Shown piece by piece: positions 1 through 64,000 of a DNA stretch of 64,000 bases. Source of the stretch: Euryarchaeota archaeon UBA487. Lineage in GTDB: Archaea; Thermoplasmatota; Poseidoniia; Poseidoniales; Thalassarchaeaceae. The translations under genes and the position numbers were made by a program. The DNA lies in contig DAVU01000013.1 of the NCBI GenBank assembly GCA_002505695.1, positions 27,300-91,299 on the forward strand. The letters run 5' to 3'. How positions within the stretch are numbered: the stretch's first letter is position 1; the number at the start of each line of letters is the position of its first letter. The notes under the pieces were generated by a model. It made no database searches. It saw nothing but the letters and a program-made list of their open reading frames with translations, and had not been told where the DNA came from.

Positions 1-1
1 C

Positions 2-394
2 GAGGGCACGATCACCAGTGAGGATGCGGCGGCTCAGATTGGTTGCGATGTGTCTCAGATTGCCAAGTCAATTGTATTCGAGGGGCAAAGGGGCGGAGTA
101 GTGGTGATAACGAGCGGCGCCAACAAAGTTGATAGGAAGCGGAAATTAAGGGATCTTCTTGGTTTCAAACCGAAGATTGCCTCGGCCTCTTACGTTCTAC
201 TAGAGACTGGTTTCGAACCTGGTGGAGTTCCACCCTTCGGCCATAGGAACGAGTGTTTGATATTCATTGATCAAGACTTATTTCATTTTGAATTAGTCTG
301 GGGGGCGGCCGGTTCTTCTGACACTGTATTCCCGATTACTCCCAGACATCTGAAGAGATTTTCTGGCGGTACAGTTGCCGATGTGAAGCTGTAG
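2..394 (+). CDS. YbaK/ProX-type aminoacyl-tRNA deacylase (5' end cut by window edge)
   Basis: The frame is open from nt 2, upstream of the listed Met. 'GFEPGGVPPFGH' resembles the glycine-rich motif of YbaK/EbsC editing domains. Confidence 0.55.
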   Translation, partial: EGTITSEDAAAQIGCDVSQIAKSIVFEGQRGGVVVITSGANKVDRKRKLRDLLGFKPKIASASYVLLETGFEPGGVPPFGHRNECLIFIDQDLFHFELVWGAAGSSDTVFPITPRHLKRFSGGTVADVKL

Positions 395-402
395 GTGAGC
401 AG

Positions 403-1137
403 ATGTTGGCAGGCAGGATAATCGGGGCGACTGCAAAACTGAGGGATGACATGGAGATCTTCGCAGATCGGTTGATGTCAGATGGAATCGTCGATTGTGT
501 ATACAATCCGTTGGCCTACGCCTGGGACGTTCATGTGGCGTATCTGGAGAAATCCGCAACAGCCGGGGCTAAGACGATTCTGTTGGGGATGAATCCCGGC
601 CCCCACGGAATGGGCCAGATGGGTATCCCATTTGCCGCCACTACTGTCGTTCGTGATTTGATTGGTATCAAGGGAATCCGTGTGTTTGAGCCGAGGAAGA
701 TTCATCCAAGACGCCCTGTAGAGGGGCTAAACTGGCCAAAGGAAGAGGTCAGTGGGACCAGGCTCTGGGGCGCTTTAGAGGAGAAATATGGATTAATCGA
801 TAATATATTCAAAAACGTCTTCTTAGTCAACCATTGTCCTCTAATGCTTTTTTCGGGCGAGAGGGCCAGAAACATAACCCCAGACAAAATAGGGGGTCCT
901 GTGACGAGATCTATGTTGGAAAGATGCGATGATTACTTGAGGGAGGTTGTGGACATCATGGGAGCGAAAGTCGTTATCGGAGTTGGAAACTACGCCAAAA
1001 ATAGGGCTACATCAGCTTTCCACGGAAGCGATGTGAGAATATCTTCCTGTTGGCATCCTTCACCTGCTTCCCCGCTGGCAAATAGGAACGGAGGGGCAGA
1101 TTGGAGGGCCAATTTCAAGTCCGTCCTTCCAGAGTGA
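403..1137 (+). CDS. SMUG1-family (family 3) uracil-DNA glycosylase
   Basis: 'LGMNPGPHGMGQMGIPF', 'VNHCPLMLF' and 'WHPSPASPLANRN' match the three SMUG1 signature motifs (GMNPGP.GM.QTGVPF / N.CPL / HPSPRN). Confidence 0.8.
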   Translation: MLAGRIIGATAKLRDDMEIFADRLMSDGIVDCVYNPLAYAWDVHVAYLEKSATAGAKTILLGMNPGPHGMGQMGIPFAATTVVRDLIGIKGIRVFEPRKIHPRRPVEGLNWPKEEVSGTRLWGALEEKYGLIDNIFKNVFLVNHCPLMLFSGERARNITPDKIGGPVTRSMLERCDDYLREVVDIMGAKVVIGVGNYAKNRATSAFHGSDVRISSCWHPSPASPLANRNGGADWRANFKSVLPE

Positions 1138-1146
1138 TTCCGGAAT

Positions 1147-2970
1147 ATGGTTATACGGTGTAGCATACTACACCGGGTGATGACCATCACACTGACGCCC
1201 CGGAACTTGCTCAGGAACGCCGAATTGTACGCCAATGAACCAGCCCTCTCTGTAAAGGCAGGAAAGGCCCCTGATGGAAGTTGGGAATGGGACACGAAAA
1301 CATGGAAGCAGTTCTCAGATGAGGTAGTTTCGGTTTCGAAATCGCTTATCTCAATGGGCTTTGAGAAAGGAGACCGTATGAGCATCTATGCTTACAACCG
1401 CCCCGAGTGGTACTCATGTTATGGCGCCACTCAGATGACGAATGGCGTAGGTGTTGGAGTCTATCACACCTGTTCTCCTGAGGAGGTTGAGTGGGTCATC
1501 GGAGACTCAGGCTCAAAGGTCGTGATCATTGGCGACAATCCCCAATCGGGAGGGGACCCTGAAAAGACCCCGAGTCGAAGATTCGCCAAGATACTCAAGA
1601 ACCTCCCAGATGTTGAGTGTGTGGTGATTTTGGATGGAGTTGAGCCGATAGACCATGAAATGGCGATCTCTTGGACTGATTTCCTAGAAATGGGCAAGGA
1701 CGTTAAGGATTCTGAAGTTCACTCCAGAATCGACGGCATTGAGCCGGACGACCTCGCGGCGCTGATCTACACCTCTGGAACAACTGGAAACCCGAAGGGA
1801 GTCATGCTCACTCATGACAACTGGGATGCTGAGCTCTCTGAGGTTGACCGGATAATTACCCTCAACCAAGGTGAGAACTACGTTTCCTGGCTGCCTTTGG
1901 CTCACGTCTTCGGTCAATTGGTTGACAATCACTTATGGTGCAGATCAGCCATTCACATGCATGTTGTAGACAATGCTCTCCATGTTGTGGACTACGCAAA
2001 AAAGGTGCAGCCACACCTATTCATCGGCGTGCCTAGGATCTACGAGAAAATATACTCCAGCCTCTATTCCAAATTTGGTTCCGGTTTGCTGAAAACCCTC
2101 AGCGGCCTACCACTGATTGGAGGCTTATTGAAGGGTAAGGCCAGGGAGGCTGTCGGCATGAGCAATGTGAGGTTCGCAGTTACTGGCGCAGCCCCAATCA
2201 ACCCAGACATACTCAGATTCTTCCACAAATTCGGAATTCCAGTTTACGAGGGCTATGGTATGACAGAGACCACTGCGGGTGCGACACTTGGACATGGCAG
2301 TGCAAACAAGATTGGGAGTGTTGGAAAGGCCTTTGGGGGAACCGAGTTGAAATTGGCAGATGATGGTGAGATCCTTTTCCGAGGTCGCCACATCATGAAG
2401 GGCTATTTCCAAAATGAGAAGGCGACGGCCGAAACGATGACGGAAGATGGGTGGCTGATGTCGGGAGACATCGGCAAGATCGATGAGGATGGTTTCGTGT
2501 ACATCACAGGCCGAAAGAAGGAGATCTACGTCAACTCCGGTGGGAAAAACATAGCTCCTCTTGTAATCGAGGAGACAATGAAATCAATACCAGAGGTATC
2601 GCAGTGCTTCCTGGTCGGAGACCAGAGGAAATTCTGCTCTGCGTTGTTGACCCTGGATATCGGAGCCGTGTTGCGAGACCACCACGGGGTGGATGCGCAG
2701 AAGGTCCCCAAGGATCCAGCAAAGCAGATTGCGGAGCTCGAGGGCAAGGGATCCAGCGTTGAAAAGGAAGTTGAGAAGCTATATGAGATGATAGACGCCA
2801 AGGTGAAAGAACTGAACAATCAGTTCGCACCTCCAGAGCAAGTTCGGAAGTTCACAATTCTTCCAAGAGACTTCTCCGTCGACTATGGTGAGTTGACCCC
2901 AACGCTGAAGATTCGCCGAAAGCAGATTCGTGAAAACTGGGCTGACGAAATAGAGAAAATGTACTCTTGA
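1147..2970 (+). CDS. Long-chain acyl-CoA synthetase (AMP-forming ligase)
   Basis: AMP-binding signature 'YTSGTTGNPKGVMLTH', 'GYGMTE', 'GWLMSGDIG', 'TPTLKIRR'. An alternative start at Met12 (nt 1180) is possible. Confidence 0.85.
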   Translation: MVIRCSILHRVMTITLTPRNLLRNAELYANEPALSVKAGKAPDGSWEWDTKTWKQFSDEVVSVSKSLISMGFEKGDRMSIYAYNRPEWYSCYGATQMTNGVGVGVYHTCSPEEVEWVIGDSGSKVVIIGDNPQSGGDPEKTPSRRFAKILKNLPDVECVVILDGVEPIDHEMAISWTDFLEMGKDVKDSEVHSRIDGIEPDDLAALIYTSGTTGNPKGVMLTHDNWDAELSEVDRIITLNQGENYVSWLPLAHVFGQLVDNHLWCRSAIHMHVVDNALHVVDYAKKVQPHLFIGVPRIYEKIYSSLYSKFGSGLLKTLSGLPLIGGLLKGKAREAVGMSNVRFAVTGAAPINPDILRFFHKFGIPVYEGYGMTETTAGATLGHGSANKIGSVGKAFGGTELKLADDGEILFRGRHIMKGYFQNEKATAETMTEDGWLMSGDIGKIDEDGFVYITGRKKEIYVNSGGKNIAPLVIEETMKSIPEVSQCFLVGDQRKFCSALLTLDIGAVLRDHHGVDAQKVPKDPAKQIAELEGKGSSVEKEVEKLYEMIDAKVKELNNQFAPPEQVRKFTILPRDFSVDYGELTPTLKIRRKQIRENWADEIEKMYS

Positions 2971-2987
2971 GTGAAGGTGTGGTTTGA

Positions 2988-3611
2988 TTGAGTCCAGAGG
3001 CTTGGCTAGCCTTGGCCATGGTTTTCACCCTAGGGGCAATGAGTCCGGGCCCTTCCCTCGCAGTCGTACTCAGAAACACCATTTCAGGTGGGCGCAAGCA
3101 AGGCATAGCCACAGGAGTTGGACATGGAATTGGATTTGGGATATACGCTTTTACTGCCGCCTTGGGGCTTGCCACTGCACTGTCTGTTCACTCAGGAGTG
3201 GAGGTATTGCTCAAGTGGGGAGGAACCCTGATTTTACTGTGGTTGGGAATTACATTCCTCAGTCATGCATTAAGCGGGACCAAGGACATTGATGGGCCTG
3301 TAGAGATTGAGTCCAACGGAGTTACTGGTTTTCTACAGGGGTTCTTCATTGCCATCTTCAATCCGAAGATACTGGCTTGGATGTTGGCCTTGTATTCCCC
3401 ATTCATAGAGGCTGATGTTGTACTCAGTACCCTCATCGGAATGGGGGTTCTGGGTATGGTCATTGATGGGACCTGGTATGTCTCAGTCGCTTCATTTCTC
3501 TCAAAGGGAGACAAGATCAACACTCTACGCAGAAAAGCCCACATTGTCGATGGTGCAATGGGTGTTTTGATGTTCGTCTTTGCCGGTCTGCTGGTAACCG
3601 GTACACTATGA
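2988..3611 (+). CDS. LysE/RhtB family amino-acid exporter
   Basis: About six hydrophobic segments. N-terminal 'FTLGAMSPGPSLAVVL' is typical of the LysE family. A TTG start is needed to keep TM1. Confidence 0.7.
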   Translation: MSPEAWLALAMVFTLGAMSPGPSLAVVLRNTISGGRKQGIATGVGHGIGFGIYAFTAALGLATALSVHSGVEVLLKWGGTLILLWLGITFLSHALSGTKDIDGPVEIESNGVTGFLQGFFIAIFNPKILAWMLALYSPFIEADVVLSTLIGMGVLGMVIDGTWYVSVASFLSKGDKINTLRRKAHIVDGAMGVLMFVFAGLLVTGTL

Positions 3612-3668
3612 GAGAGAAATCAGTCAATCATCCGATGAGGTCATTGCTGGGAGCATCATCGGATTGGT

Positions 3669-6600
3669 GTGGCGAGTGCGGGCTCAACAAGAGGAGCTGT
3701 GAAAAAAAATGGTAGGGACGTGCCTATCAGGGTGATCACTGCGGCTGCCATTTTCGACGGCCATGATGCTGCCATTGGAATATTCAGGAGAATCTTTCAA
3801 TCAATGGGCTGTGAAGTGATTCACCTTGGCCATGATAGAAGTGCTGAGGACGTAGCCAAGGCTGCCATACAAGAAGACGCGCATCTCATTGCAATCACCT
3901 CCTACCAAGGAGGTGCGGTGGAAATGTTCACACACACCAAGAACCTTCTCAATGCTGCTGGCTTTGGTCATGTCGTTCTAGTCGGCGGGGGTGGCGGCAC
4001 AATACTCCCATCTGAGATAAGGCACCTTCGAGACTCAGGGATCGCGAGAATTTACTCACCGGACGACGGCAGAGAGTTGGGTCTGACCGGCATGGTCCAA
4101 GACGCGATCGACCTCGTCTCTGATCTTGATCTAAACTCAGAATCGAGGTTTAGAAACCTAGAACATATTACCTGCGATGACCAAGGAGGGGTATCCAGAC
4201 TGCTGACTTATGCCGAAAACCATGGATCGAACCTCCATGGTGCCACTGGTGAGGAGAAAGCTGTCTGCCCTGTTATCGGACTCACCGGAACCGGGGGGGC
4301 TGGCAAATCGAGCCTCACGGATGAGTTGGTACTCAGAATAATGAGGGACAATCCCGACACCAAAATAGCGCTCTTAGCGACAGACCCCACGAGGAAAAGG
4401 ACGGGTGGAGCTCTACTTGGTGATAGAATACGGATGAACTCACTGAGAAAGGATGGGACTTTCATGAGGTCGTTTGCCAGCAGGGATAGCGGCAGGGAGC
4501 TCTCGAACGCCATAGGTAGGTCCATCGAGGTCTGCAGATCAGTTGGCTTTGACCTACTAATCGTCGAGACTAGTGGCATCGGACAGGGTGACGATGCCAT
4601 CACAGACATATCGGACGTTTCACTGTATGTGACCACTAGGGAATACGGGGCTCCAAGCCAACTGGAGAAGCTAGCAGCACTGGATTTCGCTGACGTCGTT
4701 GTGCTGAACAAGTTTGACCGACCAGGGGCAGAAGACGCCTTGTTGGAAATAAGAAAACAAGTCCGAAGAAATCGAGAATTGTGGGATCATGATGATTCGG
4801 ATCTACCCGTGATCCCGACAGTGGCTAGTCGATTTGCGGATGCGGGGGTGGACAGGCTCTGGGAAAAGGTTTCTACCCTGATCAACGAGAGATTCTCAAC
4901 GCAATTCATTGCATCAAAAGCTCGAATGTCCGATGATGGGCTACCTGAGCGGTCCCAGCCGTTGCCCCCATCTCGCCACGGTTATTTATCCGAGGTATCA
5001 AAATGCATCAGAGATTATCACGAAAAAACTGAGGCTCAGGCGATTCTTGCAAGCTTAATTCAAGACCTAGAGAACTCCGCTTCAAGGATGAGGGATTCTG
5101 GTAAAACGGAGGCGTCTTTGGATCTGCAGGAGGAGGCTGACAGACTCAGGGCAGAATTGGGCCGGGAAGTCATCGATAGTCTAAGCCTGTTGGACCAAAT
5201 CTCCGAGGATTACTCTTCTGGAAAGACGGATTACCTCGTCAGAGGGAACAAGATAGAGGTCAACACCACCAAGAAGACGCTATCGGGATTGGATCTCCCA
5301 AGAGTTGCACTTCCCACAACGTCGGATTGGGGGGATCGCGTCAGGTGGATTCGGTCAGAAAACCTGCCCGGTGCCTTTCCATACACTGCAGGTGTTTTTC
5401 CTTTCAAACGCGAGGACGAGCTTCCAGTTCGAATGTTTGCTGGCGAGGGTTCTGCGGAAAGGACCAATGAGAGATACCATTTCTTGGCCAACGATCAACC
5501 CTTCAATAGGCTCTCTGTTGCCTTTGATTCACCCAGCCTGTATGGTCATGACCCTGCCACCCAACTAGACATATTCGGGAAAGTCTGTGAATCCGGAGTC
5601 TCAATAAGCACCATTGATGAGATGGAAAGATTGTTTGATGGATTCAATCTCTGTGCTCCTGAGACTAGTGTCTCGATGACGATAAATGGGAACTATTGGT
5701 GGCATCTGGCAGCCTTCTTCCGTGTCGCTCAACGGCAACAAATCAGGATTTTTACAAAGGAAAACGGAAGAGAACCGAATGCGACCGAGGTTGAGGAAAT
5801 CAAGGCTTTCACCCTCTCGAACGTAAGAGGTACCGTACAGGCAGACCAACTCAAAGAGGCGATGGGCCAGAACACCCTCGTATTCAACCTAGACACATCT
5901 CTCCGAATGATGGGTGATGTTGCTGAATTCTATGTCAACAATGGCATAAGGAATCATTACTTCGTTAGCATATCTGGTTATCACATTGCAGAGGCCGGAG
6001 CCAATCCAATTACACAGGCCGCCCTCACGCTGGCTAATGGTCTTACATACGTCGAATTATTCAAGGCAAGAGGTCTTGACCCAGATCAGTTCCTACGAAA
6101 TTTCTCTTGGTTCTTCTCAAATGGCATGGACCCAGAGTATGTCGTAATTGGCAGGGTCGCGAGACGTATATGGTCTATAGCAATGCGCGAGATGTACAAC
6201 GTAGGTGAAAGAGGTCAGAAACTCAAGTATCACATCCAGTCCTCAGGAAGGTCACTGCATGCTCAAGAGTACACATGGAACGACTACCGAACTACCCTTC
6301 AAGCTCTATATGCATTGGCGGATAACGCAAACTCCCTCCATACCAATAGCCGGGATGAGGCATTCGGGACGCCCACGGAGGGGACTGTCAGAGATGCAGT
6401 TGCAATCCAACTCATCCTATCAAAGGAGTATGGATTGCTGCAAAATGAGAATCCGCTGCAAGGGTCACACATAACCACATGGCTAACTGAGAATGTCGAG
6501 GCCCAGATACTGAAAATTTTTGAAGAAATGAATCGAAGAGGAGGGGTCTTGGGGTCTCTGGAGGTTAATTATCAGAGGAATCGAATTCAAGATGAGTCGA

Positions 6601-6944
6601 TGGTATACGAACACAGAAAGCATACAGGCGACATCCCAATCGTTGGAGTCAACACATTCCAAGACCCTGATTCCAAGAACCTTTCAGCCGATGAGGCTGA
6701 CTCTTTCAAGCTTGATGTCACACGATCCGATAGCGATGAGAAGAAAATGGTAATTCTTAGAAACGAGGAATTCAGGGCACGATATGCCAACGAGGCCGAG
6801 ATGGGAATCGAGCGCCTGAAGAACACAGCAAGAGAAGGAGGGAACCTCTTCGAAGTGATGATGGATATCGTTGAGTATTGTACTGTTGGCCAAGTCACAG
6901 AGGCTCTGTTCGAGATCGGTGGCCAATTCAGAAGAAATATGTAG
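3669..6944 (+). CDS. icmF: Fused isobutyryl-CoA mutase (B12-binding domain + MeaB-like GTPase + mutase substrate domain)
   Basis: N-terminal 'DGHDAAIG' (DxHxxG B12 motif). Central P-loop 'GLTGTGGAGKSSL' and 'VLNKFD' (NKxD). C-terminal acyl-CoA mutase barrel, about 1090 aa. GTG start. Confidence 0.85.
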   Translation: MASAGSTRGAVKKNGRDVPIRVITAAAIFDGHDAAIGIFRRIFQSMGCEVIHLGHDRSAEDVAKAAIQEDAHLIAITSYQGGAVEMFTHTKNLLNAAGFGHVVLVGGGGGTILPSEIRHLRDSGIARIYSPDDGRELGLTGMVQDAIDLVSDLDLNSESRFRNLEHITCDDQGGVSRLLTYAENHGSNLHGATGEEKAVCPVIGLTGTGGAGKSSLTDELVLRIMRDNPDTKIALLATDPTRKRTGGALLGDRIRMNSLRKDGTFMRSFASRDSGRELSNAIGRSIEVCRSVGFDLLIVETSGIGQGDDAITDISDVSLYVTTREYGAPSQLEKLAALDFADVVVLNKFDRPGAEDALLEIRKQVRRNRELWDHDDSDLPVIPTVASRFADAGVDRLWEKVSTLINERFSTQFIASKARMSDDGLPERSQPLPPSRHGYLSEVSKCIRDYHEKTEAQAILASLIQDLENSASRMRDSGKTEASLDLQEEADRLRAELGREVIDSLSLLDQISEDYSSGKTDYLVRGNKIEVNTTKKTLSGLDLPRVALPTTSDWGDRVRWIRSENLPGAFPYTAGVFPFKREDELPVRMFAGEGSAERTNERYHFLANDQPFNRLSVAFDSPSLYGHDPATQLDIFGKVCESGVSISTIDEMERLFDGFNLCAPETSVSMTINGNYWWHLAAFFRVAQRQQIRIFTKENGREPNATEVEEIKAFTLSNVRGTVQADQLKEAMGQNTLVFNLDTSLRMMGDVAEFYVNNGIRNHYFVSISGYHIAEAGANPITQAALTLANGLTYVELFKARGLDPDQFLRNFSWFFSNGMDPEYVVIGRVARRIWSIAMREMYNVGERGQKLKYHIQSSGRSLHAQEYTWNDYRTTLQALYALADNANSLHTNSRDEAFGTPTEGTVRDAVAIQLILSKEYGLLQNENPLQGSHITTWLTENVEAQILKIFEEMNRRGGVLGSLEVNYQRNRIQDESMVYEHRKHTGDIPIVGVNTFQDPDSKNLSADEADSFKLDVTRSDSDEKKMVILRNEEFRARYANEAEMGIERLKNTAREGGNLFEVMMDIVEYCTVGQVTEALFEIGGQFRRNM

Positions 6945-6968
6945 GGCCCTAGATTTTGTTGATATGCC

Positions 6969-7724
6969 ATGTCTTCCGCACTCGTCACTGGAGCATCTAG
7001 CGGGATCGGACTAGAGATAGCACGCACATTGGCACCCATGGTAGATAGTCTGATAATCACAGGGAGGCGAGAGGAGCCTCTGAGAGACTTGGAAAAAGAG
7101 CTGATTGGAATAGTTGATGTTAAGGTAGTCATAGCCGACCTGTCCACTGAATCAGGAGTGGATTTTTTGATAGAGGAGGCAGGTGATTTGGATATACTGG
7201 TCAACAATGCCGGATACGGATTGTATGGTAGGATTGCTGATCAAGATCCCGATAAACTGCTTGGGATCGTCGATGTGAACATACGAGCCTTGACCAAGCT
7301 AGGGCACCATCATTCAACCAACATGCGCATGAAGGGGAAGGGCAAGATTCTGAACGTCGCCTCTATCGCAGCATTCCAACCTGGGCCAGGGTTGGCTGTT
7401 TATTGTGCCAGCAAAGCGTATGTTCTCTCACTATCTCGTGCCATGAGTGCAGAATTGAAGGGGAGTGGAGTCACAGTCACTGCATTGTGTCCAGGATACG
7501 TTGAAACTGGATTTCAATCAACCTCTGGGATGAAGTTGACCGGGGTCGAAATTTGGAGTTCACTTCCCGCGAGAAGTGTTGCGAAGAAGGCTGTTCAAGC
7601 TATGATGAAGGGTCGTAGAGAGGTGATTCCGGGTATCATCAACTGGCTCATCCCCATGTTTGCACGCATCTTACCTATTCGAATTCAGTTGATCATAGTC
7701 AAAGCCAGCCTAATGATGAGATAG
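6969..7724 (+). CDS. Short-chain dehydrogenase/reductase (SDR)
   Basis: 'ALVTGASSGIGLEIA' Rossmann motif, 'NNAG', 'YCASKAY' catalytic YxxxK. Confidence 0.8.
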   Translation: MSSALVTGASSGIGLEIARTLAPMVDSLIITGRREEPLRDLEKELIGIVDVKVVIADLSTESGVDFLIEEAGDLDILVNNAGYGLYGRIADQDPDKLLGIVDVNIRALTKLGHHHSTNMRMKGKGKILNVASIAAFQPGPGLAVYCASKAYVLSLSRAMSAELKGSGVTVTALCPGYVETGFQSTSGMKLTGVEIWSSLPARSVAKKAVQAMMKGRREVIPGIINWLIPMFARILPIRIQLIIVKASLMMR

Positions 7725-8618
7725 TCAGCGTTGACAAGCCGGACATGAGTATGTAGACCTGCCCGATTGAACGTATCTTTGGACAGTCCCGCTGCAACCC
7801 TCATTCAGACATGGCTCTCCCTCTCTCCCGTACACTTGGAATGACAATGGGAAGTAGCCCAAGGCTTCTTCACCGTGGACGCCCCTGTAATCATTCAAAG
7901 TGGAGCCTCCGACGTCGATTGCCTCAGAGATGACATCGTGGATAGAGCTCACTAGCCTATGTAGCCTGTTGGTTGGGCCTCGTTCGGAGGCGATGGTTCC
8001 TGAGCGTCTGCGCGGAGAAAGTCTAGCCCTGCTCAAAGCTTCACACACGTATATGTTACCGAGTCCTGCGATGATGCCTTGATTCAGGAGTGATGCCTTC
8101 AGAGGCGCCTTCCTTCCCACGAAAGATTTGTTCAGTATGTCTGGGGTTAGCATATTCGGCAGAGGATCAGGTCCGAGCTTTTCCAGCATGGGATGAAACC
8201 TCTCATTACCTGGGTCTATGACATCAATGAAACCGAATCTGCGGGGATCTGAGTAGACTGCCTCAGTGCCATTCTCAAATTCTAATATGACCCAGTCGTG
8301 AGGGCCTTCGCCGGTCCCTATCATCCCCCCGTGTGCGAATCTTCCAGGAGTAGATTTCAAGTCCTCAGAAATTATCGTCCACCTGCCAGACATGCCAAGA
8401 TGACTGAGAATAATGGTGCCATCATCGAGTTCAATCAGTAGGAATTTGGCCTTTCTCCTGATGGAAATTATAGCCTTTTTTTCTGTCTTGGACTGGATGT
8501 CAGTTGGAATGGGGAATCTCAGGTCCTTCCTTTTTGTGATTAATCTCGAGATTCTTTGCCCGAGCAGGGATTCTTCCAGACCACGTCGGACTGTCTCCAC
8601 CTCGGGTAGCTCGGGCAT
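7725..8618 (-). CDS. mutM: Formamidopyrimidine-DNA glycosylase / Nei family
   Basis: N-terminal 'MPELPEVETVRRGL' (catalytic Pro2/Glu3), H2TH region, C-terminal zinc finger 'C..C...C..CQR'. Confidence 0.85.
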   Translation of the reverse strand: MPELPEVETVRRGLEESLLGQRISRLITKRKDLRFPIPTDIQSKTEKKAIISIRRKAKFLLIELDDGTIILSHLGMSGRWTIISEDLKSTPGRFAHGGMIGTGEGPHDWVILEFENGTEAVYSDPRRFGFIDVIDPGNERFHPMLEKLGPDPLPNMLTPDILNKSFVGRKAPLKASLLNQGIIAGLGNIYVCEALSRARLSPRRRSGTIASERGPTNRLHRLVSSIHDVISEAIDVGGSTLNDYRGVHGEEALGYFPLSFQVYGREGEPCLNEGCSGTVQRYVQSGRSTYSCPACQR

Positions 8619-8655
8619 GGACTCGGGCTGTCAACCAGTTTGAAGAGCCTGTGGG

Positions 8656-9366
8656 TCATACTTTTCGAGCGACAATTACGATGTGCTGTTCTTCCAACCC
8701 CCTCAGATCGATCCTTTCGATTATTTCTAGATGGTCTGCTGAATTAATGATGGATTCAGACTCATCGAAATGTTGCTCGTCTCCCCCGGTTGACCACCTC
8801 TCACTGGCGGCTTTGATCGAGATGATTCCAAGGCCTCCTTTTCCCAGTAGATAGCTTGTCGAGTTGATGAAAGACTTCGCCTGATCAGGCATGCTAAGAT
8901 CTTGAAATAACCAATCCGCCATCCTGGGGAGATAGGGTGCTAGATTGAGGGGGTATCTGGCGTCTCCCAGTATCGGAACAATGCCTGGTCTTGCATGGCA
9001 TAGAGTCAATAGATCTCGCATCATTCTTGAAGAGATATCCACTGCAAGAATTTTGCCTCCATGATGATTGCCTGCACCACATACGTGATCGTGCAAATGA
9101 CTCACAGTAGATCCACTGGAAGCACCCAAATATACAACCAAGGATCCTGGATTTGGAATGAGGGTCGAGGGATCCACCTTGGACCTCATGAGCATGGCCG
9201 CGACTTTCGATCGGCGGCCATCCCATTTCCTCCACTCAATTCTGCCGTCTCTCTTTCTACGCTCACCCCTTACTGATTTCCCCCGAACGGCATTTCTGGT
9301 CCACAGACCACCTTTCTCTTTTCTCACTCCCCATCCCAGTGAAACATGACGGGGCATTTCTGTCAC
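8656..9366 (-). CDS. flpA: Fibrillarin-like rRNA/tRNA 2'-O-methyltransferase
   Basis: 'EWRKWDGRRSKVAAML' and SAM motif 'VVYLGASSGSTVSHLHD'. Lies 1 nt downstream of nop5. Confidence 0.85.
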   Translation of the reverse strand: MTEMPRHVSLGWGVRKEKGGLWTRNAVRGKSVRGERRKRDGRIEWRKWDGRRSKVAAMLMRSKVDPSTLIPNPGSLVVYLGASSGSTVSHLHDHVCGAGNHHGGKILAVDISSRMMRDLLTLCHARPGIVPILGDARYPLNLAPYLPRMADWLFQDLSMPDQAKSFINSTSYLLGKGGLGIISIKAASERWSTGGDEQHFDESESIINSADHLEIIERIDLRGLEEQHIVIVARKV

Positions 9367-9367
9367 C

Positions 9368-10372
9368 CTATTTCCTCTTAGGAGGGGATGGGAATTTCTG
9401 TTTTATTCCCTCTGACAACCGGTGTATTTCTGCTATTTCTGATTCTGTCCATGGATCTCCATCAAAATGATCCAATCTAGATGCTATACTTGCCTTCCCT
9501 GCCAGAAATCTCGCTATTTTCCCTCTCACCCATCGAGGAGATCTGCTAACCTGTGGCATCGAGAAGATGACAGACCCGTGTTTTGGGGGGGGCGCCCCCC
9601 GACGGTGGGCGGCCATGGCTGCATGTGCACCAAGAACCTGTATCGACCCTGATGGCATTCTCGCAAGCCTCTCTCTTCCACCTGCAAGGACGCATAACTT
9701 TGCAGCCCCTAGCGGGCCCACGAGCTTTGAAAGGCTCGGTAAATATTCACTGGCTATGGTGCGGATCGCTTCCTCGCTGGAAGTCAGGCTGTTCGCTATA
9801 TCCAGACATCTCTGTCCGATGTCTTGGATGGCTTTCCATTCGACTTCTGAAGGTGAGTGGGGAGGAGGGTTTGTGCCCAACCGATCTGAAGCCTCTCTCA
9901 GATCCGTTGAATCTGAGACGGCCCAAGGGATTCTCTCTCTATCCTTGTCTAAATCCAAGGAGGGGAGGAGCAGTCCCACCCATTCGATGCACCTAGCCTC
10001 TAGTGTGGTCCATGCTGACCGTAATTCAGACTGTGAAGAGACCAACATATCCAATCTTCGATCGATACTTCCTGCAGCCTCCGCTACGCCCCTCTTTGCC
10101 AGTATGTTAGCCGCTGATTCTAGGAGTTGTTGTTCCTCCGTTGTCAAATCAGGCCATTCGGCATGAGTAAGGTGTCCGACTGCGTCCGGAATGGCATCAG
10201 AGAACCTTGAACATAGGATTCTGGCCTCTGGACTTAGACGACCTTTCTGTAAGTCCTCCAATCGGCTGGCGACCGACTTGCTTGATCTTGATGATATCCA
10301 TATGAGCTCGTCGACGATGTTCGAATCGGCGTCGATAACTCTGGACAGCCTCCAGTCATAGATGACGCGCAT
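9368..10372 (-). CDS. nop5: Nop5 (Nop56/58) box C/D sRNP core protein
   Basis: C-terminal Nop domain 'GAAKLCVLAGGRERLARMPSGSIQVLGA...KHGSVIF...RGKIARFLAGKASIASRLD'. Classical nop5-flpA operon order. Confidence 0.8.
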   Translation of the reverse strand: MRVIYDWRLSRVIDADSNIVDELIWISSRSSKSVASRLEDLQKGRLSPEARILCSRFSDAIPDAVGHLTHAEWPDLTTEEQQLLESAANILAKRGVAEAAGSIDRRLDMLVSSQSELRSAWTTLEARCIEWVGLLLPSLDLDKDRERIPWAVSDSTDLREASDRLGTNPPPHSPSEVEWKAIQDIGQRCLDIANSLTSSEEAIRTIASEYLPSLSKLVGPLGAAKLCVLAGGRERLARMPSGSIQVLGAHAAMAAHRRGAPPPKHGSVIFSMPQVSRSPRWVRGKIARFLAGKASIASRLDHFDGDPWTESEIAEIHRLSEGIKQKFPSPPKRK

Positions 10373-10515
10373 GTCGTAGCCAGTATGTGGCTTGTCTTGA
10401 ACAGTATGGGTAAATCCATCCTAGAGATACTGTGAAAAAACGCATATGGCGATTTACCTTAGAATGGGAGGATTGAAAACCTCATGTCAATGAGGGAGAA
10501 CGTCAAGGTGACGTG

Positions 10516-10893
10516 ATGTTCTGTCCGGAATGTGGTACATTGGGCTTCGTAGATCCAGGTGGCAATATCAGATGTACAAATTACAAGTGTGGATATGAGG
10601 GCCCAGTCGGCGGCAAAGACGGTGCCAGCGCAACCGTCATAGGATCAGATGGCCAAGAGATCGATATCGTCAACACAAAGTCCTCAACGAAGTCTACCGA
10701 TCTGAAGCATCTCACAGAGGTACAAGCCCCGGATATAGCGAGGGGCACCCTCAGAGTCGGAGATTACAGGTGTCCAAAGTGCGACGGAGACAGGATTTTC
10801 GTTGAGTTGCAACAAACGAGGTCAAGCGATGAGCCTGAAACGAAAATATGCACCTGTGAAGCCTGTGGCCACCGCTTTAGGGAATACCAATAG
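10516..10893 (+). CDS. tfs: Transcription factor S / RpoM-like zinc-ribbon protein
   Basis: N-terminal ribbon 'FCPECG...CTNYKC'. C-terminal ribbon 'CPKCDGD...QTRSSDEPET..CTCEACGHRF' with the acidic loop. ATG at 10516, just after an in-frame GTG. Confidence 0.75.
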   Translation: MFCPECGTLGFVDPGGNIRCTNYKCGYEGPVGGKDGASATVIGSDGQEIDIVNTKSSTKSTDLKHLTEVQAPDIARGTLRVGDYRCPKCDGDRIFVELQQTRSSDEPETKICTCEACGHRFREYQ

Positions 10894-10955
10894 TTGGCCT
10901 AATCTCACCGAATGATGAATAACCTCCGGGGTTGGAACAACACGAGAATGGTACC

Positions 10956-11708
10956 ATGCTAAGGGTGACTGCAAAGCAACAAGTAATGAGGGAAATCGTG
11001 GACCTACTCTCCATATTAGACAATGAGGAAGCAAAGTTTCGTTGGGGTGAAAAGGGTCTCGCTTGCTCATCAGTGGATGTAAGTCATGTCGCAATGTTGG
11101 AAATGATGGTAGCAGACGAATGTTTCGAGACTTACGAAGTAGAACCAATGGAAATAGGGATAGATCTCAGGAAACTGGGGGAGGTTCTCGCACTTGCTGG
11201 TCCTAATGACCTGATTGAACTTGATTACGATCAAGCTACGAGCTCCATGGTTGTTCATGTCAGTGAGGTTCGACGTACGATAAGGGGGCTGGATGTGTCA
11301 ATGATCGAGGAGGTCAAGTTGCCAAGCTTGGACTTTGAGGGTATGAAGGTAGTCATCTCGACTGAAAAATTCGCCAGATCTTTCAAGGCGGCCAAACTAG
11401 GAGGTGATTTGGTGGACTTGTCAGTAGATGCCAGTCACTTTGCTGTTCGATCGGGTGAACCAACAGGAGAGTCCGTCGAGACTAAATTTGAAGCCGGTGA
11501 ACTTGGTGAACTTTCAGTGAAGCAGCCTTCGACCTCAACATACTCAATTAGGTTCCCCAATGAACTTGCGAGAAAAATAAATCCCGGTGCGACCGAGACC
11601 TTGGATATCCAATTCAAAGCTTCTTATCCGCTGAAAGTCGACTGGGTGAGCAATGGGGGTGGCGCGAAGTGGACCTTCCTGCTGGCGCCTCGGGTCACTA
11701 ACGATTAG
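10956..11708 (+). CDS. pcn: DNA polymerase sliding clamp (PCNA)
   Basis: About 250 aa. C-terminal 'WTFLLAPRV' matches archaeal PCNA 'LTFLLAPRVEE'. The first ATG is preferred over the upstream TTG. Confidence 0.7.
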   Translation: MLRVTAKQQVMREIVDLLSILDNEEAKFRWGEKGLACSSVDVSHVAMLEMMVADECFETYEVEPMEIGIDLRKLGEVLALAGPNDLIELDYDQATSSMVVHVSEVRRTIRGLDVSMIEEVKLPSLDFEGMKVVISTEKFARSFKAAKLGGDLVDLSVDASHFAVRSGEPTGESVETKFEAGELGELSVKQPSTSTYSIRFPNELARKINPGATETLDIQFKASYPLKVDWVSNGGGAKWTFLLAPRVTND

Positions 11709-11713
11709 CAAGT

Positions 11714-12412
11714 TCACTCCAGATTCCACATCCCGTCATTCTCCAGATAGGTTGGTGTGCGAGGGCGCCAAAATATCCCAGTAAACAGCCCCATGAAAAC
11801 ACCTCCAAGAATAAGATTGAGCCAACCCTCTCCGATGTAGCCCTGTGAGGCATTGAAATAAGCCCATACAAACGATGGTATTATTCCAATCAAGGTGCAG
11901 ATTACAATTTCTTCTAACACAATCCTCCGATTGTCTGCCCTAGCTGGAAGTGAAAGTACGTTATCATCGTAATCCGAAGTTCTCTTGACGAGTCTTCTTG
12001 GATAATCTTGGATTGACTCTATAGGCCTCGTCGATTTCCTAGTTCCCCCTTTCTTCCACAATCTTACTCTTCTTGTCCTTATCGCATTTTCTTGTATGAA
12101 TGGCCTTCCATCACAATGTTTTCCCCAGTAATTCGTCGCAGAGTCGGCAAGTACCTCTATTGTACCAATTTCACCAGTGATTGCTCTAATTGACATCGCG
12201 CGTTCCCATTCTGATTCTGAGGCGACATGTGCTTCATCCTGTGCTAGAACCTCTAGGGCTAGGTCTGACTCGACTGGGTATTTGCTAATTTCAAATGGGC
12301 TGCTGATAGTGAATATATGTCGTGGACCAAGATTGCCAAATAACACAGATCGATTGTCAGAACCCATCTCCACAGCCCCAGGGGGTATACTTACCCACTC
12401 TATCTCTGCCAT
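11714..12412 (-). CDS. Membrane-anchored protein with FGE/SUMF1-like (sulfatase-modifying-factor type) N-terminal domain
   Basis: 'WVSIPPGAVEMGSDN...FEISKYPVE...SEWERAM...NYWG' follows the FGE-sulfatase pattern. Two C-terminal TM helices. A start at Met16 leaves a 2-nt gap to the ABC gene stop. Confidence 0.4.
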   Translation of the reverse strand: MAEIEWVSIPPGAVEMGSDNRSVLFGNLGPRHIFTISSPFEISKYPVESDLALEVLAQDEAHVASESEWERAMSIRAITGEIGTIEVLADSATNYWGKHCDGRPFIQENAIRTRRVRLWKKGGTRKSTRPIESIQDYPRRLVKRTSDYDDNVLSLPARADNRRIVLEEIVICTLIGIIPSFVWAYFNASQGYIGEGWLNLILGGVFMGLFTGIFWRPRTPTYLENDGMWNLE

Positions 12413-12414
12413 GT

Positions 12415-14286
12415 CTATGCTGCCTCGGAGTCCAATTCGCCGGTCTGAATTCTCCATTGCGAAGCATAGACGTTGTCAGCCGCCACCAGTTCTTCGTGCA
12501 GGCCCCTCTCCACGATAACTCCGTCTACCATTGCGAGAATCTCATCTGCGTTCCTGATGGTTGCGAGCCTGTGGGCCACCGCTACAGTCATTCTTTTTGA
12601 GTCAACCGAGGAGAATAACGAGGACTGTATCCTCTGTTCTGTCTCTGCGTCCAAGGCTGCACTTGCTTCATCCAAGACTAGTAAATCCGGTTTGGTCAAT
12701 AGGGCTCGAGCTAGGCTTATTCTTGCCTTCTGCCCCCCTGACAGTTTTACTCCCCTGTCTCCCACTTCGGTGTCTATTCCCTCTGGTAGGTTCATTACGA
12801 ATTCCCTGGCTCCCGCTTCGATTAGAGCGGCATCTATCTCCTCTTCAGTGGCGTCCCTCGCATATGCGATATTGTCCCTTATTGTTCCGAAAAACAAGAA
12901 TGGGTCCTGAGATACGAACCCGATGCGGCCCCTGATAGAATCGATTTTGAGATTGTTGATATCTATGCCGTTTATCAGGATCCTCCCTGATTGAGGTTCA
13001 TAGAAACGCTCGATTAATTTCAGGATCGTGCTTTTTCCTGCCCCTGTGTGGCCCATTATCCCCACGAATTCCCCTGGTGTGACCTTGAACGAGATCCCAT
13101 TGAGAACATTGCCCTCAGACGAGGGGTATTGGAAGGTCACATCCTCGAATGCCAGCGACTCGATGTCCGAATCTAGAGGCACGGCATCCTCGTTGTCGAC
13201 GATCGAGGGTTCAAGATCCACGATTGCGAACACTCTCTTGGCTGCGGCTTCACCTCTTTGTATCTGGTTTAGGAGGGCTCCGAGAATAAACAGGGGGAAC
13301 GTCATTCGAGTACTTATCAACAGGAATGTCACATATTCGCCGATTGAGATTTCACCTGATTCCAGAACCCATCCACCAGCAGTCACAATGAGACCAAAAG
13401 CCAATCCGGCGACGATGTAAATCCCAGGTATGAAGCGATTCCTGATCAGAGATGCAGATATGGCTTGGTCCCTATACCTCTCAGACTCGCTGTCCACCCG
13501 GAGTTTTTCGAAATCTTGGGCATTGTATGCTTGCATGACTGTTATGCCTCCAAGGACATTCTCAAGGATTGATACGATGCTGCCGGTGCTCTCTCGTTGT
13601 TTTCTGTATCTTCTCTGAACTCTGGTGGCGAACCACACCACCATCGGGATAATCAGGATTAGAGGACTGAATAACATAAGCGTCAGCTTCACAGACATGA
13701 GTGAAAGAAGTATTGCAGCCATCGTGAAGGTTATGATTATCCTGACTATGCTTGTGCTTGAATCCGAAATCACGTCTTCAAGAAGGGAGATATCAGCGGA
13801 GAGCACTGACATCAAATTGCCTGTCTGTCTGTCTTCAAAATATGAGGCTTCCATGTCGATGAGGGATCTGGCTGCGTCCATCCTGATGTCATGCTGCGCG
13901 TTGTACGAAGTGGCCTGCCAGAGGTAGTTGCTGGTGCCTTGAAAAATGGCGAGGAGGAGGAAGCAGAGGAAGATAATAACTCCAAAACCAAGATATGGTG
14001 AGTTTCCGATGTAGCTTTCTAACCAGGCTGGATTGAAAGTTTGAGTTGCGTAGAAATCGGCCGCCCATCCTATCGTGAGGAAAGGAAGAAGGTCCGATGC
14101 TCTAGCTCCGGCATTGGCAACTACCCCGCCGAAGGCCAGTTTCTTGTACCTCAAGACATAAGGAAAAATCCGCCATATCTTCTTTCCCACGACTTGACTT
14201 TCGTCTATGAGGTCTGAGCTGTCCCTACTGATCCCTTTTCTGGGATCTCCGGATGACTCTCCTTCACCCTGACCATCTGTGGACAT
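12415..14286 (-). CDS. ABC transporter, fused permease/ATPase (MsbA/exporter type)
   Basis: Six-TM N-terminal half. Walker A 'GHTGAGKST', signature 'LSGGQKARI', Walker B '[12 protein letters not shown]'. The start is trimmed to Met48 because the longer ORF runs through a tRNA gene. Confidence 0.85.
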
Positions 14287-14334
14287 ACCCCCTGCGGAAC
14301 ACTTGGAGTATGTAGTCTTCAGTACTGAACCAAT

Positions 14335-14411
14335 TGGTGCGCCCGCCGGGATTCGAACCCAGGATATGAGGTTGGAAACCTCAGGTGATAACCAGACTTC
14401 ACTACAGGCGC
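14335..14411 (-). tRNA. tRNA-Gly (anticodon UCC), CCA encoded
   Basis: Reverse complement folds as a cloverleaf: acceptor GCGCCTG/CGGGCGC, anticodon stem TGAGG/CCTCA with loop TTTCCAA, T-arm CTGGG-TTCGAAT-CCCGG, then A-CCA. Confidence 0.85.
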
Positions 14412-14472
14412 TATGCCCGTGGGACACTACTTGGACTCTAAATCGATTCGGTCACATATACCCGTCTTCGTT

Positions 14473-14727
14473 ATGCACCTATTGGTCCTCGGAAGTATGA
14501 GACAGATGTATTGGAGACGCAGGATCGGCATCGGGATGTTGGTCGTTTTCCTACCTGTGAATGCACCTCTTTTTCTTCTGGCTGTGGAGGCCATGGACAT
14601 AACGATCAATAGTCCTGATTGGTTCGTTGGGCTGTCTTTTCTCGTCCTTTTCATCATCGGTGGCATACTTGCCTTCATGCCGAGGATCAGTCTAATGAGG
14701 CTGTTTCAAGATGGAACCCATCCATAA
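14473..14727 (+). CDS. Small hypothetical two-TM membrane protein
   Basis: ORF with two hydrophobic helices ('IGIGMLVVFLPVNAPLFLLAV', 'FVGLSFLVLFIIGGILAFM'). No homology recognised and the start is uncertain. Confidence 0.3.
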   Translation: MHLLVLGSMRQMYWRRRIGIGMLVVFLPVNAPLFLLAVEAMDITINSPDWFVGLSFLVLFIIGGILAFMPRISLMRLFQDGTHP

Positions 14728-15605
14728 GTCCTCTCAACCCAATCAAGATTGACTCTGTGGAGAAGTTCGTCTAATTCTGCCTCTCTTTTTCCTCGCTTCT
14801 TCCACTCTTCGCAGAGTTCAATGGTTCTTTTTGGAATTGTTTTGGGTCCTAGTACCGCTCCTGGCCGCTTTGGGTCATCTAGGTAATCAGTTTCCATGCC
14901 CCACGGCGCATTGCCCTTCTGCCATGTATCCAGGATATCGCAGATTGATCCTTTTCCCACATTCACCGTACATGAAATTCCATGTCTGAATTTTTCAGAA
15001 AGGTTTGCTTTCGCATAATGCCTTACAGTTTTGTCTCTACCGAGACCGGCTTGTCTCCTGATCTCATCTATCGTCCTGTAGGTTTCTGAGGAGTTCTCCT
15101 CAACGTGCAATTGAACCGCGGACCCGTCCTCTTTCGCCATTTTCAGAACTTCTACCAATAGCTCATTGGCATGGTTCCACCTCTCCTCGGATATTACGTA
15201 ATGTGGCCTTCCAACCTCCCCAATCCCAATGGCCTGTCTCTCCTGAGTAAATTCAAGTGCTAGTGAGACTGCCTCTAGATGCAACTCATTGGACCTATCT
15301 AAACCGATTTTATCGATCTGACGTTCCCATGAAACGGGGTGTGGGCCCAAAATGACTCCGACGTTGATTCCAGTTTTTTTCCTCACACTCTCAGCCATAT
15401 CAAGTGTTTTCGAATATGCTGCCCGGTAGTCATCCTTGTTTTCCGGCAATGAATCGAAATTCGGCTTATGGACAAGGATGAGTGATGTCCCGCCCGCAGA
15501 TTTGAAGGTCCTTGCAGCCTCAACGCCCATGCCCATGTTGTCCAAATGCATGTGATGATCCAAGATAGGGCCGTCCCAATTCCATCCATTCATCATGATT
15601 CTCAC
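14706..15605 (-). CDS. TatD-related metal-dependent hydrolase (TIM-barrel amidohydrolase fold)
   Basis: N-terminal 'ILDHHMHLD' metal-binding HxH-type motif and a later 'QLHVEE'. The length is typical of archaeal TatD-like proteins. Confidence 0.6.
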   Translation of the reverse strand: MRIMMNGWNWDGPILDHHMHLDNMGMGVEAARTFKSAGGTSLILVHKPNFDSLPENKDDYRAAYSKTLDMAESVRKKTGINVGVILGPHPVSWERQIDKIGLDRSNELHLEAVSLALEFTQERQAIGIGEVGRPHYVISEERWNHANELLVEVLKMAKEDGSAVQLHVEENSSETYRTIDEIRRQAGLGRDKTVRHYAKANLSEKFRHGISCTVNVGKGSICDILDTWQKGNAPWGMETDYLDDPKRPGAVLGPKTIPKRTIELCEEWKKRGKREAELDELLHRVNLDWVERTYGWVPS

Positions 15606-16135
15606 GCAAGGGCTCCCTCTTGCTCCAGGATCTCTAAATAGGTCTCAATTGCCAGCTCTGCAATTCTTCTGGATCTCATGCCTATGGCGAGTCCCTTTCC
15701 ACTCGGGAAGATCAGGATGACGCCCCCAAACCTTGTGGCGGCTATCTCCACAGCCCCGATATCTTCGTTGATTGAGGCCTCTGAGAGTCTGGTGGTTGCA
15801 ACACTGGATATGACGGCCCGCCCACTTGTAAATCTTGCAAGAACTGAGCCAGACTCCATGGATAGTCCCTCTTCAGGTAGACCCAGTTGGAGTAGGGATT
15901 CGCGTACGGCCAATTTAGCGACCTCCGCTCTGGCCAGACCATGTACAAGTATGCTGCCTGTTTGCTCGAAAACGAGGGTAGCGGTCGGCTTGGAGCGCTC
16001 GATAATGACATTGTCTCCGATTCTTTTTGCACCCAGTAGGGTCATGGCAGCCTCCTGGGTTGGAGGTTCTTTGGCATGGAACCTGAAGTTCTGATCTTCC
16101 ATCTCGATCTCAAGTCTGTCCCCGATGTCAGTCAA
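15602..16135 (-). CDS. Two-repeat TBP-like fold protein (highly divergent)
   Basis: Internal duplication: 'ATLVFEQTGSILVHGLARAEVAKLAVRESLLQLG' vs 'VILIFPSGKGLAIGMRSRRIAELAIETYLEIL'. This parallels the TBP repeat ends 'LLIFSSGK.V.TGAKS......A...'. 177 aa. Confidence 0.4.
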   Translation of the reverse strand: MTDIGDRLEIEMEDQNFRFHAKEPPTQEAAMTLLGAKRIGDNVIIERSKPTATLVFEQTGSILVHGLARAEVAKLAVRESLLQLGLPEEGLSMESGSVLARFTSGRAVISSVATTRLSEASINEDIGAVEIAATRFGGVILIFPSGKGLAIGMRSRRIAELAIETYLEILEQEGALA

Positions 16136-16920
16136 GCGCCCTCCTCCTTACAATCTTCACACTCAGGCCACGTAGATAGTGCCTCCGCGATTTCGTTAAG
16201 TCTAGCTTGGTGAATGGGTACTAGAATCTCAGAATCGGACTCTCCTTCCCTCACAGACCTCATGGCACCGCGCAGCCTGGATGCTATCCTGAGATCTCTT
16301 TCTTGTGTGAGTTCTTTCGTCCAAGAGCGTTGTTCCTCAGCCCACCAAGCGGCAGCTGAGGCTGCGGCAGCCCCAACTTCGGGATCTATGGCATCATGAT
16401 GATCGAGTCTTGATATTGATGATGTCCTCAACTTCCTCCATCTTCTGCCTGTGGAGATTAGGCCTAGGAAAGTCGAAGCTTTCGAAGCTTGCTCGGCATG
16501 TCTTACCATCAAATCTGCCCAGCCAAGATCGTCGCTTGAGGGTTCTAAGGGGAAGATTTTGGCGCCACCATGATCGTTTAGGAGGCGCATAGGCTCGGGA
16601 TCCGGTATTCGAACATCATGCAATCCCAACCCCAATAGGTCGGAAAGATATCTCCCAAGGGTTGTTCCAGATGCAGATGCGGCAGCGACGTGGGCCCCTG
16701 GATTAGCCTCATTCTCTATTTCTTCCTCTTTCCATCGCCATAAATCCTCAGAGGATGCAAGGAAAGCCAAATTTCTGGGATCTAATTTAGGCCTGAGTTC
16801 TACGGGGGACTCCACACAAGGAAGGTGTGGCCATAGTATGTACTTTCCTCCATCCGGATCATAAATTTCGACCGGCGTCCAGACCAGTGTCGATGCGCTC
16901 ACAACCCTCTGATTCGACAT
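16132..16920 (-). CDS. Hypothetical protein
   Basis: Long ORF whose stop overlaps the next gene's start by 4 nt. No family recognised. The first ATG is preferred over the upstream TTG. Confidence 0.5.
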   Translation of the reverse strand: MSNQRVVSASTLVWTPVEIYDPDGGKYILWPHLPCVESPVELRPKLDPRNLAFLASSEDLWRWKEEEIENEANPGAHVAAASASGTTLGRYLSDLLGLGLHDVRIPDPEPMRLLNDHGGAKIFPLEPSSDDLGWADLMVRHAEQASKASTFLGLISTGRRWRKLRTSSISRLDHHDAIDPEVGAAAASAAAWWAEEQRSWTKELTQERDLRIASRLRGAMRSVREGESDSEILVPIHQARLNEIAEALSTWPECEDCKEEGA

Positions 16921-17006
16921 GAAGACATCAATCAAGCGGTTGAAACGTCTACAATTGGCTGATGTGCGGGGTGGATTGAAGTGGCTGGGACCATTGGGTC
17001 ATTAAC

Positions 17007-17468
17007 ATGGACGATCGCGAAAGGAAGGCCCCGATAGTTCAACTCAACGAAGTATTCCCCGGGGACACCAACGCACTGGACACACTTTTTGGGGGTCGAT
17101 TGATGTCGATAATGGATACAGCGGCTGGTATGGCAGCCAGTAAATTCTGCAGCGAGGACGTTGTGACGATCTCGGTTGATGCGTTGAAGTTTAAGAGACC
17201 GGCATACCAGGGTGATGTGATTAGGACGATTGCCCGCGTCGTCTGGACATCCCCAAGAACCATAGGGGTTCATGTGACTTCTTGTAGACTATCTCGGAAG
17301 AATTGGACTCCGGAGGAAATTTGCTCCGGCTTCTTCTTCATGGTCGCCGTAGATGATTCTATGAAGCCCACCAAAGTCCCCCAATTTGATCCGGAAGGTG
17401 ATGAGGAGCAGAGGTTGTACTCTCTTGCAAAAAAGGCTAGAGAAGGTATGAGAATGGATGACAGATAG
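17007..17468 (+). CDS. Acyl-CoA thioesterase (hotdog fold)
   Basis: 'VFPGDTNALDTLFGGRLMSIMDTAAGMAA' is typical of YciA/ACOT-type thioesterases. Confidence 0.75.
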   Translation: MDDRERKAPIVQLNEVFPGDTNALDTLFGGRLMSIMDTAAGMAASKFCSEDVVTISVDALKFKRPAYQGDVIRTIARVVWTSPRTIGVHVTSCRLSRKNWTPEEICSGFFFMVAVDDSMKPTKVPQFDPEGDEEQRLYSLAKKAREGMRMDDR

Positions 17469-17504
17469 GCGTAAGTCTTGTGAAATCTAGGTAGGTTGTA
17501 TTCA

Positions 17505-18488
17505 ATGCCAGTTCTGAACATTGCGATTCTAGGGAGTCAGGAGTTATGTCGATCGATAGGCAAACATACTGACTCAAGAGATGTGGAGTCTTATGTTTTC
17601 AAGGAGGGTGCCGGACCGGATCGCAGGATACTTTCCCTTGTTCGCCCCCTCAACTTTCCTGAACGAATCCGACCCCTGCTTTCTGCTTTGAATGTCGCTG
17701 ATTATGGGATTATCGAAGTCAACTCCATCGACGCGGCGCTAGGAGAATCGATGGTCGCATTTTCTTCATCGGGCATCGAACACGGGGACCTTATCATCAA
17801 CCCGAAGGATGGGGCTTGGATTGATCCGGATAAAGTAAATCTGGTCAAGGATCAAGCAGGATTGAGGTCATGGAATGTGCATCACCAGATGCCTGATCTG
17901 AATGAGTACCGAACAGCCCTATTAGGCCACGTGAAAAGTCAGAATAGCGTGGGTGAGTTATTGGTATCCATAGATCAGCATTTCGTGGTTAAGGGGATAG
18001 GTTTAGTCGGGATAGGATATGTGAGGTCAGGTATTTTAGAAAGACATGAAAATGTGAAAATATACCCAAAGAAGGCCAACGGGATTGTAAGATCGCTACA
18101 GGTGATGGATGATGATGTGGACAGGGCCTTGACAGGGGACAGGGTCGGTGTTGCACTCAGGGGGGTTAGTGACGACTCACTGGACAAAGGAAGTCAAATC
18201 ATATCTGAGGGATCAAATCTACTCACCCGGTCAGAGAAAAGTCGCTTGAAAGTAGCGATTTCTGTTTTTCAAAATAAGGCCCCTCAAGCGGGTGATGTCA
18301 TACACATGTCCTTCGATCTCCAGTTTTTTGTAGGTAGGATAGAGTCTATCGAGGAACATACCATGGTTGTGAACTGGGATCGGCCGATCGATTTGAGAAC
18401 CACATTTGACAAACCTCCTTTGTTGGTTCAGCTCGATGCCGGCCCGATGAGAATCATTGGGCCAGTTTCTAACATACAAATGGTCTAA
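17505..18488 (+). CDS. EF-Tu/EF1A/SelB-like protein with degenerate G domain
   Basis: Domain-2 beta-barrel pattern 'VVKGIGLVGIGYVRSGIL...VKIYP...VRSLQVMDDDVDRALTGDRVGVALRGV'. The P-loop position reads 'NIAILGSQELCRSIGK' rather than GxxxxGK[ST]. Confidence 0.6.
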   Translation: MPVLNIAILGSQELCRSIGKHTDSRDVESYVFKEGAGPDRRILSLVRPLNFPERIRPLLSALNVADYGIIEVNSIDAALGESMVAFSSSGIEHGDLIINPKDGAWIDPDKVNLVKDQAGLRSWNVHHQMPDLNEYRTALLGHVKSQNSVGELLVSIDQHFVVKGIGLVGIGYVRSGILERHENVKIYPKKANGIVRSLQVMDDDVDRALTGDRVGVALRGVSDDSLDKGSQIISEGSNLLTRSEKSRLKVAISVFQNKAPQAGDVIHMSFDLQFFVGRIESIEEHTMVVNWDRPIDLRTTFDKPPLLVQLDAGPMRIIGPVSNIQMV

Positions 18489-18570
18489 CCAAATATGTGG
18501 TTTGTTTTGGTCTTACATGGCTGTTTTAGCCTAAGAGTATAAATCGTAATGGGACATATGACGTAATGGG

Positions 18571-20004
18571 ATGTACTCAGCCGGGCCACGGGCTCGAGCG
18601 GAGGGGAGTGAGTCGGAATGGTTCGACGGACTCTCTCTGGTCGGGCTGTCAAGACACTTTAGGGCAGTTCTAGACCAGCGAAGCCTTCGTTTTGAGGATG
18701 CCAGAGGCATGGGAACTGCCATTGAGCTCGGTTCAATTGATAGTCTGAGGCAAACCGACATACAGAAATTTTCGAGAACATGGATAGTCATAGGTCTCGC
18801 ATTGATAATTTCATCGTTCAGAGTGTTGGTTGAGCCATATTCCTATCTAGCGGGTTTTTCGGGCATTTTTTGTGTCATGGTGTATGTTGGGTACAGATTG
18901 CCGATATTGGCAATTGATCACAATAGCGGGACCAGGCACCTAATTTCTGGGACCCAAAGCGAATTGCTATACCTCTATCAGATGTTAAACAGGGTAATGC
19001 ACGGACATTCAGTCAATGACGCCAGGATAGAGATAAAAAGATCGTGGATGAGGGTTGAAGAGAACAAGATTGCAACTCAGAATTTGCTACCAGAAAACGT
19101 CACTGATCCTACAACTGCGCATAGTCAGGGCCTCTCCCAAGTAGCCGACCCGCAGTACCACCCGATCATACGCCATGCGCCAACGGAACCCGAGTTAGAG
19201 CCAAAGGGAGGTGTTTTCTCATCGGTATTCGAAGAGCCTGAGATTGAGGAAAAGCTTCCTTTTGATGCCAGCTTCGGATTCTCTGATCAAGAGGATGCTG
19301 GTTTGGAGTGGAGCATGTTTGACGATCCAGCCCCCGCCGAAAAATATGTCCAAGAGGCAATCTCAACAGAGCCTTCAGTGATGAATAATTGGGGATTCCA
19401 ACCCCCAATCAATGAGTCAATTGAACAAACTAGTTCAATGATGATAAAGCGAGCTCACGAAGAATATCGAGGTGTCAAAAACCATGATTTCTCTCTGCCC
19501 AATCCAACAGATGCAGCCGTTCGGGAGGAGTGTCGTCCTGGGATAGTCAAACAAGCCCGAGCGAGGCAAGTTATGAATGACGTCGGGAGAGGCAGAAATC
19601 TTCCAGCACCCAATCCTGTTTTTCGAGGGCCAAGAGGCAAATCGCTAATCGAGAGGCTCTTGGCACCATCCAAAAAGGAAACCAAGGTAAGAATGAGGGG
19701 GAATCGGACCCCTGAATCAGAAACTTTCCCTTCTCCCACAATGAGGTTTTTTTCAACCCAAAGACTCAGGCTCCGAGCTGATCAAGGTCACCAATCGGAG
19801 GTCAGGCTAGGAGGGGCATCTAATAGGTCATTTTCTGATACGGTTGGTCGAGTTGCACTAAATAAGATCGTGAACAAAAGGAGGCTCGCATACGATCAGA
19901 GTAGAGATCATTCAGAGTTGGAGGTTCCGAGGTTTAGTGAGATGAGGCCGAGTGACTACGGCGGTCAGGAAGCCGGGATACCTGGGGTCAGACACCTCAG
20001 ATAA
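18571..20004 (+). CDS. Hypothetical membrane protein with long low-complexity C-terminal region
   Basis: Two adjacent TM helices (residues about 75-115), then about 350 aa that are compositionally biased. No competing ORF. Confidence 0.45.
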   Translation: MYSAGPRARAEGSESEWFDGLSLVGLSRHFRAVLDQRSLRFEDARGMGTAIELGSIDSLRQTDIQKFSRTWIVIGLALIISSFRVLVEPYSYLAGFSGIFCVMVYVGYRLPILAIDHNSGTRHLISGTQSELLYLYQMLNRVMHGHSVNDARIEIKRSWMRVEENKIATQNLLPENVTDPTTAHSQGLSQVADPQYHPIIRHAPTEPELEPKGGVFSSVFEEPEIEEKLPFDASFGFSDQEDAGLEWSMFDDPAPAEKYVQEAISTEPSVMNNWGFQPPINESIEQTSSMMIKRAHEEYRGVKNHDFSLPNPTDAAVREECRPGIVKQARARQVMNDVGRGRNLPAPNPVFRGPRGKSLIERLLAPSKKETKVRMRGNRTPESETFPSPTMRFFSTQRLRLRADQGHQSEVRLGGASNRSFSDTVGRVALNKIVNKRRLAYDQSRDHSELEVPRFSEMRPSDYGGQEAGIPGVRHLR

Positions 20005-20989
20005 TTCCAACCATTCTCCTAAACTTGTCCAATCTTGCCCTATATTTGCCTCTTTTCAAGTTGGCAATTGCATCAGTCCCGAATGACTCGATACTAAAAG
20101 AGGCAGTTACAGTCGCGTGGACTAATGCTCTCCGTATTGATTCAATATCAGCAATTCTTCCTCTCAGTGGAACCAATTGAGCCAAGAAAGCACCTGCGAA
20201 TACGTCCCCACAACCAGTTGGATCAACAATCTTGGTGGTCGGATATGCTGGTAGGGTGATTACTCCATCTCGATGGATGCACACGCAACCTGCACTCCCT
20301 CGCTTCACGATCAAGCAATCAGGTCCCGGACCAACTAGTCCCCCGCCGTCCAATGACTCTCCGCTCATTATTTTATTAGCAGAGAGCATGTAATTTGAGT
20401 CGCTGCCGATTCGGTTGACTTCATCTTCATTGAAAATTGCAATGTCCACCTTCCTCAATGCCTCGGAGAGGCCATGAAAGTCTTCCTCTATCCATAGGGA
20501 AAAGGTGTCCAAGGCAGTGACAAGGGCTTCCTGATTTGCATCCAGAACTGAGTTCTGAGACTTTGGGCTAGCACTTGAGCAGAATACGATTTCAGGGTTT
20601 TTCCAACCCGATGGAAAATCAGGATTGAAGTCTGAAAGGGAATTCAGCTCGGTTGAAACAGTCTCTGCATGATCCATTGAACCCTCATACCTTCCAGACC
20701 ATCTGAATGTAGGAAGCACTGATCTCTTCAACCCCCTTAGGTCTAACCCAGATTGTCTCAATTTTCTTTCTGAATCGGGATCGAAGTCTTCTCCCACAAT
20801 TGAAACAATGCCAACGCTAAGCCTCTGTAGCCCTATGTCTCTTGCATGAAAAGCCGCTGAAAGCCCAGAATAAATAGCAGATCCACCCAGCAGGCCGCTT
20901 ACCTTCCCAAGAGGTGTCTCGATGTCATCATAACCAGCACTTCCTACGATAACTAACTCCATTCTTTCACCCAAAATTATGATCTTCAA
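19997..20989 (-). CDS. PfkB-family carbohydrate/nucleoside kinase
   Basis: C-terminal 'VDPTGCGDVFAGAFLAQL' (PfkB signature 2) and an N-terminal GG dipeptide region. Confidence 0.75.
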   Translation of the reverse strand: MKIIILGERMELVIVGSAGYDDIETPLGKVSGLLGGSAIYSGLSAAFHARDIGLQRLSVGIVSIVGEDFDPDSERKLRQSGLDLRGLKRSVLPTFRWSGRYEGSMDHAETVSTELNSLSDFNPDFPSGWKNPEIVFCSSASPKSQNSVLDANQEALVTALDTFSLWIEEDFHGLSEALRKVDIAIFNEDEVNRIGSDSNYMLSANKIMSGESLDGGGLVGPGPDCLIVKRGSAGCVCIHRDGVITLPAYPTTKIVDPTGCGDVFAGAFLAQLVPLRGRIADIESIRRALVHATVTASFSIESFGTDAIANLKRGKYRARLDKFRRMVGII

Positions 20990-22337
20990 GATAGGAGATG
21001 GTCACGTTCTTCTTGAGAAAGTTGGGCTCTTGTAGAATTTTCCTGTGAAGAGGGATCAGAGTATCCACACCATCAAGGACTGTTTCTCTTAGTGCTGCGT
21101 CCAATCTCGATATGGCCTCCTCGCGGTCCCTCCCGTGGGAAATGATCTTGGCGAGTAGTGAGTCGAAGCACCTTGGCATAGAGTAACCGGAGCAAGCGTG
21201 TGAGTCTACTCTTATTCCTGGTCCAGAAGGAAGTAAGCATTCCCATAACCTGCCGGGTGCAGGAGAGAAATCTGTTGGTTTCTCGGCGTTAACTCTCGCT
21301 TGGATCGCATGGCCTGTTAATTGTATTTGATCTTGAGATATTCCAATGCTTTCCCCTGATGCTACCCTTATTCCCAAAGAGACCAGGTCGAATCCAGTCA
21401 GTTGCTCAGTCACAGTATGTTCTACCTGTACTCTGGGGTTGACCTCTAAAAAGTAAAATTCTCCGTCTGAGTCTCTGAGAAACTCAAATGTGGCTAGTCC
21501 AGAATAACCAACTGTTCTCGCGCCTTCTACGACTTTTTGTCCCATACTGTTTCGAGTATCTTCATCCAGCCATGGTCCCTCTTCCAGAATTTTCTGGTGC
21601 CTTCTCTGGATTGAGCAGAATCTTTCCCCGAAATGGACCGCATTTGTTCCATCACCCAGAACCTGAAATTCAATGTGTTGGGCATTTTGAATGTACTTTT
21701 CTACGAAGACCCTTCCATCTCCGAACGCCGACTTCGCTCTGCTGGAACATAGACGGAATGCCGAATCAAGGTCATCTGGGCTCACCACGACCTGCATGCC
21801 GATGCCGCCGCCCCCAGCTGCCGCTTTTATGATCACAGGATAACCAATCCCCGCCGCAATTAGATTGGCTTCATCTGGGTTTTCAACTGGATGGTCAGAA
21901 CCTCCAGCGACTGGTAATCCAGCGGAAGCCATGGTGGAACGAGCTTGTATTTTGTCCCCCAGTAATTCCAGCACCTCTGGTGAAGGGCCGATGAATACTA
22001 TGCCCTCATCTTTCAGCCTACGGGCAAATGCTGAATTTTCTGCTAGGAATCCATATCCCGGGTGCACTGCATCAGCGTTAACGCTCTTCGCGGCTTCCAC
22101 GATCGCTTCGATGTCGAGATAGCTTTGCAATGGGTCTTTCCTGTAGATTGGGACTGCATAATCAGACAGCCTCACAGGTAGGCTTGCTCTGTCTTCCCTT
22201 CCGTGTATAATTGCAACCTCTGTACCCATAGTGCGGAGTGATCTCAAAATTCTGAGGGCAATTTCCCCACGGTTTGCTATGAGGACTCTGGAGAATCCCA
22301 TCGTCTTGTGCGAGAGGCGCTTTACGTTTGAGTCCAT
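20967..22337 (-). CDS. accC: Biotin carboxylase (acyl-CoA carboxylase subunit)
   Basis: 'VLIANRGEIALRILRS', 'GYGFLAEN', 'YPVIIKAAAGGGGIGM', 'EVNPRVQVEHTVTE'. Confidence 0.85.
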   Translation of the reverse strand: MDSNVKRLSHKTMGFSRVLIANRGEIALRILRSLRTMGTEVAIIHGREDRASLPVRLSDYAVPIYRKDPLQSYLDIEAIVEAAKSVNADAVHPGYGFLAENSAFARRLKDEGIVFIGPSPEVLELLGDKIQARSTMASAGLPVAGGSDHPVENPDEANLIAAGIGYPVIIKAAAGGGGIGMQVVVSPDDLDSAFRLCSSRAKSAFGDGRVFVEKYIQNAQHIEFQVLGDGTNAVHFGERFCSIQRRHQKILEEGPWLDEDTRNSMGQKVVEGARTVGYSGLATFEFLRDSDGEFYFLEVNPRVQVEHTVTEQLTGFDLVSLGIRVASGESIGISQDQIQLTGHAIQARVNAEKPTDFSPAPGRLWECLLPSGPGIRVDSHACSGYSMPRCFDSLLAKIISHGRDREEAISRLDAALRETVLDGVDTLIPLHRKILQEPNFLKKNVTISYLEDHNFG

Positions 22338-22352
22338 CTGATCTGATGAGTC

Positions 22353-23696
22353 TCAATACACGTCCCTGAGATATCGCTTTTCTGTTCTCATCATCCTAGT
22401 CTCTACGAACTCATGGGCATCTTCTTCGGACATACCACCATGTTCAGCGCAAATGGATATGAGTGTTTTATGCACGTCTTTTGCCATCCTAGACTTGTCG
22501 CCACATACGTAGAAGTACGCTCCTCCATCGATCCAATCCCAGATCTCTTTTCCATTCTTTTTCATCAGGTGTTGGACGTAGACTTTCTCATCCCCATCCC
22601 TGGACCAGGCCAAGTCATGTTTAGTCAGAACTCCGCGATTTTTCCAGTCCTCCATTTCGTCCTTGTAGTAGTATTCTCCCTCCTCGGTCCAATCGCCGAA
22701 GAACAACCAATTCCTTCCAGTTGCACCATCGAGGTCTCTTTGTTGAAGATAGGCTCGGAAAGGTGCTATTCCAGTACCTGGGCCTACCATGATGACATCT
22801 GTTGATTTGTCCTCTGGCAAGACGAATGATCTGGTAGGGGACATAAATATCCCAATGTTAGATTCACCGACGGTGCAACGATCGGCAAGAAAACCCGTCG
22901 CGAGCCCAGTTCGATCTCTATCATGATGGCTGTATCTGACAATTCCCACGGTAAGATGCACCGTGCCGGGTTCATGTTCTGGGCTACTGGCGATTGAATA
23001 GAGTCTGGGCTTTAGCCTATCCATGCCATCTACAAGTTGTTGTGGTGTTGATATGATGTGGCCAAAGTCATCCATTGCATCTATGTAATCTCGGCTCCAG
23101 ATGTAATCTTCCATGGCATCATCATCTTCGCTCATGACGTTCCAAAGTTCTGTTGCTGGGTCAGTGGCTTTACCGATCACTTCGTAGTCGTTTGGCAAAT
23201 CTCCATCTAATCCTGATCCGTTCCACTCAATCAGGACCCTTCCATCGTCGGTTGATGATCTAGTCCTGGATACGATTCTTATCCCTATCTCGACATCAGT
23301 GGTTAATCGGCCCCCAAGGTTCCGAACCCACTTCTTTGATAATCTGTGAATCTCATAAGCTGAAGTTAGGGCTTGTTTTAGTTCCATCTCACCGAGATGA
23401 GTCTCGACAGTTTCCGTGCCATCAAAGCCAGTCGCTTCCAGAAGTTCATTTACAAGTTCAGGCGGAGATACGGGAATAACCCCCAGTGCATCTCCAGCTT
23501 TGTAATCTAGACCCGAGTCCCCCAAATTGAAAACTATGTGTCGAGTTTCCTTACCCGAACCCTCTCCATTCAAAATGAAATTTTGAGTTAGGTTGGAAGT
23601 GTATGGATTTTTTGCGCTCCAGTCTGACATCTCGGACATTCCCCTACGAGACTTCTGTGTAAGTGGCCCCTTATCAAAATCGCTGGGTAAAGACAA
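22353..23696 (-). CDS. CysJ/CPR-type FAD + NADPH reductase module (no flavodoxin domain)
   Basis: 'TRHIVFNL...DYKAGDALGV', 'RLYSIASSP', 'MVGPGTGIAPFRAY', 'YFYVCGDKSRMAKDV', C-terminal 'RYLRDVY'. Confidence 0.75.
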   Translation of the reverse strand: MSLPSDFDKGPLTQKSRRGMSEMSDWSAKNPYTSNLTQNFILNGEGSGKETRHIVFNLGDSGLDYKAGDALGVIPVSPPELVNELLEATGFDGTETVETHLGEMELKQALTSAYEIHRLSKKWVRNLGGRLTTDVEIGIRIVSRTRSSTDDGRVLIEWNGSGLDGDLPNDYEVIGKATDPATELWNVMSEDDDAMEDYIWSRDYIDAMDDFGHIISTPQQLVDGMDRLKPRLYSIASSPEHEPGTVHLTVGIVRYSHHDRDRTGLATGFLADRCTVGESNIGIFMSPTRSFVLPEDKSTDVIMVGPGTGIAPFRAYLQQRDLDGATGRNWLFFGDWTEEGEYYYKDEMEDWKNRGVLTKHDLAWSRDGDEKVYVQHLMKKNGKEIWDWIDGGAYFYVCGDKSRMAKDVHKTLISICAEHGGMSEEDAHEFVETRMMRTEKRYLRDVY

Positions 23697-23742
23697 AAAT
23701 GTTGAGCGAAGTTGTCAAGCCACCAGACCCCTTCGTGGGTGC

Positions 23743-24534
23743 ATGAGTCGTATCGACTTCATAGGGACCGGGAATGCTTTTGCGCCCCCAGGAAGGCTCC
23801 ACGCCTGTTTGTGTATCGATCGAAATATCCTTGTGGATCTTCCTCCGACTGTATTGCCTCAACTGAGGTCGATAGGTCTTGATGCTTCAGACATAAACCA
23901 CGTTTTGATCACGCATTGGCATGGCGATCATACATTCGGAATTCCGTTCTTCATGTTAGATAGGAGATACATTTCAGATCGTTTGAATGAATGTGATTTG
24001 ACGATATACCTCAGGCCGGGTGGCCAATCCATTTTGACAAATCTCTGCGAGATTGGTTTCCCGGGCGACCTTGGCCAATACGTAAAAAATCAATTCGAGT
24101 GGGAAACAAGTGAATCTCTTTCATTGGGAAATAGTGGCTGGGATTTTGCAAGATTCCCTGTTCACCATACCCCAGAAACGGACCCCCATGGGTATGTGTT
24201 AACTCATGAGAGTGGTTTCAGATTATTGCATTGCGGCGATTCTGGCCCATGTGATGAAATCGAGAGCCGTGCTCATTCATCTGATGCCATTCTTTTGGAA
24301 ATGGGAATGCCGGATATCGGGAAATTCCCTTACCACCATACACCGTCAGACATCGCATCATTTAGCAAGAGGCATCCTGAAAAGAAAATTTTGGTAACCC
24401 ATAGCTTTGCTTCCGGAGTGGATAGGGGTTCTGGCTTCCTGAAACCTAATTTGCCTACCAATGTACATCAACTGGAGGATCGTGACTACATGGTCGTGGA
24501 TGAGGATGGATCTTTTGAAATGAGGAGGGGTTAA
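23743..24534 (+). CDS. MBL-fold metallo-hydrolase
   Basis: 'ITHWHGDH' (HxHxDH). The start is moved to Met51 ('MSRIDFIGTGNAF') to avoid overlap with the upstream divergent gene. Confidence 0.65.
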   Translation: MSRIDFIGTGNAFAPPGRLHACLCIDRNILVDLPPTVLPQLRSIGLDASDINHVLITHWHGDHTFGIPFFMLDRRYISDRLNECDLTIYLRPGGQSILTNLCEIGFPGDLGQYVKNQFEWETSESLSLGNSGWDFARFPVHHTPETDPHGYVLTHESGFRLLHCGDSGPCDEIESRAHSSDAILLEMGMPDIGKFPYHHTPSDIASFSKRHPEKKILVTHSFASGVDRGSGFLKPNLPTNVHQLEDRDYMVVDEDGSFEMRRG

Positions 24535-24778
24535 GATCTCAGAAATATCCTCCAGATGTTGTTCGGCTTTCACCCCAAAGAATCCGCGAATCAAGATTTA
24601 TAGTTTGTAAGAAAAGTGGTAGTATGGCTCAATTTACGAGGTTCATTTATATCAAGAATGCCGCATGAAATCGACCCTTGTTTGGTCAGGTTGAAGGCGA
24701 CGTTTATTATCAATAAGTCCGTCGCGGGAATCCTGCGCATTTGGGCCGTCGAGGTCTGACAGCGTACATGCCAGTCAG

Positions 24779-26044
24779 ATGGAAAAAAACGAGGTCGAAA
24801 CGAAAATGAGAGAGAACATCTTCGACTCGTTAATAGAGTCAGATTCACTTTTCGTAGACCGTCAGGCATTCGAACACGGCTTTGAGCCCGACAGTCTTCC
24901 ACACAGGGAAAAGGAAGTCAGGGGACTCGGAGAAAACTTGGTTGAAGCCTTGAGAGGGCACATACCCTCAAACATGCTTCTCTATGGGGTGCCCGGATCG
25001 GGAAAGACGATAGTTACGAAGACCGTCCTCAAACAACTGAAAAGTAAAGGGAAATCAAATGGAACAGCAGTCAAGGCCTACACAATCAACTGCAGGACAG
25101 TGGATACAAAATACCGAGTTATCCAAGGCTTAGCAAATCGATTGGAACGTGCTGGAGACATAAAGATTCCATTCACCGGATGGCCCACTGACAAAGTACT
25201 GGAAGAGTTTCGAAGAAGGATGGACAGGAGGGGAGGGATACACGTGATAGTGCTGGATGAGATAGATCACCTAGTCTCCAAAGTCGGTGACTCGATAATC
25301 TACAGCCTTACGAACTTGAACCTCGAACTTGAGTCCTCGAAGTGCTGCATTATAGGAATTAGCAACGATCTTCATTTCACAAAGATGCTAACACCCCAGG
25401 TTGCCTCAAGGCTCGCACAAATCGATCTTGTATTCCATCCGTATGGAGCCAATCAAATCAATGACATATTGCAAGAAAGAGTGCGCCATGGCATTCGTGA
25501 AGGCGTCTTAGATCAGAGTGTCGTCGGACTCTGTTCGGCCCTAGCTGCTCAAGAACATGGAGATGCACGAAGAGCCTTAGATTTACTGAGGATTGCTGTC
25601 AAGAAAGCACAGCAAATGGGTCATGACCTGGTTGATAGGGGGCACGTCCGTTTAGCCCAGAGCCAACTCGAACATGATCAACTCACACCAGTCTTGCGAA
25701 CTTTACCGCTACAACAAAAGATACTGTTGTTTTCAATCTGCATAAACGAAGAAAACGGTCTAAAGAATATTTCAACCGGAGAGATCTACAGAACTTACAC
25801 TGAGGTTTGTATGAGAATAATGATAGAACCACTCACCCCCAGAAGAATCTCCTCTTTATTGAACGAGTTGGACAGCCTTGGTATTATCATCGCTAGAAAT
25901 GTTAGCAAAGGACGGGGCGGGAGGAGTAAACAGATTAATTCTGCCCTACCTGAATCACTAGATGTTATGGCTGAAATGAGAGACTCTGAACCTATGATTG
26001 AGGAAGCGTCCAAATCAAAATACCGACTTCAAAGACCCCTTTGA
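24779..26044 (+). CDS. cdc6: Orc1/Cdc6 replication initiator
   Basis: 'LPHREKE', Walker A 'YGVPGSGKT', Walker B 'VIVLDEIDHL', 'GDARRALDLLR', C-terminal winged helix. Confidence 0.85.
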   Translation: MEKNEVETKMRENIFDSLIESDSLFVDRQAFEHGFEPDSLPHREKEVRGLGENLVEALRGHIPSNMLLYGVPGSGKTIVTKTVLKQLKSKGKSNGTAVKAYTINCRTVDTKYRVIQGLANRLERAGDIKIPFTGWPTDKVLEEFRRRMDRRGGIHVIVLDEIDHLVSKVGDSIIYSLTNLNLELESSKCCIIGISNDLHFTKMLTPQVASRLAQIDLVFHPYGANQINDILQERVRHGIREGVLDQSVVGLCSALAAQEHGDARRALDLLRIAVKKAQQMGHDLVDRGHVRLAQSQLEHDQLTPVLRTLPLQQKILLFSICINEENGLKNISTGEIYRTYTEVCMRIMIEPLTPRRISSLLNELDSLGIIIARNVSKGRGGRSKQINSALPESLDVMAEMRDSEPMIEEASKSKYRLQRPL

Positions 26045-26098
26045 TTATTATCCTCATTCCGGTAACGATTAAACAGAGAGCTTTGGTGGGCGGGACCA

Positions 26099-26617
26099 AT
26101 GTCCGAAAGTTCATGGAAGGGTGAAGTCACCAAACCTAGTGGTTTTCTGTCCATCTTTTCCTTCTGTGCAGGGGTATGGCTATCGCTCGTTTCGGTGATA
26201 AACATACTAATTGGGGCCTTTGCCCCCGGCCAGAAGATTGAATGGTTGGGTTTCTTTTCAGGTTCGACTCTGGCTGATGCATATTCTGAGCACACCTCAA
26301 TTTCGTTGAACTCAGGTGACATTGTGGCAATAGCACTATCCATTCTGTTGATATTCCTTGGGACTAAGGGTATTCAATCAACCATCAGCATGGACAGCTT
26401 CGTCCAGTCGGTTATTCAAAGGCCAGTGAAAATGATGGATGCGAGTGGGAGCATGAGTCAAATATTATCAAACTGGATGGTTGTGGGTGGCTTTGGGTTG
26501 TACATTATCTGGTCAATGATTTACACCACTTGGGTTGATCCTGGAATTTACTCCGTATGCATGGTTATGATAGTGGGAGGGCTTGGTATGGAAGCCCTGT
26601 ATGATGCGAGTGAATGA
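26099..26617 (+). CDS. Hypothetical four-TM membrane protein
   Basis: Four hydrophobic helices. Preferred over the overlapping antisense 104-aa ORF. Confidence 0.45.
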   Translation: MSESSWKGEVTKPSGFLSIFSFCAGVWLSLVSVINILIGAFAPGQKIEWLGFFSGSTLADAYSEHTSISLNSGDIVAIALSILLIFLGTKGIQSTISMDSFVQSVIQRPVKMMDASGSMSQILSNWMVVGGFGLYIIWSMIYTTWVDPGIYSVCMVMIVGGLGMEALYDASE

Positions 26618-26624
26618 TGTTCAA

Positions 26625-27716
26625 TCACACGATTGTTCTCGCCATTTGACTGACGATACTCCTGCAGTTTTCCTTCGCCAGTAGATCAGTAACCCTCGCC
26701 ACGACCCCTTTATTCGGTTGGCCATACAGAACTATCGTTCCAAGGGGCAACATCAAATGTAAGGGAATTGGAGCGAGGTCTTCTTCGCCATCGACAATCA
26801 CAATACTACTCCTTCCTGACCTAAGATGACTCACCGCGATATCGCAGGCACGAAACAAGTCTGATGTGATTGAACCAGCTGGGTTTCTCACTTCTGTTAC
26901 CTCGTCAAACCTCGTTCTATCTATTTCATCGGCTAGACTCCAAGGGCTGCGTTTGGTCATCCCATCGACAATCGCGATATCTGGAGTCATTCCAATTTTC
27001 AACAAGCCCCATGTAGTGACGTCCCCGACAGAAACAATTGGTTCCCTACCATTCAACTCTCCAAGTGCAGATTTCAATGCCAAGGTCGGATCTTCCTCTG
27101 GGCCATGGTAAAGTTTCCCAAACGGGTCTTTTAGTAGAGATTGGACGTCATCTGTCATGAATCTGGTGGATTGTAAAATATCTCTTGTTATGTATCGCAT
27201 GCCAGTCTGATCAATCAACCCATCTCTTATTTTTGAGCTTGAGATTAGTGCCCCATCTTCGCCTTTCTCATGATCTACGACAATTATATCCAAGGGCTTG
27301 ATTCCATTTTGGGCGCGAATTGTATTGATTTGTTCGCAACTGTTTGCAGTGTCACTTGTGCAAAAAATAACGTCGGCACGAGGGTGATCGATGGCGGGCC
27401 CTATCGGGTCTTCTAGAGTACCAAAGGTCGTTCTACCGAGTTGTTCTTGCGTGAGGCTATCTTTGATTGTGGCTTTCCTTTTGTCCTCTGACCAGCATCT
27501 CCAGTCCTTTTCCAGAGCAATTCTGTCACTGGTAATCCAAATCTCCAAAAATTTACAATTTCTTAATGCCTCAGTTATGAGTCGAAAATGGCCGGCATGG
27601 ACCCGATCAAAGGTGCCACCCATCAGGCCGTGTTGGTACATGACCCCGGCATGGTGGGCACTGAACTTGAGGGCTACGGAAGATGTGCCCCGGGGCGTAA
27701 CGGACTCCATCATCAC
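26625..27716 (-). CDS. Fusion: phosphopantetheine adenylyltransferase (cytidylyltransferase type) + GTP-dependent dephospho-CoA kinase (DUF359/COG1909 type)
   Basis: N-terminal 'GGTFDRVHAGHFRLI' (HxGH nucleotidyltransferase). C-terminal 'VSVGDVTT...IAIVDGMTKR...RNPAGSIT...IVIVDGEEDLAPIPL...VLYGQPNKGVV' matches DUF359 hallmarks. The start (GTG 27716 or a later Met) is uncertain. Confidence 0.75.
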   Translation of the reverse strand: MMMESVTPRGTSSVALKFSAHHAGVMYQHGLMGGTFDRVHAGHFRLITEALRNCKFLEIWITSDRIALEKDWRCWSEDKRKATIKDSLTQEQLGRTTFGTLEDPIGPAIDHPRADVIFCTSDTANSCEQINTIRAQNGIKPLDIIVVDHEKGEDGALISSSKIRDGLIDQTGMRYITRDILQSTRFMTDDVQSLLKDPFGKLYHGPEEDPTLALKSALGELNGREPIVSVGDVTTWGLLKIGMTPDIAIVDGMTKRSPWSLADEIDRTRFDEVTEVRNPAGSITSDLFRACDIAVSHLRSGRSSIVIVDGEEDLAPIPLHLMLPLGTIVLYGQPNKGVVARVTDLLAKENCRSIVSQMARTIV

Positions 27717-27876
27717 GATGGCTCCGGGTCCTGACCCACCCCGGGACGTCTGTAGGAGGATGGGGTTGTCCCATGAGTCATTCCGCAGTCGTCTGGGGAC
27801 CCATCATCATCCATCCGTACGATTGCTCCGTTGATCATTCCAAAGGTCACAAGGGTCTTCGTCGTCCGGTCACCCT

Positions 27877-27894
27877 AAACGTGGTACCACGTTT
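27877..27894. repeat. Perfect 18-bp palindrome AAACGTGGTACCACGTTT
   Basis: Read directly; it is self-complementary over all 18 nt. A third AACGTGGT copy lies at 27926-27933. Confidence 0.9.
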
Positions 27895-28002
27895 CATTCT
27901 AGTCCTCCGGCGTGGGGGCGTCGTCAACGTGGTGTTGCCGTTCGGGCAGTTGTTGGAAAGAGGATGGTGATTATGAAATCATGGAATTATGACCAGGACA
28001 TT

Positions 28003-30543
28003 TCATTCCATTGTGCGTGATCTTGTGATCAACAGCCTGGCAGTGATCAGGGGATCGCCTCCTGTTAGGTCAGTATGTGCGATTTCAGGCCATTTGTGAA
28101 GAGGTTGGGCTAACCAGCCAACCAATGGATGTGTCCGACCGGTGTAGGGAGGTAGTCCCATTGTAGCATTCCTCATGGACATAATGAGATCATGGATGTT
28201 TGCTACACTGGCCTCATCCAAGATTTCTATTCCGGGACCATATCGTATTGACTCTTCTAACGCATTCAAGAAACCATCTGAGGGTCCTGGATGGTTGAGG
28301 TCACCGGATCCTGGGAAATGATGTGGTTCCCCACTGGGTCGAAGAGCCAATGCTGCCCATGGGATGCTGCATAGCTCCGCATTATTCCACCATTGTTCGT
28401 TTTTCAACATGTTCAACAATATTTGTTCGGCGAGTGGTGCAAACCATTCCATGGGTATTTGCCTAACAATTTTTACCGAAAACGAGGGAGTCAGCCTTCC
28501 ATTGCCTTCGATCACTCTAACAAACCTTGACCATGTGTGTAAATCCGAGTTGGGTTTGTCCCTCGCTGCAATGTGCACACTGTCAAGTAGAGCTTTTTTC
28601 TCTCTTTCTTTTACGATCTTATAGGCCCCAGAAAGAGAGTCAATAGAACGATCTGGAATGTCGGATAACCATGCCGGTATTGCCCAAGACCTCAGGTCCT
28701 CTGTCATATCTGGAGATATATCTGCCGCAGAAGCCAAGAGTCGGCTTGCGATCCATATAGCGCCTGATGAAGCGGTTTCTGGTGGGGTCAGGGGCCTAAC
28801 CTCATATGGAAAATTAGGATTATCTTTAACCATGGTTGAGAATTTTTCTGAAAATAGTGGTAGTTTTCTTTTGTCTGAAATGTTGATGAATTCATGTAAC
28901 TCTGAGTCTGGAACATCTTCAAACCTGACTAGATCCATCCACTTCTGATCTACTCTTCCTTTGATTCGCTTCCATCTATTCCATCTCATCTTTCTCGGTG
29001 TAGCAATGAGGGCAGCTTCTGGATGTTCTGATTCCACCAAATTAGCCCAATAGTCGTCTTGTTCGTTTTTCTCATTTAGTGCAAGTGAGATGTATTCATC
29101 CTCCACTTCAGAAACCGTAAGTTCCACCGATAGAGAAGAAGACGAGGGTTCTTTTCTGGGATTGGAATCTACCATAGCGACGCTCAATTTTGTGTCATCG
29201 ATGCGTATCGGGGTCTCAATACCATTTTGATCGGTATACCTCGCCCAAGGAAGGGGCCTAGTTGTATCAGAGCTAAGTTTGGCGACTCCTTGGGCCTTAT
29301 ACTCATTACTTGAGAAAATAATTCGCCTTTCACTGTTCCTCAATAGCTGTTTGAACATATATTCAGGTATATCATCGCCGACTTCTATCGCAACAGGAAT
29401 ATCCTCATTAGATTGCAAAACCCATTTGATCAGGGCTTTCCTTGCTCTGATTCCGAGATCTTTCGTACTGATTGTCTCAGATGCCGTTTCCTTCTCTTCG
29501 AATTGGGAATTCCCCCAATCAGCCCTGAACCTTCTCAGAGTCTCCTCGGGGACTCTCGACCTTCTCCTAAGGAGGATCCTGTCCTTCAACGCTTGTGATC
29601 GTCTCCTGAGCTCCGATGGTTTAGTTCTCGGATGGGCCAGTTCTATCCAGCAGTCTAGAACATCCTCTGGTATGCTGGATGGTTTTTTTTTGCTGTCATG
29701 GATGCTCGATATCATCAGGTAATCATCCGGTATTGTCCTAGCAATCAACAATTGTCCCATGCGGCCTTCTATGTCAATTATCAGTAGATTTGGGGCGTAA
29801 ACGGGGCTTACATCTTCATGAAGTGTCCCTATTCTGAGATTAAATCCTGGTTGTGGATGGAATGGATGTTTTACTTCGTTGTATCTTGGTGTGAACCACG
29901 TGCCTGGTGCCAGTGATATGGGTCTTTTTTCACCAATCATCCTGGCGTTAAAAACGTAGACTGGGCGATCTCCTTCGGAAAAGGATTCAATGGAATTTGG
30001 GTTCAATTGAACGTCTGGCATTTCTGCTATTTTTCCAGTGTGCGGATTAATCCACAGACCATCACGACTTTCTACCTCAGCGAGTATCCATTGGGCCCCC
30101 TGATTTCCACTGGAATAATCTCCAGTAGGTTGCCTGTCAGGTATAGCGATCGTTAATTGATTGAATACGACAGTTGATGCCAACACTAGTCGATCTCTAT
30201 CCTTGGATACTAGACAGATATCGCTTTTTGTCGAGGGGATGGGTAAACAAGACTGGGCTCTATGTATTATGTCCTGTATGACAACATTCCTCCCCGAGGG
30301 CGTGAGGTGGATGGACGCTCCCCTTGTACCAGCTGTAGAAGCACTATCAACCAATTTTTCACGCCTGAGCCTCCTCAGTTCTGCCGACACATGCGGCATT
30401 CTTAGGTTAGTGAAGCGAGAAATTTCTGCAACCGTCATATCCGACCTGGATAGTGATGAGAGCACTCTCCTCCGATGGAGTCCCCTTATTCTTTGAGGGT
30501 CAAATGAGGAGTCGTTATTCGATGATTTATCCAATCTTGACAC
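28003..30543 (-). CDS. Large orphan protein with N-terminal ArsR/MarR-like winged helix-turn-helix
   Basis: Uninterrupted 846-codon ORF with a GTG start. Residues about 20-95 ('RRRVLSSLSRSDMTVAEISRFTNLRMPHVSAELRRLRREKLVDS...IHLTPSG') look like wHTH. No motif is recognised in the remaining ~750 aa. Confidence 0.6.
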   Translation of the reverse strand: MSRLDKSSNNDSSFDPQRIRGLHRRRVLSSLSRSDMTVAEISRFTNLRMPHVSAELRRLRREKLVDSASTAGTRGASIHLTPSGRNVVIQDIIHRAQSCLPIPSTKSDICLVSKDRDRLVLASTVVFNQLTIAIPDRQPTGDYSSGNQGAQWILAEVESRDGLWINPHTGKIAEMPDVQLNPNSIESFSEGDRPVYVFNARMIGEKRPISLAPGTWFTPRYNEVKHPFHPQPGFNLRIGTLHEDVSPVYAPNLLIIDIEGRMGQLLIARTIPDDYLMISSIHDSKKKPSSIPEDVLDCWIELAHPRTKPSELRRRSQALKDRILLRRRSRVPEETLRRFRADWGNSQFEEKETASETISTKDLGIRARKALIKWVLQSNEDIPVAIEVGDDIPEYMFKQLLRNSERRIIFSSNEYKAQGVAKLSSDTTRPLPWARYTDQNGIETPIRIDDTKLSVAMVDSNPRKEPSSSSLSVELTVSEVEDEYISLALNEKNEQDDYWANLVESEHPEAALIATPRKMRWNRWKRIKGRVDQKWMDLVRFEDVPDSELHEFINISDKRKLPLFSEKFSTMVKDNPNFPYEVRPLTPPETASSGAIWIASRLLASAADISPDMTEDLRSWAIPAWLSDIPDRSIDSLSGAYKIVKEREKKALLDSVHIAARDKPNSDLHTWSRFVRVIEGNGRLTPSFSVKIVRQIPMEWFAPLAEQILLNMLKNEQWWNNAELCSIPWAALALRPSGEPHHFPGSGDLNHPGPSDGFLNALEESIRYGPGIEILDEASVANIHDLIMSMRNATMGLPPYTGRTHPLVGWLAQPLHKWPEIAHTDLTGGDPLITARLLITRSRTME

Positions 30544-30550
30544 CCTCTGT

Positions 30551-30680
30551 CAATTTTAACAGTTCTAATTATACATATCTTATATAAAAATTTTATTTTA
30601 GTTATATTTTATTACATATTTCTACTAGAATTCTTCTTTTATAATGTCATCTTTCGGTTTATCTAGTTCTTTTGGTCGTG
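30551..30680. promoter_or_regulatory. Extremely AT-rich divergent intergenic tract with TATA-like elements
   Basis: The run 'caattttaacagttctaattatacatatcttatataaaaattttattttagttatattttattacatatttc...' contrasts with the rest of the window. On the minus strand, TTTTTATATA (30590->30581) lies about 40 nt upstream of the 30543 start. Confidence 0.5.
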
Positions 30681-30795
30681 CAACCTGCAACTTGATGTAA
30701 CGAAAAAGCGAACTAAATTGAGAAGCGTTATATTTGAGTCAATAGTCCTGTGAACTAACGCCAACGAGGACGAGGCATGGTAACTGCTTATTGAG

Positions 30796-30802
30796 TTTAA
30801 AT
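30796..30802 (+). promoter_or_regulatory. TATA-like box (TTTAAAT) for the small wHTH gene
   Basis: Centred about 30 nt upstream of ATG 30829, a spacing expected for a leaderless or near-leaderless archaeal mRNA. Confidence 0.35.
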
Positions 30803-30828
30803 CAGGCCTTTTCTAAGTCGCGTTGAAC

Positions 30829-31104
30829 ATGGAGGTGCGGAAATTGCGAACAACAAGACTCAGAGAAAAAATAAAGAAATTCCTAAATGAAAGAGGACAA
30901 GCAAACACAACTGAGATCCTTGAGCATGTGAATTCAACCATGCGCCATGGCACAACTCCACAACAACTGGGCAATGTCCTCTCAAAGGACAAGGATATTC
31001 GAAAGATTGCAACGACCAAGCGAGGTGGCGCGCTTTCGGGCAGATACGAAATTTGTGTATGGACCCTACGAGACGACGATCCAGGGCACGGATTCGAAGC
31101 TTAG
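30829..31104 (+). CDS. Small (91-93 aa) winged-helix-like DNA-binding protein, hypothetical
   Basis: 'RLREKIKKFLNERGQANTTEILEHVNSTMRHGTTPQQLGNVLSKDKDIRKIATTKRGG...YEICVW' has a helix-turn-helix plus beta-wing pattern. Divergent from the 846-aa gene. Confidence 0.45.
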   Translation: MEVRKLRTTRLREKIKKFLNERGQANTTEILEHVNSTMRHGTTPQQLGNVLSKDKDIRKIATTKRGGALSGRYEICVWTLRDDDPGHGFEA

Positions 31105-31114
31105 CTGGCATGGG

Positions 31115-32122
31115 CTATTGACTAGGCCCCTCTTCCCAGCATCCCTCGGAGGCAAGTGAGTTCTCCGCACTTCTTTTGAGTAGTTTCGTTTGGGCGTCCT
31201 CAGTTTGTGATCTTGCCCACAGAGAAAGTGCATCTGCCAACAATGCTCTTCCAAAAGAGAAGGTGATTGGCCATGGTGGTTTGTCCGCGATCTGATTTAT
31301 CCTGTTGAGGTGGTTTGTGGCGTCGTAATCAGACTGGCCTCCCGAAAGGAATGCGATGCCTGCTACATTCTTGGGAACATTTTGTTTGAGTGCATCGCAG
31401 GTTAATTTTGCAACTTCATCGGCCAATGCACCAGGTGATTCTTTTCCTGGAAGGACCATATTTGGCTTTAGAATAGTCCCAGATAGCATAACCCCTTGTG
31501 TTTGACAATCTGAATAAACGGCTTTCAATACCCTTGATGTGACTTCGAAACATTCCATAATGCTGTGGCCACCATCCATCAACACCTCAGGTTCAATTAT
31601 GGGCACAAGACCTTGTTCTTGACATATTGAGGCATACCTCGCAAGAGCATGGGAGTTTGTTGATACTGATGCTGCGCTCGGACGGTTTTTGGATATGGAA
31701 ATGACTGCTCTCCATTTTGCAAACCTTGCACCCATGTTGTAGTATTCCTCACACCTTTCCCTTAGTCCATCCAATCCCTCTGTGACGGTCTCTCCTGTGT
31801 GTCCGGCCAATGGTTTTGCACCAGTATCTACTTTTATGCCCGGAAGCATTCCTCTGTCAGTCAAATATCTAGGAATAGGGGTTCCATCATCCATTTTTTG
31901 TCTAATTGTTTCATCAAATAGAATTACTCCTGAAATGTATTTTTCTAGCCCGGGCGTAGAAAACATTGCAGTTCTGTAGAGTCTTCTAGACTCCGAATTT
32001 GCTTCAATTCCGACTGCTTCAAGTCTTTTTGACATTGTTCCATTGCTTTCATCGGCCGCGAGGATTCCCTTACCTTGGCGAACTAGTGATTTTGCAATTG
32101 TTTCTAGAGGGTGGGAGGTCAT
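31115..32122 (-). CDS. fba: Fructose-bisphosphate aldolase, class I (classical 'Glycolytic' family)
   Basis: 'GKGILAADESNGTMSKRL', 'GVILFDET', 'PGIKVDTGAKPLAGHTGETVTEGLDGLRERC', 'FAKWRAV' are near-collinear with muscle-type aldolase. Confidence 0.9.
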   Translation of the reverse strand: MTSHPLETIAKSLVRQGKGILAADESNGTMSKRLEAVGIEANSESRRLYRTAMFSTPGLEKYISGVILFDETIRQKMDDGTPIPRYLTDRGMLPGIKVDTGAKPLAGHTGETVTEGLDGLRERCEEYYNMGARFAKWRAVISISKNRPSAASVSTNSHALARYASICQEQGLVPIIEPEVLMDGGHSIMECFEVTSRVLKAVYSDCQTQGVMLSGTILKPNMVLPGKESPGALADEVAKLTCDALKQNVPKNVAGIAFLSGGQSDYDATNHLNRINQIADKPPWPITFSFGRALLADALSLWARSQTEDAQTKLLKRSAENSLASEGCWEEGPSQ

Positions 32123-32173
32123 GTTAACGGTGCTACCACCCGGGGAGGTATGAATGAATGCATCGAATAGGAT

Positions 32174-33127
32174 CTACACATCGAATGTCATTTTTTCTAT
32201 CCTTGTCGTTGATGTGCTTACGTCGATAACCTCGGAGGTGACCACTATTGACCCATCAGAATTCTTGGTGGGCCCAGGGACTCGACCCCTGCAAACTCCA
32301 GACCCTATGTACACCGAGTCTTTGGACGAGCACAACTCATCCCTTTTCCATATGTGTTCCATCTTATCCCCTACCATCTGAATGGCCCTTTTTTTGTGGT
32401 CGGGGTTTGTAGTCACCAACCGCCCCTCAAAAAATGCGTTCAAACCGCGCAAAGCGGTTGCGGTTATTACTCCCTCAGGCGCAGCTCCGATACCCATCAA
32501 CAAGTCGGTGGAGGAGCTGCTGTCTGCCGAATCCAAAGCTGCAGTGATGTCCCCGTCCCCAATCAGTGAAACCTTTGCACCCATGGTTTGTATCTTTGAT
32601 ATGAGATCCTCGTGCCTCGGACGATCCATCACAACGACCTCCAAGTCCGAAATTGGTTTGTTCATTGCGTCCCCAGCAGCCTCAAGATTGTACTCCAAGG
32701 TACCCTCGAGGCTAATCTCTCCGATGAGCGCAGTACATCCTGCCAACTTGTCCATGTAGCAGTCAGGCGCATGCAACAACGCGCCTCTGGGTGCGGCTGC
32801 TAAAACGGCCATGGCGTTTGGTTTGTTGTAAGCCACATGATTTGTGCATTCCAACGGATCAACCGCAATGTCAATCTTCTCTGCGCGTGGATCATCCCTC
32901 AGAGAGCCCAACATCTCCCCAATCCAGAGCATTGGGGCATCGTCCCTCTCTCCCTCTCCAATGGCTACTCTCCCATTGAATGGAATGGAATCAAAAACTG
33001 ATCTCATTGACTCTACTGCCGCTCCATCTGCGGCTTTTCCATCCCCTTTACCAACCCATTCGTAGGCTGCGAGGGCAGCAGAACTTGTCGCGCGAATGAA
33101 ATCATTGGTAAGGTCGCGCACAGGCAT
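32174..33127 (-). CDS. glpX: Fructose-1,6-bisphosphatase class II
   Basis: 'AALAAYEWVGKGDGKAADGAAVESMR', 'IAVDPLECT', 'DGDITAAL', 'LMGIGAAPEGVITA' are collinear with GlpX. Confidence 0.9.
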   Translation of the reverse strand: MPVRDLTNDFIRATSSAALAAYEWVGKGDGKAADGAAVESMRSVFDSIPFNGRVAIGEGERDDAPMLWIGEMLGSLRDDPRAEKIDIAVDPLECTNHVAYNKPNAMAVLAAAPRGALLHAPDCYMDKLAGCTALIGEISLEGTLEYNLEAAGDAMNKPISDLEVVVMDRPRHEDLISKIQTMGAKVSLIGDGDITAALDSADSSSSTDLLMGIGAAPEGVITATALRGLNAFFEGRLVTTNPDHKKRAIQMVGDKMEHIWKRDELCSSKDSVYIGSGVCRGRVPGPTKNSDGSIVVTSEVIDVSTSTTRIEKMTFDV

Positions 33128-33152
33128 GGATGTCGGATATGGGCACGAGACA

Positions 33153-33608
33153 TCAATTCTCTGTTGGAATCTTCAATTTTGTAATGACAGCGACGTCGCT
33201 AATTCTTGTGTCGGGATATTGCCCGGTTGAGTCCTTCAGTATTGGCTTCAACATGTCCCAAGCGCAAAGTAAAGCTGTCGAAACGCCACATAGGGCCTCC
33301 ATCTCAACACCTGTCTTTGAGGTTGTGGACACAGTCACAATGCATTTCAGTCCATTTTCGACGTCTTTCCATTCAACCTTGCAACCCTCAATGGGTATAG
33401 GATGGCAATGAGGCAGACTCAAAGGGGTTTTTTTTACAGCTAAAATCGCTGCTAACGATGCAGAATTTCTGACATCCCCCTTTTCTGTGGCTCCTTCATG
33501 CACCTTCGAAACCACCGTCGGTGACACGCACAATACTCCAGATGCAGAAGCCCGACGAATGATGGTTGATTTTTCAGTGATGTCGACTATCAGGGGGGTT
33601 TTCGTCAT
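33153..33608 (-). CDS. moaC: Cyclic pyranopterin monophosphate synthase
   Basis: 'KGDVRNSASLAAILAVKKT..L.PHCHPIPI', 'TGVEMEALCGVSTALLCAWDMLK'. Confidence 0.85.
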   Translation of the reverse strand: MTKTPLIVDITEKSTIIRRASASGVLCVSPTVVSKVHEGATEKGDVRNSASLAAILAVKKTPLSLPHCHPIPIEGCKVEWKDVENGLKCIVTVSTTSKTGVEMEALCGVSTALLCAWDMLKPILKDSTGQYPDTRISDVAVITKLKIPTEN

Positions 33609-33646
33609 GGGTACCGCTGAGGCAGGGAGTACTTAGCCGGAAGGGT

Positions 33647-34066
33647 TCACCCGAGGCCCTCAATCCAATATGAGCCGCTCTGAGTTTTTTCTTTTTTCCA
33701 AATGGGTGCTTGACGTTTCAATTCGTCTATAGTCCAACTGCAGCCTGCAAAAGCCTCCGCTCTGTGGGCCGAAGTTGCATGGATGCACACAATAATTTCA
33801 CCAGGCAACACAGTGCCCTTTCGGTGTGTGATTGATATTGAATGAAGGTTGTATTGATTCAATGCTTCATTGCCAATGTCCGTTAGTACTTGGGGAAGTT
33901 TTTCATCCCATGTCTCAAACTCCAAACTCAAAACCTTCTCACTCTCATTCACCGGTCTCACAATCCCAATGAATGATGCGATCGCACCAACACCATCTTT
34001 ACTCAATTCAGAAAGCAAGCCGATTGTATCGATCGGGCCTTCTGTGACTGAAACCGCTACTGGCAC
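33647..34066 (-). CDS. moaE: Molybdopterin synthase catalytic subunit
   Basis: 'GAIASFIGIVR', 'LEFETW', 'ISITHRKG.V.PGE.IV.I...SAHRAEAF'. I chose the GTG at 34066 (139 aa), because the longer ORF overlaps the divergent neighbour. Confidence 0.65.
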   Translation of the reverse strand: MPVAVSVTEGPIDTIGLLSELSKDGVGAIASFIGIVRPVNESEKVLSLEFETWDEKLPQVLTDIGNEALNQYNLHSISITHRKGTVLPGEIIVCIHATSAHRAEAFAGCSWTIDELKRQAPIWKKEKTQSGSYWIEGLG

Positions 34067-34125
34067 ATGCCACCGTAGCAGTTCAGAGGGATAGTGCTTA
34101 TCTCTACAGGGGAGTTGCAATCGAC

Positions 34126-35349
34126 GTGAGCGAGCGGGTTGACATACTCGGGGCTGGTCTATCTGGGTTGTCTTCTGCCATAATATTGGCAAAGTCAGGA
34201 AAAGAAGTCCACGTTCATGAAGTTAGGCAGGATAGCGGGGCAAGATTTGATGGAGACTTTCAAGGAATAGAAAATTGGACATCAGAGATTGATTTCTTCG
34301 ATGAAATGCGGGAATGGGGGCTTGATCCGAACTCTTTCAAGTCAAATCCATTTGGGGTTGTCGACTTGGTCCATCCGGATGATGTGATTACCAACCCTGT
34401 GACAGACGGGGTTGCATTCAGAGTTGTTGAGCGAGGTACGGATAGTCACTGCATAGATCAAGGTTTCAAGAAAATGGCACTTGACGCAGGAGTGAAAATT
34501 CACTACGGTGTGAAGGTGGATCCTTCTCAATGTGACATTATTGCGGCTGGACCCAAGGAGTCTAGCGCGGTGGCCTTTGGAGAGATTTTCGAAACCAGTC
34601 ATCCCAATCATGTGACTTTCCAGTTGAATGACAAATTGGCACCTGGAGCTTACAGCTACATGATCATCATCGACGGAGTGGGATTAATTTGTACTTGCCT
34701 GTGGAGAAAACAACGCAAGAGCGGACGTTTCTTGGACGAAACAATAGTCTGGTACGAGAATCACTATGAGTTGGACAGGAAACCCATTAAACGAGTCGGT
34801 GGAAAAGGCGATTTTTCACTCCCTGAGAAATACGTCTTTGATGGTCGGTACTATGTCGGTGAGGCTGGTGGACTTCAAGACTTTATGTGGGGATTTGGCA
34901 TGAGATACGCAATTACCAGCGGGGTTTTGGCGGCAAAGTCTATGCTAGGAGAGGTCAGTTACGAGAAAGAAGTCAGGACGAAATTACTCCCGCTCGTCAA
35001 AGTGAGCGCGACGAACCGATTCATAATGAACAGAATGGGAGACAGGGGTTTCAAGGCAGTCGCGAAATACTGGATGAGAGATCAAAAGAAGACCGGTGAT
35101 GGTTTGGGGTTTATGCGTCTGATCTACAAGCCCGGCATCTTCAGGAGGATGTTGTGGCCATTCGTTCGTTTTGGTATGCTAACCAAGGGAGCAACCTCCG
35201 ATGGCCGGTCTTATCATAGGATGCCATTTAGGAAGGCACTGAAGAGAGACGATTGGAAGCCAAGCGCAGAGGCCAAACTAGTGGCTTCACAATGGAAAAA
35301 TATTCAGAGGGCAGGTGGCAAGACCTCCTTCAATTCAAACGATCAGTGA
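34126..35349 (+). CDS. FAD/NAD(P)-dependent oxidoreductase (geranylgeranyl-reductase/FixC-like)
   Basis: N-terminal dinucleotide fold 'VDILGAGLSGLSSAIILAKSGKEVHVHE'. GTG start. Confidence 0.6.
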   Translation: MSERVDILGAGLSGLSSAIILAKSGKEVHVHEVRQDSGARFDGDFQGIENWTSEIDFFDEMREWGLDPNSFKSNPFGVVDLVHPDDVITNPVTDGVAFRVVERGTDSHCIDQGFKKMALDAGVKIHYGVKVDPSQCDIIAAGPKESSAVAFGEIFETSHPNHVTFQLNDKLAPGAYSYMIIIDGVGLICTCLWRKQRKSGRFLDETIVWYENHYELDRKPIKRVGGKGDFSLPEKYVFDGRYYVGEAGGLQDFMWGFGMRYAITSGVLAAKSMLGEVSYEKEVRTKLLPLVKVSATNRFIMNRMGDRGFKAVAKYWMRDQKKTGDGLGFMRLIYKPGIFRRMLWPFVRFGMLTKGATSDGRSYHRMPFRKALKRDDWKPSAEAKLVASQWKNIQRAGGKTSFNSNDQ

Positions 35350-35416
35350 TAGTTGGTTCTAAATCAATGGTTCCAGCCATCGCTTGGTTGATATGGGCCA
35401 TTACCATCGGAGGGTC

Positions 35417-36277
35417 ATGACAGATTGGCCAGAGCTAGTACCAATGAAAAACAAACTCGTCAACTATGGCGTCACGGAGAATGGAATCGCCATTATCGAA
35501 TTGATCTCAGACTCAGAGGGAGCACCTCTACAGGAAGGAAAGACGCCCGTAAACACCTACACTCGAGAGATGTGGCATGATATAGACGATGCAATTTTGA
35601 GCGCAAGATTCGATGATGATGTTAGCGTGATCCTCCTCACTGGCCACGGAGACAAGTTTTTTTCCGCTGGAGCAAGCATAAAGTATCTCAATAAACTGAG
35701 TCCAAGATACAAATATTTTTTCTGTCTTCATGCTAATGAAACACTCAGCAGACTGGAACAGACTCCCAAGTTGGTTATCGCTGCTCTCAACGGTCACACC
35801 GTGGGCGGTGGGTTGGAAATTGCCATGGCCGCAGACATCCGGATTGCAAGAAAAGGGAATTTCCAAGTCGGACTACCAGAGGTCTCTCTGGGAGTGTTAG
35901 CTGGAACTGGAGGTACTGCAAGACTTTCTCGACTGGTTGGTAAGGCAAAGTCAATGGAAATCATGGTCACAGGAAGAAAGTTCCAGTTTGAAGAAGCGAA
36001 GGACATGTCACTCGTTCATGACATATACGACAGCATGAGTCTAGATGAATTTCGCCAAGATGTCTTGGACTACGCCGGACAATTCTCACTGCCATTTGCT
36101 GCAGCAAAAGCCATTGGCAACATAAAAAGGAGTGTGCAAAGTGGTCTTGAGATTCCATTAGAGTACCATCTTGCACTGGAAAGAGAACTACAATCAGACC
36201 TATTCCAGTCAGAAGATGCAAAGGCCGGGATAGCAGCATATGTGGACAAGAAGACACCAAAATTTACTGGAAATTGA
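35417..36277 (+). CDS. Enoyl-CoA hydratase/isomerase (crotonase) family protein, in a boxC-like position
   Basis: 'ILLTGHGDKFFSAGASI', 'VIAALNGHTVGGGLEIAMAADIRIA', 'LPEVSLGVLAGTGGTARLSRLVG'. Confidence 0.75.
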   Translation: MTDWPELVPMKNKLVNYGVTENGIAIIELISDSEGAPLQEGKTPVNTYTREMWHDIDDAILSARFDDDVSVILLTGHGDKFFSAGASIKYLNKLSPRYKYFFCLHANETLSRLEQTPKLVIAALNGHTVGGGLEIAMAADIRIARKGNFQVGLPEVSLGVLAGTGGTARLSRLVGKAKSMEIMVTGRKFQFEEAKDMSLVHDIYDSMSLDEFRQDVLDYAGQFSLPFAAAKAIGNIKRSVQSGLEIPLEYHLALERELQSDLFQSEDAKAGIAAYVDKKTPKFTGN

Positions 36278-36348
36278 TTTTTCATATCAGAAGAAGGACC
36301 CATGGATCAAGCCCGAACTTGAAATACGACCTAACATTTCAACGGGCT

Positions 36349-37494
36349 ATGAGCAAGACGGATGTAGTCGAGGCATATACCCCGAATTTTGAGGGCTGGG
36401 TCAGAGAATTCCATGAATGGCAAACAAGGATAGGATTCGACCCAGCGTGGTTAGGAGACTATCGATTTGAGATCAGGTTCGACTGGGATTCCGCTGGGAA
36501 GACCATTGAATTCGGAGATTTCGAAGGAATGCCGAAATGGAGCAGAAGGATGCAAATTCCTCAACAGAACATCCGTGACGCTATAATTAACATGATTAGC
36601 GTTCAGGGAGACACAGAATTTGCATCTGTCGAGCAACAGAATCACTTACTTGCCACCGCACCGACAGAATACGACAGAAAATCCGCATTGAGGATAATGT
36701 GTGAGGAGCAGCGACATGGATGGCAGATGGCCTACTTATTGTGCACATACTTCGGCGAACAAGGCGTAAGGGAAGCTGCAAAATTGCTTGAGAGGAATGC
36801 GCAAGATGGGACTAGGCTCCTTGGTTCTTTCAACGCCCCCATAGATCACTGGCTAGATTTCTTTTGCTTTACTCACTTCATCGACAGGGATGGGAAGTAT
36901 CAATTGAAAATGCTCTCCACTAGCTCATTTCAGCCTCTATCTGCCTCAATGGGGCCAATGCTGAAAGAGGAGTCTTTCCACCTCGGAACAGGAGCAAATG
37001 GGCTAAGGAGGATTGTGAAAGCAGGAGTCATCCCAGTCTCATTCCTACAGAAATACATCAACAAGTGGGTGAGCACGGGACTCGACCTATTTGGCACGGA
37101 CGAATCCACATCGGCCCAATGGGCGTATGTCTATGGCGTCAAGGGTAGATACGACGAGAGGGAATCCGAGCAAGAGGCTGACCGAGAACACCTGAATGAA
37201 GCCAGCAGGGGATTGTATTTCGATGAGCTAAAGGCAGAAATGGTAAGAATAAGCAAAGGTCGAAAAGAAGGCGAACCTGAACTCTACATACCATCTGACA
37301 AGTTCAACCGGGGGATAGGAAAATACTCGTCAGAGATGTATACCGTCAAGGGAGAAGAATTTGAGGGGAGTCCGGAAGAATATCGAACCTACCTTTCCGA
37401 GGTCTTGCCATCGGATGAAGATGAGCGCAAGCTCATGGAGGAGTACATGGCTCCCGGCGTAGAGTGGATACAATATCGCGAGTGGAAGGGCTGA
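36349..37494 (+). CDS. BoxB-like di-iron oxygenase (benzoyl-CoA 2,3-epoxidase subunit B family / PaaA-related ferritin-like)
   Basis: 'VQGDTEFASVEQQNHL', 'MCEEQRHGWQMAYLL', 'FTHFIDRDGKYQL', 'MLKEESFHLGTG' parallel the BoxB segments as I recall them (GDTEPASVEQQRHL / VEEGRHLWAMVYLL / ITDRDGKFQL / LTEEAHH). An upstream TTG (36274) is possible. Confidence 0.65.
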   Translation: MSKTDVVEAYTPNFEGWVREFHEWQTRIGFDPAWLGDYRFEIRFDWDSAGKTIEFGDFEGMPKWSRRMQIPQQNIRDAIINMISVQGDTEFASVEQQNHLLATAPTEYDRKSALRIMCEEQRHGWQMAYLLCTYFGEQGVREAAKLLERNAQDGTRLLGSFNAPIDHWLDFFCFTHFIDRDGKYQLKMLSTSSFQPLSASMGPMLKEESFHLGTGANGLRRIVKAGVIPVSFLQKYINKWVSTGLDLFGTDESTSAQWAYVYGVKGRYDERESEQEADREHLNEASRGLYFDELKAEMVRISKGRKEGEPELYIPSDKFNRGIGKYSSEMYTVKGEEFEGSPEEYRTYLSEVLPSDEDERKLMEEYMAPGVEWIQYREWKG

Positions 37495-37522
37495 TCCCTT
37501 AGCAATAACTGGAGATGATCTG

Positions 37523-38086
37523 ATGCAAACTCATGCGCTATTGAACGTTGATAGGAAATTGCTCGCACCATTTTTCGATAGGGTGCCCGAGTTGTTTGAC
37601 AAATATCACAACCGTGAAGAAGAGAAACCAGATGTCTACGAGGAGTTGCTGTACAAAATCCACAGACCTCTCACTAGTGAGATGCTGGACATGATCGATG
37701 ACTGGATGGGCATAGAACATCGTAATCTAAACCAGGATCAGGAATTGATGCTGCGCCTTTTCCTACTCGCAATTAGGTATCCAGACACGCTCCTGCTAGA
37801 GAGCCTTGATGACGTCATCACAAATGATGTTCGAAGAATATCAGCGTACCTACACTTCACCAGCCACACTTACACGATTTGGGACCAAGACACGCGATCA
37901 GGACTGAAAAAACTAGGATTTGACATCCCTGACACCAAAAAAGCCGACCCCTTCATCTATGGCGCCTACGTAGGTACCATTGAGCTGATTAAAGATCTAG
38001 CTCCCTTCACCTGCTTCCTAGAGCACGACGTTCCGAGACAACGGTTGTTTCAGGCTGCAATTGCCCAGTATGGTCGCGAAGCCTGA
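37523..38086 (+). CDS. Hypothetical protein
   Basis: 187-codon ORF tightly packed between the BoxB-like and HADH genes. No motif recognised. Confidence 0.5.
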   Translation: MQTHALLNVDRKLLAPFFDRVPELFDKYHNREEEKPDVYEELLYKIHRPLTSEMLDMIDDWMGIEHRNLNQDQELMLRLFLLAIRYPDTLLLESLDDVITNDVRRISAYLHFTSHTYTIWDQDTRSGLKKLGFDIPDTKKADPFIYGAYVGTIELIKDLAPFTCFLEHDVPRQRLFQAAIAQYGREA

Positions 38087-38112
38087 AGTCCTTTGTTATC
38101 CCTGAATGTATC

Positions 38113-39015
38113 ATGAGGGATGAGGGGATAGGGACTGTCGCAGTGATTGGCGCGGGGGCGATGGGTGCTGGAATTGCACAAGTGTTTGCGGAAAAGGGAT
38201 TTGAAACCCGACTTTTCGATCCGTATCCCGAAAGCCTTGAGCGAGGCATGAATCAGATCAAAGACTTCTGGAAAAAGGGGATAGAACGGGGGAAAACCAC
38301 CATAGAAGACAAAGAAAATTGGTCCCGAAATCTTAGCTATGAGGGAGAACTAGAGAAAACTACAAGCGATGCAGACTTGATAATCGAGGCCGCTCCTGAG
38401 AACCTAGACCTCAAAAAAGGGATATTCTCTGAGCTGGAGAAGATTACAAAACCCGGAGCGATTCTTGCAAGCAACACATCCAGCCTCTCAATAGGGATGC
38501 TGGCTGATGGCCTCTCGCAACCTGGGAGGGTGATTGGAATGCATTTTTTCAATCCAGTGCCACTAATGACACTATTAGAGATCGTTCGACATGACAAAAA
38601 CGACCAACACACAATAGACACTATCCGGAAGATAGGGTCTAAGATCGGTAAGACTACTATTCTAGTGAATGATGTGCCAGGTTTTGCAACAAGTCGACTT
38701 GGGGTTGTTCTCGGGAACGAGGCTATTCGTATGCTTGCAGAAGGAGTGGCATCTGCATCAGACATTGACACCGCAATGAGGCTTGGTTACAAGCATCCGA
38801 TGGGACCTCTCGAATTGTCAGACATGGTTGGACTGGACGTTAGAAGGGATATCCTCAACGGTTTATCCGAGTCACTTGGCGACGAGAGGTATCTCCCTCA
38901 TCCGCTACTTGAAAAATTAGTCAATGAGGGAAGTCTCGGAAAAAAGACTGGGGTCGGCATTTACCATTGGAAGGACGGTCAAAAGACTGATCGAGAGGAC
39001 CTTGGGGGGCGATGA
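38113..39015 (+). CDS. 3-hydroxyacyl-CoA dehydrogenase
   Basis: 'VAVIGAGAMGAGIAQVFA', 'ASNTSSLSI', 'GMHFFNPVP.M.LLEIV', 'PGFATSRL'. Confidence 0.85.
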   Translation: MRDEGIGTVAVIGAGAMGAGIAQVFAEKGFETRLFDPYPESLERGMNQIKDFWKKGIERGKTTIEDKENWSRNLSYEGELEKTTSDADLIIEAAPENLDLKKGIFSELEKITKPGAILASNTSSLSIGMLADGLSQPGRVIGMHFFNPVPLMTLLEIVRHDKNDQHTIDTIRKIGSKIGKTTILVNDVPGFATSRLGVVLGNEAIRMLAEGVASASDIDTAMRLGYKHPMGPLELSDMVGLDVRRDILNGLSESLGDERYLPHPLLEKLVNEGSLGKKTGVGIYHWKDGQKTDREDLGGR

Positions 39016-39788
39016 TGCTGGATTTTTCTGGAATGAAAGTTCTTGTTACGGGTGGTGCCGGGGGGATAGGAACTGAGATATGTCGCCAGTTGCATGCTTT
39101 TGGGGCAGAAGTCGTAGTACACTATTACAACTCGAAACTCCAAGCAGAGGAACTTGCAAAGGAGATTGGTGGTATTGCAATTCAAGCCGATTTGACGAAC
39201 GAAGATGATGCAATCAATCTTTTCAAACAAATTGAGAACTCACACGGGGGCCTGGACTGTTGTGTCGCAAACGCTGGTAAATACCCAACTGAATCGCTAC
39301 CAGCGTGGGAGATCAGTGGTGATAGGCTGTCGGAGACTCTCGACCTAAATCTCAAAGTTTCTTTCTTCACATCTCGAGAGTTCTTGAGGCGTGCGGTGGA
39401 GCGTAGACATGGGTCTCTAGTATTGGTTGGTTCAACAGCTGGTGTCCATGGAGAGCAGGGTCATGCCGACTACGCATGTGCTAAAGGGGCCATCACAAGC
39501 GGCTTACTCAAAACTCTGAAAAATGATGTAGCAGGAACTGGAGTTAGAGTCAATGCTGTGGCGCCGGGCTGGACACTAACCGAGTCAAAAATCAATGATG
39601 GCTTCGATGAAAGTATATCAAAAACGGCTCTGAAGACCATGTCGATCAAAAAATTGGCGATTCCGAAAGATGTGGCTTCAGCGGTCTCATTCCTACTTCA
39701 TGACGGATATAGTGGACATATCTCCGGCCAAGTTCTAGAGGTATCAGGCGGTATGGAAGGTAGAATTATTCCAGGGGTTGATGAATGA
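39012..39788 (+). CDS. SDR family oxidoreductase (FabG-like)
   Basis: 'VLVTGGAGGIG', 'NAG', 'YACAKGA' (YxxxK). ATGA overlap with the upstream gene. Confidence 0.8.
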   Translation: MMLDFSGMKVLVTGGAGGIGTEICRQLHAFGAEVVVHYYNSKLQAEELAKEIGGIAIQADLTNEDDAINLFKQIENSHGGLDCCVANAGKYPTESLPAWEISGDRLSETLDLNLKVSFFTSREFLRRAVERRHGSLVLVGSTAGVHGEQGHADYACAKGAITSGLLKTLKNDVAGTGVRVNAVAPGWTLTESKINDGFDESISKTALKTMSIKKLAIPKDVASAVSFLLHDGYSGHISGQVLEVSGGMEGRIIPGVDE

Positions 39789-40059
39789 ATTGGCCGAACT
39801 ATGGATAGAGGTTATTGGCCTGTTTGCAGGCATGATCGGCGTGATCGCATGGATCCCGCAGATAAGGGAGGTTTGGTTTACAGGAAAACATGAGGGCATA
39901 TCGCTTCCAACCTTCGGTTTGATTGCAACCGCACTCTCTGCTTGGCTGATTTACGGAGTTTTAATCAGATCGCTATCAATTATACTTGCAAATCTCGCTG
40001 CGTTGGGATGCATTTCGTTGATAATCCTTGGAGTGATTCGATTGCGAGGGCATGAATGA
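39781..40059 (+). CDS. SemiSWEET / PQ-loop three-TM transporter
   Basis: About 92 aa with three TM helices and 'IAWIPQIREVW' (PQ motif after TM1). Overlaps the SDR stop by 8 nt. Confidence 0.55.
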   Translation: MNELAELWIEVIGLFAGMIGVIAWIPQIREVWFTGKHEGISLPTFGLIATALSAWLIYGVLIRSLSIILANLAALGCISLIILGVIRLRGHE

Positions 40060-40060
40060 C

Positions 40061-40846
40061 TCATTTCATAAAATTTGGATCCCTCTTTTCCAGGAAAGAC
40101 CTTACCCCTTCCTTGAAATCAGTTTCCATTGCCGCCGCAACCATCAGTTGTCTTTCAAATTCAAGTTGGGTTTCAAAAAATGTGGTTGTGGATGCATCGA
40201 GAAGTTGTTTCGTACCTCGTCTACTGCTTTCTGACCATGAACCCCATTTCTCTGCGACCTCAATAGATCTTGAGATAAGTTCAGACTCCGGAACTATCTC
40301 GTCCAAGGCCCCGTGTTCTAGGGCCTCCTCTGAACTCCAAACCTGATTCTCGAAGAAGAATTCCTTTGATTTCTGAAGCCCAACTAACCTTGGCAGGAGC
40401 CATGTTGTGCCCCCATCCGGTGAAAGGCCTAATCGGAAGAACGCGGCGGCAAGTTTGGCTTTGCCATTTGAGATACGATAGTCAGTACTCAATGCAAGCC
40501 CCAAACCCCCCCCTGCAGCAGCACCGTTCATCGCACCGACAAACACTGTAGGCGTTCTTCTCATACGCAACAGAAGAGGGTGTAATTGTCCGGTCATCGA
40601 CTCAACTAACTCCCTGATAACCCCCGCGTCTATAGCTTCGTCAAACTTGTCAACAGGCCCTCCCGCGGAAAAGAACTTGCCAGTTCCAGTTAAGACAACG
40701 GCATTTGTATTGGGATCCTCGATCAATCCGTCAATCGTACTTACGACGTCCTCAATGGTCCCCGAGGAAAAGGTGTCTCGCGAAGTTTTCTCGGAGAATG
40801 TGACTAAAGCAACATGCGGAGAGGGGTGGTTGACTGAAAGCGCCAT
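40061..40846 (-). CDS. Enoyl-CoA hydratase/isomerase family protein
   Basis: 'VVLTGTGKFFSAGG', 'VGAMNGAAAGGGLGLALSTDYRI'. The start is moved to the internal ATG (Met20). Confidence 0.75.
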   Translation of the reverse strand: MALSVNHPSPHVALVTFSEKTSRDTFSSGTIEDVVSTIDGLIEDPNTNAVVLTGTGKFFSAGGPVDKFDEAIDAGVIRELVESMTGQLHPLLLRMRRTPTVFVGAMNGAAAGGGLGLALSTDYRISNGKAKLAAAFFRLGLSPDGGTTWLLPRLVGLQKSKEFFFENQVWSSEEALEHGALDEIVPESELISRSIEVAEKWGSWSESSRRGTKQLLDASTTTFFETQLEFERQLMVAAAMETDFKEGVRSFLEKRDPNFMK

Positions 40847-40915
40847 GCATCCCCACAGAAGCCTTTGGCTATGAACTCCATGAACGTGATAAGGGAATGT
40901 CACCTACGCGAGGTC

Positions 40916-42343
40916 ATGATAACAAGGGATATGCTGTATATCAACGGTTCTTGGACCGCATCCAGCGGTGAATCTGCCCTGCTCGTTGAGAATCCAACCA
41001 GTGAGGAAATTATTGGTTCAGTTCCTGACGGGACAATTCAGGACACTGATTTAGCAGTGGAAGCCGCGAAAAATGCATTTGATTCGTGGTCGAAGTCGCC
41101 GATTCAAGAAAGAATCAGGATTCTTCATGCATTATCAGAGTCATTCAAGGAGAGGTCAGAGGAACTTGCTGAGATCATTACCTCCGAAGTTGGGACTCCC
41201 ATAGAATACTCCAGAATCGCGATGGTCGGGACACCGAGGGTGGTTTCGAAAAGCTACGCCAAGTTGCTTGATTCATACAAATGGGAAGAGGAAGTTCGAA
41301 ATTCAATAATTGTCAAAGAGCCTATCGGGGTATGTGCCTTCATTACCCCATGGAATTTCCCATTGCACCAAATCATTGGAAAGGTGGCTCCGGCAATAGC
41401 CGCAGGATGCACGATGATATTGAAACCGTCCAGAGAAGCGCCGATTAATGCATTCATTCTAGCCGATATTCTTCATGAGATAGGGCTTCCAGATGGTGTA
41501 TTCAATCTCGTAAGTGGTCGAGGATCGACGGTAGGGAGCAGGTTGTCTTCCCATCCCGATGTTGATATGATCTCCTTCACAGGTTCCACATCCGCGGGCA
41601 TAGCAGTGACTGAGGATGCCGCCAGAACTGTCAAGAGAGTGACTCTGGAGTTGGGGGGAAAAAGTGCAAATGTTGTATTGGAAGATGCTGATGTAATTAG
41701 AGCTGCAAAGTCCTCAATCTCCGCATGTTTTGCCAACTCTGGTCAGACATGTTCTGCGCTCACTCGACTTATAGTCCCAGAGTCGAAGATATCAGAGATG
41801 ATTCCCGTGATTGCAGAAAGGGTGTCGAAATACAAAATAGGAAACCCGATGGATCCTTCAACCCGATGTGGGCCAATGGTTTCTGCGAGCCAGAAAGAGA
41901 GTGTCTTAGAATTTGTCCGAGCGGGAATTGAAGAAGGGGCGACCTTAGTCGCTGGCGGGCCGGAAGACGTAGATGGAATCGAGAAAGGACATTTTGTGAG
42001 ACCAACGGTTTTCAAGGATGTAAAACCAAGTATGAGGATTTGGAAAGAGGAGATTTTTGGTCCTGTTCTCTGCATAACTTCCTACAAAGACGAAGATGAG
42101 GCATTGGAACTCGCAAACGACTCAGATTACGGTCTATCTGGAGGTGTATGGTCATCTGATCCGAATAGGGCCCTGCAATTCGCCCGGAAGATGCGAACAG
42201 GGCAGGTTAGCATAAACGGAGGTCCTTTCAATGTGAGTGCGCCGTTTGGAGGATACAAGAAATCAGGTAATGGTCGTGAATTGGGCATCTATGGGCTTGA
42301 AGAGTTTCTAGAAATTAAATCTATACAGAAACCAATACAATAA
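40916..42343 (+). CDS. NAD(P)-dependent aldehyde dehydrogenase
   Basis: 'FITPWNFPL', 'LELGGKS', 'FANSGQTCSA', 'EEIFGPV', 'GGYKKSGNGRE'. Confidence 0.85.
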   Translation: MITRDMLYINGSWTASSGESALLVENPTSEEIIGSVPDGTIQDTDLAVEAAKNAFDSWSKSPIQERIRILHALSESFKERSEELAEIITSEVGTPIEYSRIAMVGTPRVVSKSYAKLLDSYKWEEEVRNSIIVKEPIGVCAFITPWNFPLHQIIGKVAPAIAAGCTMILKPSREAPINAFILADILHEIGLPDGVFNLVSGRGSTVGSRLSSHPDVDMISFTGSTSAGIAVTEDAARTVKRVTLELGGKSANVVLEDADVIRAAKSSISACFANSGQTCSALTRLIVPESKISEMIPVIAERVSKYKIGNPMDPSTRCGPMVSASQKESVLEFVRAGIEEGATLVAGGPEDVDGIEKGHFVRPTVFKDVKPSMRIWKEEIFGPVLCITSYKDEDEALELANDSDYGLSGGVWSSDPNRALQFARKMRTGQVSINGGPFNVSAPFGGYKKSGNGRELGIYGLEEFLEIKSIQKPIQ

Positions 42344-42344
42344 T

Positions 42345-43169
42345 TCAACTTGATTCTTCAAAACAGTATGGACACGTTTCTCCCAAGACGTATTTATCAG
42401 ACATTTGCTCTTTCACTGAAAGTGGCTCCCTGCAACTGAAGCACATCTGAATGTTTGATTCCTCCAGGTTCGCATCCAGAGCAACTCTTTGATCAAACAC
42501 AAAACAGTCCCCCTCCCAGTGTGAGTCGCCAAAGTCATCAAGATATGCTAGGATGCCTCCCTCCAGCTGGCGTACATCTCGGAAACCAGAGTTTAGCATA
42601 ACCACAGACGCCTTCTCACACCTAATTCCACCAGTGCAATACATTACTATGGTCTTAGATTTCAAATCATCTGGCAATTTTTTTACAGCCTCAGGAAAAT
42701 GACGGAATGTGGGTATTCTGAGGTCTAATGCTCCTTTGAATTTACCCACTCTGGTCTCGTACATATTTCTCGTATCCAGGATTACTACGTCTGAGCCATG
42801 GTCCAACATATCTTTGAATTCTTTAGTAGTAATGTGAGGGCCTGTGAACTTTAGAGGCTGAATTTCGTCCATCCCGAGTGAGATAATTTCTTTTTTCTTT
42901 TTTACCAACATTCTACGAAAAGGCTGGTACTCAGTGTAGCTGAATTTAATTGGTATTTCGCTCAGTCTCGGGTCCTCATTCAACAATGCCAGAAATGTAT
43001 CGATCGATTCCTGAGAACCAGCCAGAAAAAAATTTATTCCATTCTTGCTCAGTAAAACAGAGCCTTTCAACTCATTTTTTTGGCAATGGGAAAGGATTTT
43101 TTTCCTGAGTGAATCTAAACCATGCAGTTCGACGAATTTGTAACCTGCGATGTTAACAACTCGGTTCAT
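42345..43169 (-). CDS. trhO: Rhodanese-domain protein, TrhO/YceA (UPF0176) family
   Basis: 'VNIAGYKF', 'ILDTRN.YE...G.F.GA', active-site 'YCTGGIRCEKAS', C-terminal Cys cluster 'C.SC...C..C'. Confidence 0.7.
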   Translation of the reverse strand: MNRVVNIAGYKFVELHGLDSLRKKILSHCQKNELKGSVLLSKNGINFFLAGSQESIDTFLALLNEDPRLSEIPIKFSYTEYQPFRRMLVKKKKEIISLGMDEIQPLKFTGPHITTKEFKDMLDHGSDVVILDTRNMYETRVGKFKGALDLRIPTFRHFPEAVKKLPDDLKSKTIVMYCTGGIRCEKASVVMLNSGFRDVRQLEGGILAYLDDFGDSHWEGDCFVFDQRVALDANLEESNIQMCFSCREPLSVKEQMSDKYVLGETCPYCFEESS

Positions 43170-43232
43170 GCTTCCAACCCAATGTATCAATTGACTAATC
43201 TACATGCCTCCGAATCTGGGTCAGGTTATTTG

Positions 43233-44300
43233 TTAATCGACCAAGGATGTGAACGCTGACGTACAGGATGGGGGGGCGGATACAGGGTTGCATCGGCTTG
43301 GATTCCCTTCTGGAATTTCGACCCAATAGTCAATACCGTCTACTTTTGCTGGGTAGTCAGTCGAGATACTGTGTGCTCCGGAAGTTAGTGCTGCAATTAG
43401 CCTAGTAGTATCGTTATTGTCCGCTTCCTCTCCTCCGCTATCCGCCCGTGTTCTCACGATATATCCGCTAGACACTAAATCCTCAATGTCGGAGTGTGAG
43501 TTAACAGGGTCTATGAGGGAAAAAAAACCTCTTGCATGATCCGGAGAATCAGCAAGTGAAGTGAACATTGGGAACATTGCACCATTTGGATAGAAATCAT
43601 CCAGGTATATCTGTCTCATATCACCCGTGGCCAGTAGGATAAAAATCGTCTTCCCCTTTCCACTCTCTATGGTCGGCCAACCCTCAATTCTCAGGGCTTC
43701 TCCCAGGTCGGAATAATTGCCTTGGATTTGTTTTGGAGTTATGGTTTTGTTATCTGGCCAAAACTGTGTCAATTCATGTTCAATCTGACCTAAAAGATCA
43801 GAAATTTGAATTGTCGCGGTTATTTCTAGACTTTGTTCCAACCAGTCCTTTGGTTCAATCCACACGAATGTAGTATGGTGGGATGGATTGTTTTCAGACC
43901 ATTCCAAAAGTACCTCCAAACAATTTTCAAATGTAGGGCATGTTGTTCCCGAATCATACTGATTATGGTATACCCTGAGACCGCCTCTGGGGTCCCACCA
44001 GACATCTATCTCGAATTGTCTCACTCCCTGTACTGAAGCTTGAACGTCCAGGGTTTCGTGCGTGTACATGTACTCTCTTGTCGGAGAAATGATTGGCTCC
44101 ACGTGGTACGAATTATGGGTCCCTTTCATCTGTAAATGGTTTATTCGGAGATCTGGATCTGGTATGTTGTGATTCAGATCATCAGCCACAGCATCAGAAC
44201 CAAAACAGCCAGAGAAAGGGGCAAGCAGCAACATTATCAAAACTGAAAGTATCACTGATTTGGTGTACATCTCATGTTTTCGATCATGGAAGAGTCTCAT
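43233..44300 (-). CDS. Secreted PI-PLC-like (PLC-like phosphodiesterase) protein
   Basis: Signal or lipobox-like N-terminus ('LLLAPFSGCFG'). 'INHLQMKGTHNSYH' matches the GTHNSY catalytic motif of the PI-PLC X-domain/PLC-like family. Confidence 0.5.
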   Translation of the reverse strand: MRLFHDRKHEMYTKSVILSVLIMLLLAPFSGCFGSDAVADDLNHNIPDPDLRINHLQMKGTHNSYHVEPIISPTREYMYTHETLDVQASVQGVRQFEIDVWWDPRGGLRVYHNQYDSGTTCPTFENCLEVLLEWSENNPSHHTTFVWIEPKDWLEQSLEITATIQISDLLGQIEHELTQFWPDNKTITPKQIQGNYSDLGEALRIEGWPTIESGKGKTIFILLATGDMRQIYLDDFYPNGAMFPMFTSLADSPDHARGFFSLIDPVNSHSDIEDLVSSGYIVRTRADSGGEEADNNDTTRLIAALTSGAHSISTDYPAKVDGIDYWVEIPEGNPSRCNPVSAPPSCTSAFTSLVD

Positions 44301-44346
44301 CTTTCAGTAGCCTCATTTATCCTCAGCACAAGGGAAGATCTGCTGA

Positions 44347-45276
44347 TTAATCACTGAGGGAGCCAGTGTTGACAACAGGGGTTGTGTCAGTTTCAGAGCA
44401 TAGAACAACCAGCAAGTTGCTAACCATTGTCGCTTTTTTATCCTCATCAAGTTCAATGATCTTTTTTGCACTTAGTTGTTCTAGTGCTAGTTCTACCATC
44501 CCGACTGCTCCATCGACAATCTCCCTGCGAGCAGCAACCACCGCGGCCGCCTGTTGTCTGCGAAGCATGGCCTGTGCTATTTCCGTCGAATATGCAAGAT
44601 AGCTAATCCTAGCCTCCAAAACTTCTATTCCGGCTCTCGCTAGTCTCGCTTCCACGGAAGTCTGGAGCTCCTCAGCGACTGCATCTTGATGGCTGGAGAG
44701 AGTTATTCCGCCGATGTCCTTCTCCTCTATCGCGTCATATGGATATTTTGTGGCCATTTCTCTCAGTGCAGCTTCACTTTGTATTTGCACATAGTGGTCA
44801 TAGTTCTCCACTTCGAATAGCGCCTCGGCGGAATCAAATACCCTCCACACAACAACCGCTGCTATGTCAATTGGGTTTGCATTGACATCATTCACCTTCA
44901 GTTTGTTGGATTCAAAGTTATTTATTCGGAGGGATATCCTAGTTTTTGTGTACAAGGGATTCAGGAAGAATTGAAATCCTTCGTCCTTCAATGTGGCCGC
45001 GTATTTTCCAAAGAATTGGACCACAACTGACTCATTTGGGTTAATGATGACGTAGCTGTTAAACATTACAAGGAATAGAGGTATAGTGAGAATCAGGATC
45101 AATACCGATAGACCCCCTGTTGGAGCAATAAGGATCATCAGCACCAAGTTGGTGACTGCTAACGCCAGATGCAGGATCAGACCCAGAAATCCGTTGATCG
45201 CCTTTGCGTTTATATCCTTGAAAGTGGGCTCCAAATCCTTCAAATTAGTTGACATAGGTCTATTTTCCATATACAT
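44347..45276 (-). CDS. SPFH/band 7 domain membrane protein
   Basis: N-terminal TM pair, then an SPFH-like core and an Ala/Gln-rich coiled-coil tail ('QAMLRRQQAAAVVAARREIVDGA'). Confidence 0.65.
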   Translation of the reverse strand: MYMENRPMSTNLKDLEPTFKDINAKAINGFLGLILHLALAVTNLVLMILIAPTGGLSVLILILTIPLFLVMFNSYVIINPNESVVVQFFGKYAATLKDEGFQFFLNPLYTKTRISLRINNFESNKLKVNDVNANPIDIAAVVVWRVFDSAEALFEVENYDHYVQIQSEAALREMATKYPYDAIEEKDIGGITLSSHQDAVAEELQTSVEARLARAGIEVLEARISYLAYSTEIAQAMLRRQQAAAVVAARREIVDGAVGMVELALEQLSAKKIIELDEDKKATMVSNLLVVLCSETDTTPVVNTGSLSD

Positions 45277-45483
45277 TGGTGAGAAATATACAATTTAATT
45301 CTATCACAGGATCTGGCCGGAAATTCTAGTCAGTGCACAGTATGCGATCCAATCCTAACCAATTGATACGACAATGAATTTCAATCAACGACGAATCTCG
45401 CAATTTTTCTTATTTTTACTGCCTATCACAACCACAATGTTACCTACAGAAAGAATGAGATAACCATAGTACTACGAAACGTC

Positions 45484-46146
45484 ATGGAATTAATCTTGGA
45501 TTCGGCAATAATCGAAGAAGTTGAAGATATTTCGAAGTGGGGTGTTCTCGATGGTGTTACTACGAATCCATCCTTGATTAGGAAATCAGGGAGAGACTTC
45601 GAAGATACAATCAGAAAGATAGCTGAAATTTGTCCCGGACCGATCAGTGCGGAGGTCACGTCTCTTACTGCGAATGAGATGATCGAGGAAGGGATGGATC
45701 TGAAATCTAGGCTCCCAAAAAATGTCATAATCAAGATCCCCTGCACTCCAGATGGCTTGGCAGCGACAAAAGTCCTGTCTGGAAGAGGCATTCCTGTAAA
45801 TGTCACCCTCGTCTTCTCCGTATCACAAGCCCTCCTCTCTGCAAAGGCTGGGGCAGCGTATGTCTCCCCATTCCTTGGGAGATTAGACGACATCGGCCAA
45901 GACGGACTCGAACTAATCGAGGAAATCAGCCAAGTTTGGAGTGCACAGGGAATAAAAAATTGCAAGATTTTGGCAGCTTCAATTAGATCTAGACGTCACG
46001 TAGAGGTTTCGGCAAAGTTGGGAGCGCATGCGGCAACCATCCCATACAACATCTTCACCCAATTAATTCAACACGAGCTCACAGATTCAGGCCTAGACAA
46101 ATTCATGTCCGACTGGGAGGCTGTGAAATCTGAAGGCAGGGCATGA
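45484..46146 (+). CDS. tal: Transaldolase / fructose-6-phosphate aldolase (type 3B)
   Basis: 'MELILDSA...GVTTNPSL', 'IKIPCT.DGL.A...L...GI.VNVTLVFS..QAL.AA.AGA.YVSPF.GRLDD'. Confidence 0.85.
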   Translation: MELILDSAIIEEVEDISKWGVLDGVTTNPSLIRKSGRDFEDTIRKIAEICPGPISAEVTSLTANEMIEEGMDLKSRLPKNVIIKIPCTPDGLAATKVLSGRGIPVNVTLVFSVSQALLSAKAGAAYVSPFLGRLDDIGQDGLELIEEISQVWSAQGIKNCKILAASIRSRRHVEVSAKLGAHAATIPYNIFTQLIQHELTDSGLDKFMSDWEAVKSEGRA

Positions 46147-46692
46147 TCAGTAAACGCCAATGTTGCTAAGTTCTCTGTTGATCGACTCCTCAAAATCTTC
46201 TGGGGTGCCATCATTCATGATCTTGATGTCTGCAAGATCCATCACCAACTTCAAGCCCCAGCCCCATTCTCTTGACTCCCTTTCCTCAAAACCTCCATCA
46301 TCTGATCTTGACCTTTCAATTACCCTCTTTTTTCTCATTTCCTCGGATGCGTCTATTGCGATCACCAGCATTCTGGGGTGCGAAGATTGCAACCTTTCCA
46401 TTTCCTCAATCTGTCGTACTCCGTCTATCACAACATGTGAAACTTGAATTAATTCGTCGACTTGGGGCAAAATCCGTTCCATTATCACCGATGGCCCGAA
46501 TTCATTCCTAAGGTCCTGTGCCACGAAACTCATGATTTTTGCTTCAGGTTCCATTCCCCTCGATTTTACTTCCTCTCTAACGACATCGCCTAACGTAAGG
46601 GCACGCCATCCCTTCTTCTGAAGTATATCGCTGACCTTGCCCTTTCCAGATCCAGGAGGGCCAGCAATTACCAAAACTCGTTTGTCAGACAT
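46147..46692 (-). CDS. UPF0200-type P-loop nucleotide kinase (adenylate/dephospho-CoA-kinase-like)
   Basis: 'VIAGPPGSGKG', 'GDVVREE', 'VIDGVRQIEE', 'R.RSDD'. Confidence 0.6.
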   Translation of the reverse strand: MSDKRVLVIAGPPGSGKGKVSDILQKKGWRALTLGDVVREEVKSRGMEPEAKIMSFVAQDLRNEFGPSVIMERILPQVDELIQVSHVVIDGVRQIEEMERLQSSHPRMLVIAIDASEEMRKKRVIERSRSDDGGFEERESREWGWGLKLVMDLADIKIMNDGTPEDFEESINRELSNIGVY

Positions 46693-46732
46693 ATCTGCGT
46701 TGTATCAGTGATGGCTATTGATTGTCACGCCT

Positions 46733-47560
46733 CTATCTTCCCTTCCATTTAGGTTTCTTCTTCGAGAGGAAGGCCTCAACTCCAATTGAAGAGTCCTCGG
46801 TGTCAAAAAGCGCGACGAATTCCGACCTTTCTGCAAGTATCCCCTGAGTTAGTGGGAGATCCAAGGACGATCTGATTGCCCTCTTCGCTACTTTAACAGT
46901 GTATGGAGATTTTTGTGCGATTCTGCTGGCTAGGGAAATAACCTCTTCTCTCAATTTTGTCGATGGATAAACCGAATTGACCAACCCAATTTCTAATGCT
47001 CTGGTAGCCGGAACCATCTCCCCGGTAAGAATCATCTCCATTGAGATTCCATATCCTACTAGGTTTGTCAATCGCTGAGTTCCACCGCCACCCGGTATCA
47101 ATCCAAGATTAATTTCTGGTTGCCCGAAATTTGAGTCCTCGGATGCCATTCGTATGTCGCATGACAGGGCTAATTCAGTTCCGCCACCTAGTGCATACCC
47201 ATCAATCATCGCAATCGTCGGCTTTGTGAGATTCCAGACTTTTTCCCATGCATTATTTTCGAAGAAAGGCCTCACATCATCCGAGCCCTGTCCCGAGAAC
47301 TCCGAGATATCTGCTCCAGCTGCGAAAGCCTTGGGCTTCGGTCGTTCATCTCCCGGATCTGATTGTGCTCCGGTGATCACGATAACTCGAACTGAATCGT
47401 CAGATTCTGCTTTGTCACATGCTTGTATCAATTCTTTGTGAGTAGCTCTGTTGAGGGCATTCAGCCGATTTGGGCGATTCAGTGTCCAGATTTCTATGCA
47501 ACCACCTGCTGGATTTGTAGAAACATCAATCCTCTCGACGTTGACGAGATCCTCTGTCAT
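46733..47560 (-). CDS. Enoyl-CoA hydratase
   Basis: 'VIVITG...AFAAGADI', 'TIAMIDGYALGGGTELALSCDIRMA', 'QPEINLGLIPGGGGTQRL'. Confidence 0.8.
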   Translation of the reverse strand: MTEDLVNVERIDVSTNPAGGCIEIWTLNRPNRLNALNRATHKELIQACDKAESDDSVRVIVITGAQSDPGDERPKPKAFAAGADISEFSGQGSDDVRPFFENNAWEKVWNLTKPTIAMIDGYALGGGTELALSCDIRMASEDSNFGQPEINLGLIPGGGGTQRLTNLVGYGISMEMILTGEMVPATRALEIGLVNSVYPSTKLREEVISLASRIAQKSPYTVKVAKRAIRSSLDLPLTQGILAERSEFVALFDTEDSSIGVEAFLSKKKPKWKGR

Positions 47561-47602
47561 GACCCCCCGTGTACCACCTCACAGTTCAACCTCTCCATTG
47601 TT

Positions 47603-48439
47603 TCAGGATATGGGAGGTGGGGGGGGAGGCAAACCAGATGGGGGGGGTGGTGGAGGAGGATCTGGCTCCGCATCCGAGTCCTCAGAAGCTTCGGAGATTT
47701 CCACAACCGAATCTTCATTGTTCATATTGTTGTGCTCGAAAGGTATCTCTCTGTTGACCTTGAGGATTTTCTGGTCATCCAATCTAACAAAAGTCGATCC
47801 TATGACACCATTTGAGATACTAGAATAGTCGTAATTCAGTATCTTCAAACCATGATGTGTGTTTTTGACCAGCTCATCGAGTCCTTCTCCATCCTCCCTA
47901 TCAGCCCATTCCCTGAGTCGCCTAGTTCTCATTGGAGCGAGGGCCTTTCTCCTGTCTCTCTCGATCTTGTCTCTAATTTCGGATCTACGTTCCCTTCTAG
48001 TTTCGACAAACAGCTCCACTTCGTCTTCAAATTCGGTCTGAGCATCGCTTGATACTGCATATTTCTCCGCTACCCTAGGGGAGTCGCTAGCCTTGGACTC
48101 GCCTTGACTGGGTTGCTCTTTCACAGTAGGTTCGTCAATCTCATTCGACTTATTTTCCATTGGTGTCTTGCTGGTGATGGTCTCCTCCGTCGTGTTGTAC
48201 GTCATCGAGGAACTTTCCGCCAAAGATGAGACTGGGGCCGGATCTGCTTGATATCGCGAAATTGGGGCGACAATTTGTTGTTTGGGCTTACCGGTGAATA
48301 GAAGGATGGACATCAATGAAAGAATTGTAGTGGCGCCTGCTATTCTAGTAATGGGCGTTAGTGACCCCTGTAGGATGAGAAATACAGGCGATCCCAAGAG
48401 GAATAATGCCCAGATCAATAGACGGGGGATTGACGCCAT
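47603..48439 (-). CDS. Hypothetical membrane protein with acidic middle and C-terminal polyproline tail
   Basis: Two N-terminal TM helices and an Glu/Asp/Arg-rich centre. C-terminus 'PDPPPPPPPSGLPPPPPPIS', encoded by two G8 runs on the + strand. Confidence 0.5.
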   Translation of the reverse strand: MASIPRLLIWALFLLGSPVFLILQGSLTPITRIAGATTILSLMSILLFTGKPKQQIVAPISRYQADPAPVSSLAESSSMTYNTTEETITSKTPMENKSNEIDEPTVKEQPSQGESKASDSPRVAEKYAVSSDAQTEFEDEVELFVETRRERRSEIRDKIERDRRKALAPMRTRRLREWADREDGEGLDELVKNTHHGLKILNYDYSSISNGVIGSTFVRLDDQKILKVNREIPFEHNNMNNEDSVVEISEASEDSDAEPDPPPPPPPSGLPPPPPPIS

Positions 48440-48465
48440 GTGCCAACCACGCTGGCAGTAGATAT

Positions 48466-49074
48466 TCAGATTGACGGAACTAATATTGCATCAGACAGGA
48501 TATTTAGCGCATTTGCTCTGTGCGAAAGCCTCGATTTCTCAAGTTTCGTCATCTCAGAGAAAGTACGGCCATCTCCCTCGATTGGTATGAAAATTGGGTC
48601 ATATCCAAAACCTTGATCACCTTTAGGTTCAAACGCTATGATTCCCTCACAAAATCCTTCAAAGGACTGGATTTCATTACCGTTCCAGACAGACAAGGAG
48701 GCTGTATATCTGGCATTCCTAGTTTCCACTCCATCCATCAGCCTGAGTATTCCATTCGGCCCAATCCTAGAATAGACGTAGGAGGAATAAGGGCCTGGAA
48801 AACCGCCGAATTCATCTATCAAGAGACCAGAGTCTTCAACCATTATCCAATCATCATCGAACTCATCTCCAATTTGTTCCAACACTTGTCTAAGTTTTGA
48901 CGTTGCAACTTCATTGAAGGCATTCATCTGGGGCTCTATAACACGAATTCCAGATTTATGATCGCTGAGTAGTTCTAGCCTTATCCCTCTTGATATCATC
49001 AATTCGCTTGCTTCTAGAAATTTGCCTTTGTTCCCGGTGTGAAAGAGAATCCGCTTTGGCGTTGAATCAAGCAT
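48466..49074 (-). CDS. rdgB: Non-canonical purine NTP pyrophosphatase (RdgB/HAM1)
   Basis: 'ILFHTGNKGKF.E', 'EDSGL.ID...G.PG.YS', 'GFGYDPIF', 'K...SHR..AL'. Confidence 0.8.
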   Translation of the reverse strand: MLDSTPKRILFHTGNKGKFLEASELMISRGIRLELLSDHKSGIRVIEPQMNAFNEVATSKLRQVLEQIGDEFDDDWIMVEDSGLLIDEFGGFPGPYSSYVYSRIGPNGILRLMDGVETRNARYTASLSVWNGNEIQSFEGFCEGIIAFEPKGDQGFGYDPIFIPIEGDGRTFSEMTKLEKSRLSHRANALNILSDAILVPSI

Positions 49075-49753
49075 GATACCTCACCCTGCCCCTTATTGAT
49101 TCGAATCGATCTACTACCGATTTACCATCAAAACCATCTGAATCAGGATCTAGAAGATATCCTTGAATGACTTTATTCATGGCCTTTGGTCGATCAGAAT
49201 GATGTGCTGATAGACATTCATGAAGAGAATGTAAGTCAAGCCCGAAGTGCTCCATTTCTGCCACTAGCCTTCCCAGGCCATAGTCGATCAAAACAACTCC
49301 ATCCAGGGTGACTATCGCGTTCAGTGTTGTTAAATCACCATGGGATATTCCCTGTGAATGGACAGATCTCAGAGATTTTCCTAGCTCAACCTCCAGATCT
49401 CCTTCGGCTCCGTCCATCAAAGCGGATAGTAAGGTCGGGCCTATTACCTCACTCATAATTATCCAGCCCTCTTCTTGATCCATGGACAGGAGTTTGGGGG
49501 CTAGAATTCCTCTTTCATTCAAGCGAGCGAGGATCCTAGACTCTGCAAAGATTCTCTGCCTTGACAAAGTTCTATCGAGTTTTGGATGCCTGTATCCCCT
49601 GGAAACTCTCTTTTTCAGGATGGCTGGCCTACCGATCCATGATCCAGAAACCACCTCGGCTTCTGCCCCTACATGGATCACGGCGGCCGAGGCCCATGGT
49701 GACCAAATCCCGTGCGGCATGACCAAGCCTAGATTAGATGGCTTGAAAGGCAT
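49067..49753 (-). CDS. bud32: Bud32-type atypical protein kinase (KEOPS subunit)
   Basis: 'GAEAEV', 'ILKKR..RGYRHP.LD..L...R...E..IL', 'HGDLTTLN', 'LIDYGL'. The N-terminus is trimmed (Met39) because the long ORF overlaps the nadA start. Confidence 0.65.
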   Translation of the reverse strand: MPFKPSNLGLVMPHGIWSPWASAAVIHVGAEAEVVSGSWIGRPAILKKRVSRGYRHPKLDRTLSRQRIFAESRILARLNERGILAPKLLSMDQEEGWIIMSEVIGPTLLSALMDGAEGDLEVELGKSLRSVHSQGISHGDLTTLNAIVTLDGVVLIDYGLGRLVAEMEHFGLDLHSLHECLSAHHSDRPKAMNKVIQGYLLDPDSDGFDGKSVVDRFESIRGRVRYHA

Positions 49754-49835
49754 TGCACTCTGGAGTACCACCGTTGAGATGACGATGAGGTTGCCCCCTA
49801 TCCCTCTGAGGCCTAAAATAAGCGAGGCGTTGGAG

Positions 49836-50867
49836 ATGAATGATGAGGAGCTGACTGCAGAGGCCAATCGGTTGATGTCACGTATAGGTCAGAAAATGAG
49901 ATGGTCCTATGATGCCTGCAGGACAATTGCACCATTGACTCTCAGAATCAACCAACTCAAAGAACAGAAAGACGTAATCATAATCGCGCACACGTATCAA
50001 ACACCAGACATAGTTTATGGCGTGGCAGATGCAGTTGGAGACAGCTACACCTTGTCGAAGATAGCAAGAGATGCGCCGCAATCGACAATTCTGTTTTCAA
50101 GCGTCCGATTTATGGCAGAGACCGCCAAAATTCTCAGTCCTGAAAAGAGAGTCATCCACCCATCTCCAGAAGCTGGGTGCTCGTTGTCTGAAGGGATTGA
50201 CGCCTCAGATGTTCAAGCCATGAAAGCCTCCTATCCAGGGGTTCCGGTGGCCTGCTACATCAACACCACGGCAGCAGTCAAGGCTGAGTGTGATGTATGT
50301 GTCACTAGTAGCAATTACCTAGCTATCGCGGAGAAACTCCCCGGAGACGAAATCATCTTTGTCCCCGATAGATTGATGGGGCTCCATTTGAAGAAGCATC
50401 TCGAGGGTAGGAAGACAGTTTACCTCCATGATGCGGATTGCGAAGTTCACGCTGCATTCTCCTCGGATTCCATTCATCGCCAGAGGAGGGAGGCTGAAAA
50501 GAGGGGGTTGCAATTGAAAGTACTCGCCCACCCGGAGTGCGACTCCGAGGTCCTAGAGGCCAGTGACTTCGTTGGAAGTTCAGAAAGGATACTTACAGAG
50601 GCAAAGAAGCTAGGGGTCCAAGATGGAATTGCTGTCATGATGATTACGGAATGCGGGACGGCAGAGCGGGCAATAGCAGAATCAGAGGCTCCAATCGAGC
50701 TGATGGGGTCCTGCTCTATGTGCAGACACATGAAAAGGACTCACTTGGAAGACATACTACAGGCTATTGAATCCCCCACCAGCGATCAAATTGTCGAGAT
50801 CGAGGACTCCATTATTCAAAAAGCGAGGGTTTCATTGGATCAGATGTTCGCACTCTCCGATGCTTGA
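49836..50867 (+). CDS. nadA: Quinolinate synthase
   Basis: 'IIAHTYQTPDIVYGVADAVGDSYTLS', 'VRFMAETAKIL', 'CSL', 'VLAHPEC', 'ITECG', 'CSMCRHMK'. The start is moved to Met119 of the listed ORF. Confidence 0.85.
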   Translation: MNDEELTAEANRLMSRIGQKMRWSYDACRTIAPLTLRINQLKEQKDVIIIAHTYQTPDIVYGVADAVGDSYTLSKIARDAPQSTILFSSVRFMAETAKILSPEKRVIHPSPEAGCSLSEGIDASDVQAMKASYPGVPVACYINTTAAVKAECDVCVTSSNYLAIAEKLPGDEIIFVPDRLMGLHLKKHLEGRKTVYLHDADCEVHAAFSSDSIHRQRREAEKRGLQLKVLAHPECDSEVLEASDFVGSSERILTEAKKLGVQDGIAVMMITECGTAERAIAESEAPIELMGSCSMCRHMKRTHLEDILQAIESPTSDQIVEIEDSIIQKARVSLDQMFALSDA

Positions 50868-52996
50868 TTATTCCTGCTTTCTGTGGCAGTTTGGACTGTC
50901 CAGACCATCAGTAGGGGGACCAAAATCACCACAGCAGCTTGGAGCAGGATCCTAGAGTAAGGCTCGAATGTGTCTTCCATGTCGTATATCTCCAGTATAG
51001 GATCATCATCACCTGTTGTGACTAGCCAGGCGGCTCCGATGGAAACCACTCTCGGGTCCTGATGGACTGATGCTGACCCTGAGGTAAGACTCACAGGGGG
51101 GAGGTTAGGGGTCGAACGGTCAAAAAGATACACATCATTGTACAAATCCAATTCCTCGATCTCAGATGGAGCAAACGCGGTTATCTGCAGATAGACCAAT
51201 TTCTCAGAGGTCAAGTGGGGGCTCCAAGCATCCCAAGCAGGCTCTGAGATAATCTCCGAGCTCCCCATTATTCTGTCAATCAAAACAATCCTTCTCATCG
51301 CTCCAACATCCACAGTCACTGCTATTGAGGGTCCATCTGCCGAAATTTCTGTTATTGATCCATTTCTAGGGTCTAGATCAATCCCTGCCTCTCTCAGCCC
51401 CTCCTCCGTTTCCTCGTCCGATGATGCATTGACGAAGTAACTCTGGCGAGTTTCGGTTGATACGGAAAAGATGCTCAATTCTGGTCCATCACCGCGATCC
51501 GCCGCCCAAATGATGGAATCCCCTGCGACGGTCAAAGCAGTCACGTTCTGTGCGTCATCTATGATTGTCAGACCACCTCCATATGGATTTCTGACTTCGA
51601 TGCCATTTGAGTTTAGTAATGCCACATATGAAACCCCATCCAGGGTAGTCCCTATCCCAAGATCGTGGATACTGTAAGACATGTCGTTCCTGACTTCTGG
51701 AGAAATCACTCCAGAAGAAGAGTCAATTTCGAACCAATCGTATCTGAATCCGTCGTAGATCACCATCCTCTCCCCAGAGATTTCTATTGATGGGGGTGAA
51801 GGCCATGGTGCGCCACCGACCTTGAATGAGGTTGATGTACTGAGGTTCCACGCTATTATTGCTGTATCCTCATCAGCCGTTTCGTTAATTGCGATCATCC
51901 ATTCTCCTTCGCCGGTAGCCTCTGATGGGACTTCCACGCCTTCCAACGGGAATGACTGATGTGTGGCGTCGTAAACCAGTATTGTGGTTGTTAGGAAGAG
52001 AACTGTGACGATTGCGACAGAAGTTTGTTTTCTGGAAGCTTGCCTGTAAGGCTCAACGGTTCTTTGGATAATTCTCCTCATTTTTCTCAATGCCAACCTA
52101 GGGTTGTCGACTAACAAAGCAAATCTCCGACCAATCAACCTTTCATCGAAAACTCCCCAAACGCCCTCTCTGGTTTTGTCAGCCAGAAGAACGGCAAAAT
52201 GGGCTATGATGAGACCTCCCAGCACGTCTGATATCCAGTGGATGCCGAGGTACACTATGCTGAATGCGGTGAGGAAAATGAATGCAAGAAGTGCCATGGA
52301 AAACCTGTGCCACCTCCCATCCTCGTCCCACTTCACGAAGGCTAGCCATATTGCGAATGGCATGCCGATGTGCAGGCTGGGCATTCCATTAGTGAACGGA
52401 TCGATTTGGACAAACCAGTTCCTTATCTCTGGAGTTAAATCATAAGCGAGAGTTTCCATTCCTGGGATTACATCGCCTGTGACTCTGACATTCAAGAATA
52501 AGTAAAACGGCAATGCTAGTATGTATACGTAGAACATGGTGAGCGCGATTCTGTCAGCCATGTACCTGTCGTCTGCATATATTGGATAGATGAAGGCTGA
52601 GAATATTGCGGTCATGTATCCCATGACATAAAAGTGGGTTAGTACCTCAGTTAGTAGCTCTGATTTGAATCCGGTCTGAACCCATAGTGTCACGTCCCCC
52701 TCTATGGCGTATATGTAGGGTGTTATCTCTATCCTCGTGCTGGCCATCAGGGCCCGATCAATCTGATCAAGAGGATCTTTCCACAGGTATACAGAGAAGA
52801 CAATTAGCATATGGAACCAGTACCTCCTAAACATGTCGACGTACGCACTCCAAGAGTGTCTGACGAATCGAGGCCTAAGGAGTGGCATCAAAGCCACGCT
52901 ACAGAGAATTGCGGCTGTGACCCATGTCAGATAAATGCCCGTCTGTGCCATAATATGATCCATCCGAGTCGCATACACGTCATGAATGAAACCCAT
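50840..52996 (-). CDS. Multi-TM PAP2-superfamily (PAP2_C/IPC-synthase-like) domain fused to an extracytoplasmic beta-propeller-like domain, with C-terminal TM
   Basis: 'MPSLHIGMPF' and 'GIHWISDVLGGLIIAH' resemble PAP2 C2/C3 motifs (SxH ... HxxxD). About 350 aa are rich in short beta-strand repeats. Terminal helix 'ILLQAAVVILVPLLMVW'. Confidence 0.5.
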   Translation of the reverse strand: MGFIHDVYATRMDHIMAQTGIYLTWVTAAILCSVALMPLLRPRFVRHSWSAYVDMFRRYWFHMLIVFSVYLWKDPLDQIDRALMASTRIEITPYIYAIEGDVTLWVQTGFKSELLTEVLTHFYVMGYMTAIFSAFIYPIYADDRYMADRIALTMFYVYILALPFYLFLNVRVTGDVIPGMETLAYDLTPEIRNWFVQIDPFTNGMPSLHIGMPFAIWLAFVKWDEDGRWHRFSMALLAFIFLTAFSIVYLGIHWISDVLGGLIIAHFAVLLADKTREGVWGVFDERLIGRRFALLVDNPRLALRKMRRIIQRTVEPYRQASRKQTSVAIVTVLFLTTTILVYDATHQSFPLEGVEVPSEATGEGEWMIAINETADEDTAIIAWNLSTSTSFKVGGAPWPSPPSIEISGERMVIYDGFRYDWFEIDSSSGVISPEVRNDMSYSIHDLGIGTTLDGVSYVALLNSNGIEVRNPYGGGLTIIDDAQNVTALTVAGDSIIWAADRGDGPELSIFSVSTETRQSYFVNASSDEETEEGLREAGIDLDPRNGSITEISADGPSIAVTVDVGAMRRIVLIDRIMGSSEIISEPAWDAWSPHLTSEKLVYLQITAFAPSEIEELDLYNDVYLFDRSTPNLPPVSLTSGSASVHQDPRVVSIGAAWLVTTGDDDPILEIYDMEDTFEPYSRILLQAAVVILVPLLMVWTVQTATESRNNQASESANI

Positions 52997-53005
52997 ACTA
53001 CGAGA

Positions 53006-54019
53006 TCATCTGATGTTTACAGCAGTTCTATTTCCAGATTCTACGATATCCATGACCTTGTCAACAACTTGGACGAATGATTTAGCCGTCACTCCATCAG
53101 GCTCTGCGACGATCCTATGCACTCCGTCATCGCCTCCTCTCACGATGCCTGGATCAAATGGTATGGATCCGAGATAAGGCACTTCTAGATCTTCCGCGGC
53201 CTTTTGTCCGCCTCCTGATTTGAACAAATCTAACACTGTAGCCCATTTGCCATCCTCATCAGTGGATACTTCTATGCTCATTCCACCAGGCCCGTCAATC
53301 GTCAGGTCTGACCCTGGGGGCGCGGTTCCAGACAATGAGTATCCACTCATGTTCTCGACAACCCCTATTACTGGAAGTGAAACAGTCTTTGCGAAATTGA
53401 TCGATTTTCTGCTGTCCAGTAGGGCAACCTCTTGGGGGGTGGTTACTATAACGACACCATCGATCCCAGGGAGGCTCTGCGAGACCGTCAGTGGTTCGTC
53501 GCTGGTCCCAGGTGGGAAATCAATTATCAGGGCATCTAGACTACCCCATGCCACGTCTCCGATAAATTGCTGGATAGCTCCCAATTTTATCGGGCCCCTC
53601 CAGATCACAGGTTTGTCTGGATCCTCGATAAGGAATGCCATGGATATGATCTTGATGCCCTCAGGCCCTATGGCAGGGAAAATTTGTCCTTCCTCGACGT
53701 GTAATTCTGCATCCTCCAATCCCATCATTTTTGGAATATTAGGACCAGTTATGTCAATATCCATAATGCCAACAGACATCCCTCTACGGGCGAGAGTCAG
53801 TGCCAGTCCTGCTGAGACTGTGGACTTCCCTACTCCCCCCTTGCCCGAGAGGACCATGATTTTGTGCTTGATGGACTTGTCCATTTGTTCCATGCGCATC
53901 TTTCTCCGCATCTGTGCATATGCTTGTTCCATCTGTGCGGTTTGTTCAGATGTAGCAGAATTCTCGTCATCCTTGGGAGGTGAATTTCCAGAGTGGTAGG
54001 AAACAGGTCCACTAGCCAT
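53006..54019 (-). CDS. Mrp/NBP35/ApbC-family Fe-S cluster carrier ATPase
   Basis: Deviant Walker A 'VLSGKGGVGKSTVS', 'IMDIDITGPNIP', 'LIIDFPPGTSDE'. Confidence 0.85.
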   Translation of the reverse strand: MASGPVSYHSGNSPPKDDENSATSEQTAQMEQAYAQMRRKMRMEQMDKSIKHKIMVLSGKGGVGKSTVSAGLALTLARRGMSVGIMDIDITGPNIPKMMGLEDAELHVEEGQIFPAIGPEGIKIISMAFLIEDPDKPVIWRGPIKLGAIQQFIGDVAWGSLDALIIDFPPGTSDEPLTVSQSLPGIDGVVIVTTPQEVALLDSRKSINFAKTVSLPVIGVVENMSGYSLSGTAPPGSDLTIDGPGGMSIEVSTDEDGKWATVLDLFKSGGGQKAAEDLEVPYLGSIPFDPGIVRGGDDGVHRIVAEPDGVTAKSFVQVVDKVMDIVESGNRTAVNIR

Positions 54020-54114
54020 GCTGTATGGAATAGCTCCAGATACTTGAAATTGAGTCTAATCGATCAGCAGACTATAGACGTGATGTTCAATAAGTAAACC
54101 ACAGAATTCACGTC

Positions 54115-54471
54115 ATGAGGATGCTTTTCGTGTGCGTGGGGAACTCTTGCAGAAGTCAAATGGCTGAGTCCATAGCCAATTCACTCGGTCATGATGCGTT
54201 TTCAGCCGGAACGGAACCCTCAACTGAGGTCTCAAAAAACGCAATTTTAGTTCTTCAGGAGCAAGGGTATCCAACCCAAGGATTGGCTCCAAAATCCATT
54301 GACGATCTTTTCCCAGGAGATTTTGATCTAATTATCAGTATGGGATGTGGAGTCTCTTGCCCCAATGTCCCTATTGACCATGACTGGGGCCTGGATGATC
54401 CGGTTGGTGGATCCATTGAAATCTTCAGGCAAACAAGAGACGAGATTTTGAAACTGATTCAGGCAATATAA
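54115..54471 (+). CDS. arsC: Low-molecular-weight phosphatase-type arsenate reductase / LMW-PTP
   Basis: Active-site 'FVCVGNSCRSQMAE' (CX5R-S). Confidence 0.7.
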   Translation: MRMLFVCVGNSCRSQMAESIANSLGHDAFSAGTEPSTEVSKNAILVLQEQGYPTQGLAPKSIDDLFPGDFDLIISMGCGVSCPNVPIDHDWGLDDPVGGSIEIFRQTRDEILKLIQAI

Positions 54472-54524
54472 CTGGATTGATTGACCGACGGATAGAAAAG
54501 GCGGACTTGCCAGACATCCCTGCT

Positions 54525-54599
54525 GCGAGCGTAGTGTAGTGGTTATCACCTGGCGTTGCCAACGCTAGAACCCGGGTTCAAATCCCGGCGCTCGCACCA
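54525..54599 (+). tRNA. tRNA-Gly (anticodon GCC), CCA encoded
   Basis: Acceptor GCGAGCG/CGCTCGC, anticodon stem TGGCG/CGCTA with loop TTGCCAA, T-arm CCGGG-TTCAAAT-CCCGG, then A-CCA. Followed by a T6 run. Confidence 0.9.
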
Positions 54600-54605
54600 T
54601 TTTTT
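54600..54605 (+). terminator. Oligo-T tract after the tRNA
   Basis: TTTTTT lies immediately 3' of the CCA end. Archaeal termination commonly occurs at oligo-T. Confidence 0.4.
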
Positions 54606-54609
54606 CCGA

Positions 54610-57600
54610 TTATTCGTCAGACATGAAGACTCTAATCAGCACGCCCATTCCGGCTATTGCGACAAATGCAGTTGACAGGATGGCAATGATTTGCATGTTT
54701 CCGTTAAACCAACTATTCCCAGAAACTGAATTATCCTGTTCTATGGCAAGCTGGTGTGATTGCTCACTCAGAGGGGTCATTGATTGGTATATGTCAAAGG
54801 ATCTGATTTGTATATCTATCAGCCCGGGCCCGAGACTCGATCTTGCTTCGAAGATTATGGTGTATATTCCGTCTCCGGCATTCCTATCACCATTCTCTCC
54901 ATCGTCATTAAGTGACAGCCATTTTTCTGAAGACCCAATAGGGGCGAGTCTGCCTATTTTTGCCTGTACTACTGAAACGCCGTCTGGATCGTCAACACCT
55001 ACCTCAATAATATGTGCCGCAGGGCTTTCATTTGCGGACAATATGATTGATTCCGTCATGATGAAGTTAGTCGATTTCTCATCATATTTGGAGAGTGATA
55101 TCGGAGTCATTGAAGGAGGTTCATTCAAGATAACGAAGGATAGTTCGCCATTTGGAGATTCTTTGTGGATTGTTCTAGCACCGAAATTATCAACCAAAAT
55201 TACATTGAACGTTATTTCTCCTGGCCTAACCCCATAAGGCATCATGGTGGTCGCAGTCCAAGATCCGCCCTCCGGCTGCAAGTTTACTTTCTCCCCCCCA
55301 TAATTCCGAAGGTCGACGAAAATCTCGGAGATACCGTGTTGGTCGAAGGCAGATACTCCAATCGAGAATTGGTCCCCCCTAAACAGTCGATTTGCGCTTC
55401 TTTGTAGATCCGAAACCCTCGGACCTGGGTTTGTTAATTCCAGTGAGGATTGCTCAGTTATCGTAACCCATATGTCACTGACGTAAATGGTCACATTGAA
55501 ATCACCAAAAAACGGGCCATCTGAATTGACCTTCGTCGTCCAAATATCGTCGTGGATTACCTGATCTCCACTCAGTCCGGAGTCGGACAACTCAACCAAG
55601 CCGAGTCCTGCTTCAGTTAGATCGAGAATTACATTAGATACATCGGTGTTTGGGTCCTCCACCAAGATTTCGATGTGTGCTTCACCTCCCTCAGACTCCC
55701 ATATAGCCTCCCTGTAAGAGACTTGAACTACTTGTGGGGGAGTGTTCTCGGCAGCAGTTATGATGGATGGCCTTAGGACTCTGTCAACAATTTGAGACTC
55801 AGTGAAAATTGCAGTAGAATTCGAGTCCTCCTCAATCTGTATTTCTCGGGTGCAATTAATTATCAATCCTGCGAGTACCCCCTCGTTCACTGTGCTACCA
55901 GAGGATTGCCCGACTCCAGGATAATGACCAATCCATTCCGCTGAATTTACAGAGTGCCCATCAATTTGGTTAATTGAAGACGTGTTAGTAACTGTTATGC
56001 TCATTGAGACCCTTCCATTGTTAACGAGATCTATTTCATCACCTACTACCAGAATATCAGGAACAAACCCAGATTCTCTGCTGACATTGGAAGAAAGAAC
56101 AGGAACAGACTCAGGAGGAATCGGATCGAGAATGACTGGGCTGTCTCTTGGGAACTCATTGTTGATCGAGCCATCGTCTTCAACGAATCTATACCTGATT
56201 ATCGGAGATTCCCAATCAATATTCGGTGTCATATATTCAAACGTCAAATTGTGATCTGAGTACAGTGACTGGCCAGGTATGGTAACTTGTGATCCAGATA
56301 CATTGAACCAGTACTCATTCCTGATTACCAGGACATCATGCTCCACGCCCTCTGAGTTCAGTTGTTTGCCACTATCGCTGATCATCCTGACTGAGCCGAA
56401 TGATCCTGATACAGTTCCAGTGTATATGCCATCCAAAAGTAATGTGTCTTCAACTAATACGCCGTTAATTTGTTCGGTGTGTAGATTGTCTATTGTGCCA
56501 TTGACCTCTATCTCAACGCCATTTTCATCTTCGATCAGAACATCAAACCTACCATCTCCTCGGAATCTGAGATGCTGTTGAGTCCGAGAGGAGTTCTCCC
56601 ATGTTTCCCTGAAGATGAACTCATCAAGTTCAAAGTCAATATTGTCTGATCCGAATTCAATCAACGCAGAGGCCATGGCCTCTATCCAGAGGTCTTGCTT
56701 CACCCTTTGGCCAGCGATGTCCATGACCTCAAATCGTAATAGTGAAACTTCACCATCTAAATCCAATCTTCCATCTTCATCTGAATTCAAGCTAATTGAT
56801 CCATTGGCCTCTAGAATTAGATGCTCCGATACGACTCCATTTTCAAGTGAACGAGTGTATGAGGCGTCACTCACAGTTCCATTTACGCTTATTCCATTCA
56901 ATCCGTCATCTAGAGTCACGAATATAATTCCAGAGCCTCTGAGTTGGAAGTCCTGTCTCAATAGTTCGCTTTCACTCCAAGATTCATTAATCCATGCGTT
57001 GGTGATTTCAAGTCCTAGTTCGATGGATCTTCCATCATTTTCGAAGAGGAGCTCTATTGTTCCATTACCCAGTTCATTCGCATTGAGGATTGATTGCTGG
57101 CGTTGCTGCCATCCCCTTGCATTCACCTCCAGATAGGCCGCCTCATCGTTGGATTGGAGGGACCAAGAAGTCTCCCTGGTTATCTCGTGGTCTAATGTTG
57201 GTTGATTCCAGACGCTTACGTCGAAAGATCTGTTGCAACTGGCTTCGGAGGATTGAACATCGATAACTATTGTATCCCCGAACTTTGGGGCATTTGACAT
57301 TTGTATGTCTATGGCTCCCCCTGCTACTAGGACGGTATGTGTCCCTATTTGTTGCGAGTTCCCATCAATGTGAGTGGCTGATACATCAACGTTCGTTGGA
57401 TCCACTGATATGGGAAGAGGGGGTTGAAAGTTAACTCTGTATGAATGGCCTACTATCACTTGATCTTCTTCATCCAACGAAGCGTTCCAATCTGCCGTTA
57501 TTTCGCAGGCCCTATGTTCATCAAACTCATTGATTTGTCCGTAAGCGGACATCGAAGACAATGAGATCGAAAACGTCAGGAGCGCCAGAAAAAGAGCAAG

Positions 57601-57618
57601 GAAGGACTTGTTCTTCAT
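54610..57618 (-). CDS. Large (1002 aa) secreted, C-terminally membrane-anchored surface protein
   Basis: N-terminal signal peptide 'MKNKSFLALFLALLTFSISLSSMSAYG'. Acidic, Ser/Thr/Asn/Asp-rich beta-type body. C-terminal TM 'IIAILSTAFVAIAGMGVLIRVF'. Confidence 0.6.
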   Translation of the reverse strand: MKNKSFLALFLALLTFSISLSSMSAYGQINEFDEHRACEITADWNASLDEEDQVIVGHSYRVNFQPPLPISVDPTNVDVSATHIDGNSQQIGTHTVLVAGGAIDIQMSNAPKFGDTIVIDVQSSEASCNRSFDVSVWNQPTLDHEITRETSWSLQSNDEAAYLEVNARGWQQRQQSILNANELGNGTIELLFENDGRSIELGLEITNAWINESWSESELLRQDFQLRGSGIIFVTLDDGLNGISVNGTVSDASYTRSLENGVVSEHLILEANGSISLNSDEDGRLDLDGEVSLLRFEVMDIAGQRVKQDLWIEAMASALIEFGSDNIDFELDEFIFRETWENSSRTQQHLRFRGDGRFDVLIEDENGVEIEVNGTIDNLHTEQINGVLVEDTLLLDGIYTGTVSGSFGSVRMISDSGKQLNSEGVEHDVLVIRNEYWFNVSGSQVTIPGQSLYSDHNLTFEYMTPNIDWESPIIRYRFVEDDGSINNEFPRDSPVILDPIPPESVPVLSSNVSRESGFVPDILVVGDEIDLVNNGRVSMSITVTNTSSINQIDGHSVNSAEWIGHYPGVGQSSGSTVNEGVLAGLIINCTREIQIEEDSNSTAIFTESQIVDRVLRPSIITAAENTPPQVVQVSYREAIWESEGGEAHIEILVEDPNTDVSNVILDLTEAGLGLVELSDSGLSGDQVIHDDIWTTKVNSDGPFFGDFNVTIYVSDIWVTITEQSSLELTNPGPRVSDLQRSANRLFRGDQFSIGVSAFDQHGISEIFVDLRNYGGEKVNLQPEGGSWTATTMMPYGVRPGEITFNVILVDNFGARTIHKESPNGELSFVILNEPPSMTPISLSKYDEKSTNFIMTESIILSANESPAAHIIEVGVDDPDGVSVVQAKIGRLAPIGSSEKWLSLNDDGENGDRNAGDGIYTIIFEARSSLGPGLIDIQIRSFDIYQSMTPLSEQSHQLAIEQDNSVSGNSWFNGNMQIIAILSTAFVAIAGMGVLIRVFMSDE

Positions 57619-57665
57619 GTGGCTTTGGAGAACCAGTGGGTATAACAGGGTGTGGGCTAAATGTC

Positions 57666-58070
57666 TCAGAAGAGTGGTTCGTCCCAGTCATCCTCTTCGC
57701 CGGCCTTCTCACGCCATACTGTTTGGGGGACGTCTTCATATAATCCAGCATATGGGTCCTCTTCCTCCTCGTTTTCATCTCCTCTTCCGACATATTGGCT
57801 GGCGTTTGGCTTGAATTTCCAATAGTGGATTCTCCATTCCCTGCCATCCCATAGTGTGGTCTCTTCAGACTCTGTGGTTAGTAAATCATAATCTTGTAGT
57901 TGATAGAAAAGGTTCCTGTCATTGGGTTCCAAGGCATTGTCTATGATCCGGTTTGAAAAACCGAAAAAGCCCAAGGCATGCTCGGCAATGGATTCTGCAA
58001 CACTGACCTCCATGTCAGCGTCAACCCTATTTCGAATGGCCTGTGTCAAATCTTGGAGCTTTAGACCCAT
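57666..58070 (-). CDS. Hypothetical small acidic protein
   Basis: 134-codon ORF with a strongly acidic C-terminus. No family recognised. Confidence 0.4.
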   Translation of the reverse strand: MGLKLQDLTQAIRNRVDADMEVSVAESIAEHALGFFGFSNRIIDNALEPNDRNLFYQLQDYDLLTTESEETTLWDGREWRIHYWKFKPNASQYVGRGDENEEEEDPYAGLYEDVPQTVWREKAGEEDDWDEPLF

Positions 58071-58161
58071 TCACACATCGCCCCGCACCCCACCGACAGG
58101 GGGGTGATTATTTCAAATTGGTTCGCGCAAGCGTCGAATAGTTCCTCCCCTACGGGCTCGT

Positions 58162-59070
58162 ATGGTCGACACTGATGTATTCGGATTCTTGGGGCTTAGA
58201 GAAGACTGGGATGTGCGCCCAGATGTGGCGATTATGCAGATTCCGCTTGAAATGACGGTCAGTTATGGCACCGGTACTTCTGAGGGGCCTTCCTCCACAA
58301 TCGAGGCTTCTTCACAAGTAGAAACATATTCGACATTCATTGGAGGGGATCTGCCATCTGGAATGGTAATTAGGACCCTGGATCCATGGAGCTACGAAGG
58401 ACCGTCCTTGGAAGCTCATCTGGATTCGATAGAATCATATGTGATCAATGGGATTTCAGGGGGAGCTTTTCCTCTGCTCTTGGGTGGTGAACATGGGATT
58501 CTATTACCGGCAATCAGAGCACTGAAGCAAATTGGGAATTTCCCCATAGAAAATCTCACCTTAGTGCAAGTCGATGCTCATGCAGATCTGAGAGACGAAT
58601 TGAATGGTGAGAGGTTCAGTCACGGAACAGTGGTCAGGAGATGTCTTGACGAGGGAATAGGAAGAGTGTTGCAAATTGGTGTTCGGGCTTTCTCAAAGGA
58701 GGAATGTATCGTGATGGAAAATGATGATAGGATCCGATCTTGGATGGCAAAGGATATCCGAAAGAATAGAGCATTAGAATTGGAAATAACCGATTTTATC
58801 TCTGAGATTCAAGGTCCTGTCTGGCTGAGTATCGACATAGATGCTCTTGACCCCAGCATTGTGCCTGCAACTGGAACACCTGTTCCTGGTGGCCTAGATT
58901 ACTGGTTTGTTAATGATTTAATCGAAAATCTATTTTCTGGAAACGCAAATGTAGTAGGGGCAGATGTCTCAGAAATAGCTCCTGACGATCATGGTGTGAC
59001 CCAATTCACGGCTGCGTCCATCGCCGCATCAATCTTGGCCGGTGTTTGCTATCGGAATGGAGGTGAATAA
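58162..59070 (+). CDS. speB: Agmatinase/arginase-family ureohydrolase
   Basis: 'GGEHGI', 'VQVDAHADLRD', 'SIDIDALDPS..P.TGTP.PGGL', 'VGADVSE..P'. Confidence 0.8.
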   Translation: MVDTDVFGFLGLREDWDVRPDVAIMQIPLEMTVSYGTGTSEGPSSTIEASSQVETYSTFIGGDLPSGMVIRTLDPWSYEGPSLEAHLDSIESYVINGISGGAFPLLLGGEHGILLPAIRALKQIGNFPIENLTLVQVDAHADLRDELNGERFSHGTVVRRCLDEGIGRVLQIGVRAFSKEECIVMENDDRIRSWMAKDIRKNRALELEITDFISEIQGPVWLSIDIDALDPSIVPATGTPVPGGLDYWFVNDLIENLFSGNANVVGADVSEIAPDDHGVTQFTAASIAASILAGVCYRNGGE

Positions 59071-59073
59071 TTC

Positions 59074-59478
59074 TTGTTTAAAATCAATATTGAGGTTCCC
59101 AATAGCGAGGTATTCCTCGCCCTGAGGAAGAAAGCAGGAATGGGTCCAAGGTCTATCGAAGGTGCCGAAAAAGGGTTAGGTAGGGAGTTGTTTTCAGTAC
59201 TATTGGAACATGTTCCGACTGGTGAGATCGTTGGAATGGGCCGCATTGTGGGAGATGGAGGGACGGTCTTCCACGTGTGTGACATGGCGGTTTTGCCCGA
59301 GTACCAGAGGATGGGCGGTGGAAGTCTGATAATGGCTGAAATTATGAATTTCATAGATCGAGAGGCCCCGTCTGATTCTTATGTGAATCTGATGGCGGAT
59401 GTCGATGGATTTTATGAAAAATGGGGCTTTGAGAGAACCTCTCCGAGATCCAAAGGGATGGCATTCAAAGTCAAGTGA
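59074..59478 (+). CDS. GNAT family N-acetyltransferase
   Basis: 'VLPEYQRMGGGSLIM' (Q/RxxGxG/A acetyl-CoA motif) and 'FYEKWGF'. TTG start. Confidence 0.65.
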   Translation: MFKINIEVPNSEVFLALRKKAGMGPRSIEGAEKGLGRELFSVLLEHVPTGEIVGMGRIVGDGGTVFHVCDMAVLPEYQRMGGGSLIMAEIMNFIDREAPSDSYVNLMADVDGFYEKWGFERTSPRSKGMAFKVK

Positions 59479-59488
59479 TTTTTATTTT
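59479..59488 (+). terminator. Oligo-T (TTTTTATTTT) directly after the GNAT stop
   Basis: Read directly. A typical archaeal termination signal. Confidence 0.4.
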
Positions 59489-59518
59489 ATGTAGTCAATA
59501 AATTTTTATTGACTACAT
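59489..59518. promoter_or_regulatory. Perfect 14+14 bp inverted repeat with AT core (candidate TATA box/operator of the cop operon)
   Basis: ATGTAGTCAATAAA-TT-TTTATTGACTACAT. The centre (59503/59504) is about 28 nt upstream of ATG 59532. Confidence 0.55.
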
Positions 59519-59531
59519 TACAGCCTCATAC

Positions 59532-59711
59532 ATGCCCAGAGTCCACGCAGAGACTTGCGATTGTGATTGCAAGATGAAGAGATTGTACGTACGAGCAGAT
59601 GGCGGCAAGGGTTGGAAGAGTGTTGGTTGGATATGCTTGTGTGGGTGTGGTTGCATAAATTTGGACCAAGGGTCTTGGAAATTAATGGAATGTTATAGCA
59701 AGGGGAGGTGA
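59532..59711 (+). CDS. Small Cys-rich protein (59 aa), candidate metal-binding leader gene of the cop operon
   Basis: My own translation: MPRVHAETCDCDCKMKRLYVRADGGKGWKSVGWICLCGCGCINLDQGSWKLMECYSKGR, with 8 Cys. The TGA stop overlaps the copA GTG (GTGA at 59708-59711). The promoter spacing fits a leaderless start. Confidence 0.5.
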   Translation: MPRVHAETCDCDCKMKRLYVRADGGKGWKSVGWICLCGCGCINLDQGSWKLMECYSKGR

Positions 59712-62023
59712 TTGAGTTGAGCTCGAATGATCTGTCGCTGAGTGTGACCGGGATGACGTGTGCTGCATGTGTTTCCTCTGTGGAGCGTGTTTTGAGCAGC
59801 ATTGACTTTGTGGAATCCGTTAGCGTGAATCTGCCCTTGGAAAAGGCTGTCATTTCAATCAAAGGAGAGGTGTCTTCGGAGACGGTCGAAAATTGCATTA
59901 AAGTGGTCGAGAAGGCCGGTTTTGGAGCCGTCGAGATACTTCCAGCATCCAGAGTCAGGGAAAACAATGAGCTCGAGTTGAAAAGAAAATATCACCAAGT
60001 AGTTCTCTCATTTACACTGACCTTGCCCGTGTTTTTTTTGTCAATGGTCGCCCCAGACATGGGTAGAGTTGGATCACTGGACTTACGGCTGTTCTTGGCT
60101 ATGTTGGCATCCTTGCCGGTTTACTTTGTCTCGGGGGCTACCTTCCACAAAAACGCATGGAAATCGATTTTGAGGGCGTCTGGAAACATGGACGTCCTAA
60201 TTCACCTTGGGACTTCAGTCGCAATGCTTTGGTCTTGTTCTGTGGTTTTGGGGCCTCTAACACCCATAATTCCTGATTTCATACGCTCAGCAGATCATGT
60301 ATTCTTTGATGGTGCTGCCTTCATCATCTCTTTCGTACTTCTAGGAAATTTCCTCGAGGGTCGTGCGAAGCTCAAGGCTACGGACGCAGTTCATAACCTA
60401 ATGAGATTACAACCGACTGAAGTACAGGTCGTCATTGGGGACGAACTGGCACCAATGTCTATTGAAAACGTTGAGAAAGGGTCATTGGTGAAGGTTATCG
60501 CAGGCGGGATAATACCCTTGGATGGATTTATTCAACAAGGGTTTGGAAGTATTGATGAGTCCATGATGACAGGCGAATCACTTCCAAGTCACAAGAAAGC
60601 TGGAGACGTGGTCTTTGCCGGTACGACTGTTCTAGACACAACAATTGTTGTTCAGACTACTTCTTTGGTGGGCGATACCGCGTTGTCGAATATTATTCGT
60701 TTGGTTGACGAGGCCCAGATGGGGAAGGCACCGATTCAAAGGCTCGTTGATAGGGTTGCTAGGATTTTTGTCCCTACAGTATTGGCATTATCTCTCTCGG
60801 CGTTCCTGTTTTGGCTGATCATTGGAGATTCGTTTTTGAGAGACGTTGGAGGTGACATGACCTCGAGTGAGATGGCTGTGATGGCCCTTGTTAGTACGTT
60901 GGTCATTGCATGTCCCTGTGCATTGGGGCTAGCCACTCCAACGGCACTAGTCGTTGGCACGGGGGTTGGAGCGCGAAATGGCCTCTTAATCAAGGGAATA
61001 AAAGCATTAGAGTCGTCCTACAAAAGTGAGATCGTGGTGTTGGACAAAACAGGGACCATCACAGAGGGGAAGCCTCGCGTGATCGAAGTTCGTGAACTTA
61101 GTGGGAATCCTGGGGAGGCCCTGCGCGTGGCTGCTGCTCTGGAGAGTGAGTCTAGTCACCCACTTGCCAGTGCTGTAAATGATGCTTGGAAGTCAATGGG
61201 TCTTGAGGCTCCAAAAGCTATTGACGTGAAGACGTTGGTTGGTTCAGGATTGACTGGCGAAATAGAGGGCCTTGAGGTTGCGGTAGGGAATCTTGACCTG
61301 ATTCGGAGCATGACTACGAGCATTCCTCCTGAAGTGGAGGCAGAGATTTCGGAGAAGAGCGCCTCTGGTTCGAACGTGATTCTTGTTTCTAGGGATAGAA
61401 ATTTGATTGGATGGATAGAAATCCGTGATACAATTCGAAATAACTCGCCATCAGCAATAGCAAGAATGCAGGCCATGGGCGTCGATGTGATCATGTTGAC
61501 GGGAGATAGGCACGAAGTGGCTCATTTCGTTGCCTCAGAAGTCGGAATAAGGAGAGTCATATCAGGTGTCAAGCCCGAGGAGAAGGCTGAGGCTGTACGC
61601 CGACTTCAACTCGAGGGTGTGGTGACAATGATCGGTGATGGAATCAACGATGCTGCTGCATTGACTGTCGCAGACGTAGGTATCGCCATGGGGGCTGGGA
61701 GTGAGGTCGCTCTGGATTGTGCAGATATCGTATTAGTTGGTGATGATTTATCCCATGTTTTGTCTGTTATACAATTAAGTCGGGCCACTATGAATAAAAT
61801 AAGAAGTAATCTTGTTTGGGCATTTCTCTACAACATTCTGGGCATTCCGATGGCAATGGGGGTTGTTTATCCATGGACAGGTTGGCTCCTTCCCCCTGCC
61901 TTTGCGGCTGCAGCGATGGCCTTGTCATCCGTTAGCGTAGTGCTAAATTCCCTTCTCTTGACCAGATGGAGGCCCGTGGACTTAGACTCGAGCAACATTA
62001 GAAAAGCGAATACCCCTCTCTAA
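59708..62023 (+). CDS. copA: Copper-translocating P1B-type ATPase
   Basis: HMA domain 'GMTCAACVSSVE', 'CPC' in TM6, 'DKTGTIT', 'GDGINDAAAL', TGES ('MMTGESLP'). The start is GTG 59708 or TTG 59717. Confidence 0.9.
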   Translation: MIELSSNDLSLSVTGMTCAACVSSVERVLSSIDFVESVSVNLPLEKAVISIKGEVSSETVENCIKVVEKAGFGAVEILPASRVRENNELELKRKYHQVVLSFTLTLPVFFLSMVAPDMGRVGSLDLRLFLAMLASLPVYFVSGATFHKNAWKSILRASGNMDVLIHLGTSVAMLWSCSVVLGPLTPIIPDFIRSADHVFFDGAAFIISFVLLGNFLEGRAKLKATDAVHNLMRLQPTEVQVVIGDELAPMSIENVEKGSLVKVIAGGIIPLDGFIQQGFGSIDESMMTGESLPSHKKAGDVVFAGTTVLDTTIVVQTTSLVGDTALSNIIRLVDEAQMGKAPIQRLVDRVARIFVPTVLALSLSAFLFWLIIGDSFLRDVGGDMTSSEMAVMALVSTLVIACPCALGLATPTALVVGTGVGARNGLLIKGIKALESSYKSEIVVLDKTGTITEGKPRVIEVRELSGNPGEALRVAAALESESSHPLASAVNDAWKSMGLEAPKAIDVKTLVGSGLTGEIEGLEVAVGNLDLIRSMTTSIPPEVEAEISEKSASGSNVILVSRDRNLIGWIEIRDTIRNNSPSAIARMQAMGVDVIMLTGDRHEVAHFVASEVGIRRVISGVKPEEKAEAVRRLQLEGVVTMIGDGINDAAALTVADVGIAMGAGSEVALDCADIVLVGDDLSHVLSVIQLSRATMNKIRSNLVWAFLYNILGIPMAMGVVYPWTGWLLPPAFAAAAMALSSVSVVLNSLLLTRWRPVDLDSSNIRKANTPL

Positions 62024-62027
62024 AATT

Positions 62028-62234
62028 ATGACAACAGAGCATGTGATCGAGGTTGTTGGGATGACCTGTGGCGGTTGCTCTGCAAGGCTTGAAAGGGTAT
62101 TTATGGGGAAATCAGGCATTATCTCTGCTGAAGTGGATCATGAATATGGTCGAGCAATAATTCATGCAGATGACTCAGTGACTATGCGTGATATTATGGA
62201 AATTGTGCAATCCACAGGGTTTGACCTCAAGTGA
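62028..62234 (+). CDS. copZ: Copper chaperone (HMA domain)
   Basis: 'VVGMTCGGCSARLE'. 68 aa, 4 nt after copA. Confidence 0.8.
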   Translation: MTTEHVIEVVGMTCGGCSARLERVFMGKSGIISAEVDHEYGRAIIHADDSVTMRDIMEIVQSTGFDLK

Positions 62235-62306
62235 CAGAATGAATCGCCCAGCCAGCATCGGGAAAAGGAACCATCGATTGAAAAAGAGTCCTGACCTACA
62301 AGAGTC

Positions 62307-63836
62307 ATGAGCGTCAACTGCGGAGACTATGGTGAGATAGGAGATCAGCTACTAATTACTCTTTTTGAAAATCAAAATAGGCTCCCAAACAAAGCCACCG
62401 TTGGCCTAAATAGAAGTCAATCAAAGCTAATCAGAGAAGCCATATCCTCGGATAGTTTTGATCAGAAAAAGGGGTCTAGTCTAAACATCTGGACTCCAGA
62501 GTGCAGGATCCATCTTCTCAGGTTGGGTCCGAAAGAAGAATTCGATCCTAATTCAGCTAGGACGCTCGGGGCCAGATTTATGTCCTCGATAAGCAAGAAA
62601 AATGGTGTCTCTATGACCATCAGGATGTTGACTGGGTGGAGTGTCGACACAATATCTGCATTTGCTGAGGGGATGTTCTTGAGGGATTATGATTTTGTGG
62701 AGCATCAAGATGTGGGGCCGGATTACATACCAGACGACTGGAGATTCGAATTCCAAGTTGCAAATAGACACATTCAAGATGTCTCTGAGAAATTGAAACT
62801 GTCTCAGGCGATCGTTAGTGGAGTGCATCTCTCCAGAGATTTGGGCAATGAGCCAGCGAATGTCCTTTACCCCATGGAATACGCAAACAGAGCCTTGTCC
62901 TGGGCCGAGTCGAAGCCCAATGTCAAGGTCGAGGTTTACGATTGGGATAAACTCGTAGAATTAGGGATGGGTGGACTCATAAACGTAGGCAAAGGAAGCG
63001 ACAGGAAACCCTGCATGGTCATTTTCACATTGAATCCGGACCAGGACAAGGGTGTTAGGAGACCTTGTGTAGTTGGGAAGGGCATCACTTTTGATACAGG
63101 CGGGATCTCCATCAAACCAACCCAAGGCATGTGGGACATGAAGTATGACATGTGTGGTGCAGCCACCGTTTTCGGGCTTATGCAGGCTCTTCATGCCTCT
63201 GGGTACAATGGTAGAGTCAATGGAATCGCGTGTTTGGCTGAAAACATGCCCGGATCGGGGTCTTATCGTCCTGGTGATGTTTTCAAGACGTACTCTGGTA
63301 AAACCGTCGAGGTCTACAGTACAGACGCAGAGGGAAGAAATGTTCTAGCTGATGGTTTGTGGAAAGCAGGCGAATTTGACCCGGAATACATAGTTGACTT
63401 AGCCACACTCACTGGCGCTATTGTTGTCGCGCTAGGGAATCAAATTACGGGAATGTGGAGTAATGACGAACTTCTTGCAGGGAGGTTAGAAAGAACAGCA
63501 GAGGCATGTGGAGAACCGATGTGGAGGATGCCACTCAATGACCAGTTCCGGAGATATATGACGGATACACCATTTGCCGACATAAGGAATGGTTCGAGCG
63601 GTGGAAGGGCAGGTTCCTCAAATGGAGCAGCTGCATTCCTCGAGTTCTTCGTTCCAACGAGAAACTACGAAGAAGGTGCCGAGAAATTACCATGGGTTCA
63701 CCTGGACATCGCTGGGACTGCATGGGGCCCAGGCTCCAAGGCTGGGACAGAACGTGAAAACCCCTTCTTCAAACACGGGACCTCGGGAGTCCATGTTAGA
63801 ACCCTGTATCATCTTATCACTCAAAACCATGAATGA
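62307..63836 (+). CDS. pepA: Leucyl aminopeptidase (M17)
   Basis: 'VGKGITFDTGGISIKP', 'MKYDMCGAA', 'NTDAEGR' equivalent 'STDAEGRNVLAD', 'DLATLTGA'. Confidence 0.9.
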   Translation: MSVNCGDYGEIGDQLLITLFENQNRLPNKATVGLNRSQSKLIREAISSDSFDQKKGSSLNIWTPECRIHLLRLGPKEEFDPNSARTLGARFMSSISKKNGVSMTIRMLTGWSVDTISAFAEGMFLRDYDFVEHQDVGPDYIPDDWRFEFQVANRHIQDVSEKLKLSQAIVSGVHLSRDLGNEPANVLYPMEYANRALSWAESKPNVKVEVYDWDKLVELGMGGLINVGKGSDRKPCMVIFTLNPDQDKGVRRPCVVGKGITFDTGGISIKPTQGMWDMKYDMCGAATVFGLMQALHASGYNGRVNGIACLAENMPGSGSYRPGDVFKTYSGKTVEVYSTDAEGRNVLADGLWKAGEFDPEYIVDLATLTGAIVVALGNQITGMWSNDELLAGRLERTAEACGEPMWRMPLNDQFRRYMTDTPFADIRNGSSGGRAGSSNGAAAFLEFFVPTRNYEEGAEKLPWVHLDIAGTAWGPGSKAGTERENPFFKHGTSGVHVRTLYHLITQNHE

Positions 63837-63916
63837 TCGGGATGCATAGGTGCCGTTGATCCGATTTGGCAGATTTTTGGGATTGCTCTATACGCTCAAA
63901 GCCTCATCGAAAGTAC

Positions 63917-64000
63917 ATGCGGCGACATGGAGTGATGGTCCTTGCCATGACTGTCATATTTGTACTATCAGCATCAATCGGAGTTGCTCAAACAGAGTCA
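63917..64000 (+). CDS. 5' end of a secreted or membrane protein (truncated by window end)
   Basis: ATG followed by a signal-peptide-like 'MRRHGVMVLAMTVIFVLSASIGVAQTES'. Only 28 codons are visible. Confidence 0.3.
   Translation, partial: MRRHGVMVLAMTVIFVLSASIGVAQTES

Follow-up and report, generated by a model that had tools for sequence, protein, structure and literature searches.

A lineage-specific winged-helix protein with a predicted HerA-like fold, encoded at a candidate replication origin of Marine Group II archaea

The gene at 28003..30543 (minus strand) of the window, i.e. the whole 64-kb stretch of DNA analysed here, encodes an 846-aa protein of Marine Group II archaea which is conserved and so far unannotated. 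According to the ORF call, the full-length homologues and the AlphaFold2 model it consists of a wHTH head, a HerA-like pseudo-ATPase region and a novel helical domain. Its promoter region and its codons 143-150 both carry elements which, at sequence level, match the euryarchaeal ORB. From this architecture and location we tentatively infer an ATPase-dead, HerA-like, lineage-specific DNA-binding protein, which is encoded at and probably acts at an Orc1/Cdc6-bound region that is likely an oriC. This reading of the function is given slightly less than an even chance.

Gene, protein family and neighbourhood

The reading frame described in an earlier note on this DNA, with 846 codons and a GTG start, is real, and the GTG is aligned with the start of most relatives. 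Other gene callers placed the start 3 codons downstream, which results in versions of 843 aa. The lack of transmembrane segments was borne out as well (maximum Kyte-Doolittle mean over 19 residues of 1.08). The gene is not the largest one of the window without a family, as had been stated, since ORF 54610..57618 (1002 aa) is likewise without Pfam match. Apart from the spacer, base composition is the same in the gene and its flanks, and around the gene a generic repeat finder gave nothing meaningful.

The former designation as an orphan was wrong. Among 50%-identity cluster representatives 99 relatives were found, about 59 of them full length, with identities down to 22%. In a motif scan built on an alignment of 7 sequences, 129 species genomes of GTDB were found to carry the gene, and all of them belong to Candidatus Poseidoniales. 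A further homologue search, word-indexed and based on the alignment of 40 sequences, again yielded the 15 close proteins and nothing else. Within the reach of these searches, the protein represents a single-copy, vertically inherited family limited to Candidatus Poseidoniales (Marine Group II).

The surrounding block has a constant order of DUF3860 gene, AT-rich spacer, 846-aa gene, structured RNA, CoA gene and cdc6. In every examined locus that extends far enough, the position of the 846-aa gene is identical across the order, and synteny of the block is retained at protein identities of 21-52%. Because the entire 15-kb block is syntenic in Poseidoniales, this position is no proof of the protein's function. 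The protein evolves fast, with ~30% identity where Cdc6 is ~65% identical; core replication factors do not usually change at such a speed.

The divergent neighbour (30829..31104, plus strand), for which a small wHTH-like product had been proposed, was confirmed to encode a small winged-helix-like protein of DUF3860 (E 9e-39) with PDB 2od5 as the closest structure. DUF3860 shows 80-100% identity between loci whose 846-aa proteins share ~30%. The DUF3860 gene was also detected in putative viral replication modules, where it stands beside an SNF2 helicase and an RFC-like clamp loader in a putative virus. No paper mentioning DUF3860 was found in the literature. The Orc1/Cdc6 initiator gene (24779..26044, plus strand) is located ~5.8 kb from the ORB cluster and belongs to the same syntenic block throughout. 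It was present in all loci of the block, at a distance of 5.8-6.9 kb from the ORB-like sites and with three genes in between. Directly upstream of cdc6 no ORB-like motif could be identified, only the weakly shared GAATCCGCG.

Domain architecture

The ArsR/SmtB-type wHTH comprises residues 20-100 (30244..30486, minus strand) and was assigned by Pfam HTH_5, by profile matches to ArsR and MarR structures and by Foldseek. Thus, the N-terminal domain suspected before was confirmed: residues 24-66 match HTH_5 with E 2.8e-5 and 24.3 bits (cut-off 22), and 22 of the 40 family members match this profile. In Foldseek the domain superposes on MarR, SmtB, SqrR, MepR and ST1710 (probability 1.0, about 70-100 residues), with an rmsd of 2.2-3.9 A over ~70-88 columns for SqrR, SmtB, MepR and ST1710. 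The recognition helix L-R-M-P-H-x-S is near-invariant throughout the order, and H51, S53 and R60 are invariant in the 40 aligned sequences. The pI of the domain is 11.7. Common to this protein and the ArsR/SmtB and MarR regulators are the sequence match at HTH_5 level and the superposable winged-helix fold. In contrast, these regulators are dimers of 100-150 aa with metal or ligand sites, whereas the wHTH described here is the first 12% of 846 aa.

The following ~750 aa were reported to belong to no recognisable family. This was correct for sequence methods, but not for structure, as residues 100-470 match HerA. The HerA-like region (residues 105-450; 29194..30231, minus strand) was defined by the sub-model, Foldseek, the absence of motifs and the domain order of HerA (PMC9960219). 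Its predicted layout is a beta-barrel (~105-175), a RecA-like alpha/beta part (~185-290), a helix bundle (292-345) and a second alpha/beta part (355-450). The secondary-structure order of residues 100-470 agrees with that of HerA, in which barrel, RecA-like domain and inserted helix bundle follow each other (PMC9960219). Mean pLDDT was 85.9 for the full-length AlphaFold2 model; the sub-model of residues 100-470 reached a pLDDT of 83.4 and a pTM of 0.78. With this sub-model the best Foldseek match was HerA (9x1l_A; E 2.7e-8, probability 1.0, TMq 0.47, 575 columns), followed by the ATPases FliI, F1, V1 and EscN. The HerA match was obtained with the isolated 100-470 model only, and 9x1l_A was not among the best 50 full-length matches. 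The full-length search gave wHTH matches and long, low-TM alignments to F1-ATPases, the latter on top. Judged by the sub-model search, these F1-ATPase alignments reflect a real HerA/F1-like fold of the predicted structure. In the models the middle region thus adopts a HerA/ring-ATPase fold with HAS-like barrel, RecA-like core and Arg-rich insert.

This three-helix insert (residues 292-345; 29509..29670, minus strand), recognised by secondary structure, conservation and charge, contains W299 and H304-P-R306, which are invariant in the family, and has a pI of ~10. By analogy, it would occupy the place of the DNA-entry helix bundle of HerA. The absence of a Walker A motif, noted earlier, was verified with GxxxxGK[ST] in 0 of 59 full-length members. 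In residues 100-470 of the 40 aligned sequences D342, which belongs to the DWG motif within the helix insert, is the only acidic residue conserved to at least 80%, and neither a conserved acidic residue of Walker B type nor an arginine finger was found in the RecA-like part of the alignment. A DIEG motif is present in close relatives and lost in distant members. Searches for Pfam DUF87 and HAS-barrel and HMM searches for HerA of the PDB revealed no sequence-profile link to this family, and the profile of residues 100-470 had no match to PDB sequences. No nurA, mre11 or rad50 gene was present in any neighbourhood examined. The region is graded as a HerA-like fold and not as a member of the HerA family.

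Compared with HerA of the FtsK-HerA superfamily (PDB 9x1l_A, HerA-NurA of T. kodakarensis), the order of parts with barrel, RecA-like core and inserted bundle is the same. However, the 846-aa family lacks Walker A, the Walker B-type acid and sequence-profile similarity, is ~210 residues shorter over the aligned part, has no NurA gene nearby and possesses an additional N-terminal wHTH and a novel helical domain of 370 aa. Provided that the models are right, a HerA/FtsK-type fold that lacks the ATPase motifs and is joined to a domain reading DNA sequence is an uncommon case.

The C-terminal domain (residues 477-846, 370 aa; 28006..29115, minus strand) is predicted to be all-alpha and is rich in Trp, as seen in the AlphaFold2 model and the family alignment. 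It holds the strongest motifs of the family, namely GDExxANxxE...PLAAWIASP...RxxRWxRI, IPWxAL.LRP.GE and GRTHPxVGWLAxPxxxWP. Both Trp-rich stretches quoted in the earlier note turned out to be family-wide motifs, with W729, P744, H805, L811 and W818 invariant in 40 sequences. Relatives of residues 477-846 were detected neither by sequence profile nor by Foldseek structure search, and the viral structures of BFVD gave wHTH matches of the 846-aa protein only. For the conserved His, Arg, Glu and Trp residues an (alpha/alpha)-barrel glycosidase, a tyrosine recombinase (HxxR), HEPN, Toprim and a DDE-transposase were considered and rejected, as motif spacing, conservation or fold matches were missing.

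ORB-like elements

The tract adjoining the gene is indeed richer in AT than any other part of the window. At positions 30553..30652 (no strand assigned) GC is 15%, while the next lowest 100-nt window has 28%. From composition and alignment, this tract is a candidate duplex-unwinding element. It contains a TATA-like box of the 846-aa gene (30581-30590, minus strand). A conserved intergenic element (30591..30636, minus strand), consisting of a mini-ORB and two ATGTAAY-type repeats 11 nt apart, was identified by the alignment of 44 non-redundant loci and is unique within the window. The order-wide consensus is TTTCCAnnGGAAATATGTAAYnAAATGTAACTAAAA. GAAATATGTAA was found in 24 of the 44 loci, compared to at most 3 in shuffles, and TTTCCAnnGGAAAT in 27 of them; in the clade of the window itself the mini-ORB is degenerate (TTCTAGTAGAAAT). 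Further conserved blocks are located distally (30686..30734, minus strand), with roles assigned from the alignment. One of them is the counterpart of TTAGTTACATATAGTTGCA, which is the ATGTAAC repeat in inverted orientation; the other one, TGATATAACgcTTCT, probably serves the DUF3860 gene on the opposite strand as TATA box.

Inside the coding region, pattern search and consensus match revealed an ORB-like element composed of mini-ORB and G-string, TTCCAGTGGAAATCAGGGGG, at codons 143-150 (30096..30115, minus strand). It is the sole exact match in the window, and at locus L001 its counterpart is TTCCAGTGGAAACGAAGGGGT. The consensus of the euryarchaeal ORB is GTTCCAGTGGAAAC-AAA----GGGGG (PMC1868953). 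In 1.21 Mb of related loci the pattern TCCA-N2-GGAA-N5-GGGG occurred 71 times on-site and never off-site. TTCCANNGGAA with one mismatch was found 29 times in the whole window, no more than expected by chance (27.5), and only the exact, extended ORB pattern is informative there. The codons used for S144, G146 and G149 are TCC (35/37), GGA (34/34) and GGG (37/37). Their third-position entropies are 0.36, 0 and 0 bits, compared to a mean of 1.75 bits for 127 sites; the 124 other conserved four-fold sites range from 1.04 to 2.1 bits. In the aligned sequences the element is thus constant at synonymous sites throughout the order. The encoded loop, S-x-G-N-x-G, has a pLDDT below 50 in both models, and because of this low confidence the constraint is considered to act on the nucleic acid. 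The ORB frozen within the coding sequence would illustrate neatly how a signal in the DNA can dictate which residues a disordered loop contains.

Discussion

The earlier note had proposed a lineage-specific DNA-binding machine, possibly an origin factor. The core of this idea holds. For the origin factor, ORB-consensus elements in the AT-rich tract and in the 5' coding region, conserved in the whole order, lend circumstantial support. In total, two ORB-like sites ~520 bp apart and one half-site are present, with the 15% GC tract beside the site at -90; the classic inverted arrangement of sites around an AT-rich tract is not clearly seen. The GC skew of the 64-kb window tracks gene orientation and carries no origin signal. 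Compared with archaeal oriC of Pyrococcus and of Haloferax (oriC1), the TTCC-N3-GGAA core and the G-string at consensus spacing, an extremely AT-rich neighbouring tract and a cdc6 gene in the conserved block are shared. The ORB-like elements match the Pyrococcus mini-ORB TTCCAGTGGAACT, and a precedent for an ORB cluster within a coding gene is dp1 of Pyrococcus. In contrast to these origins, only two sites and a half-site without clear inverted pair are found here, cdc6 is 5.8 kb away and the region is known from its sequence. Our literature search found no paper on a replication origin of Poseidoniales.

Under the preferred reading, the 15% GC spacer with its ORBs would be a region bound by Orc1/Cdc6, most likely the chromosomal origin or one of several, and the 846-aa protein would be a DNA-binding factor associated with the origin or the chromosome. 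The wHTH may anchor the protein at a conserved site, for which the ATGTAAY repeats beside the mini-ORB are the obvious candidates. The ATPase-dead HerA-like body would serve as an oligomeric, possibly ring-shaped scaffold that contacts DNA and is no motor. Orc1/Cdc6 binding would probably also control transcription of the 846-aa gene and of the divergent DUF3860 gene.

The same elements could belong to an ordinary transcription factor, the wHTH of which binds the protein's own divergent promoter while the body acts as a sensor or oligomerisation module; the locus would be unrelated to replication. ArsR-type dimers bind inverted repeats, and the TTCCAnnGGAA palindromes at -90 and +430 would then be the protein's own operators and not Orc1/Cdc6 sites. 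The ArsR/MarR-like head fits such a regulator, as do the divergent arrangement of the two genes together with the conserved palindrome directly 5' of the TATA box, typical for an autoregulated operator, the near-invariance of both recognition helix and DNA element, and the fast evolution, which is seen in many regulators. However, the G-string (GGGGT) of the intragenic site is spaced as in the ORB consensus, and an operator 430 nt within the coding sequence, synonymously fixed in the whole order, is unusual for simple autoregulation. Furthermore, the body is modelled with the fold of a DNA translocase and not with a ligand-binding fold, and the spacer with 15% GC is exceptionally AT-rich. We regard a regulator of this kind as unlikely, with an appreciable share of the probability. 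The fold itself raises the question of an active translocase or repair factor, whose HerA-like region would bind and hydrolyse NTP via a non-canonical site and function in recombination, repair or segregation like HerA and FtsK. HerA is the closest fold, and the Arg-rich helix insert is at the position of the DNA-entry bundle of HerA. FtsK combines a C-terminal sequence-reading winged helix with an active ATPase motor of the same FtsK-HerA superfamily, and the wHTH would be the counterpart of this gamma domain. The 846-aa protein, by contrast, carries its winged helix at the N-terminus and lacks the ATPase motifs: GxxxxGK[ST] occurs in none of the members, and no conserved Walker B acid or arginine finger was identified in the RecA-like part. 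With DUF87 and HAS-barrel matches in Pfam lacking and NurA, Mre11 and Rad50 genes absent from every neighbourhood, an active motor appears improbable.

Least probable by far is that the remnant of a mobile element, or a regulator of anti-virus defence, was inserted here among housekeeping genes, another suggestion of the earlier note. A large unannotated body with a wHTH and metabolic genes on both sides would suit this suggestion, PADLOC gave weak matches to Csa3, CasR and CARF-associated wHTH regions, and Csn2 was among the weak fold matches. However, the PADLOC matches had E ~1e-3 or weaker and covered residues ~20-88 only, and PHROGs yielded nothing beyond weak wHTH matches. The position is identical across the order in the loci that extend far enough, the composition is like that of the flanks apart from the spacer, and integrase, transposase or repeat boundaries were not found. 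The single-copy gene resides in a block whose synteny persists at protein identities as low as 21-24%, and no 846-aa gene was detected on the viral contigs of IMG/VR. Hence, this suggestion is disfavoured and already close to refuted.

Going beyond a DNA-binding protein acting at a likely oriC, a new archaeal origin factor can be envisaged. An ATPase-dead HerA-like ring, tethered by its wHTH to the ORB-like palindromes or the ATGTAAY repeats, would take part with Orc1/Cdc6 and perhaps DUF3860 in origin definition, MCM loading or segregation of the origin. This extension is quite unlikely. If it was true, the initiation machinery of archaea would have a further, lineage-specific component here, whose gene overlies the very region that the protein binds. 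The WhiP/Cdt1-like gene at oriC3 of Sulfolobus and the haloarchaeal 'oap' genes are reportedly genes of lineage-restricted DNA-binding proteins beside an origin. The likeness is one of placement next to a (candidate) origin and of lineage-restricted distribution; unlike the 846-aa protein, WhiP is a small protein with two winged helices and without HerA-like body.

In the surface ocean, few archaea are as abundant as Marine Group II. To our knowledge, these archaea were never cultured and their replication is experimentally unexplored. With order-wide ORB-like elements beside a 15% GC tract, the locus offers a concrete candidate origin for this group, and two lineage-specific proteins that presumably bind DNA are encoded right at it. 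With a known origin, the peak-to-trough ratios of metagenome coverage from which growth rates are estimated could be anchored for Marine Group II.

Directly downstream of the 846-aa gene and on the same strand, a conserved, H/ACA-like small RNA with several hairpins is predicted (27684..27948, minus strand). It is regarded as a neighbour, and no functional tie to the 846-aa gene is claimed. At the gathering threshold Rfam detected two tRNAs and nothing else; sub-threshold matches to HgcG were obtained at the equivalent syntenic place in three loci. Compensatory changes were found in 36 of the 65 predicted pairs of this RNA.

Gene family and genomic neighbourhood

The large gene lies at 28003..30543 on the minus strand and codes for 846 aa from a GTG start, exactly as placed in the earlier note. 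The identical protein in public gene calls starts three codons later (843 aa). When 44 non-redundant upstream regions are aligned, the GTG is kept, and a GGAGGTG Shine-Dalgarno sequence precedes it in most lineages. The description of the protein as an orphan has to be abandoned. Exhaustive HMMER searching through 1.8 billion cluster representatives gave 99 relatives, about 59 of them full length (760-910 aa), with identities down to 22%. Scanning GTDB genomes (one per species) for its motifs revealed the gene in 129 genomes. Among the matches listed (80 of the 129), every genome is labelled either as Poseidoniales, Thalassarchaeaceae or Marine Group II, or generically as a Euryarchaeota, Methanobacteriota or Thermoplasmatota MAG. 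The most divergent branch also bears the NCBI name Candidatus Poseidoniales, and the sole annotation of its protein is 'winged helix-turn-helix domain-containing protein'. In general, the 846-aa protein represents a conserved, order-specific and widespread Marine Group II family without annotation. It is not the largest product in the window without a recognized family, as had been stated, since for two other large ORFs, 54610-57618 (-; 1002 aa) and 18571-20004 (+; 477 aa), Pfam gave no match up to E 1e-5, and the former exceeds the 846-aa product in length.

The gene order is fixed: GlpX, aldolase, DUF3860 (reverse), a spacer of 220-290 nt, the large gene, a non-coding gap of 270-450 nt, the PPAT/DUF359 CoA gene, a 172-aa protein and Orc1/Cdc6. 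In the deepest branch the outer neighbours differ (DeoC replaces the class I aldolase); the order DUF3860, large gene, PPAT is unchanged. The locus is core, vertically inherited DNA rather than an island. The protein itself evolves fast, with about 30% identity where Cdc6 shows about 65% and aldolase about 60%; across these distances DUF3860 retains 80-90%. For the MAGs UBA182 and UBA4 (L013, 6001-8866, and L081, 6001-8798) the homologous gene region exceeds the length seen in other loci by about 260-330 nt, and in L013 a stop at codon 382 ends the reading frame. Misassembly, an insertion or a pseudogene may be the cause in these genomes.

Origin recognition box-like elements

The gene was described as abutting the most AT-rich tract of the window, and positions 30553-30652 have indeed 15% GC compared with a window mean of 47.7%. 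The spacer between the DUF3860 gene and the large gene shows striking conservation for non-coding DNA. On the sense strand of the large gene, a probable TATA box of DUF3860 lies farthest upstream, followed by TTAGTTACATATAGTTGCA, GTGGAAATGAAACT and TTTCCAnnGGAAATATGTAAYnAAATGTAACTAAAA. A TATA-like box at about -48, the Shine-Dalgarno sequence and the start codon complete the series. Archaeal mini-ORBs (ORB, origin recognition box) have TTCC-N3-GGAA as their core; in the Pyrococcus example TTCCAGTGGAACT, TTCC and GAA are invariant (PMC1904270). The clade of the window has a degenerate intergenic mini-ORB, TTCTAGTAGAAAT, but intact ATGTAAY-type repeats and an intact intragenic ORB.

This second ORB-like site, (T)TCCAnnGGAA-N5-GGGGT, is located at +421 to +451 within the coding region of the large gene. 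Its sequence in the window (30096-30115; the sole exact match there) is TTCCAGTGGAAATCAGGGGG, and that in the related locus L001 is TTCCAGTGGAAACGAAGGGGT. The published euryarchaeal ORB consensus is GTTCCAGTGGAAAC-AAA----GGGGG (PMC1868953). Among 91 loci (1.21 Mb, both strands) the pattern occurred 71 times at its own position and nowhere else. It overlaps the codons of a conserved S-x-G-[NST]-x-G loop. Third-position entropy averaged 1.75 bits over the 127 conserved four-fold-degenerate codons of the gene; it was 0.36, 0 and 0 bits for S144, G146 and G149 and at least 1.04 bits at every other site. The codons used are TCC (35/37), GGA (34/34) and GGG (37/37), respectively. The loop has a pLDDT below 50 in both the full-length model and the model of residues 100-470. 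Thus, selection at codons 144-149 holds a DNA signal and not the protein. A cluster of ORBs within a coding gene is already known from Pyrococcus dp1 (PMC1904270).

No ORB-like motif was found directly upstream of cdc6. The spacer at this position (24535-24778; 32 loci) is far less conserved than that of the large gene, the sole shared word being GAATCCGCG / ACGCGGATTC in 11 of the 32 loci.

Domains and predicted structure

The proposed N-terminal ArsR/MarR-like winged helix (wHTH) was recovered at residues 24-66 as Pfam HTH_5 (ArsR), just over the curated cut-off, with weak NCBIfam ArsR/SmtB matches and profile matches to solved ArsR and MarR proteins. For the 846-aa protein and 40 relatives, nothing was found past residue ~100 in the Pfam, NCBIfam, PDB, PADLOC and PHROGs sequence libraries. 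Walker A, reported as missing, was detected in none of 59 full-length relatives, and likewise no hydrophobic segment was found in the 846-aa protein.

The AlphaFold2 full-length model from a 40-sequence alignment reached a mean pLDDT of 85.9 and a pTM of 0.52, so the geometry between domains is uncertain. It comprises the wHTH (20-100), a beta-rich domain (105-290), three Arg-rich helices (295-345) with invariant W299 and H304-P-R306, an alpha/beta domain (357-448), a disordered linker (454-468) and an all-alpha domain (477-846). The latter contains most family-wide invariant residues (E504, R526, W671, W700, W729, P744, H805, L811 and W818). Foldseek with this model found nothing in the PDB below E 1e-3; wHTH matches and long, badly superposed F1-ATPase alignments were obtained, and matches in BFVD were limited to the wHTH.

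Residues 100-470 modelled alone (pLDDT 83.4, pTM 0.78) best matched HerA of the T. kodakarensis HerA-NurA complex (E 2.7e-8, probability 1.0, TMq 0.47), followed by the FliI, F1, V1 and EscN ATPases at E 1e-4 to 1e-3. In all of these ring ATPases an N-terminal barrel sits on a RecA-like core. The HerA chain (9x1l_A) is absent from the best 50 matches of the full-length model; hence the match depends on the 100-470 model. HerA consists of a HAS-barrel and a RecA-like domain with an inserted helix bundle forming the DNA entrance (PMC9960219). In the 846-aa protein the elements follow each other in this order too: a barrel, an alpha/beta part, the Arg-rich helix insert and a second alpha/beta part. 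The defining ATPase motifs, however, are missing. Since these motifs are absent and no link to HerA was found at sequence level, we assign to the middle region of the model a HerA-like fold devoid of ATPase motifs, but not membership of the HerA family. Thus, the statement of ~750 aa without recognizable family stands for the sequence libraries, but not for the structure search at residues 100-470; for the C-terminal 370 residues no relative was found. Judged by the model, the protein is best classed as a winged helix joined to a ring-ATPase fold of the HerA-like type.

The DUF3860 gene

The divergent small neighbour (30829-31104, +), correctly recognized as wHTH-like, is a DUF3860 protein with PDB 2od5 as closest structure. 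Its identity of 80-100% is far above that of all neighbours including Cdc6 (~65%). This extreme conservation suggests a chromatin-like or core nucleic-acid-binding role. Two tandem DUF3860 genes were called in one related locus (L006, 7124-7630). Many other Thalassarchaeaceae loci (L019-L064) have the same spacing of ~515 nt upstream of the large gene, probably holding a divergent second copy.

DUF3860 homologues with 53-71% identity were found in five putative viral contigs of IMG/VR (L091-L095), which may be viruses of Marine Group II; the large protein was not found in IMG/VR. In L092, the one contig examined, the homologue (4998-5465) lies in a replication module together with genes for an RFC-like AAA+ clamp-loader subunit and for a helicase of the SNF2 family, the latter split. 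This fits, circumstantially, a DNA-replication or chromatin role of the gene pair.

Possible function of the locus

The large gene lies on a cluster of ORB-type elements; an extreme AT-rich tract adjoins them, and cdc6 belongs to the same block. The locus is the best candidate found here for a replication origin of Marine Group II archaea. Orc1/Cdc6 would bind the ORB-type elements, and the spacer would be the origin, or one origin, of Poseidoniales chromosomes. For the 846-aa protein we infer a function as DNA-bound, probably oligomeric scaffold, at the origin or elsewhere on the chromosome, with the basic wHTH (pI 11.7) and the basic helix insert (pI 10) contacting DNA.

The foremost alternative is plain autoregulation, by a transcription factor that reads the palindromes with its own dimeric wHTH. 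To sequence analysis, reading by Orc1 and reading by the 846-aa protein look alike. Reading by the 846-aa protein, taken together with its HerA-like body, could make it a new origin factor, the most novel of the possibilities. An active translocase, as the resemblance to HerA might suggest, is less likely for a protein without the ATPase motifs, and so is a mobile-element or defence origin for a gene in this fixed neighbourhood. The finding is real and of greater interest than a lone orphan, on grounds other than those of the earlier note.

Further observations in the window

The GC-rich gap 3' of the stop codon of the large gene contains a conserved multi-hairpin RNA on the same strand (core 27684-27948, -). 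The Rfam archaeal H/ACA family HgcG/Pab40 gave sub-threshold matches at the same syntenic spot of three distant loci, namely here, in L027 (8484-8744) and in L009 (10527-10776), with E values of 1.4e-3, 6e-6 and 8e-6 and 20-28 bits against a gathering score of 77. Compensatory changes were present in 36 of 65 predicted pairs (11-sequence alignment), and ACA-type boxes occur 3' of the hairpins. It probably represents a diverged guide RNA of the H/ACA type in Marine Group II.

The CoA-pathway neighbour (26625-27716, -) is a cytidylyltransferase-like (PPAT-type) domain fused to DUF359; its longest ORF probably begins ~25 codons ahead of the true start and so reaches into the region of the RNA gene. 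The 172-aa ORF (26099-26617, +) has hydrophobic stretches and no Pfam family. Nearly all examined loci that reach this far have it between the CoA gene and cdc6, with ~30% identity order-wide. A 1091-aa fusion (3669-6944, +) of a B12-binding domain, a MeaB GTPase and a methylmalonyl-CoA-mutase-type domain has an IcmF-like architecture and belongs, as context, to ordinary metabolism.

Follow-up and report, generated by a model that had tools for sequence, protein, structure and literature searches.

A shortened relative of the benzoyl-CoA 2,3-epoxidase BoxB in a conserved acyl-CoA gene cluster of Poseidoniales archaea

The bacterial benzoyl-CoA 2,3-epoxidase BoxB, represented by the enzyme from Azoarcus evansii (about 473 aa; PDB 3PER and 3PM5; TIGR03225), belongs to the ferritin-like di-iron family PF05138, and its residues Gln116, Thr119, Ser123, Phe193, Phe203 and Phe206 orient benzoyl-CoA (PMC5489048). 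In the phenylacetyl-CoA epoxidase pathway (PaaABCDE, PaaG, PaaZ or a separate ECH, together with PacL, PaaF, PaaH and PaaJ), a di-iron epoxidase of a CoA ester is followed by a PaaG-type isomerase, a crotonase/aldehyde dehydrogenase (ALDH) pair for ring processing, a hydratase, a 3-hydroxyacyl-CoA dehydrogenase (HADH) and a thiolase. Many bacteria possess separate ECH and ALDH enzymes in place of the fused PaaZ, and the catalytic Asp of PaaG has been described (PMC7497051). In archaea, PF05138 includes the much shorter SSO1313-type PaaA/BoxB-like protein (4MUD, 235 aa). As for the marine Group II (MG-II) archaea, a boxB gene has been reported among the highly expressed genes of a 2016 Red Sea metatranscriptome (PMC5069720), and the automatic JGI annotation of these proteins is benzoyl-CoA 2,3-dioxygenase component B.

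The locus described here lies in a 64-kb stretch of analysed DNA (the window) which also carries genes for Cdc6/Orc1, fibrillarin, Nop and PCNA, confirming the archaeal host proposed in the initial annotation. It shares 99% identity with the metagenome-assembled genome of Euryarchaeota archaeon UBA558, its relatives are Thalassarchaeaceae/Poseidoniales, and the window itself is assigned to the Thalassarchaeaceae (MGIIb). The open reading frame list and family searches returned nine genes with the order, strands, coordinates and family labels that had been put forward. Central-metabolism and Moco-biosynthesis genes surround the cluster, and away from it the window encodes one more crotonase, PaaF-like, as well as an acyl-CoA ligase/IcmF-like mutase.

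One of the core genes (36349-37494, plus strand) encodes a predicted di-iron acyl-CoA oxygenase of 381 aa, which matches PF05138 (PaaA_PaaC) at 44.4 bits (cutoff 28.5). Its start at the ATG at 36349 is supported by the length of its homologues, 380-381 aa. The best NCBIfam match is TIGR03225, at 217.6 bits as compared to 41.9 bits for PaaA, and in the PDB the top match is BoxB 3PER (E=4e-47), so that BoxB is, by sequence, by far the closest characterised relative, as had been expected. Nonetheless, the score lies well below the TIGR03225 cutoff of 499.1 bits, true BoxBs reaching 672-908 bits, and the protein falls in a separate clade of 365-385 aa members, here called short BoxB, a sister clade of BoxB. 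The alignment with BoxB spans the full length of both proteins, with approximately 39-44% identity over the catalytic core, and four surface insertions of BoxB are missing. Four peptide strings attributed to bacterial BoxB, GDTEFASVEQQNHL, EEQRHGWQMAYLL, IDRDGKYQL and LKEESFHLG, are indeed present in the translation, and the BoxB metal ligands fall inside them. When aligned to BoxB, all six iron ligands are kept (E120, E150, H153, D211, E240 and H243), as are six of the seven second-shell residues of the ring pocket (Q116, T119, S123, F193, F203 and F206), the seventh, T210 in BoxB, being replaced by Ile. This change beside the ligand Asp211 is systematic in the short clade, where Thr210 becomes Ile or Val and Phe206 is usually Tyr, and therefore the substrate or the regiochemistry may differ from those of BoxB. 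The pocket signature is discriminating, since the archaeal paralogue 4MUD, which has the same core helices (E=2.7e-22) and belongs to a different subfamily, departs from it at five positions (Q116R, T119F, S123M, F193S and F203V). Judged from these alignments, the oxygenase is a genuine BoxB relative with an intact predicted di-iron site and a putative ring pocket near-identical to that of BoxB, but it is no orthologue of BoxB.

The neighbouring enzymes are of generic beta-oxidation types, every one of them below all NCBIfam equivalog cutoffs. ECH1 (35384-36277, plus strand; ECH_1 E=1.3e-44) has both hydratase glutamates (GGGLEIAM and LPEVSLG) and finds 2PPY and 5ZAI as its top PDB matches, with BoxC 2W3P ranked 60th at 66 bits; its sequence is that of an ordinary hydratase. 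ECH2 (40061-40903, minus strand; ECH_1 E=2.3e-47) has neither hydratase Glu and shares the active-site segment AFFRLGLSPDGGTTWLLPR with E. coli PaaG. Among NCBIfam families it scores highest with 'oxepin-CoA hydrolase, alternative type' (151.6 bits; cutoff 300), ahead of PaaG (136.6 bits), and by these features it is classed as a PaaG-type, isomerase-like crotonase. HADH (38113-39015, plus strand; 3HCDH_N E=1.5e-60, 3HCDH E=4e-31) is also a core gene. The NAD(P)-dependent ALDH (40865-42343, plus strand; Aldedh E=2e-163), divergent from ECH2, is by its best matches a generic BADH/ALDH1-type enzyme.

The initial annotation had regarded the cluster as Box-like, with the crotonases and the ALDH as candidates for BoxC and BoxD. 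These assignments were not borne out: both crotonases are single-domain proteins of 280-297 aa, no two-domain BoxC was found in the cluster, and BoxD is absent from the top matches of the ALDH. BoxA was not found in the window either, where the sole FNR-like protein is CysJ-type (77.6 bits against a cutoff of 459), and no aryl-CoA ligase, reductase or ferredoxin was detected in or near the archaeal cluster. Equivalents of PaaB, PaaC, PaaD and PaaE are likewise missing, and none of the proteins reaches a Paa equivalog cutoff. The earlier view that the enzyme set fits an epoxide-type CoA-ester pathway does hold broadly, and it was right to warn that something other than benzoate may be the substrate.

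The flavoprotein FADox (34126-35349, plus strand) has a recognisable FAD/NAD(P) fold only at its N-terminus (NAD_binding_8); a profile search added a weak C-terminal match (positions 210-312, E=0.007) to 3OZ2, a digeranylgeranylglycerophospholipid reductase. It is conserved in MGIIa and MGIIb with 56-80% identity, and we regard it as a divergent FAD-dependent oxidoreductase that accompanies ECH1 specifically in archaea and may serve as electron donor or in an extra redox step. A second partner, which BoxB systems do not have, is an all-helical protein of 187 aa (37523-38086, plus strand) with no matching family in Pfam or NCBIfam, whose 171 homologues all come from Thalassarchaeaceae and relatives. 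Its AlphaFold2 model (pLDDT 87, pTM 0.84) had no match in the PDB or BFVD (best E=2.7 and 0.53, TM ≤0.36), which points to a confidently modelled, novel fold. By hhalign it is unrelated to BoxB. This protein, always found beside the oxygenase, is probably an accessory subunit of it.

Synteny was surveyed in 80 Poseidoniales species, the best 80 of the oxygenase homologue loci found in at least 581 GTDB species, and the cluster is conserved across the order. In 77/77 loci the gene immediately after that of the oxygenase encodes the 187-aa protein, and in 59/59 HADH also lies downstream, while FADox and ECH1 are adjacent in 56 of 57 loci, and ECH2 and ALDH in all 40 that have both. The conservation is looser at the edges: in MGIIa, 3-9 kb of unrelated genes separate the FADox-ECH1 pair from the oxygenase; ECH2-ALDH was not found within 9 kb in 15 of 35 MGIIb loci; and the ALDH orthologue occurs in MGIIb, with a different ALDH subfamily adjoining ECH2 in MGIIa. 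A thiolase is located 3-4 kb upstream in two MGIIb loci, 52% identical to the thiolase of bacterial clusters. Two genes that had been counted as cluster members are not conserved. The FabG-like SDR (39012-39788, plus strand; adh_short_C2 E=5e-43) occurs in only 4 of 59 loci (L001, L002, L003 and L050) and is a recent insertion. The SemiSWEET/PQ-loop membrane protein (39778-40059, plus strand; PQ-loop E=1.2e-6, SemiSWEET_2 55.8 bits with a cutoff of 80) is present in 24/41 MGIIb and 0/18 MGIIa loci, an EamA transporter occupying the equivalent position in MGIIa; it is a late addition, predicted to be a variable accessory transporter. The tight packing noted earlier is real, though a little less pronounced than described: the overlap is 4 nt between HADH and SDR and 11 nt between SDR and SemiSWEET, but the 4-nt overlap of ECH1 with the oxygenase exists only if an upstream TTG start is used. 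The apparent 39-nt overlap of the divergent ECH2 and ALDH probably stems from alternative start codons upstream, and the true start of ECH1 is probably near 35444. Larger blocks, Cdc6-MBL-CysJ-like-biotin carboxylase for example, are also kept in both Poseidoniales families.

Short BoxBs are common in uncultured bacteria as well (Acidobacteriota/Terriglobia, Binatia, Gemmatimonadales and others), where they are annotated as PaaI or BoxB. These proteins of 365-380 aa share 51-56% identity and the pocket signature with the window oxygenase and form one clade with it. Several are solitary; others stand in the gene order TetR-ECH-ALDH-thiolase-ECH-sBoxB-HADH-ECH. The window ECH1 shares 58% identity with the first ECH in the bacterial clusters L081 and L085, and the window HADH and ALDH are 48% and 42% identical to those of L081, respectively; the three enzymes are orthologous across domains. 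Beyond these enzymes, the bacterial clusters include a thiolase, TetR and a third crotonase, and they lack FADox and the 187-aa protein. BoxA and BoxC are absent from all seven bacterial short-BoxB contexts. Some other short BoxBs adjoin NuoE/NuoF-like genes or 2Fe-2S ferredoxin (Fer2)/Mo-flavoenzyme genes, which suggests that the clade uses interchangeable electron donors other than BoxA.

In view of the clade in which the oxygenase falls, its complete set of metal ligands, a ring pocket near-identical to that of BoxB, the synteny and the cross-domain orthology of the partners, we give roughly even chances to a Poseidoniales pathway, arranged around short BoxB, in which a benzoyl-type CoA ester is attacked by an epoxidase independently of BoxA and BoxC. 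Since the other Box enzymes are lacking, this would probably be a distinct though related route for an aromatic CoA-ester. The reduced di-iron centre would activate O2, and the ring of an aryl-CoA thioester would be epoxidised or otherwise mono-oxygenated; ECH2 and the adjacent ALDH may then act on the labile epoxide/oxepin, by processing or ring opening, and oxidise the aldehyde so formed. Beta-oxidation-like steps by ECH1, as hydratase, and HADH would follow, and the thiolase and CoA ligase that complete what is presented as a catabolic route would have their genes elsewhere. In overall logic this scheme matches the phenylacetyl-CoA epoxidase pathway. Electrons would come not from BoxA but possibly from the co-conserved FADox or a general ferredoxin system. 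Expression of the oxygenase gene in situ (PMC5069720) lends support to the pathway. Speaking against it are the altered pocket of the clade, the generic nature of all partner enzymes, the lack of an aryl-CoA ligase, reductase or ferredoxin in or near the archaeal cluster, and the solitary short BoxBs of several bacteria.

A possible though rather unlikely reading is that short BoxB hydroxylates, desaturates or epoxidises a non-aromatic acyl-CoA (alicyclic, enoyl or branched-chain) and feeds an otherwise ordinary beta-oxidation module of these lipid- and protein-degrading archaea. The generic ECH1, HADH, ALDH and thiolase, none at an aromatic-pathway equivalog cutoff, are consistent with this, as are the clade-wide T210I/V and F206Y changes that set the pocket apart from that of BoxB, the standing of the gene as a highly expressed core gene of Poseidoniales, and the PaaF-like crotonase and ligase/mutase of the window, which point to a rich acyl-CoA metabolism. 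Against it, the residues that place the benzoyl ring in BoxB, an aromatic cage of Phe193, Phe203 and Phe/Tyr206 together with Gln116, which binds the thioester, are kept throughout the clade and lost in the distant paralogue, and ECH2 is of the isomerase type typical of ring-epoxide pathways.

It is distinctly unlikely that the oxygenase works in housekeeping or biosynthesis, modifying, repairing or detoxifying a CoA-ester cofactor, quinone or lipid precursor, with the neighbouring acyl-CoA enzymes taking part in this or being unrelated. The recurrent TetR, ALDH, thiolase, HADH and several crotonases in bacteria look catabolic, the archaeal clusters contain a transporter, and no prenyltransferase, methyltransferase or other biosynthetic type of enzyme is conserved nearby. 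Such a role would nonetheless agree with the universal conservation of the gene in both Poseidoniales families, the constant lineage-specific 187-aa partner, the high in-situ expression, the resemblance of FADox to geranylgeranyl reductase-type flavoproteins, and the central-metabolism and Moco-biosynthesis surroundings.

That the neighbours share no pathway and their synteny reflects low genome rearrangement in Poseidoniales is improbable: the distance between FADox-ECH1 and the oxygenase in MGIIa, the MGIIb loci lacking ECH2-ALDH nearby and the equally shared Cdc6-MBL-CysJ-like-biotin carboxylase block could be so explained, but hardly the clustering of orthologous enzymes around short BoxB in remote bacteria. 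Least credible is the canonical aerobic benzoate (Box) pathway with BoxA, BoxC and BoxD encoded elsewhere, for although BoxB is the closest characterised homologue, the pocket is identical at six of seven positions and the JGI family name agrees, the oxygenase falls short of the BoxB cutoff and of true BoxBs, belongs to a separate clade with four deletions, and has no BoxA, two-domain BoxC or BoxD-type ALDH beside it, nor do its bacterial counterparts have BoxA or BoxC.

The initial view that an aerobic, CoA-dependent attack of the epoxide type is not an established trait of planktonic Euryarchaeota is tempered, as the JGI names and the Red Sea study had already flagged an MG-II "boxB". The order-wide presence and high expression are explained no less well by housekeeping than by specialised aromatic catabolism. 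At the core of this cluster, which the abundant marine Group II archaea have conserved, stands a shortened relative of BoxB.

The nine genes that the initial annotation had read as a Box-like CoA-thioester catabolic cluster were all recovered, with the same boundaries, by ORF listing combined with Pfam and NCBIfam scans. They encode a flavoprotein (FADox, 34126-35349), a crotonase (ECH1, 35384-36277), a 381-aa PaaA_PaaC/BoxB-like protein (36349-37494, forward strand; hereafter short BoxB), a 187-aa protein without a family match (37523-38086), a 3-hydroxyacyl-CoA dehydrogenase (HADH, 38113-39015), a FabG-like SDR (39012-39788), a SemiSWEET (39778-40059), a second crotonase on the reverse strand (ECH2, 40061-40903) and an aldehyde dehydrogenase (ALDH, 40865-42343). 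All four peptides quoted for the 36349-37494 product were found. The archaeal nature of the host is borne out by Cdc6/Orc1, fibrillarin, Nop and PCNA, which are encoded within the window. The locus is 99% identical to the Euryarchaeota MAG UBA558, and the homologues of the 187-aa protein are labelled Thalassarchaeaceae, which indicates that the window belongs to a genome of MGIIb, one of the two families (MGIIa and MGIIb) of the Poseidoniales.

Judged by sequence, the closest characterised relative of short BoxB is BoxB, by a wide margin, with matches at E=4e-47 to the BoxB structure (PDB 3PER) and at about 1e-5 to PaaA in the PDB. The protein passes the Pfam family PF05138 PaaA_PaaC (44.4 bits, E=1.5e-11, gathering threshold 28.5), and membership in PaaA itself did not hold up, the TIGR02156 score of 41.9 bits lying below the 280-bit equivalog cutoff. 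The BoxB model TIGR03225 was matched at 217.6 bits, short of the 499.1 bits required for equivalog membership, with the match spanning only positions 63-328 of the 471-position profile. In one search against this model, true BoxBs scored 672 and 908 bits and all proteins of ~350-395 aa scored 51-234 bits. A full-length alignment has revealed homology from end to end, with four BoxB insertions absent from short BoxB. In a quick neighbour-joining tree, midpoint-rooted and without bootstrap support values, all short forms, including those of MGIIa and MGIIb, form a clade apart from canonical BoxB, within which MGIIa and MGIIb together make up one monophyletic group that branches among short forms from bacteria.

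The di-iron centre of BoxB is coordinated by Glu120, Glu150, His153, Asp211, Glu240 and His243 (PMC5489048), and all six ligands align with identical residues in short BoxB (6/6), so that the ligand set expected of a di-iron oxygenase is complete. In BoxB, the second-shell residues Gln116, Thr119, Ser123, Phe193, Phe203/206 and Thr210 orient benzoyl-CoA (PMC5489048). When mapped through the alignment, Gln116, Thr119, Ser123, Phe193, Phe203 and Phe206 are identical in short BoxB, and Thr210 is replaced by Ile. Such a pocket signature is not constant across the family, since an archaeal 235-aa paralogue (4MUD) deviates at five of these positions in the alignment. The short clade has a signature of its own, with Ile or Val instead of Thr at position 210 and usually Tyr at position 206, the latter being found in MGIIa and in most bacterial members. 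Considering the score of less than half the cutoff, the partial profile match, the missing insertions, the separate clade and this pocket signature, short BoxB is not a BoxB orthologue. The BoxB likeness initially proposed was upheld as far as the nearest characterised relative is concerned, but not as membership of the BoxB family or, in the quick tree, of the canonical BoxB clade.

The two crotonases differ in their active sites. ECH1 is an ordinary single-domain hydratase which retains both catalytic glutamates, with its best PDB matches being 2PPY and the archaeal 3-hydroxypropionyl-CoA dehydratase 5ZAI. ECH2 lacks both hydratase glutamates and reads GGGLGLAL and AFFRLGLSPDGG, the latter aligning with AFSKLGLIPDCGG of Escherichia coli PaaG in an active-site segment common to both proteins (AFFRLGLSPDGGTTWLLPR in ECH2, AFSKLGLIPDCGGTWLLPR in PaaG). 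PaaG-type isomerases rely on a single catalytic Asp (PMC7497051), and ECH2 has the hallmarks of this type, namely an Asp in the conserved GL-x-PD segment together with the loss of the hydratase glutamates. Among NCBIfam families, ECH2 is matched best by NF046063, the "oxepin-CoA hydrolase, alternative type" of crotonase type (151.6 bits, cutoff 300); the PaaG equivalog TIGR02280 gives 136.6 bits (cutoff 345), and neither cutoff is reached.

The best-supported model is a route with a Box/Paa hybrid logic that dispenses with BoxA, BoxC and BoxD. A minimal BoxB-clade enzyme would carry out an epoxidase-type attack on a benzoyl-like aryl-CoA, the PaaG-like ECH2 and the ALDH would deal with the epoxide/oxepin, and steps resembling beta-oxidation would fall to ECH1, HADH and a thiolase; we give this model an even chance of being correct. 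The defining reaction of BoxB is the NADPH/O2-dependent 2,3-epoxidation of benzoyl-CoA. Oxygenation of a non-aromatic acyl-CoA by short BoxB appears unlikely.

Homologues of the oxygenase are widespread. When sequence representatives at 50% identity were searched exhaustively, 872 clusters were obtained, and a scan of GTDB species detected at least 581 loci with a homologue. The best 80 of these are all Poseidoniales-like by sequence, with identities of 70-99% in MGIIb and 60-64% in MGIIa, and two of them carry bacterial bin labels. These two contigs, labelled "Salinimicrobium sp." (L060) and "uncultured Rhodobiaceae bacterium" (L077), bear an MGIIa-type oxygenase (61-64% identity), accompanied in L060 by the complete MGIIa gene order, and most probably represent archaeal sequences that ended up in bacterial MAGs through mis-binning. 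A second homologue search retrieved thousands of short forms from uncultured Acidobacteriota/Terriglobia, Binatia, Gemmatimonadales, Zixibacteria and others; within it, a bacterial short form used as query gave 5,421 matches across archaea and several bacterial phyla. A housekeeping or biosynthetic role for the oxygenase is regarded as improbable.

The arrangement of the cluster has been compared by tblastn of the window's proteins against the best 80 Poseidoniales loci. The gene for the 187-aa protein directly follows the oxygenase gene in 77/77 loci and HADH lies downstream of it in 59/59, while FADox is adjacent to ECH1 in 56/57 and ECH2 to an ALDH in all 40 loci where both are present. The SDR was detected in only 4/59 loci and the SemiSWEET in 24/41 MGIIb and 0/18 MGIIa loci. 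In MGIIb, FADox and ECH1 form a unit that, together with MoaE, adjoins the oxygenase gene; in MGIIa, this unit is inverted and located 3-9 kb away with unrelated genes in between, the ALDH beside ECH2 belongs to a different subfamily, an HTH_10 regulator gene is found upstream of that for the oxygenase, and the 187-aa homologue is followed by an EamA transporter. Taken together, these counts and layouts define a core made up of the oxygenase, the 187-aa protein and HADH, to which two satellite pairs are added; the synteny of the proposed cluster was conserved for these genes but not for the SDR or the SemiSWEET.

Related gene sets surround bacterial short BoxBs. Two bacterial contigs have the order TetR-ECH-ALDH-thiolase-ECH-short BoxB-GDPD-HADH-ECH, and an Acidobacteria-type contig (L085) carries TetR and ECH genes, and then an ECH gene directly before short BoxB, which is followed by Fer2, MoCoBD and FAD_binding_5 genes (10310-14834), the xanthine-dehydrogenase family architecture known from 4-hydroxybenzoyl-CoA reductase and furoyl-CoA dehydrogenase. 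At two further bacterial loci (L086, 10156-11739, and the P0482 locus), short BoxB is immediately followed by NuoE-like (small 2Fe-2S thioredoxin-like) and NuoF-like (Complex1_51K, NADH_4Fe-4S) genes, which would plausibly form an NADH-dependent reductase and may be a reductase system new to BoxB-family oxygenases; two other bacterial short BoxBs are solitary. The variety of these neighbours suggests that the clade uses interchangeable, non-BoxA electron donors. The archaeal and bacterial partners are orthologous, with identities of 58% for ECH1, 53-56% for the oxygenase, 48% for HADH and 42% for ALDH, and two MGIIb loci encode, 3-4 kb upstream, a thiolase that shares 52% identity with its bacterial counterpart. 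Gene sets and orthologous partners found in both domains point to a functional module shared by lateral transfer, not to adjacency by chance, and mere neighbourhood of genes without a common pathway is highly improbable.

The 187-aa protein has 171 homologues, restricted to Poseidoniales, of which the MGIIa versions are 25-37% identical. No family match was found in Pfam or NCBIfam, per-member Pfam scanning yielded only noise, and no PDB entry was recovered by a profile search. An alignment-based AF2 model predicts an all-helical domain (pLDDT 87, pTM 0.84; pLDDT 36 for a single-sequence AF2 model) without a significant PDB or BFVD neighbour, so that the protein can be described as a confidently modelled novel fold in a clear functional context. 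A degenerate ferritin-like (PaaC-like) subunit was dismissed on an hhalign probability of 0.2% against the BoxB alignment, and the few weak top fold matches to HhH-GPD glycosylases (TM about 0.3) were judged not significant. A single Cys and the invariant polar residues H111, H115, D121, D123, E154, E167, H168 and D169 have been noted, and this polar cluster may bind a metal or another ligand within a fold that has no known relatives. The invariable position of its gene after that of the oxygenase suggests that the 187-aa protein is an accessory subunit of the latter. FADox is a divergent flavoprotein: its FAD fold, and a C-terminal segment with weak resemblance to geranylgeranyl reductase, are all that could be recognised by single-sequence and profile searches; being confined to the archaeal clusters, it is a candidate electron donor or additional redox enzyme.

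The components that define the bacterial pathway are another matter. BoxA is a reductase with FAD and two [4Fe-4S] clusters (TIGR03224), and no match to it was found in the cluster, elsewhere in the 64-kb window or beside any short BoxB in the seven bacterial contexts. The only FNR-like ORF of the window (FAD_binding_1/NAD_binding_1, 22353-23696), 12.6 kb away, was discarded as a BoxA candidate, since it is CysJ-type (394 bits, as against 77.6 bits on BoxA with a cutoff of 459) and lacks a ferredoxin/Fe-S domain. In five MGIIa loci, a homologue of this ORF is found near short BoxB, where it belongs to a conserved block of Cdc6, metallo-beta-lactamase (MBL), CysJ-like and biotin carboxylase genes that is also present in the window; a specific linkage was consequently abandoned. 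BoxC is a dihydrolase of about 550 aa with two domains and a crotonase fold. Both ECH1 (297 aa) and ECH2 (280 aa) are single-domain, BoxC is absent among the 25 NCBIfam matches listed for each, and its structure 2W3P ranks 60th for ECH1 (66 bits) and does not occur among the 60 PDB matches listed for ECH2, so that an ordinary hydratase and a PaaG-type protein take the place of the BoxC candidates first suggested. The supposed BoxD is BADH/ALDH1-like (TIGR01804, 458 bits; 6X9L, 448 bits), with no BoxD among the 25 NCBIfam matches listed or the top 60 PDB matches. No aryl-CoA ligase, thiolase or ferredoxin gene lies near the cluster in the window, and the Pfam and NCBIfam scans detected no PaaB, PaaC, PaaD or PaaE-like genes in it. 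No benzoate-CoA ligase is encoded in or near the cluster either; the sole AMP-binding enzyme of the 64-kb window (1147-2970) is located 31 kb off, beside an IcmF-like mutase, and a search for this protein found no homologue within 10 kb in the 80 related loci. A canonical Box pathway is the least probable reading of all, given an oxygenase in a separate clade and a cluster without BoxA, BoxC or BoxD; the first interpretation stands for the oxygenase's relationship, its ligands and the conserved gene order, but not for the BoxC and BoxD candidates.

The surroundings of the cluster also merit description. It is bordered by MoaE/MoaC upstream and by a rhodanese-domain gene downstream; MoaE and MoaC serve molybdenum cofactor biosynthesis, and their flanking position in Poseidoniales, seen together with the xanthine-dehydrogenase-type genes of L085, could be accidental or could point to a step catalysed by a molybdoenzyme. 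A Ca2+-dependent PI-PLC-like protein (PF16670), which has a hydrophobic N-terminus and is probably secreted or anchored in the membrane, is encoded just downstream (43233-44300, reverse strand) and followed by an SPFH/Band 7 protein. A third crotonase (46733-47560, reverse strand), 4 kb downstream, has PaaF (2,3-dehydroadipyl-CoA hydratase) as its top NCBIfam match (242.9 bits, cutoff 371) and could provide an extra hydratase step; many MGIIb loci show a weak ECH1-paralogue signal (30-36%) at a similar distance. On the other side (31115-33127, reverse strand), a class I fructose-bisphosphate aldolase gene lies beside that of a GlpX-type (bacterial class II) fructose-1,6-bisphosphatase, and a GlpX gene is also found near the cluster in MGIIa (L075). 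Two very large reverse-strand ORFs encode 846 aa with an N-terminal ArsR-type HTH as the sole recognised domain (28003-30543) and 1002 aa without a Pfam match (54610-57618). At 1147-7724, a 607-aa AMP-binding acyl-CoA ligase is followed by a 1091-aa B12-binding/MeaB GTPase/methylmalonyl-CoA-mutase fusion and an SDR, and this fused acyl-CoA mutase, notable for an MGII archaeon, points to branched-chain or short acyl-CoA rearrangement. The Cdc6/Orc1 block is common to MGIIb (window 19997-26044) and MGIIa (locus L056, 3797-9264) and directly abuts the short-BoxB gene in one MGIIa subclade; its CysJ-like FAD/NADPH flavoprotein has no flavodoxin domain, has a unique N-terminal region of ~180 aa and is always encoded beside the biotin carboxylase. 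The BoxB-like cluster is therefore only ~10 kb away from a gene for Cdc6, a possible marker of a replication origin.

Short forms are named "benzoyl-CoA 2,3-dioxygenase component B" by the JGI pipeline and "PaaI" or "Phenylacetic acid catabolic protein" by NCBI. The first label is an over-annotation, and metagenomic "boxB" counts used as a marker of aerobic benzoate degradation probably tally a different enzyme. Literature searches on Poseidoniales with boxB and on BoxB homologues returned no characterised member of the short clade and nothing else of relevance; the sole mention of boxB in MG-II that was found is a single line reporting high expression in the Red Sea (PMC5069720).

Overall, short BoxB represents a distinct sister clade of BoxB that has partners of its own, is part of the gene core of an abundant archaeal order and at present receives the BoxB label by over-annotation. 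Poseidoniales are among the most abundant planktonic archaea, and for Marine Group II archaea, heterotrophs that are abundant but uncultured, the carbon substrates are mostly inferred. It may be conjectured, although we consider it somewhat doubtful, that Poseidoniales universally carry and express a hitherto unrecognised aryl-CoA ring-epoxidase system without BoxA and BoxC, composed of a minimal BoxB-clade oxygenase, an obligate 187-aa novel-fold partner and a non-canonical flavoprotein donor, and that they are significant aerobic consumers of compounds of the benzoate type, or derived from aromatic amino acids, in the dissolved organic matter of the surface ocean; this system, which several uncultured bacterial phyla would share through lateral transfer, would then stand beside Box and Paa as the third branch of aerobic, CoA-dependent attack on aromatic rings. 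The finding would gain in interest if the substrate were aromatic and the 187-aa protein a new oxygenase component. As a core gene that is expressed, and whose product has an aromatic pocket like that of BoxB, the oxygenase offers a testable handle on the use of aromatic CoA-activated compounds by MGII.

What the first reader, a model, noticed from the sequence alone, without database searches (positions are those of the whole stretch)
59489..59711. Hidden 59-codon Cys-rich ORF, apparently leaderless from a palindromic TATA/operator and GTGA-coupled to copA
The 229-bp gap between the GNAT gene and copA is not empty.

- **ORF.** An ATG at 59532 opens a 59-codon frame, one codon below the 60-aa cutoff of the supplied track. 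It encodes MPRVHAETCDCDCKMKRLYVRADGGKGWKSVGWICLCGCGCINLDQGSWKLMECYSKGR.
- **Cysteines.** It has 8 Cys in 59 residues, clustered as CDCDC and CLCGCGC.
- **Coupling.** Its TGA (59709-59711) overlaps the copA GTG (59708-59710). This is the classical 4-nt GTGA translational-coupling arrangement.
- **Promoter.** A perfect 30-bp palindrome (59489-59518, ATGTAGTCAATAAA TT TTTATTGACTACAT) has its AT core centred about 28 nt upstream of that ATG. This is the canonical archaeal TATA-to-TSS distance, so a leaderless mRNA starting at the small ORF is predicted.
- **Domain hint.** The spacing C13-X21-C35-X3-C39 is compatible with the TRASH/YHS-type C-X19-22-C-X3-C metal-binding pattern found in archaeal cop loci. 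The rest of the sequence is not a typical TRASH domain.
- **Missing regulator.** No CopR/CopT/CsoR-type regulator is encoded next to copA-copZ.

Hypothesis: a new small metallopeptide (chaperone, sensor or buffering peptide) heads the cop operon, and the palindrome is the operator of a trans-encoded metal regulator that competes with TBP.
Basis: partly seen in the sequence, partly recalled or inferred. Interest (0 to 1): 0.72.

Follow-up and report, generated by a model that had tools for sequence, protein, structure and literature searches.

The report
Conserved Cys-rich mini-protein heading archaeal copA
The "empty" gap before the copper-export pump gene of this marine Group II archaeon holds a real, strongly conserved 59-residue cysteine-rich protein gene of an undescribed family, with its own conserved promoter and palindrome; it is probably a new copper-handling or copper-sensing component.

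Summary
I found 48 distinct homologues in Marine Group II (Poseidoniales) genomes and metagenomes. Pairwise dN/dS is 0.03-0.09 in the proposed frame only. In 48 of 55 loci an HMA-domain ATPase ORF begins within -8 to +15 nt of the small gene's stop, whatever lies upstream. The promoter geometry is conserved: TATA at -29..-22, half-site TTGACTACA at -23..-15, C at -1, then ATG. That geometry predicts a leaderless mRNA. A distal inverted half-site TGTAGTCAA lies 9-16 nt upstream of the proximal one.

- The GTGA overlap is part of copA's Shine-Dalgarno sequence (GGAGGTGAT). copA most likely starts at TTG 59717.
- The palindrome is 14+2+14, not a perfect 30-mer.
- TRASH/YHS membership is not supported by HMM or profile comparison.

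The family matches nothing in Pfam, NCBIfam or PDB, and every database name is "hypothetical protein". The AlphaFold model (pLDDT about 72) shows a beta-hairpin flanked by Cys clusters, which looks zinc-ribbon-like.

Best reading: a small Cu(I)/Zn-binding protein that is the first cistron of a leaderless, operator-controlled cop operon. Metal binding and the operator role are inferred, not shown. A self-repressing copper sensor is not excluded.

The parts
59479..59488 (+). T-run TTTTTATTTT directly after the GNAT stop codon; a plausible archaeal oligo-T terminator of the upstream gene
   Evidence: Read from the sequence. The role is inferred from general knowledge of archaeal termination. It is not conserved in loci with other upstream genes.
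59490..59498 (.). Distal half-site TGTAGTCAA (-42..-34 relative to the A of the ATG)
   Evidence: Both half-sites are present in 15 of 17 protein-derived loci, with one mismatch in L009 and in L013; L140 keeps only this distal half-site. Its distance to the proximal half-site varies: 9-16 nt between the 9-mers.
59503..59510 (+). TATA box TTTTTATT (-29..-22). The family consensus is TTTATATT.
   Evidence: Consensus of 52 unique upstream regions anchored on the ATG, with T/A at 71-96% per column.
59509..59517 (.). Proximal half-site TTGACTACA (-23..-15), between the TATA box and the start
   Evidence: It ends 13-15 nt (mostly 14) before the ATG in nearly all loci.
59489..59518 (.). Inverted repeat as a whole (14-nt arms, 2-nt spacer); candidate operator sandwiching the TATA box
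   Evidence: As RNA it would fold at -14.6 kcal/mol, z = -5.5.
59532..59711 (+). Small Cys-rich protein gene (59 aa plus stop); predicted leaderless first cistron
   Evidence: 48 unique homologues. dN/dS is 0.03-0.09 in this frame and pN/pS is about 1 or more in the other frames.
59704..59712 (+). Shine-Dalgarno sequence GGAGGTGAT for copA, embedded in the last codons and stop of the small gene
   Evidence: 9-nt match to the anti-SD complement. SD-like matches of at least 6 nt occur in 19 of 48 loci against 9 of 205 control windows.
59717..62023 (+). copA, a P1B-1 Cu(I)-ATPase; likely TTG start. The longest mechanical ORF starts at GTG 59708.
   Evidence: Pfam HMA, E1-E2_ATPase and Hydrolase domains. 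The CPC, YN and MALSS motifs are read from the translation. An ATG sits at the homologous position in L005/L026.
62028..62234 (+). copZ, a 68-aa HMA metallochaperone
   Evidence: Pfam HMA, E = 2.9e-11.

Best explanation
**What it is.** The 229-bp gap holds a genuine protein-coding gene. Its product is a small metalloprotein of about 60 residues from an undescribed family so far seen essentially only in Marine Group II archaea (Poseidoniales).

**The protein.**
- The family consensus is M-[PA]-R-[VI]-x-A-x2-C-x-C-x-C-K-M-K-R-L-Y-x-R-A-[DE]-G-G-K-G-W-x2-[VI]-G-W-x-C-x-C-G-C-G-C-x3-D-x-G-x-W-x-L-x2-C(-C).
- The predicted fold is a central beta-hairpin (residues 14-21 and 28-35) flanked by the two Cys clusters, so it looks zinc-ribbon-like.
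- I infer that four Cys (C9 or C13, C35, C39) hold a structural Zn. The surplus thiols are C11, C37, C41, C54/55 and, in many relatives, a C-terminal -CC. I infer that these bind Cu(I) as a small thiolate cluster.

**How it is expressed.**
- The gene is the first cistron of a small-gene/copA/copZ operon.
- Transcription starts at or next to the A of its ATG, giving a leaderless mRNA. The promoter has its TATA box at -29..-22.
- The TATA box is bracketed by the inverted half-sites TGTAGTCAA and TTGACTACA.
- The proximal half-site (-23..-15) lies where archaeal repressors block RNA polymerase recruitment. I therefore read the pair as the operator of a metal-responsive repressor.
- Translation of the small gene ends inside copA's Shine-Dalgarno sequence. 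copA then starts at TTG 5 nt later, so the two are tightly co-translated.

**Likely function.** Cytosolic Cu(I) capture or buffering and hand-over to CopZ/CopA, made in step with the pump.

**Shown and inferred.**
- Shown: the gene is real and under purifying selection, it is linked to copA, and the promoter/operator geometry is conserved.
- Inferred: leaderless initiation, operator function, metal binding and the physiological role.
For: **The gene is real.**
- Six GTDB genomes carry it. There are 29 representative hits at E<=0.001, 7 of them at E<=1e-10, and 52 cluster hits.
- There are 48 unique sequences.
- dN/dS is 0.03-0.09, with synonymous sites near saturation. Variable columns by codon position are 17/10/40.
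- Across 42 coding sequences, mean pairwise identity by codon position is 0.79/0.90/0.48.
- The loci span GC 0.37-0.66, so the conservation is not a composition effect.

**Linkage to copA.**
- In 48 of 55 loci an ORF with the HMA motif GM[TS]CxxC starts -8..+15 nt from the stop.
- The upstream flank differs between loci: GNAT here, RNB or a divergent 430-470-aa gene elsewhere.
- The window copA carries the Cu(I) P1B-1 signatures.

**Promoter.** Consensus anchored on the ATG, n = 52:
- TTTATATT at -29..-22.
- TTGACTACA at -23..-15.
- C at -1 in 83%.
- An A-rich BRE-like stretch at -40..-33.
- No SD-like consensus in the -14..-1 stretch.

**Operator specificity.**
- The repeat is unique in 64 kb.
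- Every MGII locus I recognised among the palindrome hits of the metagenome scan has the small gene 13-17 nt (mostly 14) downstream.
- The palindrome follows the small gene even where copA is absent (L015, L071, L041, L142).

**SD coupling.**

**Hints of metal chemistry.**
- Cys columns are invariant or nearly so.
- Cys-rich tails ending in -CC occur in many relatives.
- One lineage has an extra ORF with about 19 Cys inserted between the promoter and the small gene.

**Fold.** AlphaFold pLDDT 73 and 71, with the same beta-hairpin in both models.
Against: - There is no direct evidence of metal binding. All Cys could be structural (Zn or Fe-S).
- Some subfamilies lose C11 and C41 (CELGC...CGCGS). 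So only C9, C13, C35, C37, C39 and C54 are near-universal.
- A minority of members head other operons or stand alone (L015/L071; L041/L142/L143).
- No known domain matched: Pfam, NCBIfam, PDB by sequence, Foldseek.
- The half-site spacing varies (9, 10, 11, 14, 15 or 16 nt). That is awkward for a rigid dimeric repressor.
- L140/L141 lack the proximal half-site, and L016 has two direct copies instead of an inverted pair.
- No transcript or TSS data were available.
Confidence: 0.6

Rival explanations
1. The small protein is itself the copper sensor and autorepressor. In its Zn (or apo) form it binds the TGTAGTCAA / TTGACTACA half-sites as monomers or a loose dimer flanking the TATA box. Cu(I) loading of the CxC clusters then releases it, by analogy with Zn-to-Cu(I) exchange in the CxCx4CxC motif of CopY or the polycopper switch of yeast Ace1.
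For: - The palindrome and the small gene co-occur whether or not copA follows.
- The palindrome was not seen before any other MGII gene among 120 scanned loci.
- No conserved regulator gene lies in the neighbourhood.
- The protein has a conserved basic stretch (K14-M-K-R17, R21, R3), read from the alignment.
- Variable half-site spacing is easier to reconcile with independently bound small monomers.
- The subfamily lacking the proximal half-site also carries Cys substitutions (L140).
Against: - There is no recognisable DNA-binding fold, and no precedent for a 60-aa Cys-rich archaeal metalloregulator.
- An operator is expected to travel with the first gene of an operon whoever the regulator is, so the co-occurrence does not discriminate.
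- Only exact-match palindromes were scanned, and only about 12 kb per genome was held, so a regulon elsewhere could be missed.
Confidence: 0.17
2. The protein is a redox or Fe-S/Zn accessory rather than a Cu(I) buffer. For example, it could reduce Cu(II) to Cu(I) or keep CopZ/CopA thiols reduced, like the Cys-rich Zn/[2Fe-2S] N-terminal domain of Archaeoglobus fulgidus CopZ.
For: - It has nine conserved Cys in about 60 residues, with conserved aromatic residues and a folded beta core. That is unlike classical metallothioneins.
- An archaeal CopZ-family chaperone able to reduce Cu(II) to Cu(I) is known (cited in PMC7830388).
- One subfamily sits beside a cytochrome-b-like gene and secreted proteins instead of copA.
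Against: - There is no sequence or structural similarity to any solved protein, including CopZ entries.
- CxC/CC spacing is more typical of Cu(I)/Zn thiolate sites than of Fe-S ligation (general knowledge).
Confidence: 0.12
3. The inverted repeat acts as an RNA or DNA hairpin rather than a protein operator. It could be a terminator or insulator for the upstream gene, or a 5' stem-loop.
For: - The predicted RNA hairpin is strong: -14.6 kcal/mol, z = -5.5.
- The loop length between the arms is free to vary, at 9-16 nt.
- In the window a T-run precedes it, directly after the GNAT stop.
Against: - In many loci the upstream gene is divergent, so there is nothing to terminate.
- The position is fixed relative to the downstream ATG, not to the upstream stop.
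- The arms are conserved in sequence across GC 0.37-0.66. Changes are uncompensated: the L009 and L013 inner position, and the L013 A-to-G.
- L016 has direct rather than inverted copies, and L140 has only one arm.
- The loop holds the conserved TATA box.
Confidence: 0.08
4. The ORF is a chance open frame in a GT-rich 5' UTR or regulatory RNA and is not translated.
For: - A frame of this length arises in about 3% of shuffles.
- The Cys codons sit in GT-rich stretches.
- The closest relative L001 has a frameshift, and L002 and L006 stop early.
Against: - dN/dS is 0.03-0.09 in this frame only. There are 48 distinct intact homologues at 50-96% identity while third positions are nearly randomised.
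- There is no Rfam match.
Confidence: 0.02

Closest known systems
Archaeal cop gene cluster (CopA + chaperone CopM/CopZ + regulator CopR; Ettema 2006, as summarised in PMC7830388)
   Same: A P1B Cu-ATPase with a small metallochaperone gene, plus a dedicated cis-element at the promoter. A small metal-binding protein is co-transcribed with the pump.
   Different: - No CopR (HTH + TRASH) gene is adjacent.
- The extra small protein is neither HMA nor detectably TRASH.
- The cis-element TGTAGTCAA-N9-16-TTGACTACA flanks the TATA box. It differs from the P. furiosus CopR motif TTNNCAWWWTGNNAA, which lies upstream of the BRE.
TRASH/YHS domain proteins (CopM/CopT; Pfam PF04945, PF08394)
   Same: Small size, association with the archaeal cop locus, and a Cys spacing compatible with C-X19-22-C-X3-C (C13-X21-C35-X3-C39).
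   Different: - No HMM hit for any of 33 members tested.
- hhalign probability is 0.2% against a YHS-type consensus.
- CxCxC / CxCxCxC clusters and a conserved W-rich hairpin are not TRASH features.
Zinc-ribbon mini-proteins (e.g. archaeal Trm112, RNA polymerase Rpa12/Rpb9 ribbons, haloarchaeal small zinc-finger proteins)
   Same: Two Cys clusters flank a beta-hairpin in the AF2 models. Rare distant relatives carry plain CxxC...C-x3-H/C. The only thematically coherent Foldseek hits are zinc ribbons.
   Different: Those hits are not significant (E = 3-9). The knuckles are CxCxC rather than CxxC, and there are 4-5 surplus Cys.
Copper metallothioneins and Cu-thiolate switches (MymT, yeast Cup1/Ace1, CopY C-terminal CxCx4CxC)
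   Same: CxC and CC motifs, small size, and co-regulation with copper efflux. The possible Zn-to-Cu(I) exchange logic is recalled from general knowledge and not tested here.
   Different: - Only about 15% Cys.
- Four conserved aromatic residues and a predicted folded beta core.
- No sequence similarity.
- No winged helix as in CopY.

Membership tests
TRASH / YHS metal-binding domain | Cys pattern C-X19-22-C-X3-C | tested here: met
   C13-X21-C35-X3-C39. C35 and C39 are invariant and C13 is present in at least 90% of 23-46 aligned members. A pattern match alone is weak evidence.
TRASH / YHS metal-binding domain | Significant match to Pfam YHS (PF04945) or Arc_trans_TRASH (PF08394), or profile similarity | tested here: not met
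   No Pfam family at E<=1 for the window protein and E<=5 for 10 relatives. hhalign of the family profile against a YHS-type consensus gave probability 0.2%.
HMA / CopZ metallochaperone | Ferredoxin-like fold with an MxCxxC loop; Pfam PF00403 | tested here: not met
   No HMA hit. There is no CxxC motif, and the AF2 model is all-beta. A genuine HMA copZ lies downstream at 62028-62234.
Metallothionein | Very high Cys content, (near) absence of aromatic residues, and no stable fold without metal | tested here: not met
   8 of 59 residues are Cys (14%). Y19, W28 and W33 are invariant or nearly so, and W49 is common. A beta-hairpin is predicted at pLDDT about 80. No Pfam MT family hit.
Zinc ribbon | Two Cys knuckles flanking a beta-hairpin, binding one Zn | tested here: inconclusive
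   The topology fits: strands 14-21 and 28-35 lie between C9-C13 and C35-C41. Foldseek has no hit at E<=0.001. Weak hits include Rpa12, an Rpb9-like subunit and Trm112. Zn binding is not testable here.
CopY/BlaI-type copper repressor | N-terminal winged helix plus C-terminal CxCx4CxC; operator TACAnnTGTA | tested here: not met
   No winged-helix or Penicillinase_R Pfam hit. The protein is only 59 aa. The repeat has TGTA...TACA at its outer ends, not the cop box.
Leaderless archaeal promoter | TATA box centred about 26-27 nt upstream of a TSS that coincides with the start codon, and no SD | tested here: met
   TTTATATT at -29..-22, C at -1, an A-rich BRE-like stretch at -40..-33, and no SD-like consensus in -14..-1, across 52 unique upstream regions. 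The TSS itself is not testable with these tools.
P1B-1 Cu(I)-ATPase (for the downstream copA) | CPC in TM4, YN in TM5, MxxSS in TM6, N-terminal HMA | tested here: met
   ACPCALG, LYNILG and MALSS are read in the translation. Pfam gives HMA, E1-E2_ATPase and Hydrolase.

The most novel reading that the evidence does not exclude
The 59-aa protein is a new class of archaeal metalloregulator. It would be a helix-turn-helix-less, zinc-ribbon-like Cu(I) sensor that binds the two TGTAGTCAA half-sites bracketing its own TATA box. It would release them when its CxC thiolate clusters load Cu(I), and so autoregulate a leaderless cop operon in one of the most abundant archaeal groups of the surface ocean.
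Probability: 0.17. Interest if true: 0.85.

Novelty: new variant of a known kind. Interest (0 to 1): 0.62.

Why it matters
Marine Group II archaea are abundant, still lack a routine culture system, and their metal homeostasis is essentially undescribed. I found no paper linking Poseidoniales with copper.

This result adds a missing, conserved component to their only obvious copper-efflux operon. It defines a new family of small proteins that gene callers often miss or mis-start. It also supplies a precise promoter/operator model that can be tested against existing ocean metatranscriptomes.

If the protein binds Cu(I), it would be a Cys-rich copper-handling protein in archaea with no detectable relation to the HMA or TRASH chaperones. 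If it is the sensor, it would be a new regulator architecture.

It also shows that tight "overlaps" such as GTGA can be by-products of a Shine-Dalgarno sequence embedded in the end of an upstream gene.

Tried and rejected
- **Rfam** on the gap. Only sub-threshold miRNA-like hits to the hairpin. The whole window gave two tRNAs only.
- **Pfam, NCBIfam and PDB sequence searches** of the protein and its relatives. Nothing found, apart from a stray CbrC hit at E = 0.005 and viral nucleoprotein hits at E about 0.5, both judged to be chance.
- **Foldseek** of two AF2 models against PDB. No hit at E<=0.001.
- **TRASH/YHS profile comparison.** Negative.
- **Search for the wider family through the distant CxxC relatives.** Only the four queries themselves came back. 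Two of them sit in phage-like or uninformative short contigs, so they say nothing about function.
- **IMG/VR scan.** No relative found.
- **Looking for the regulator.**
  - The HTH_20 gene next to the ATPase in L013 has no homologue in the window or in other loci.
  - 20 small window ORFs contain no metal regulator.
- **Literature search for the half-site sequence.** Only primer matches.
- **Metagenome palindrome scan.** It also pulled in an unrelated long hairpin repeat from low-GC contigs, plus chance hits. These were discarded.
- **GTG 59708 as the copA start.** Rejected in favour of TTG 59717.
Full report
**1. What is in the sequence.**

The gap between the GNAT gene (stop at 59476-59478) and copA holds the following, in order:
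- a T-run, TTTTTATTTT;
- an inverted repeat with 14-nt perfectly complementary arms (59489-59502 and 59505-59518) around a 2-nt TT spacer;
- 13 further nucleotides;
- an ATG at 59532 that opens a 59-codon frame ending at TGA 59709-59711.

The repeat is 14+2+14, so it is not a strictly perfect 30-mer. It is the only perfect inverted repeat with arms of at least 10 nt and a spacer of at most 6 nt in the 64 kb window. Its half-site has no other near match in the window. An ATG frame this long appears in about 3% of dinucleotide shuffles of the gap, so the ORF alone proves little.

**2. The organism.**

Pfam hits across the window include fibrillarin, PCNA, TBP and a TFS-type zinc ribbon, so this is an archaeon. 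Related loci come from MAGs labelled Euryarchaeota/Methanobacteriota archaeon and Candidatus Poseidoniaceae. Database names for the protein include "Poseidonia sp." and "Thermoplasmatota archaeon". The window is therefore from Marine Group II (Poseidoniales).

**3. The ORF is a real gene.**

A first protein search found two close relatives in the same arginase-GNAT-smallORF-copA context. The DNA alignment showed that most differences from the more distant of the two fall on third codon positions. Further searches gave:
- six GTDB species genomes, at 69-96% identity;
- 29 representative proteins at E<=0.001, 7 of them at E<=1e-10;
- 52 clusters from a profile search.

A DNA scan for the palindrome in metagenomes brought many more loci. 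In all I collected 48 distinct protein sequences.

Over the 45-codon core of nine sequences, variable columns by codon position are 17/10/40. Pairwise dN/dS is 0.03-0.09, with synonymous sites close to saturation. The same calculation in the other two frames gives pN/pS of about 1 or more. Over 42 unique coding sequences, mean pairwise identity is 0.79, 0.90 and 0.48 at codon positions 1, 2 and 3. The host loci range from 37% to 66% GC. This is strong purifying selection on the protein in exactly the proposed frame.

**4. The C-terminal tail.**

The tail D45-x-G-x-W-x-L-x2-C54(-C55) is also conserved in most members. There are exceptions:
- The nearly identical TARA contig L001 has a 1-nt insertion and a C37Y change.
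- L002 and L006 stop early.
- The window protein itself has Y where relatives have C55.

**5. The family.**

The consensus is M-[PA]-R-[VI]-x-A-x2-C-x-C-x-C-K-M-K-R-L-Y-x-R-A-[DE]-G-G-K-G-W-x2-[VI]-G-W-x-C-x-C-G-C-G-C-x3-D-x-G-x-W-x-L-x2-C(-C).

- In the 23-sequence alignment A3, the invariant residues are A6, C9, M15, R17, Y19, R21, G24, G25, G27, W28, G32, W33, C35, C37, G38, C39 and D45. C11, C13, C41 and C54 are present in at least 90% of members.
- In the larger alignments, C9, C37, Y19 and D45 are nearly invariant rather than invariant, and C11 and C41 fall below 90%.
- Some subfamilies replace C11 and C41 (CELGC...CGCGS).
- Many members carry longer acidic, Cys-rich tails that end in -CC.
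- Nothing matches in Pfam, NCBIfam or PDB sequences.
- All source names are "hypothetical protein".

Two AlphaFold2 runs (33 and 46 sequences) gave mean pLDDT 73 and 71. Both show the same beta-hairpin, strands 14-21 and 28-35, with a short third strand at 42-44. The two Cys clusters therefore flank a hairpin, as in a zinc ribbon. Foldseek against PDB gave no hit at E<=0.001. The only thematically coherent weak hits are zinc-ribbon subunits: Rpa12, an Rpb9-like subunit, Trm112 and ZCCHC4.

Rare distant relatives keep the MPR-A-C...M-R-L-Y-V-R-GGKG-[WY]-GW-C core but have plain CxxC...C-x3-H/C ligands. Those whose contigs I could see are in phage-like or uninformative short contigs, and none is in IMG/VR. 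I read the MGII family as a Cys-enriched offshoot of a small zinc-ribbon-like scaffold. This is an inference.

**6. TRASH?**

The spacing C13-X21-C35-X3-C39 does fit the published TRASH pattern. However, no member hits the YHS or TRASH models. A profile comparison against a YHS-type consensus gave probability 0.2%. Membership is not supported. A similar mode of action, with a Cys knuckle, hairpin and Cys cluster binding metal, remains possible.

**7. Linkage to copA.**

In 48 of 55 loci an ORF with the HMA motif GM[TS]CxxC starts between -8 and +15 nt of the small gene's stop. It is usually followed by a 70-aa HMA copZ. The upstream neighbour changes between lineages: GNAT here, an RNB exoribonuclease or a divergent 430-470-aa gene elsewhere, and a large InhA-like protein in L013. 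The conserved association is therefore with the pump. The window CopA has the CPC, YN and MALSS signatures of Cu(I) P1B-1 ATPases.

There are exceptions:
- L013 and L014 have the ATPase about 70-120 nt downstream, followed by an HTH_20 gene and a zinc-ribbon gene.
- The L015/L071 variant is not followed by copA.
- The "MRVKAEVCNCGC" subfamily heads an operon of a 165-aa membrane protein and a 196-aa secreted protein, next to a cytochrome-b-like gene.

**8. The GTGA "coupling".**

The window has a 9-nt match to the anti-Shine-Dalgarno complement, GGAGGTGAT (59704-59712), and GTGA lies inside it. The in-frame TTG at 59717 is 8 nt from the GGAGG core. In L005 and L026 an ATG occupies that homologous position (TGAATG, N-terminus MSSNDLSL). 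In L003 and L132 a TTG does. SD-like matches of at least 6 nt occur around the stop in 19 of 48 loci, against 9 of 205 control windows inside copA.

So copA most likely starts at TTG 59717, and the GTG of the longest ORF is an artefact. The real and conserved feature is that the small gene terminates in or next to copA's ribosome-binding site. This fits co-transcription and close translational coupling. It also explains why the last two or three residues of the small protein (-KGR, -GGD, -DGD, -GGE) vary.

**9. Promoter and palindrome.**

I anchored 52 unique upstream regions on the ATG. This gives:
- TTTATATT at -29..-22 (T/A at 71-96% per column);
- TTGACTACA at -23..-15;
- C at -1 in 83%;
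- an A-rich BRE-like stretch at -40..-33;
- no SD-like consensus in -14..-1.

A TATA box centred about 26 nt before the A of the ATG, with a pyrimidine-purine step at -1/+1, is the geometry expected for a leaderless archaeal mRNA.

Among 17 loci found through the protein, and so unbiased with respect to the palindrome, 15 have both half-sites. L009 and L013 each carry one mismatch. The proximal half-site ends 13-15 nt (mostly 14) before the ATG. The distal half-site floats: the spacer between the 9-mers is 9, 10, 11, 14, 15 or 16 nt.

Two informative variants exist:
- L140 and L141 keep only the distal half-site plus the TATA box.
- L016 and L017 have two direct copies of the proximal half-site in front of an inserted, extremely Cys-rich extra ORF.

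Every locus I recognised as MGII among the 120 palindrome hits has the small gene 13-17 nt (mostly 14) downstream. I did not see the palindrome in front of any other MGII gene. The remaining hits were an unrelated long hairpin repeat in low-GC contigs, plus chance matches.

**10. Operator or hairpin?**

As RNA the repeat would fold stably (-14.6 kcal/mol, z = -5.5), and a free loop length would suit a hairpin. Several points argue for recognition of the DNA sequence by a protein instead:
- The arms are conserved in sequence across a 29-point GC range.
- The few changes are uncompensated.
- One lineage has direct copies and another has a single arm.
- The upstream gene is often divergent, so there is nothing to terminate.
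- The "loop" holds the TATA box.

The proximal site lies between the TATA box and the start, where archaeal repressors typically block RNA polymerase recruitment (general knowledge). The variable spacing is unusual for a rigid dimer and remains unexplained.

**11. Who binds it?**

No regulator gene is conserved near the operon. The HTH_20 gene of L013 has no homologue in the window or the other loci. Twenty small window ORFs include no metal regulator. Either the regulator is encoded elsewhere, or the small protein regulates itself. The strict pairing of palindrome and small gene, even where copA is absent, keeps self-regulation alive. I give it about 0.17.

**12. Comparison with known systems.**

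The canonical archaeal cop cluster is CopA plus a chaperone (TRASH CopM or HMA CopZ) plus CopR (HTH + TRASH). In P. furiosus the CopR motif is TTNNCAWWWTGNNAA, upstream of the BRE (PMC7830388). Here CopA and an HMA CopZ are present, CopR is not adjacent, and the cis-element is different. There is also an additional small Cys-rich protein of an undescribed family.

It is not a metallothionein in the strict sense: it has 14% Cys, conserved aromatic residues and a predicted fold. It is not HMA, and it is not detectably TRASH. Functionally it most resembles small Cu(I)-thiolate proteins and switches with CxC and CC motifs. That resemblance rests on general knowledge and was not tested here.

**13. 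Verdict.**

A new small Cys-rich protein does head the cop operon from a conserved, apparently leaderless, palindrome-flanked promoter.
- The GTGA coupling and the TRASH assignment do not hold.
- Metal binding, the operator function and the identity of the regulator remain inferences.
- It is a new variant of a known kind, of moderate to good interest.

Noticed in passing
L016 about 189-368 (also L017): An extra 58-aa ORF, MAEQQPCCTEENCYPDCCANGEECCVNCNCDCPENCCGQIIETKQEVETTCCIKNNCC. It has about 19 Cys, many as CC pairs. It lies between the promoter and the small-gene homologue, upstream of copA. It is preceded by two direct copies of the proximal half-site (..TTGACTACAATAAC.. and ..ATGACTACAATAAC..). 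It looks like a true metallothionein-like peptide.
   Followed up: partly
L142 5438-6750, L143 2166-3478, L041 2564-3297: A subfamily of the small protein (MRVKAEVCNCGC...) keeps the palindrome but heads a different operon. That operon has a 165-aa membrane protein and a 196-aa secreted protein with GCTCHG and HRGGFNL motifs and no Pfam hit. It lies beside a Ni_hydr_CYTB cytochrome-b-like gene, and there is no copA.
   Followed up: partly
L140/L141 about 5940-6000: The subfamily with C11->L and C41->S retains only the distal half-site TGTAGTCAA plus the TATA box. The proximal half-site is replaced by CATGCCCTG. This may be co-variation between the protein and the operator.
   Followed up: no
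L013 8071-8963: In one lineage the ATPase (892 aa, weak HMA) is followed by an HTH_20/ArsR-like regulator (161 aa) and a 131-aa multi-zinc-ribbon protein (TackOD1-like). This is a candidate local regulator, but it has no homologue in the window.
   Followed up: partly
L001 4550-4717; L002 1132-1269; L006 6001-6147; window 59694-59696: Close relatives carry damaging changes. L001 has C37Y plus a 1-nt insertion that frameshifts the tail. L002 and L006 have early stops after or near D45. The window itself has Y55 where relatives have C55. This could be assembly error, or relaxed selection on the tail in this clade.
   Followed up: partly
L020-L023, L029, L030, L032 and many others: An unrelated, highly repeated long hairpin, TGTAGTCAAACACAACTTAAGTTGTGTTTGACTACA, occurs in low-GC metagenome contigs (Ga0123352-7, Ga0131853, Ga0136643). 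It looks MITE-like and shares the outer 9-mers by coincidence.
   Followed up: no
L144 2000-2188; L146/L147: One rare distant relative with plain CxxC ligands (P0012) sits in a tightly packed phage-like gene array next to a Dam methylase and DUF5710. The other (P0029) sits among unannotated small genes on short contigs. The scaffold may have a mobile-element origin.
   Followed up: partly
window 54610-57618 (-), 54525-54596 (+), 57666-58070 (-): Upstream of the arginase-GNAT pair lie a 1002-aa secreted or anchored repeat protein, a tRNA gene and a DUF6015 protein. The DUF6015-arginase-GNAT block is conserved in L001.
   Followed up: no
PMC7830388 (P. furiosus): In Pyrococcus the gene most strongly induced by copper (290-fold) is a newly annotated small hypothetical gene, pf0738.1n, next to the cop cluster. 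This parallels the idea that unannotated mini-proteins are part of archaeal copper responses.
   Followed up: no
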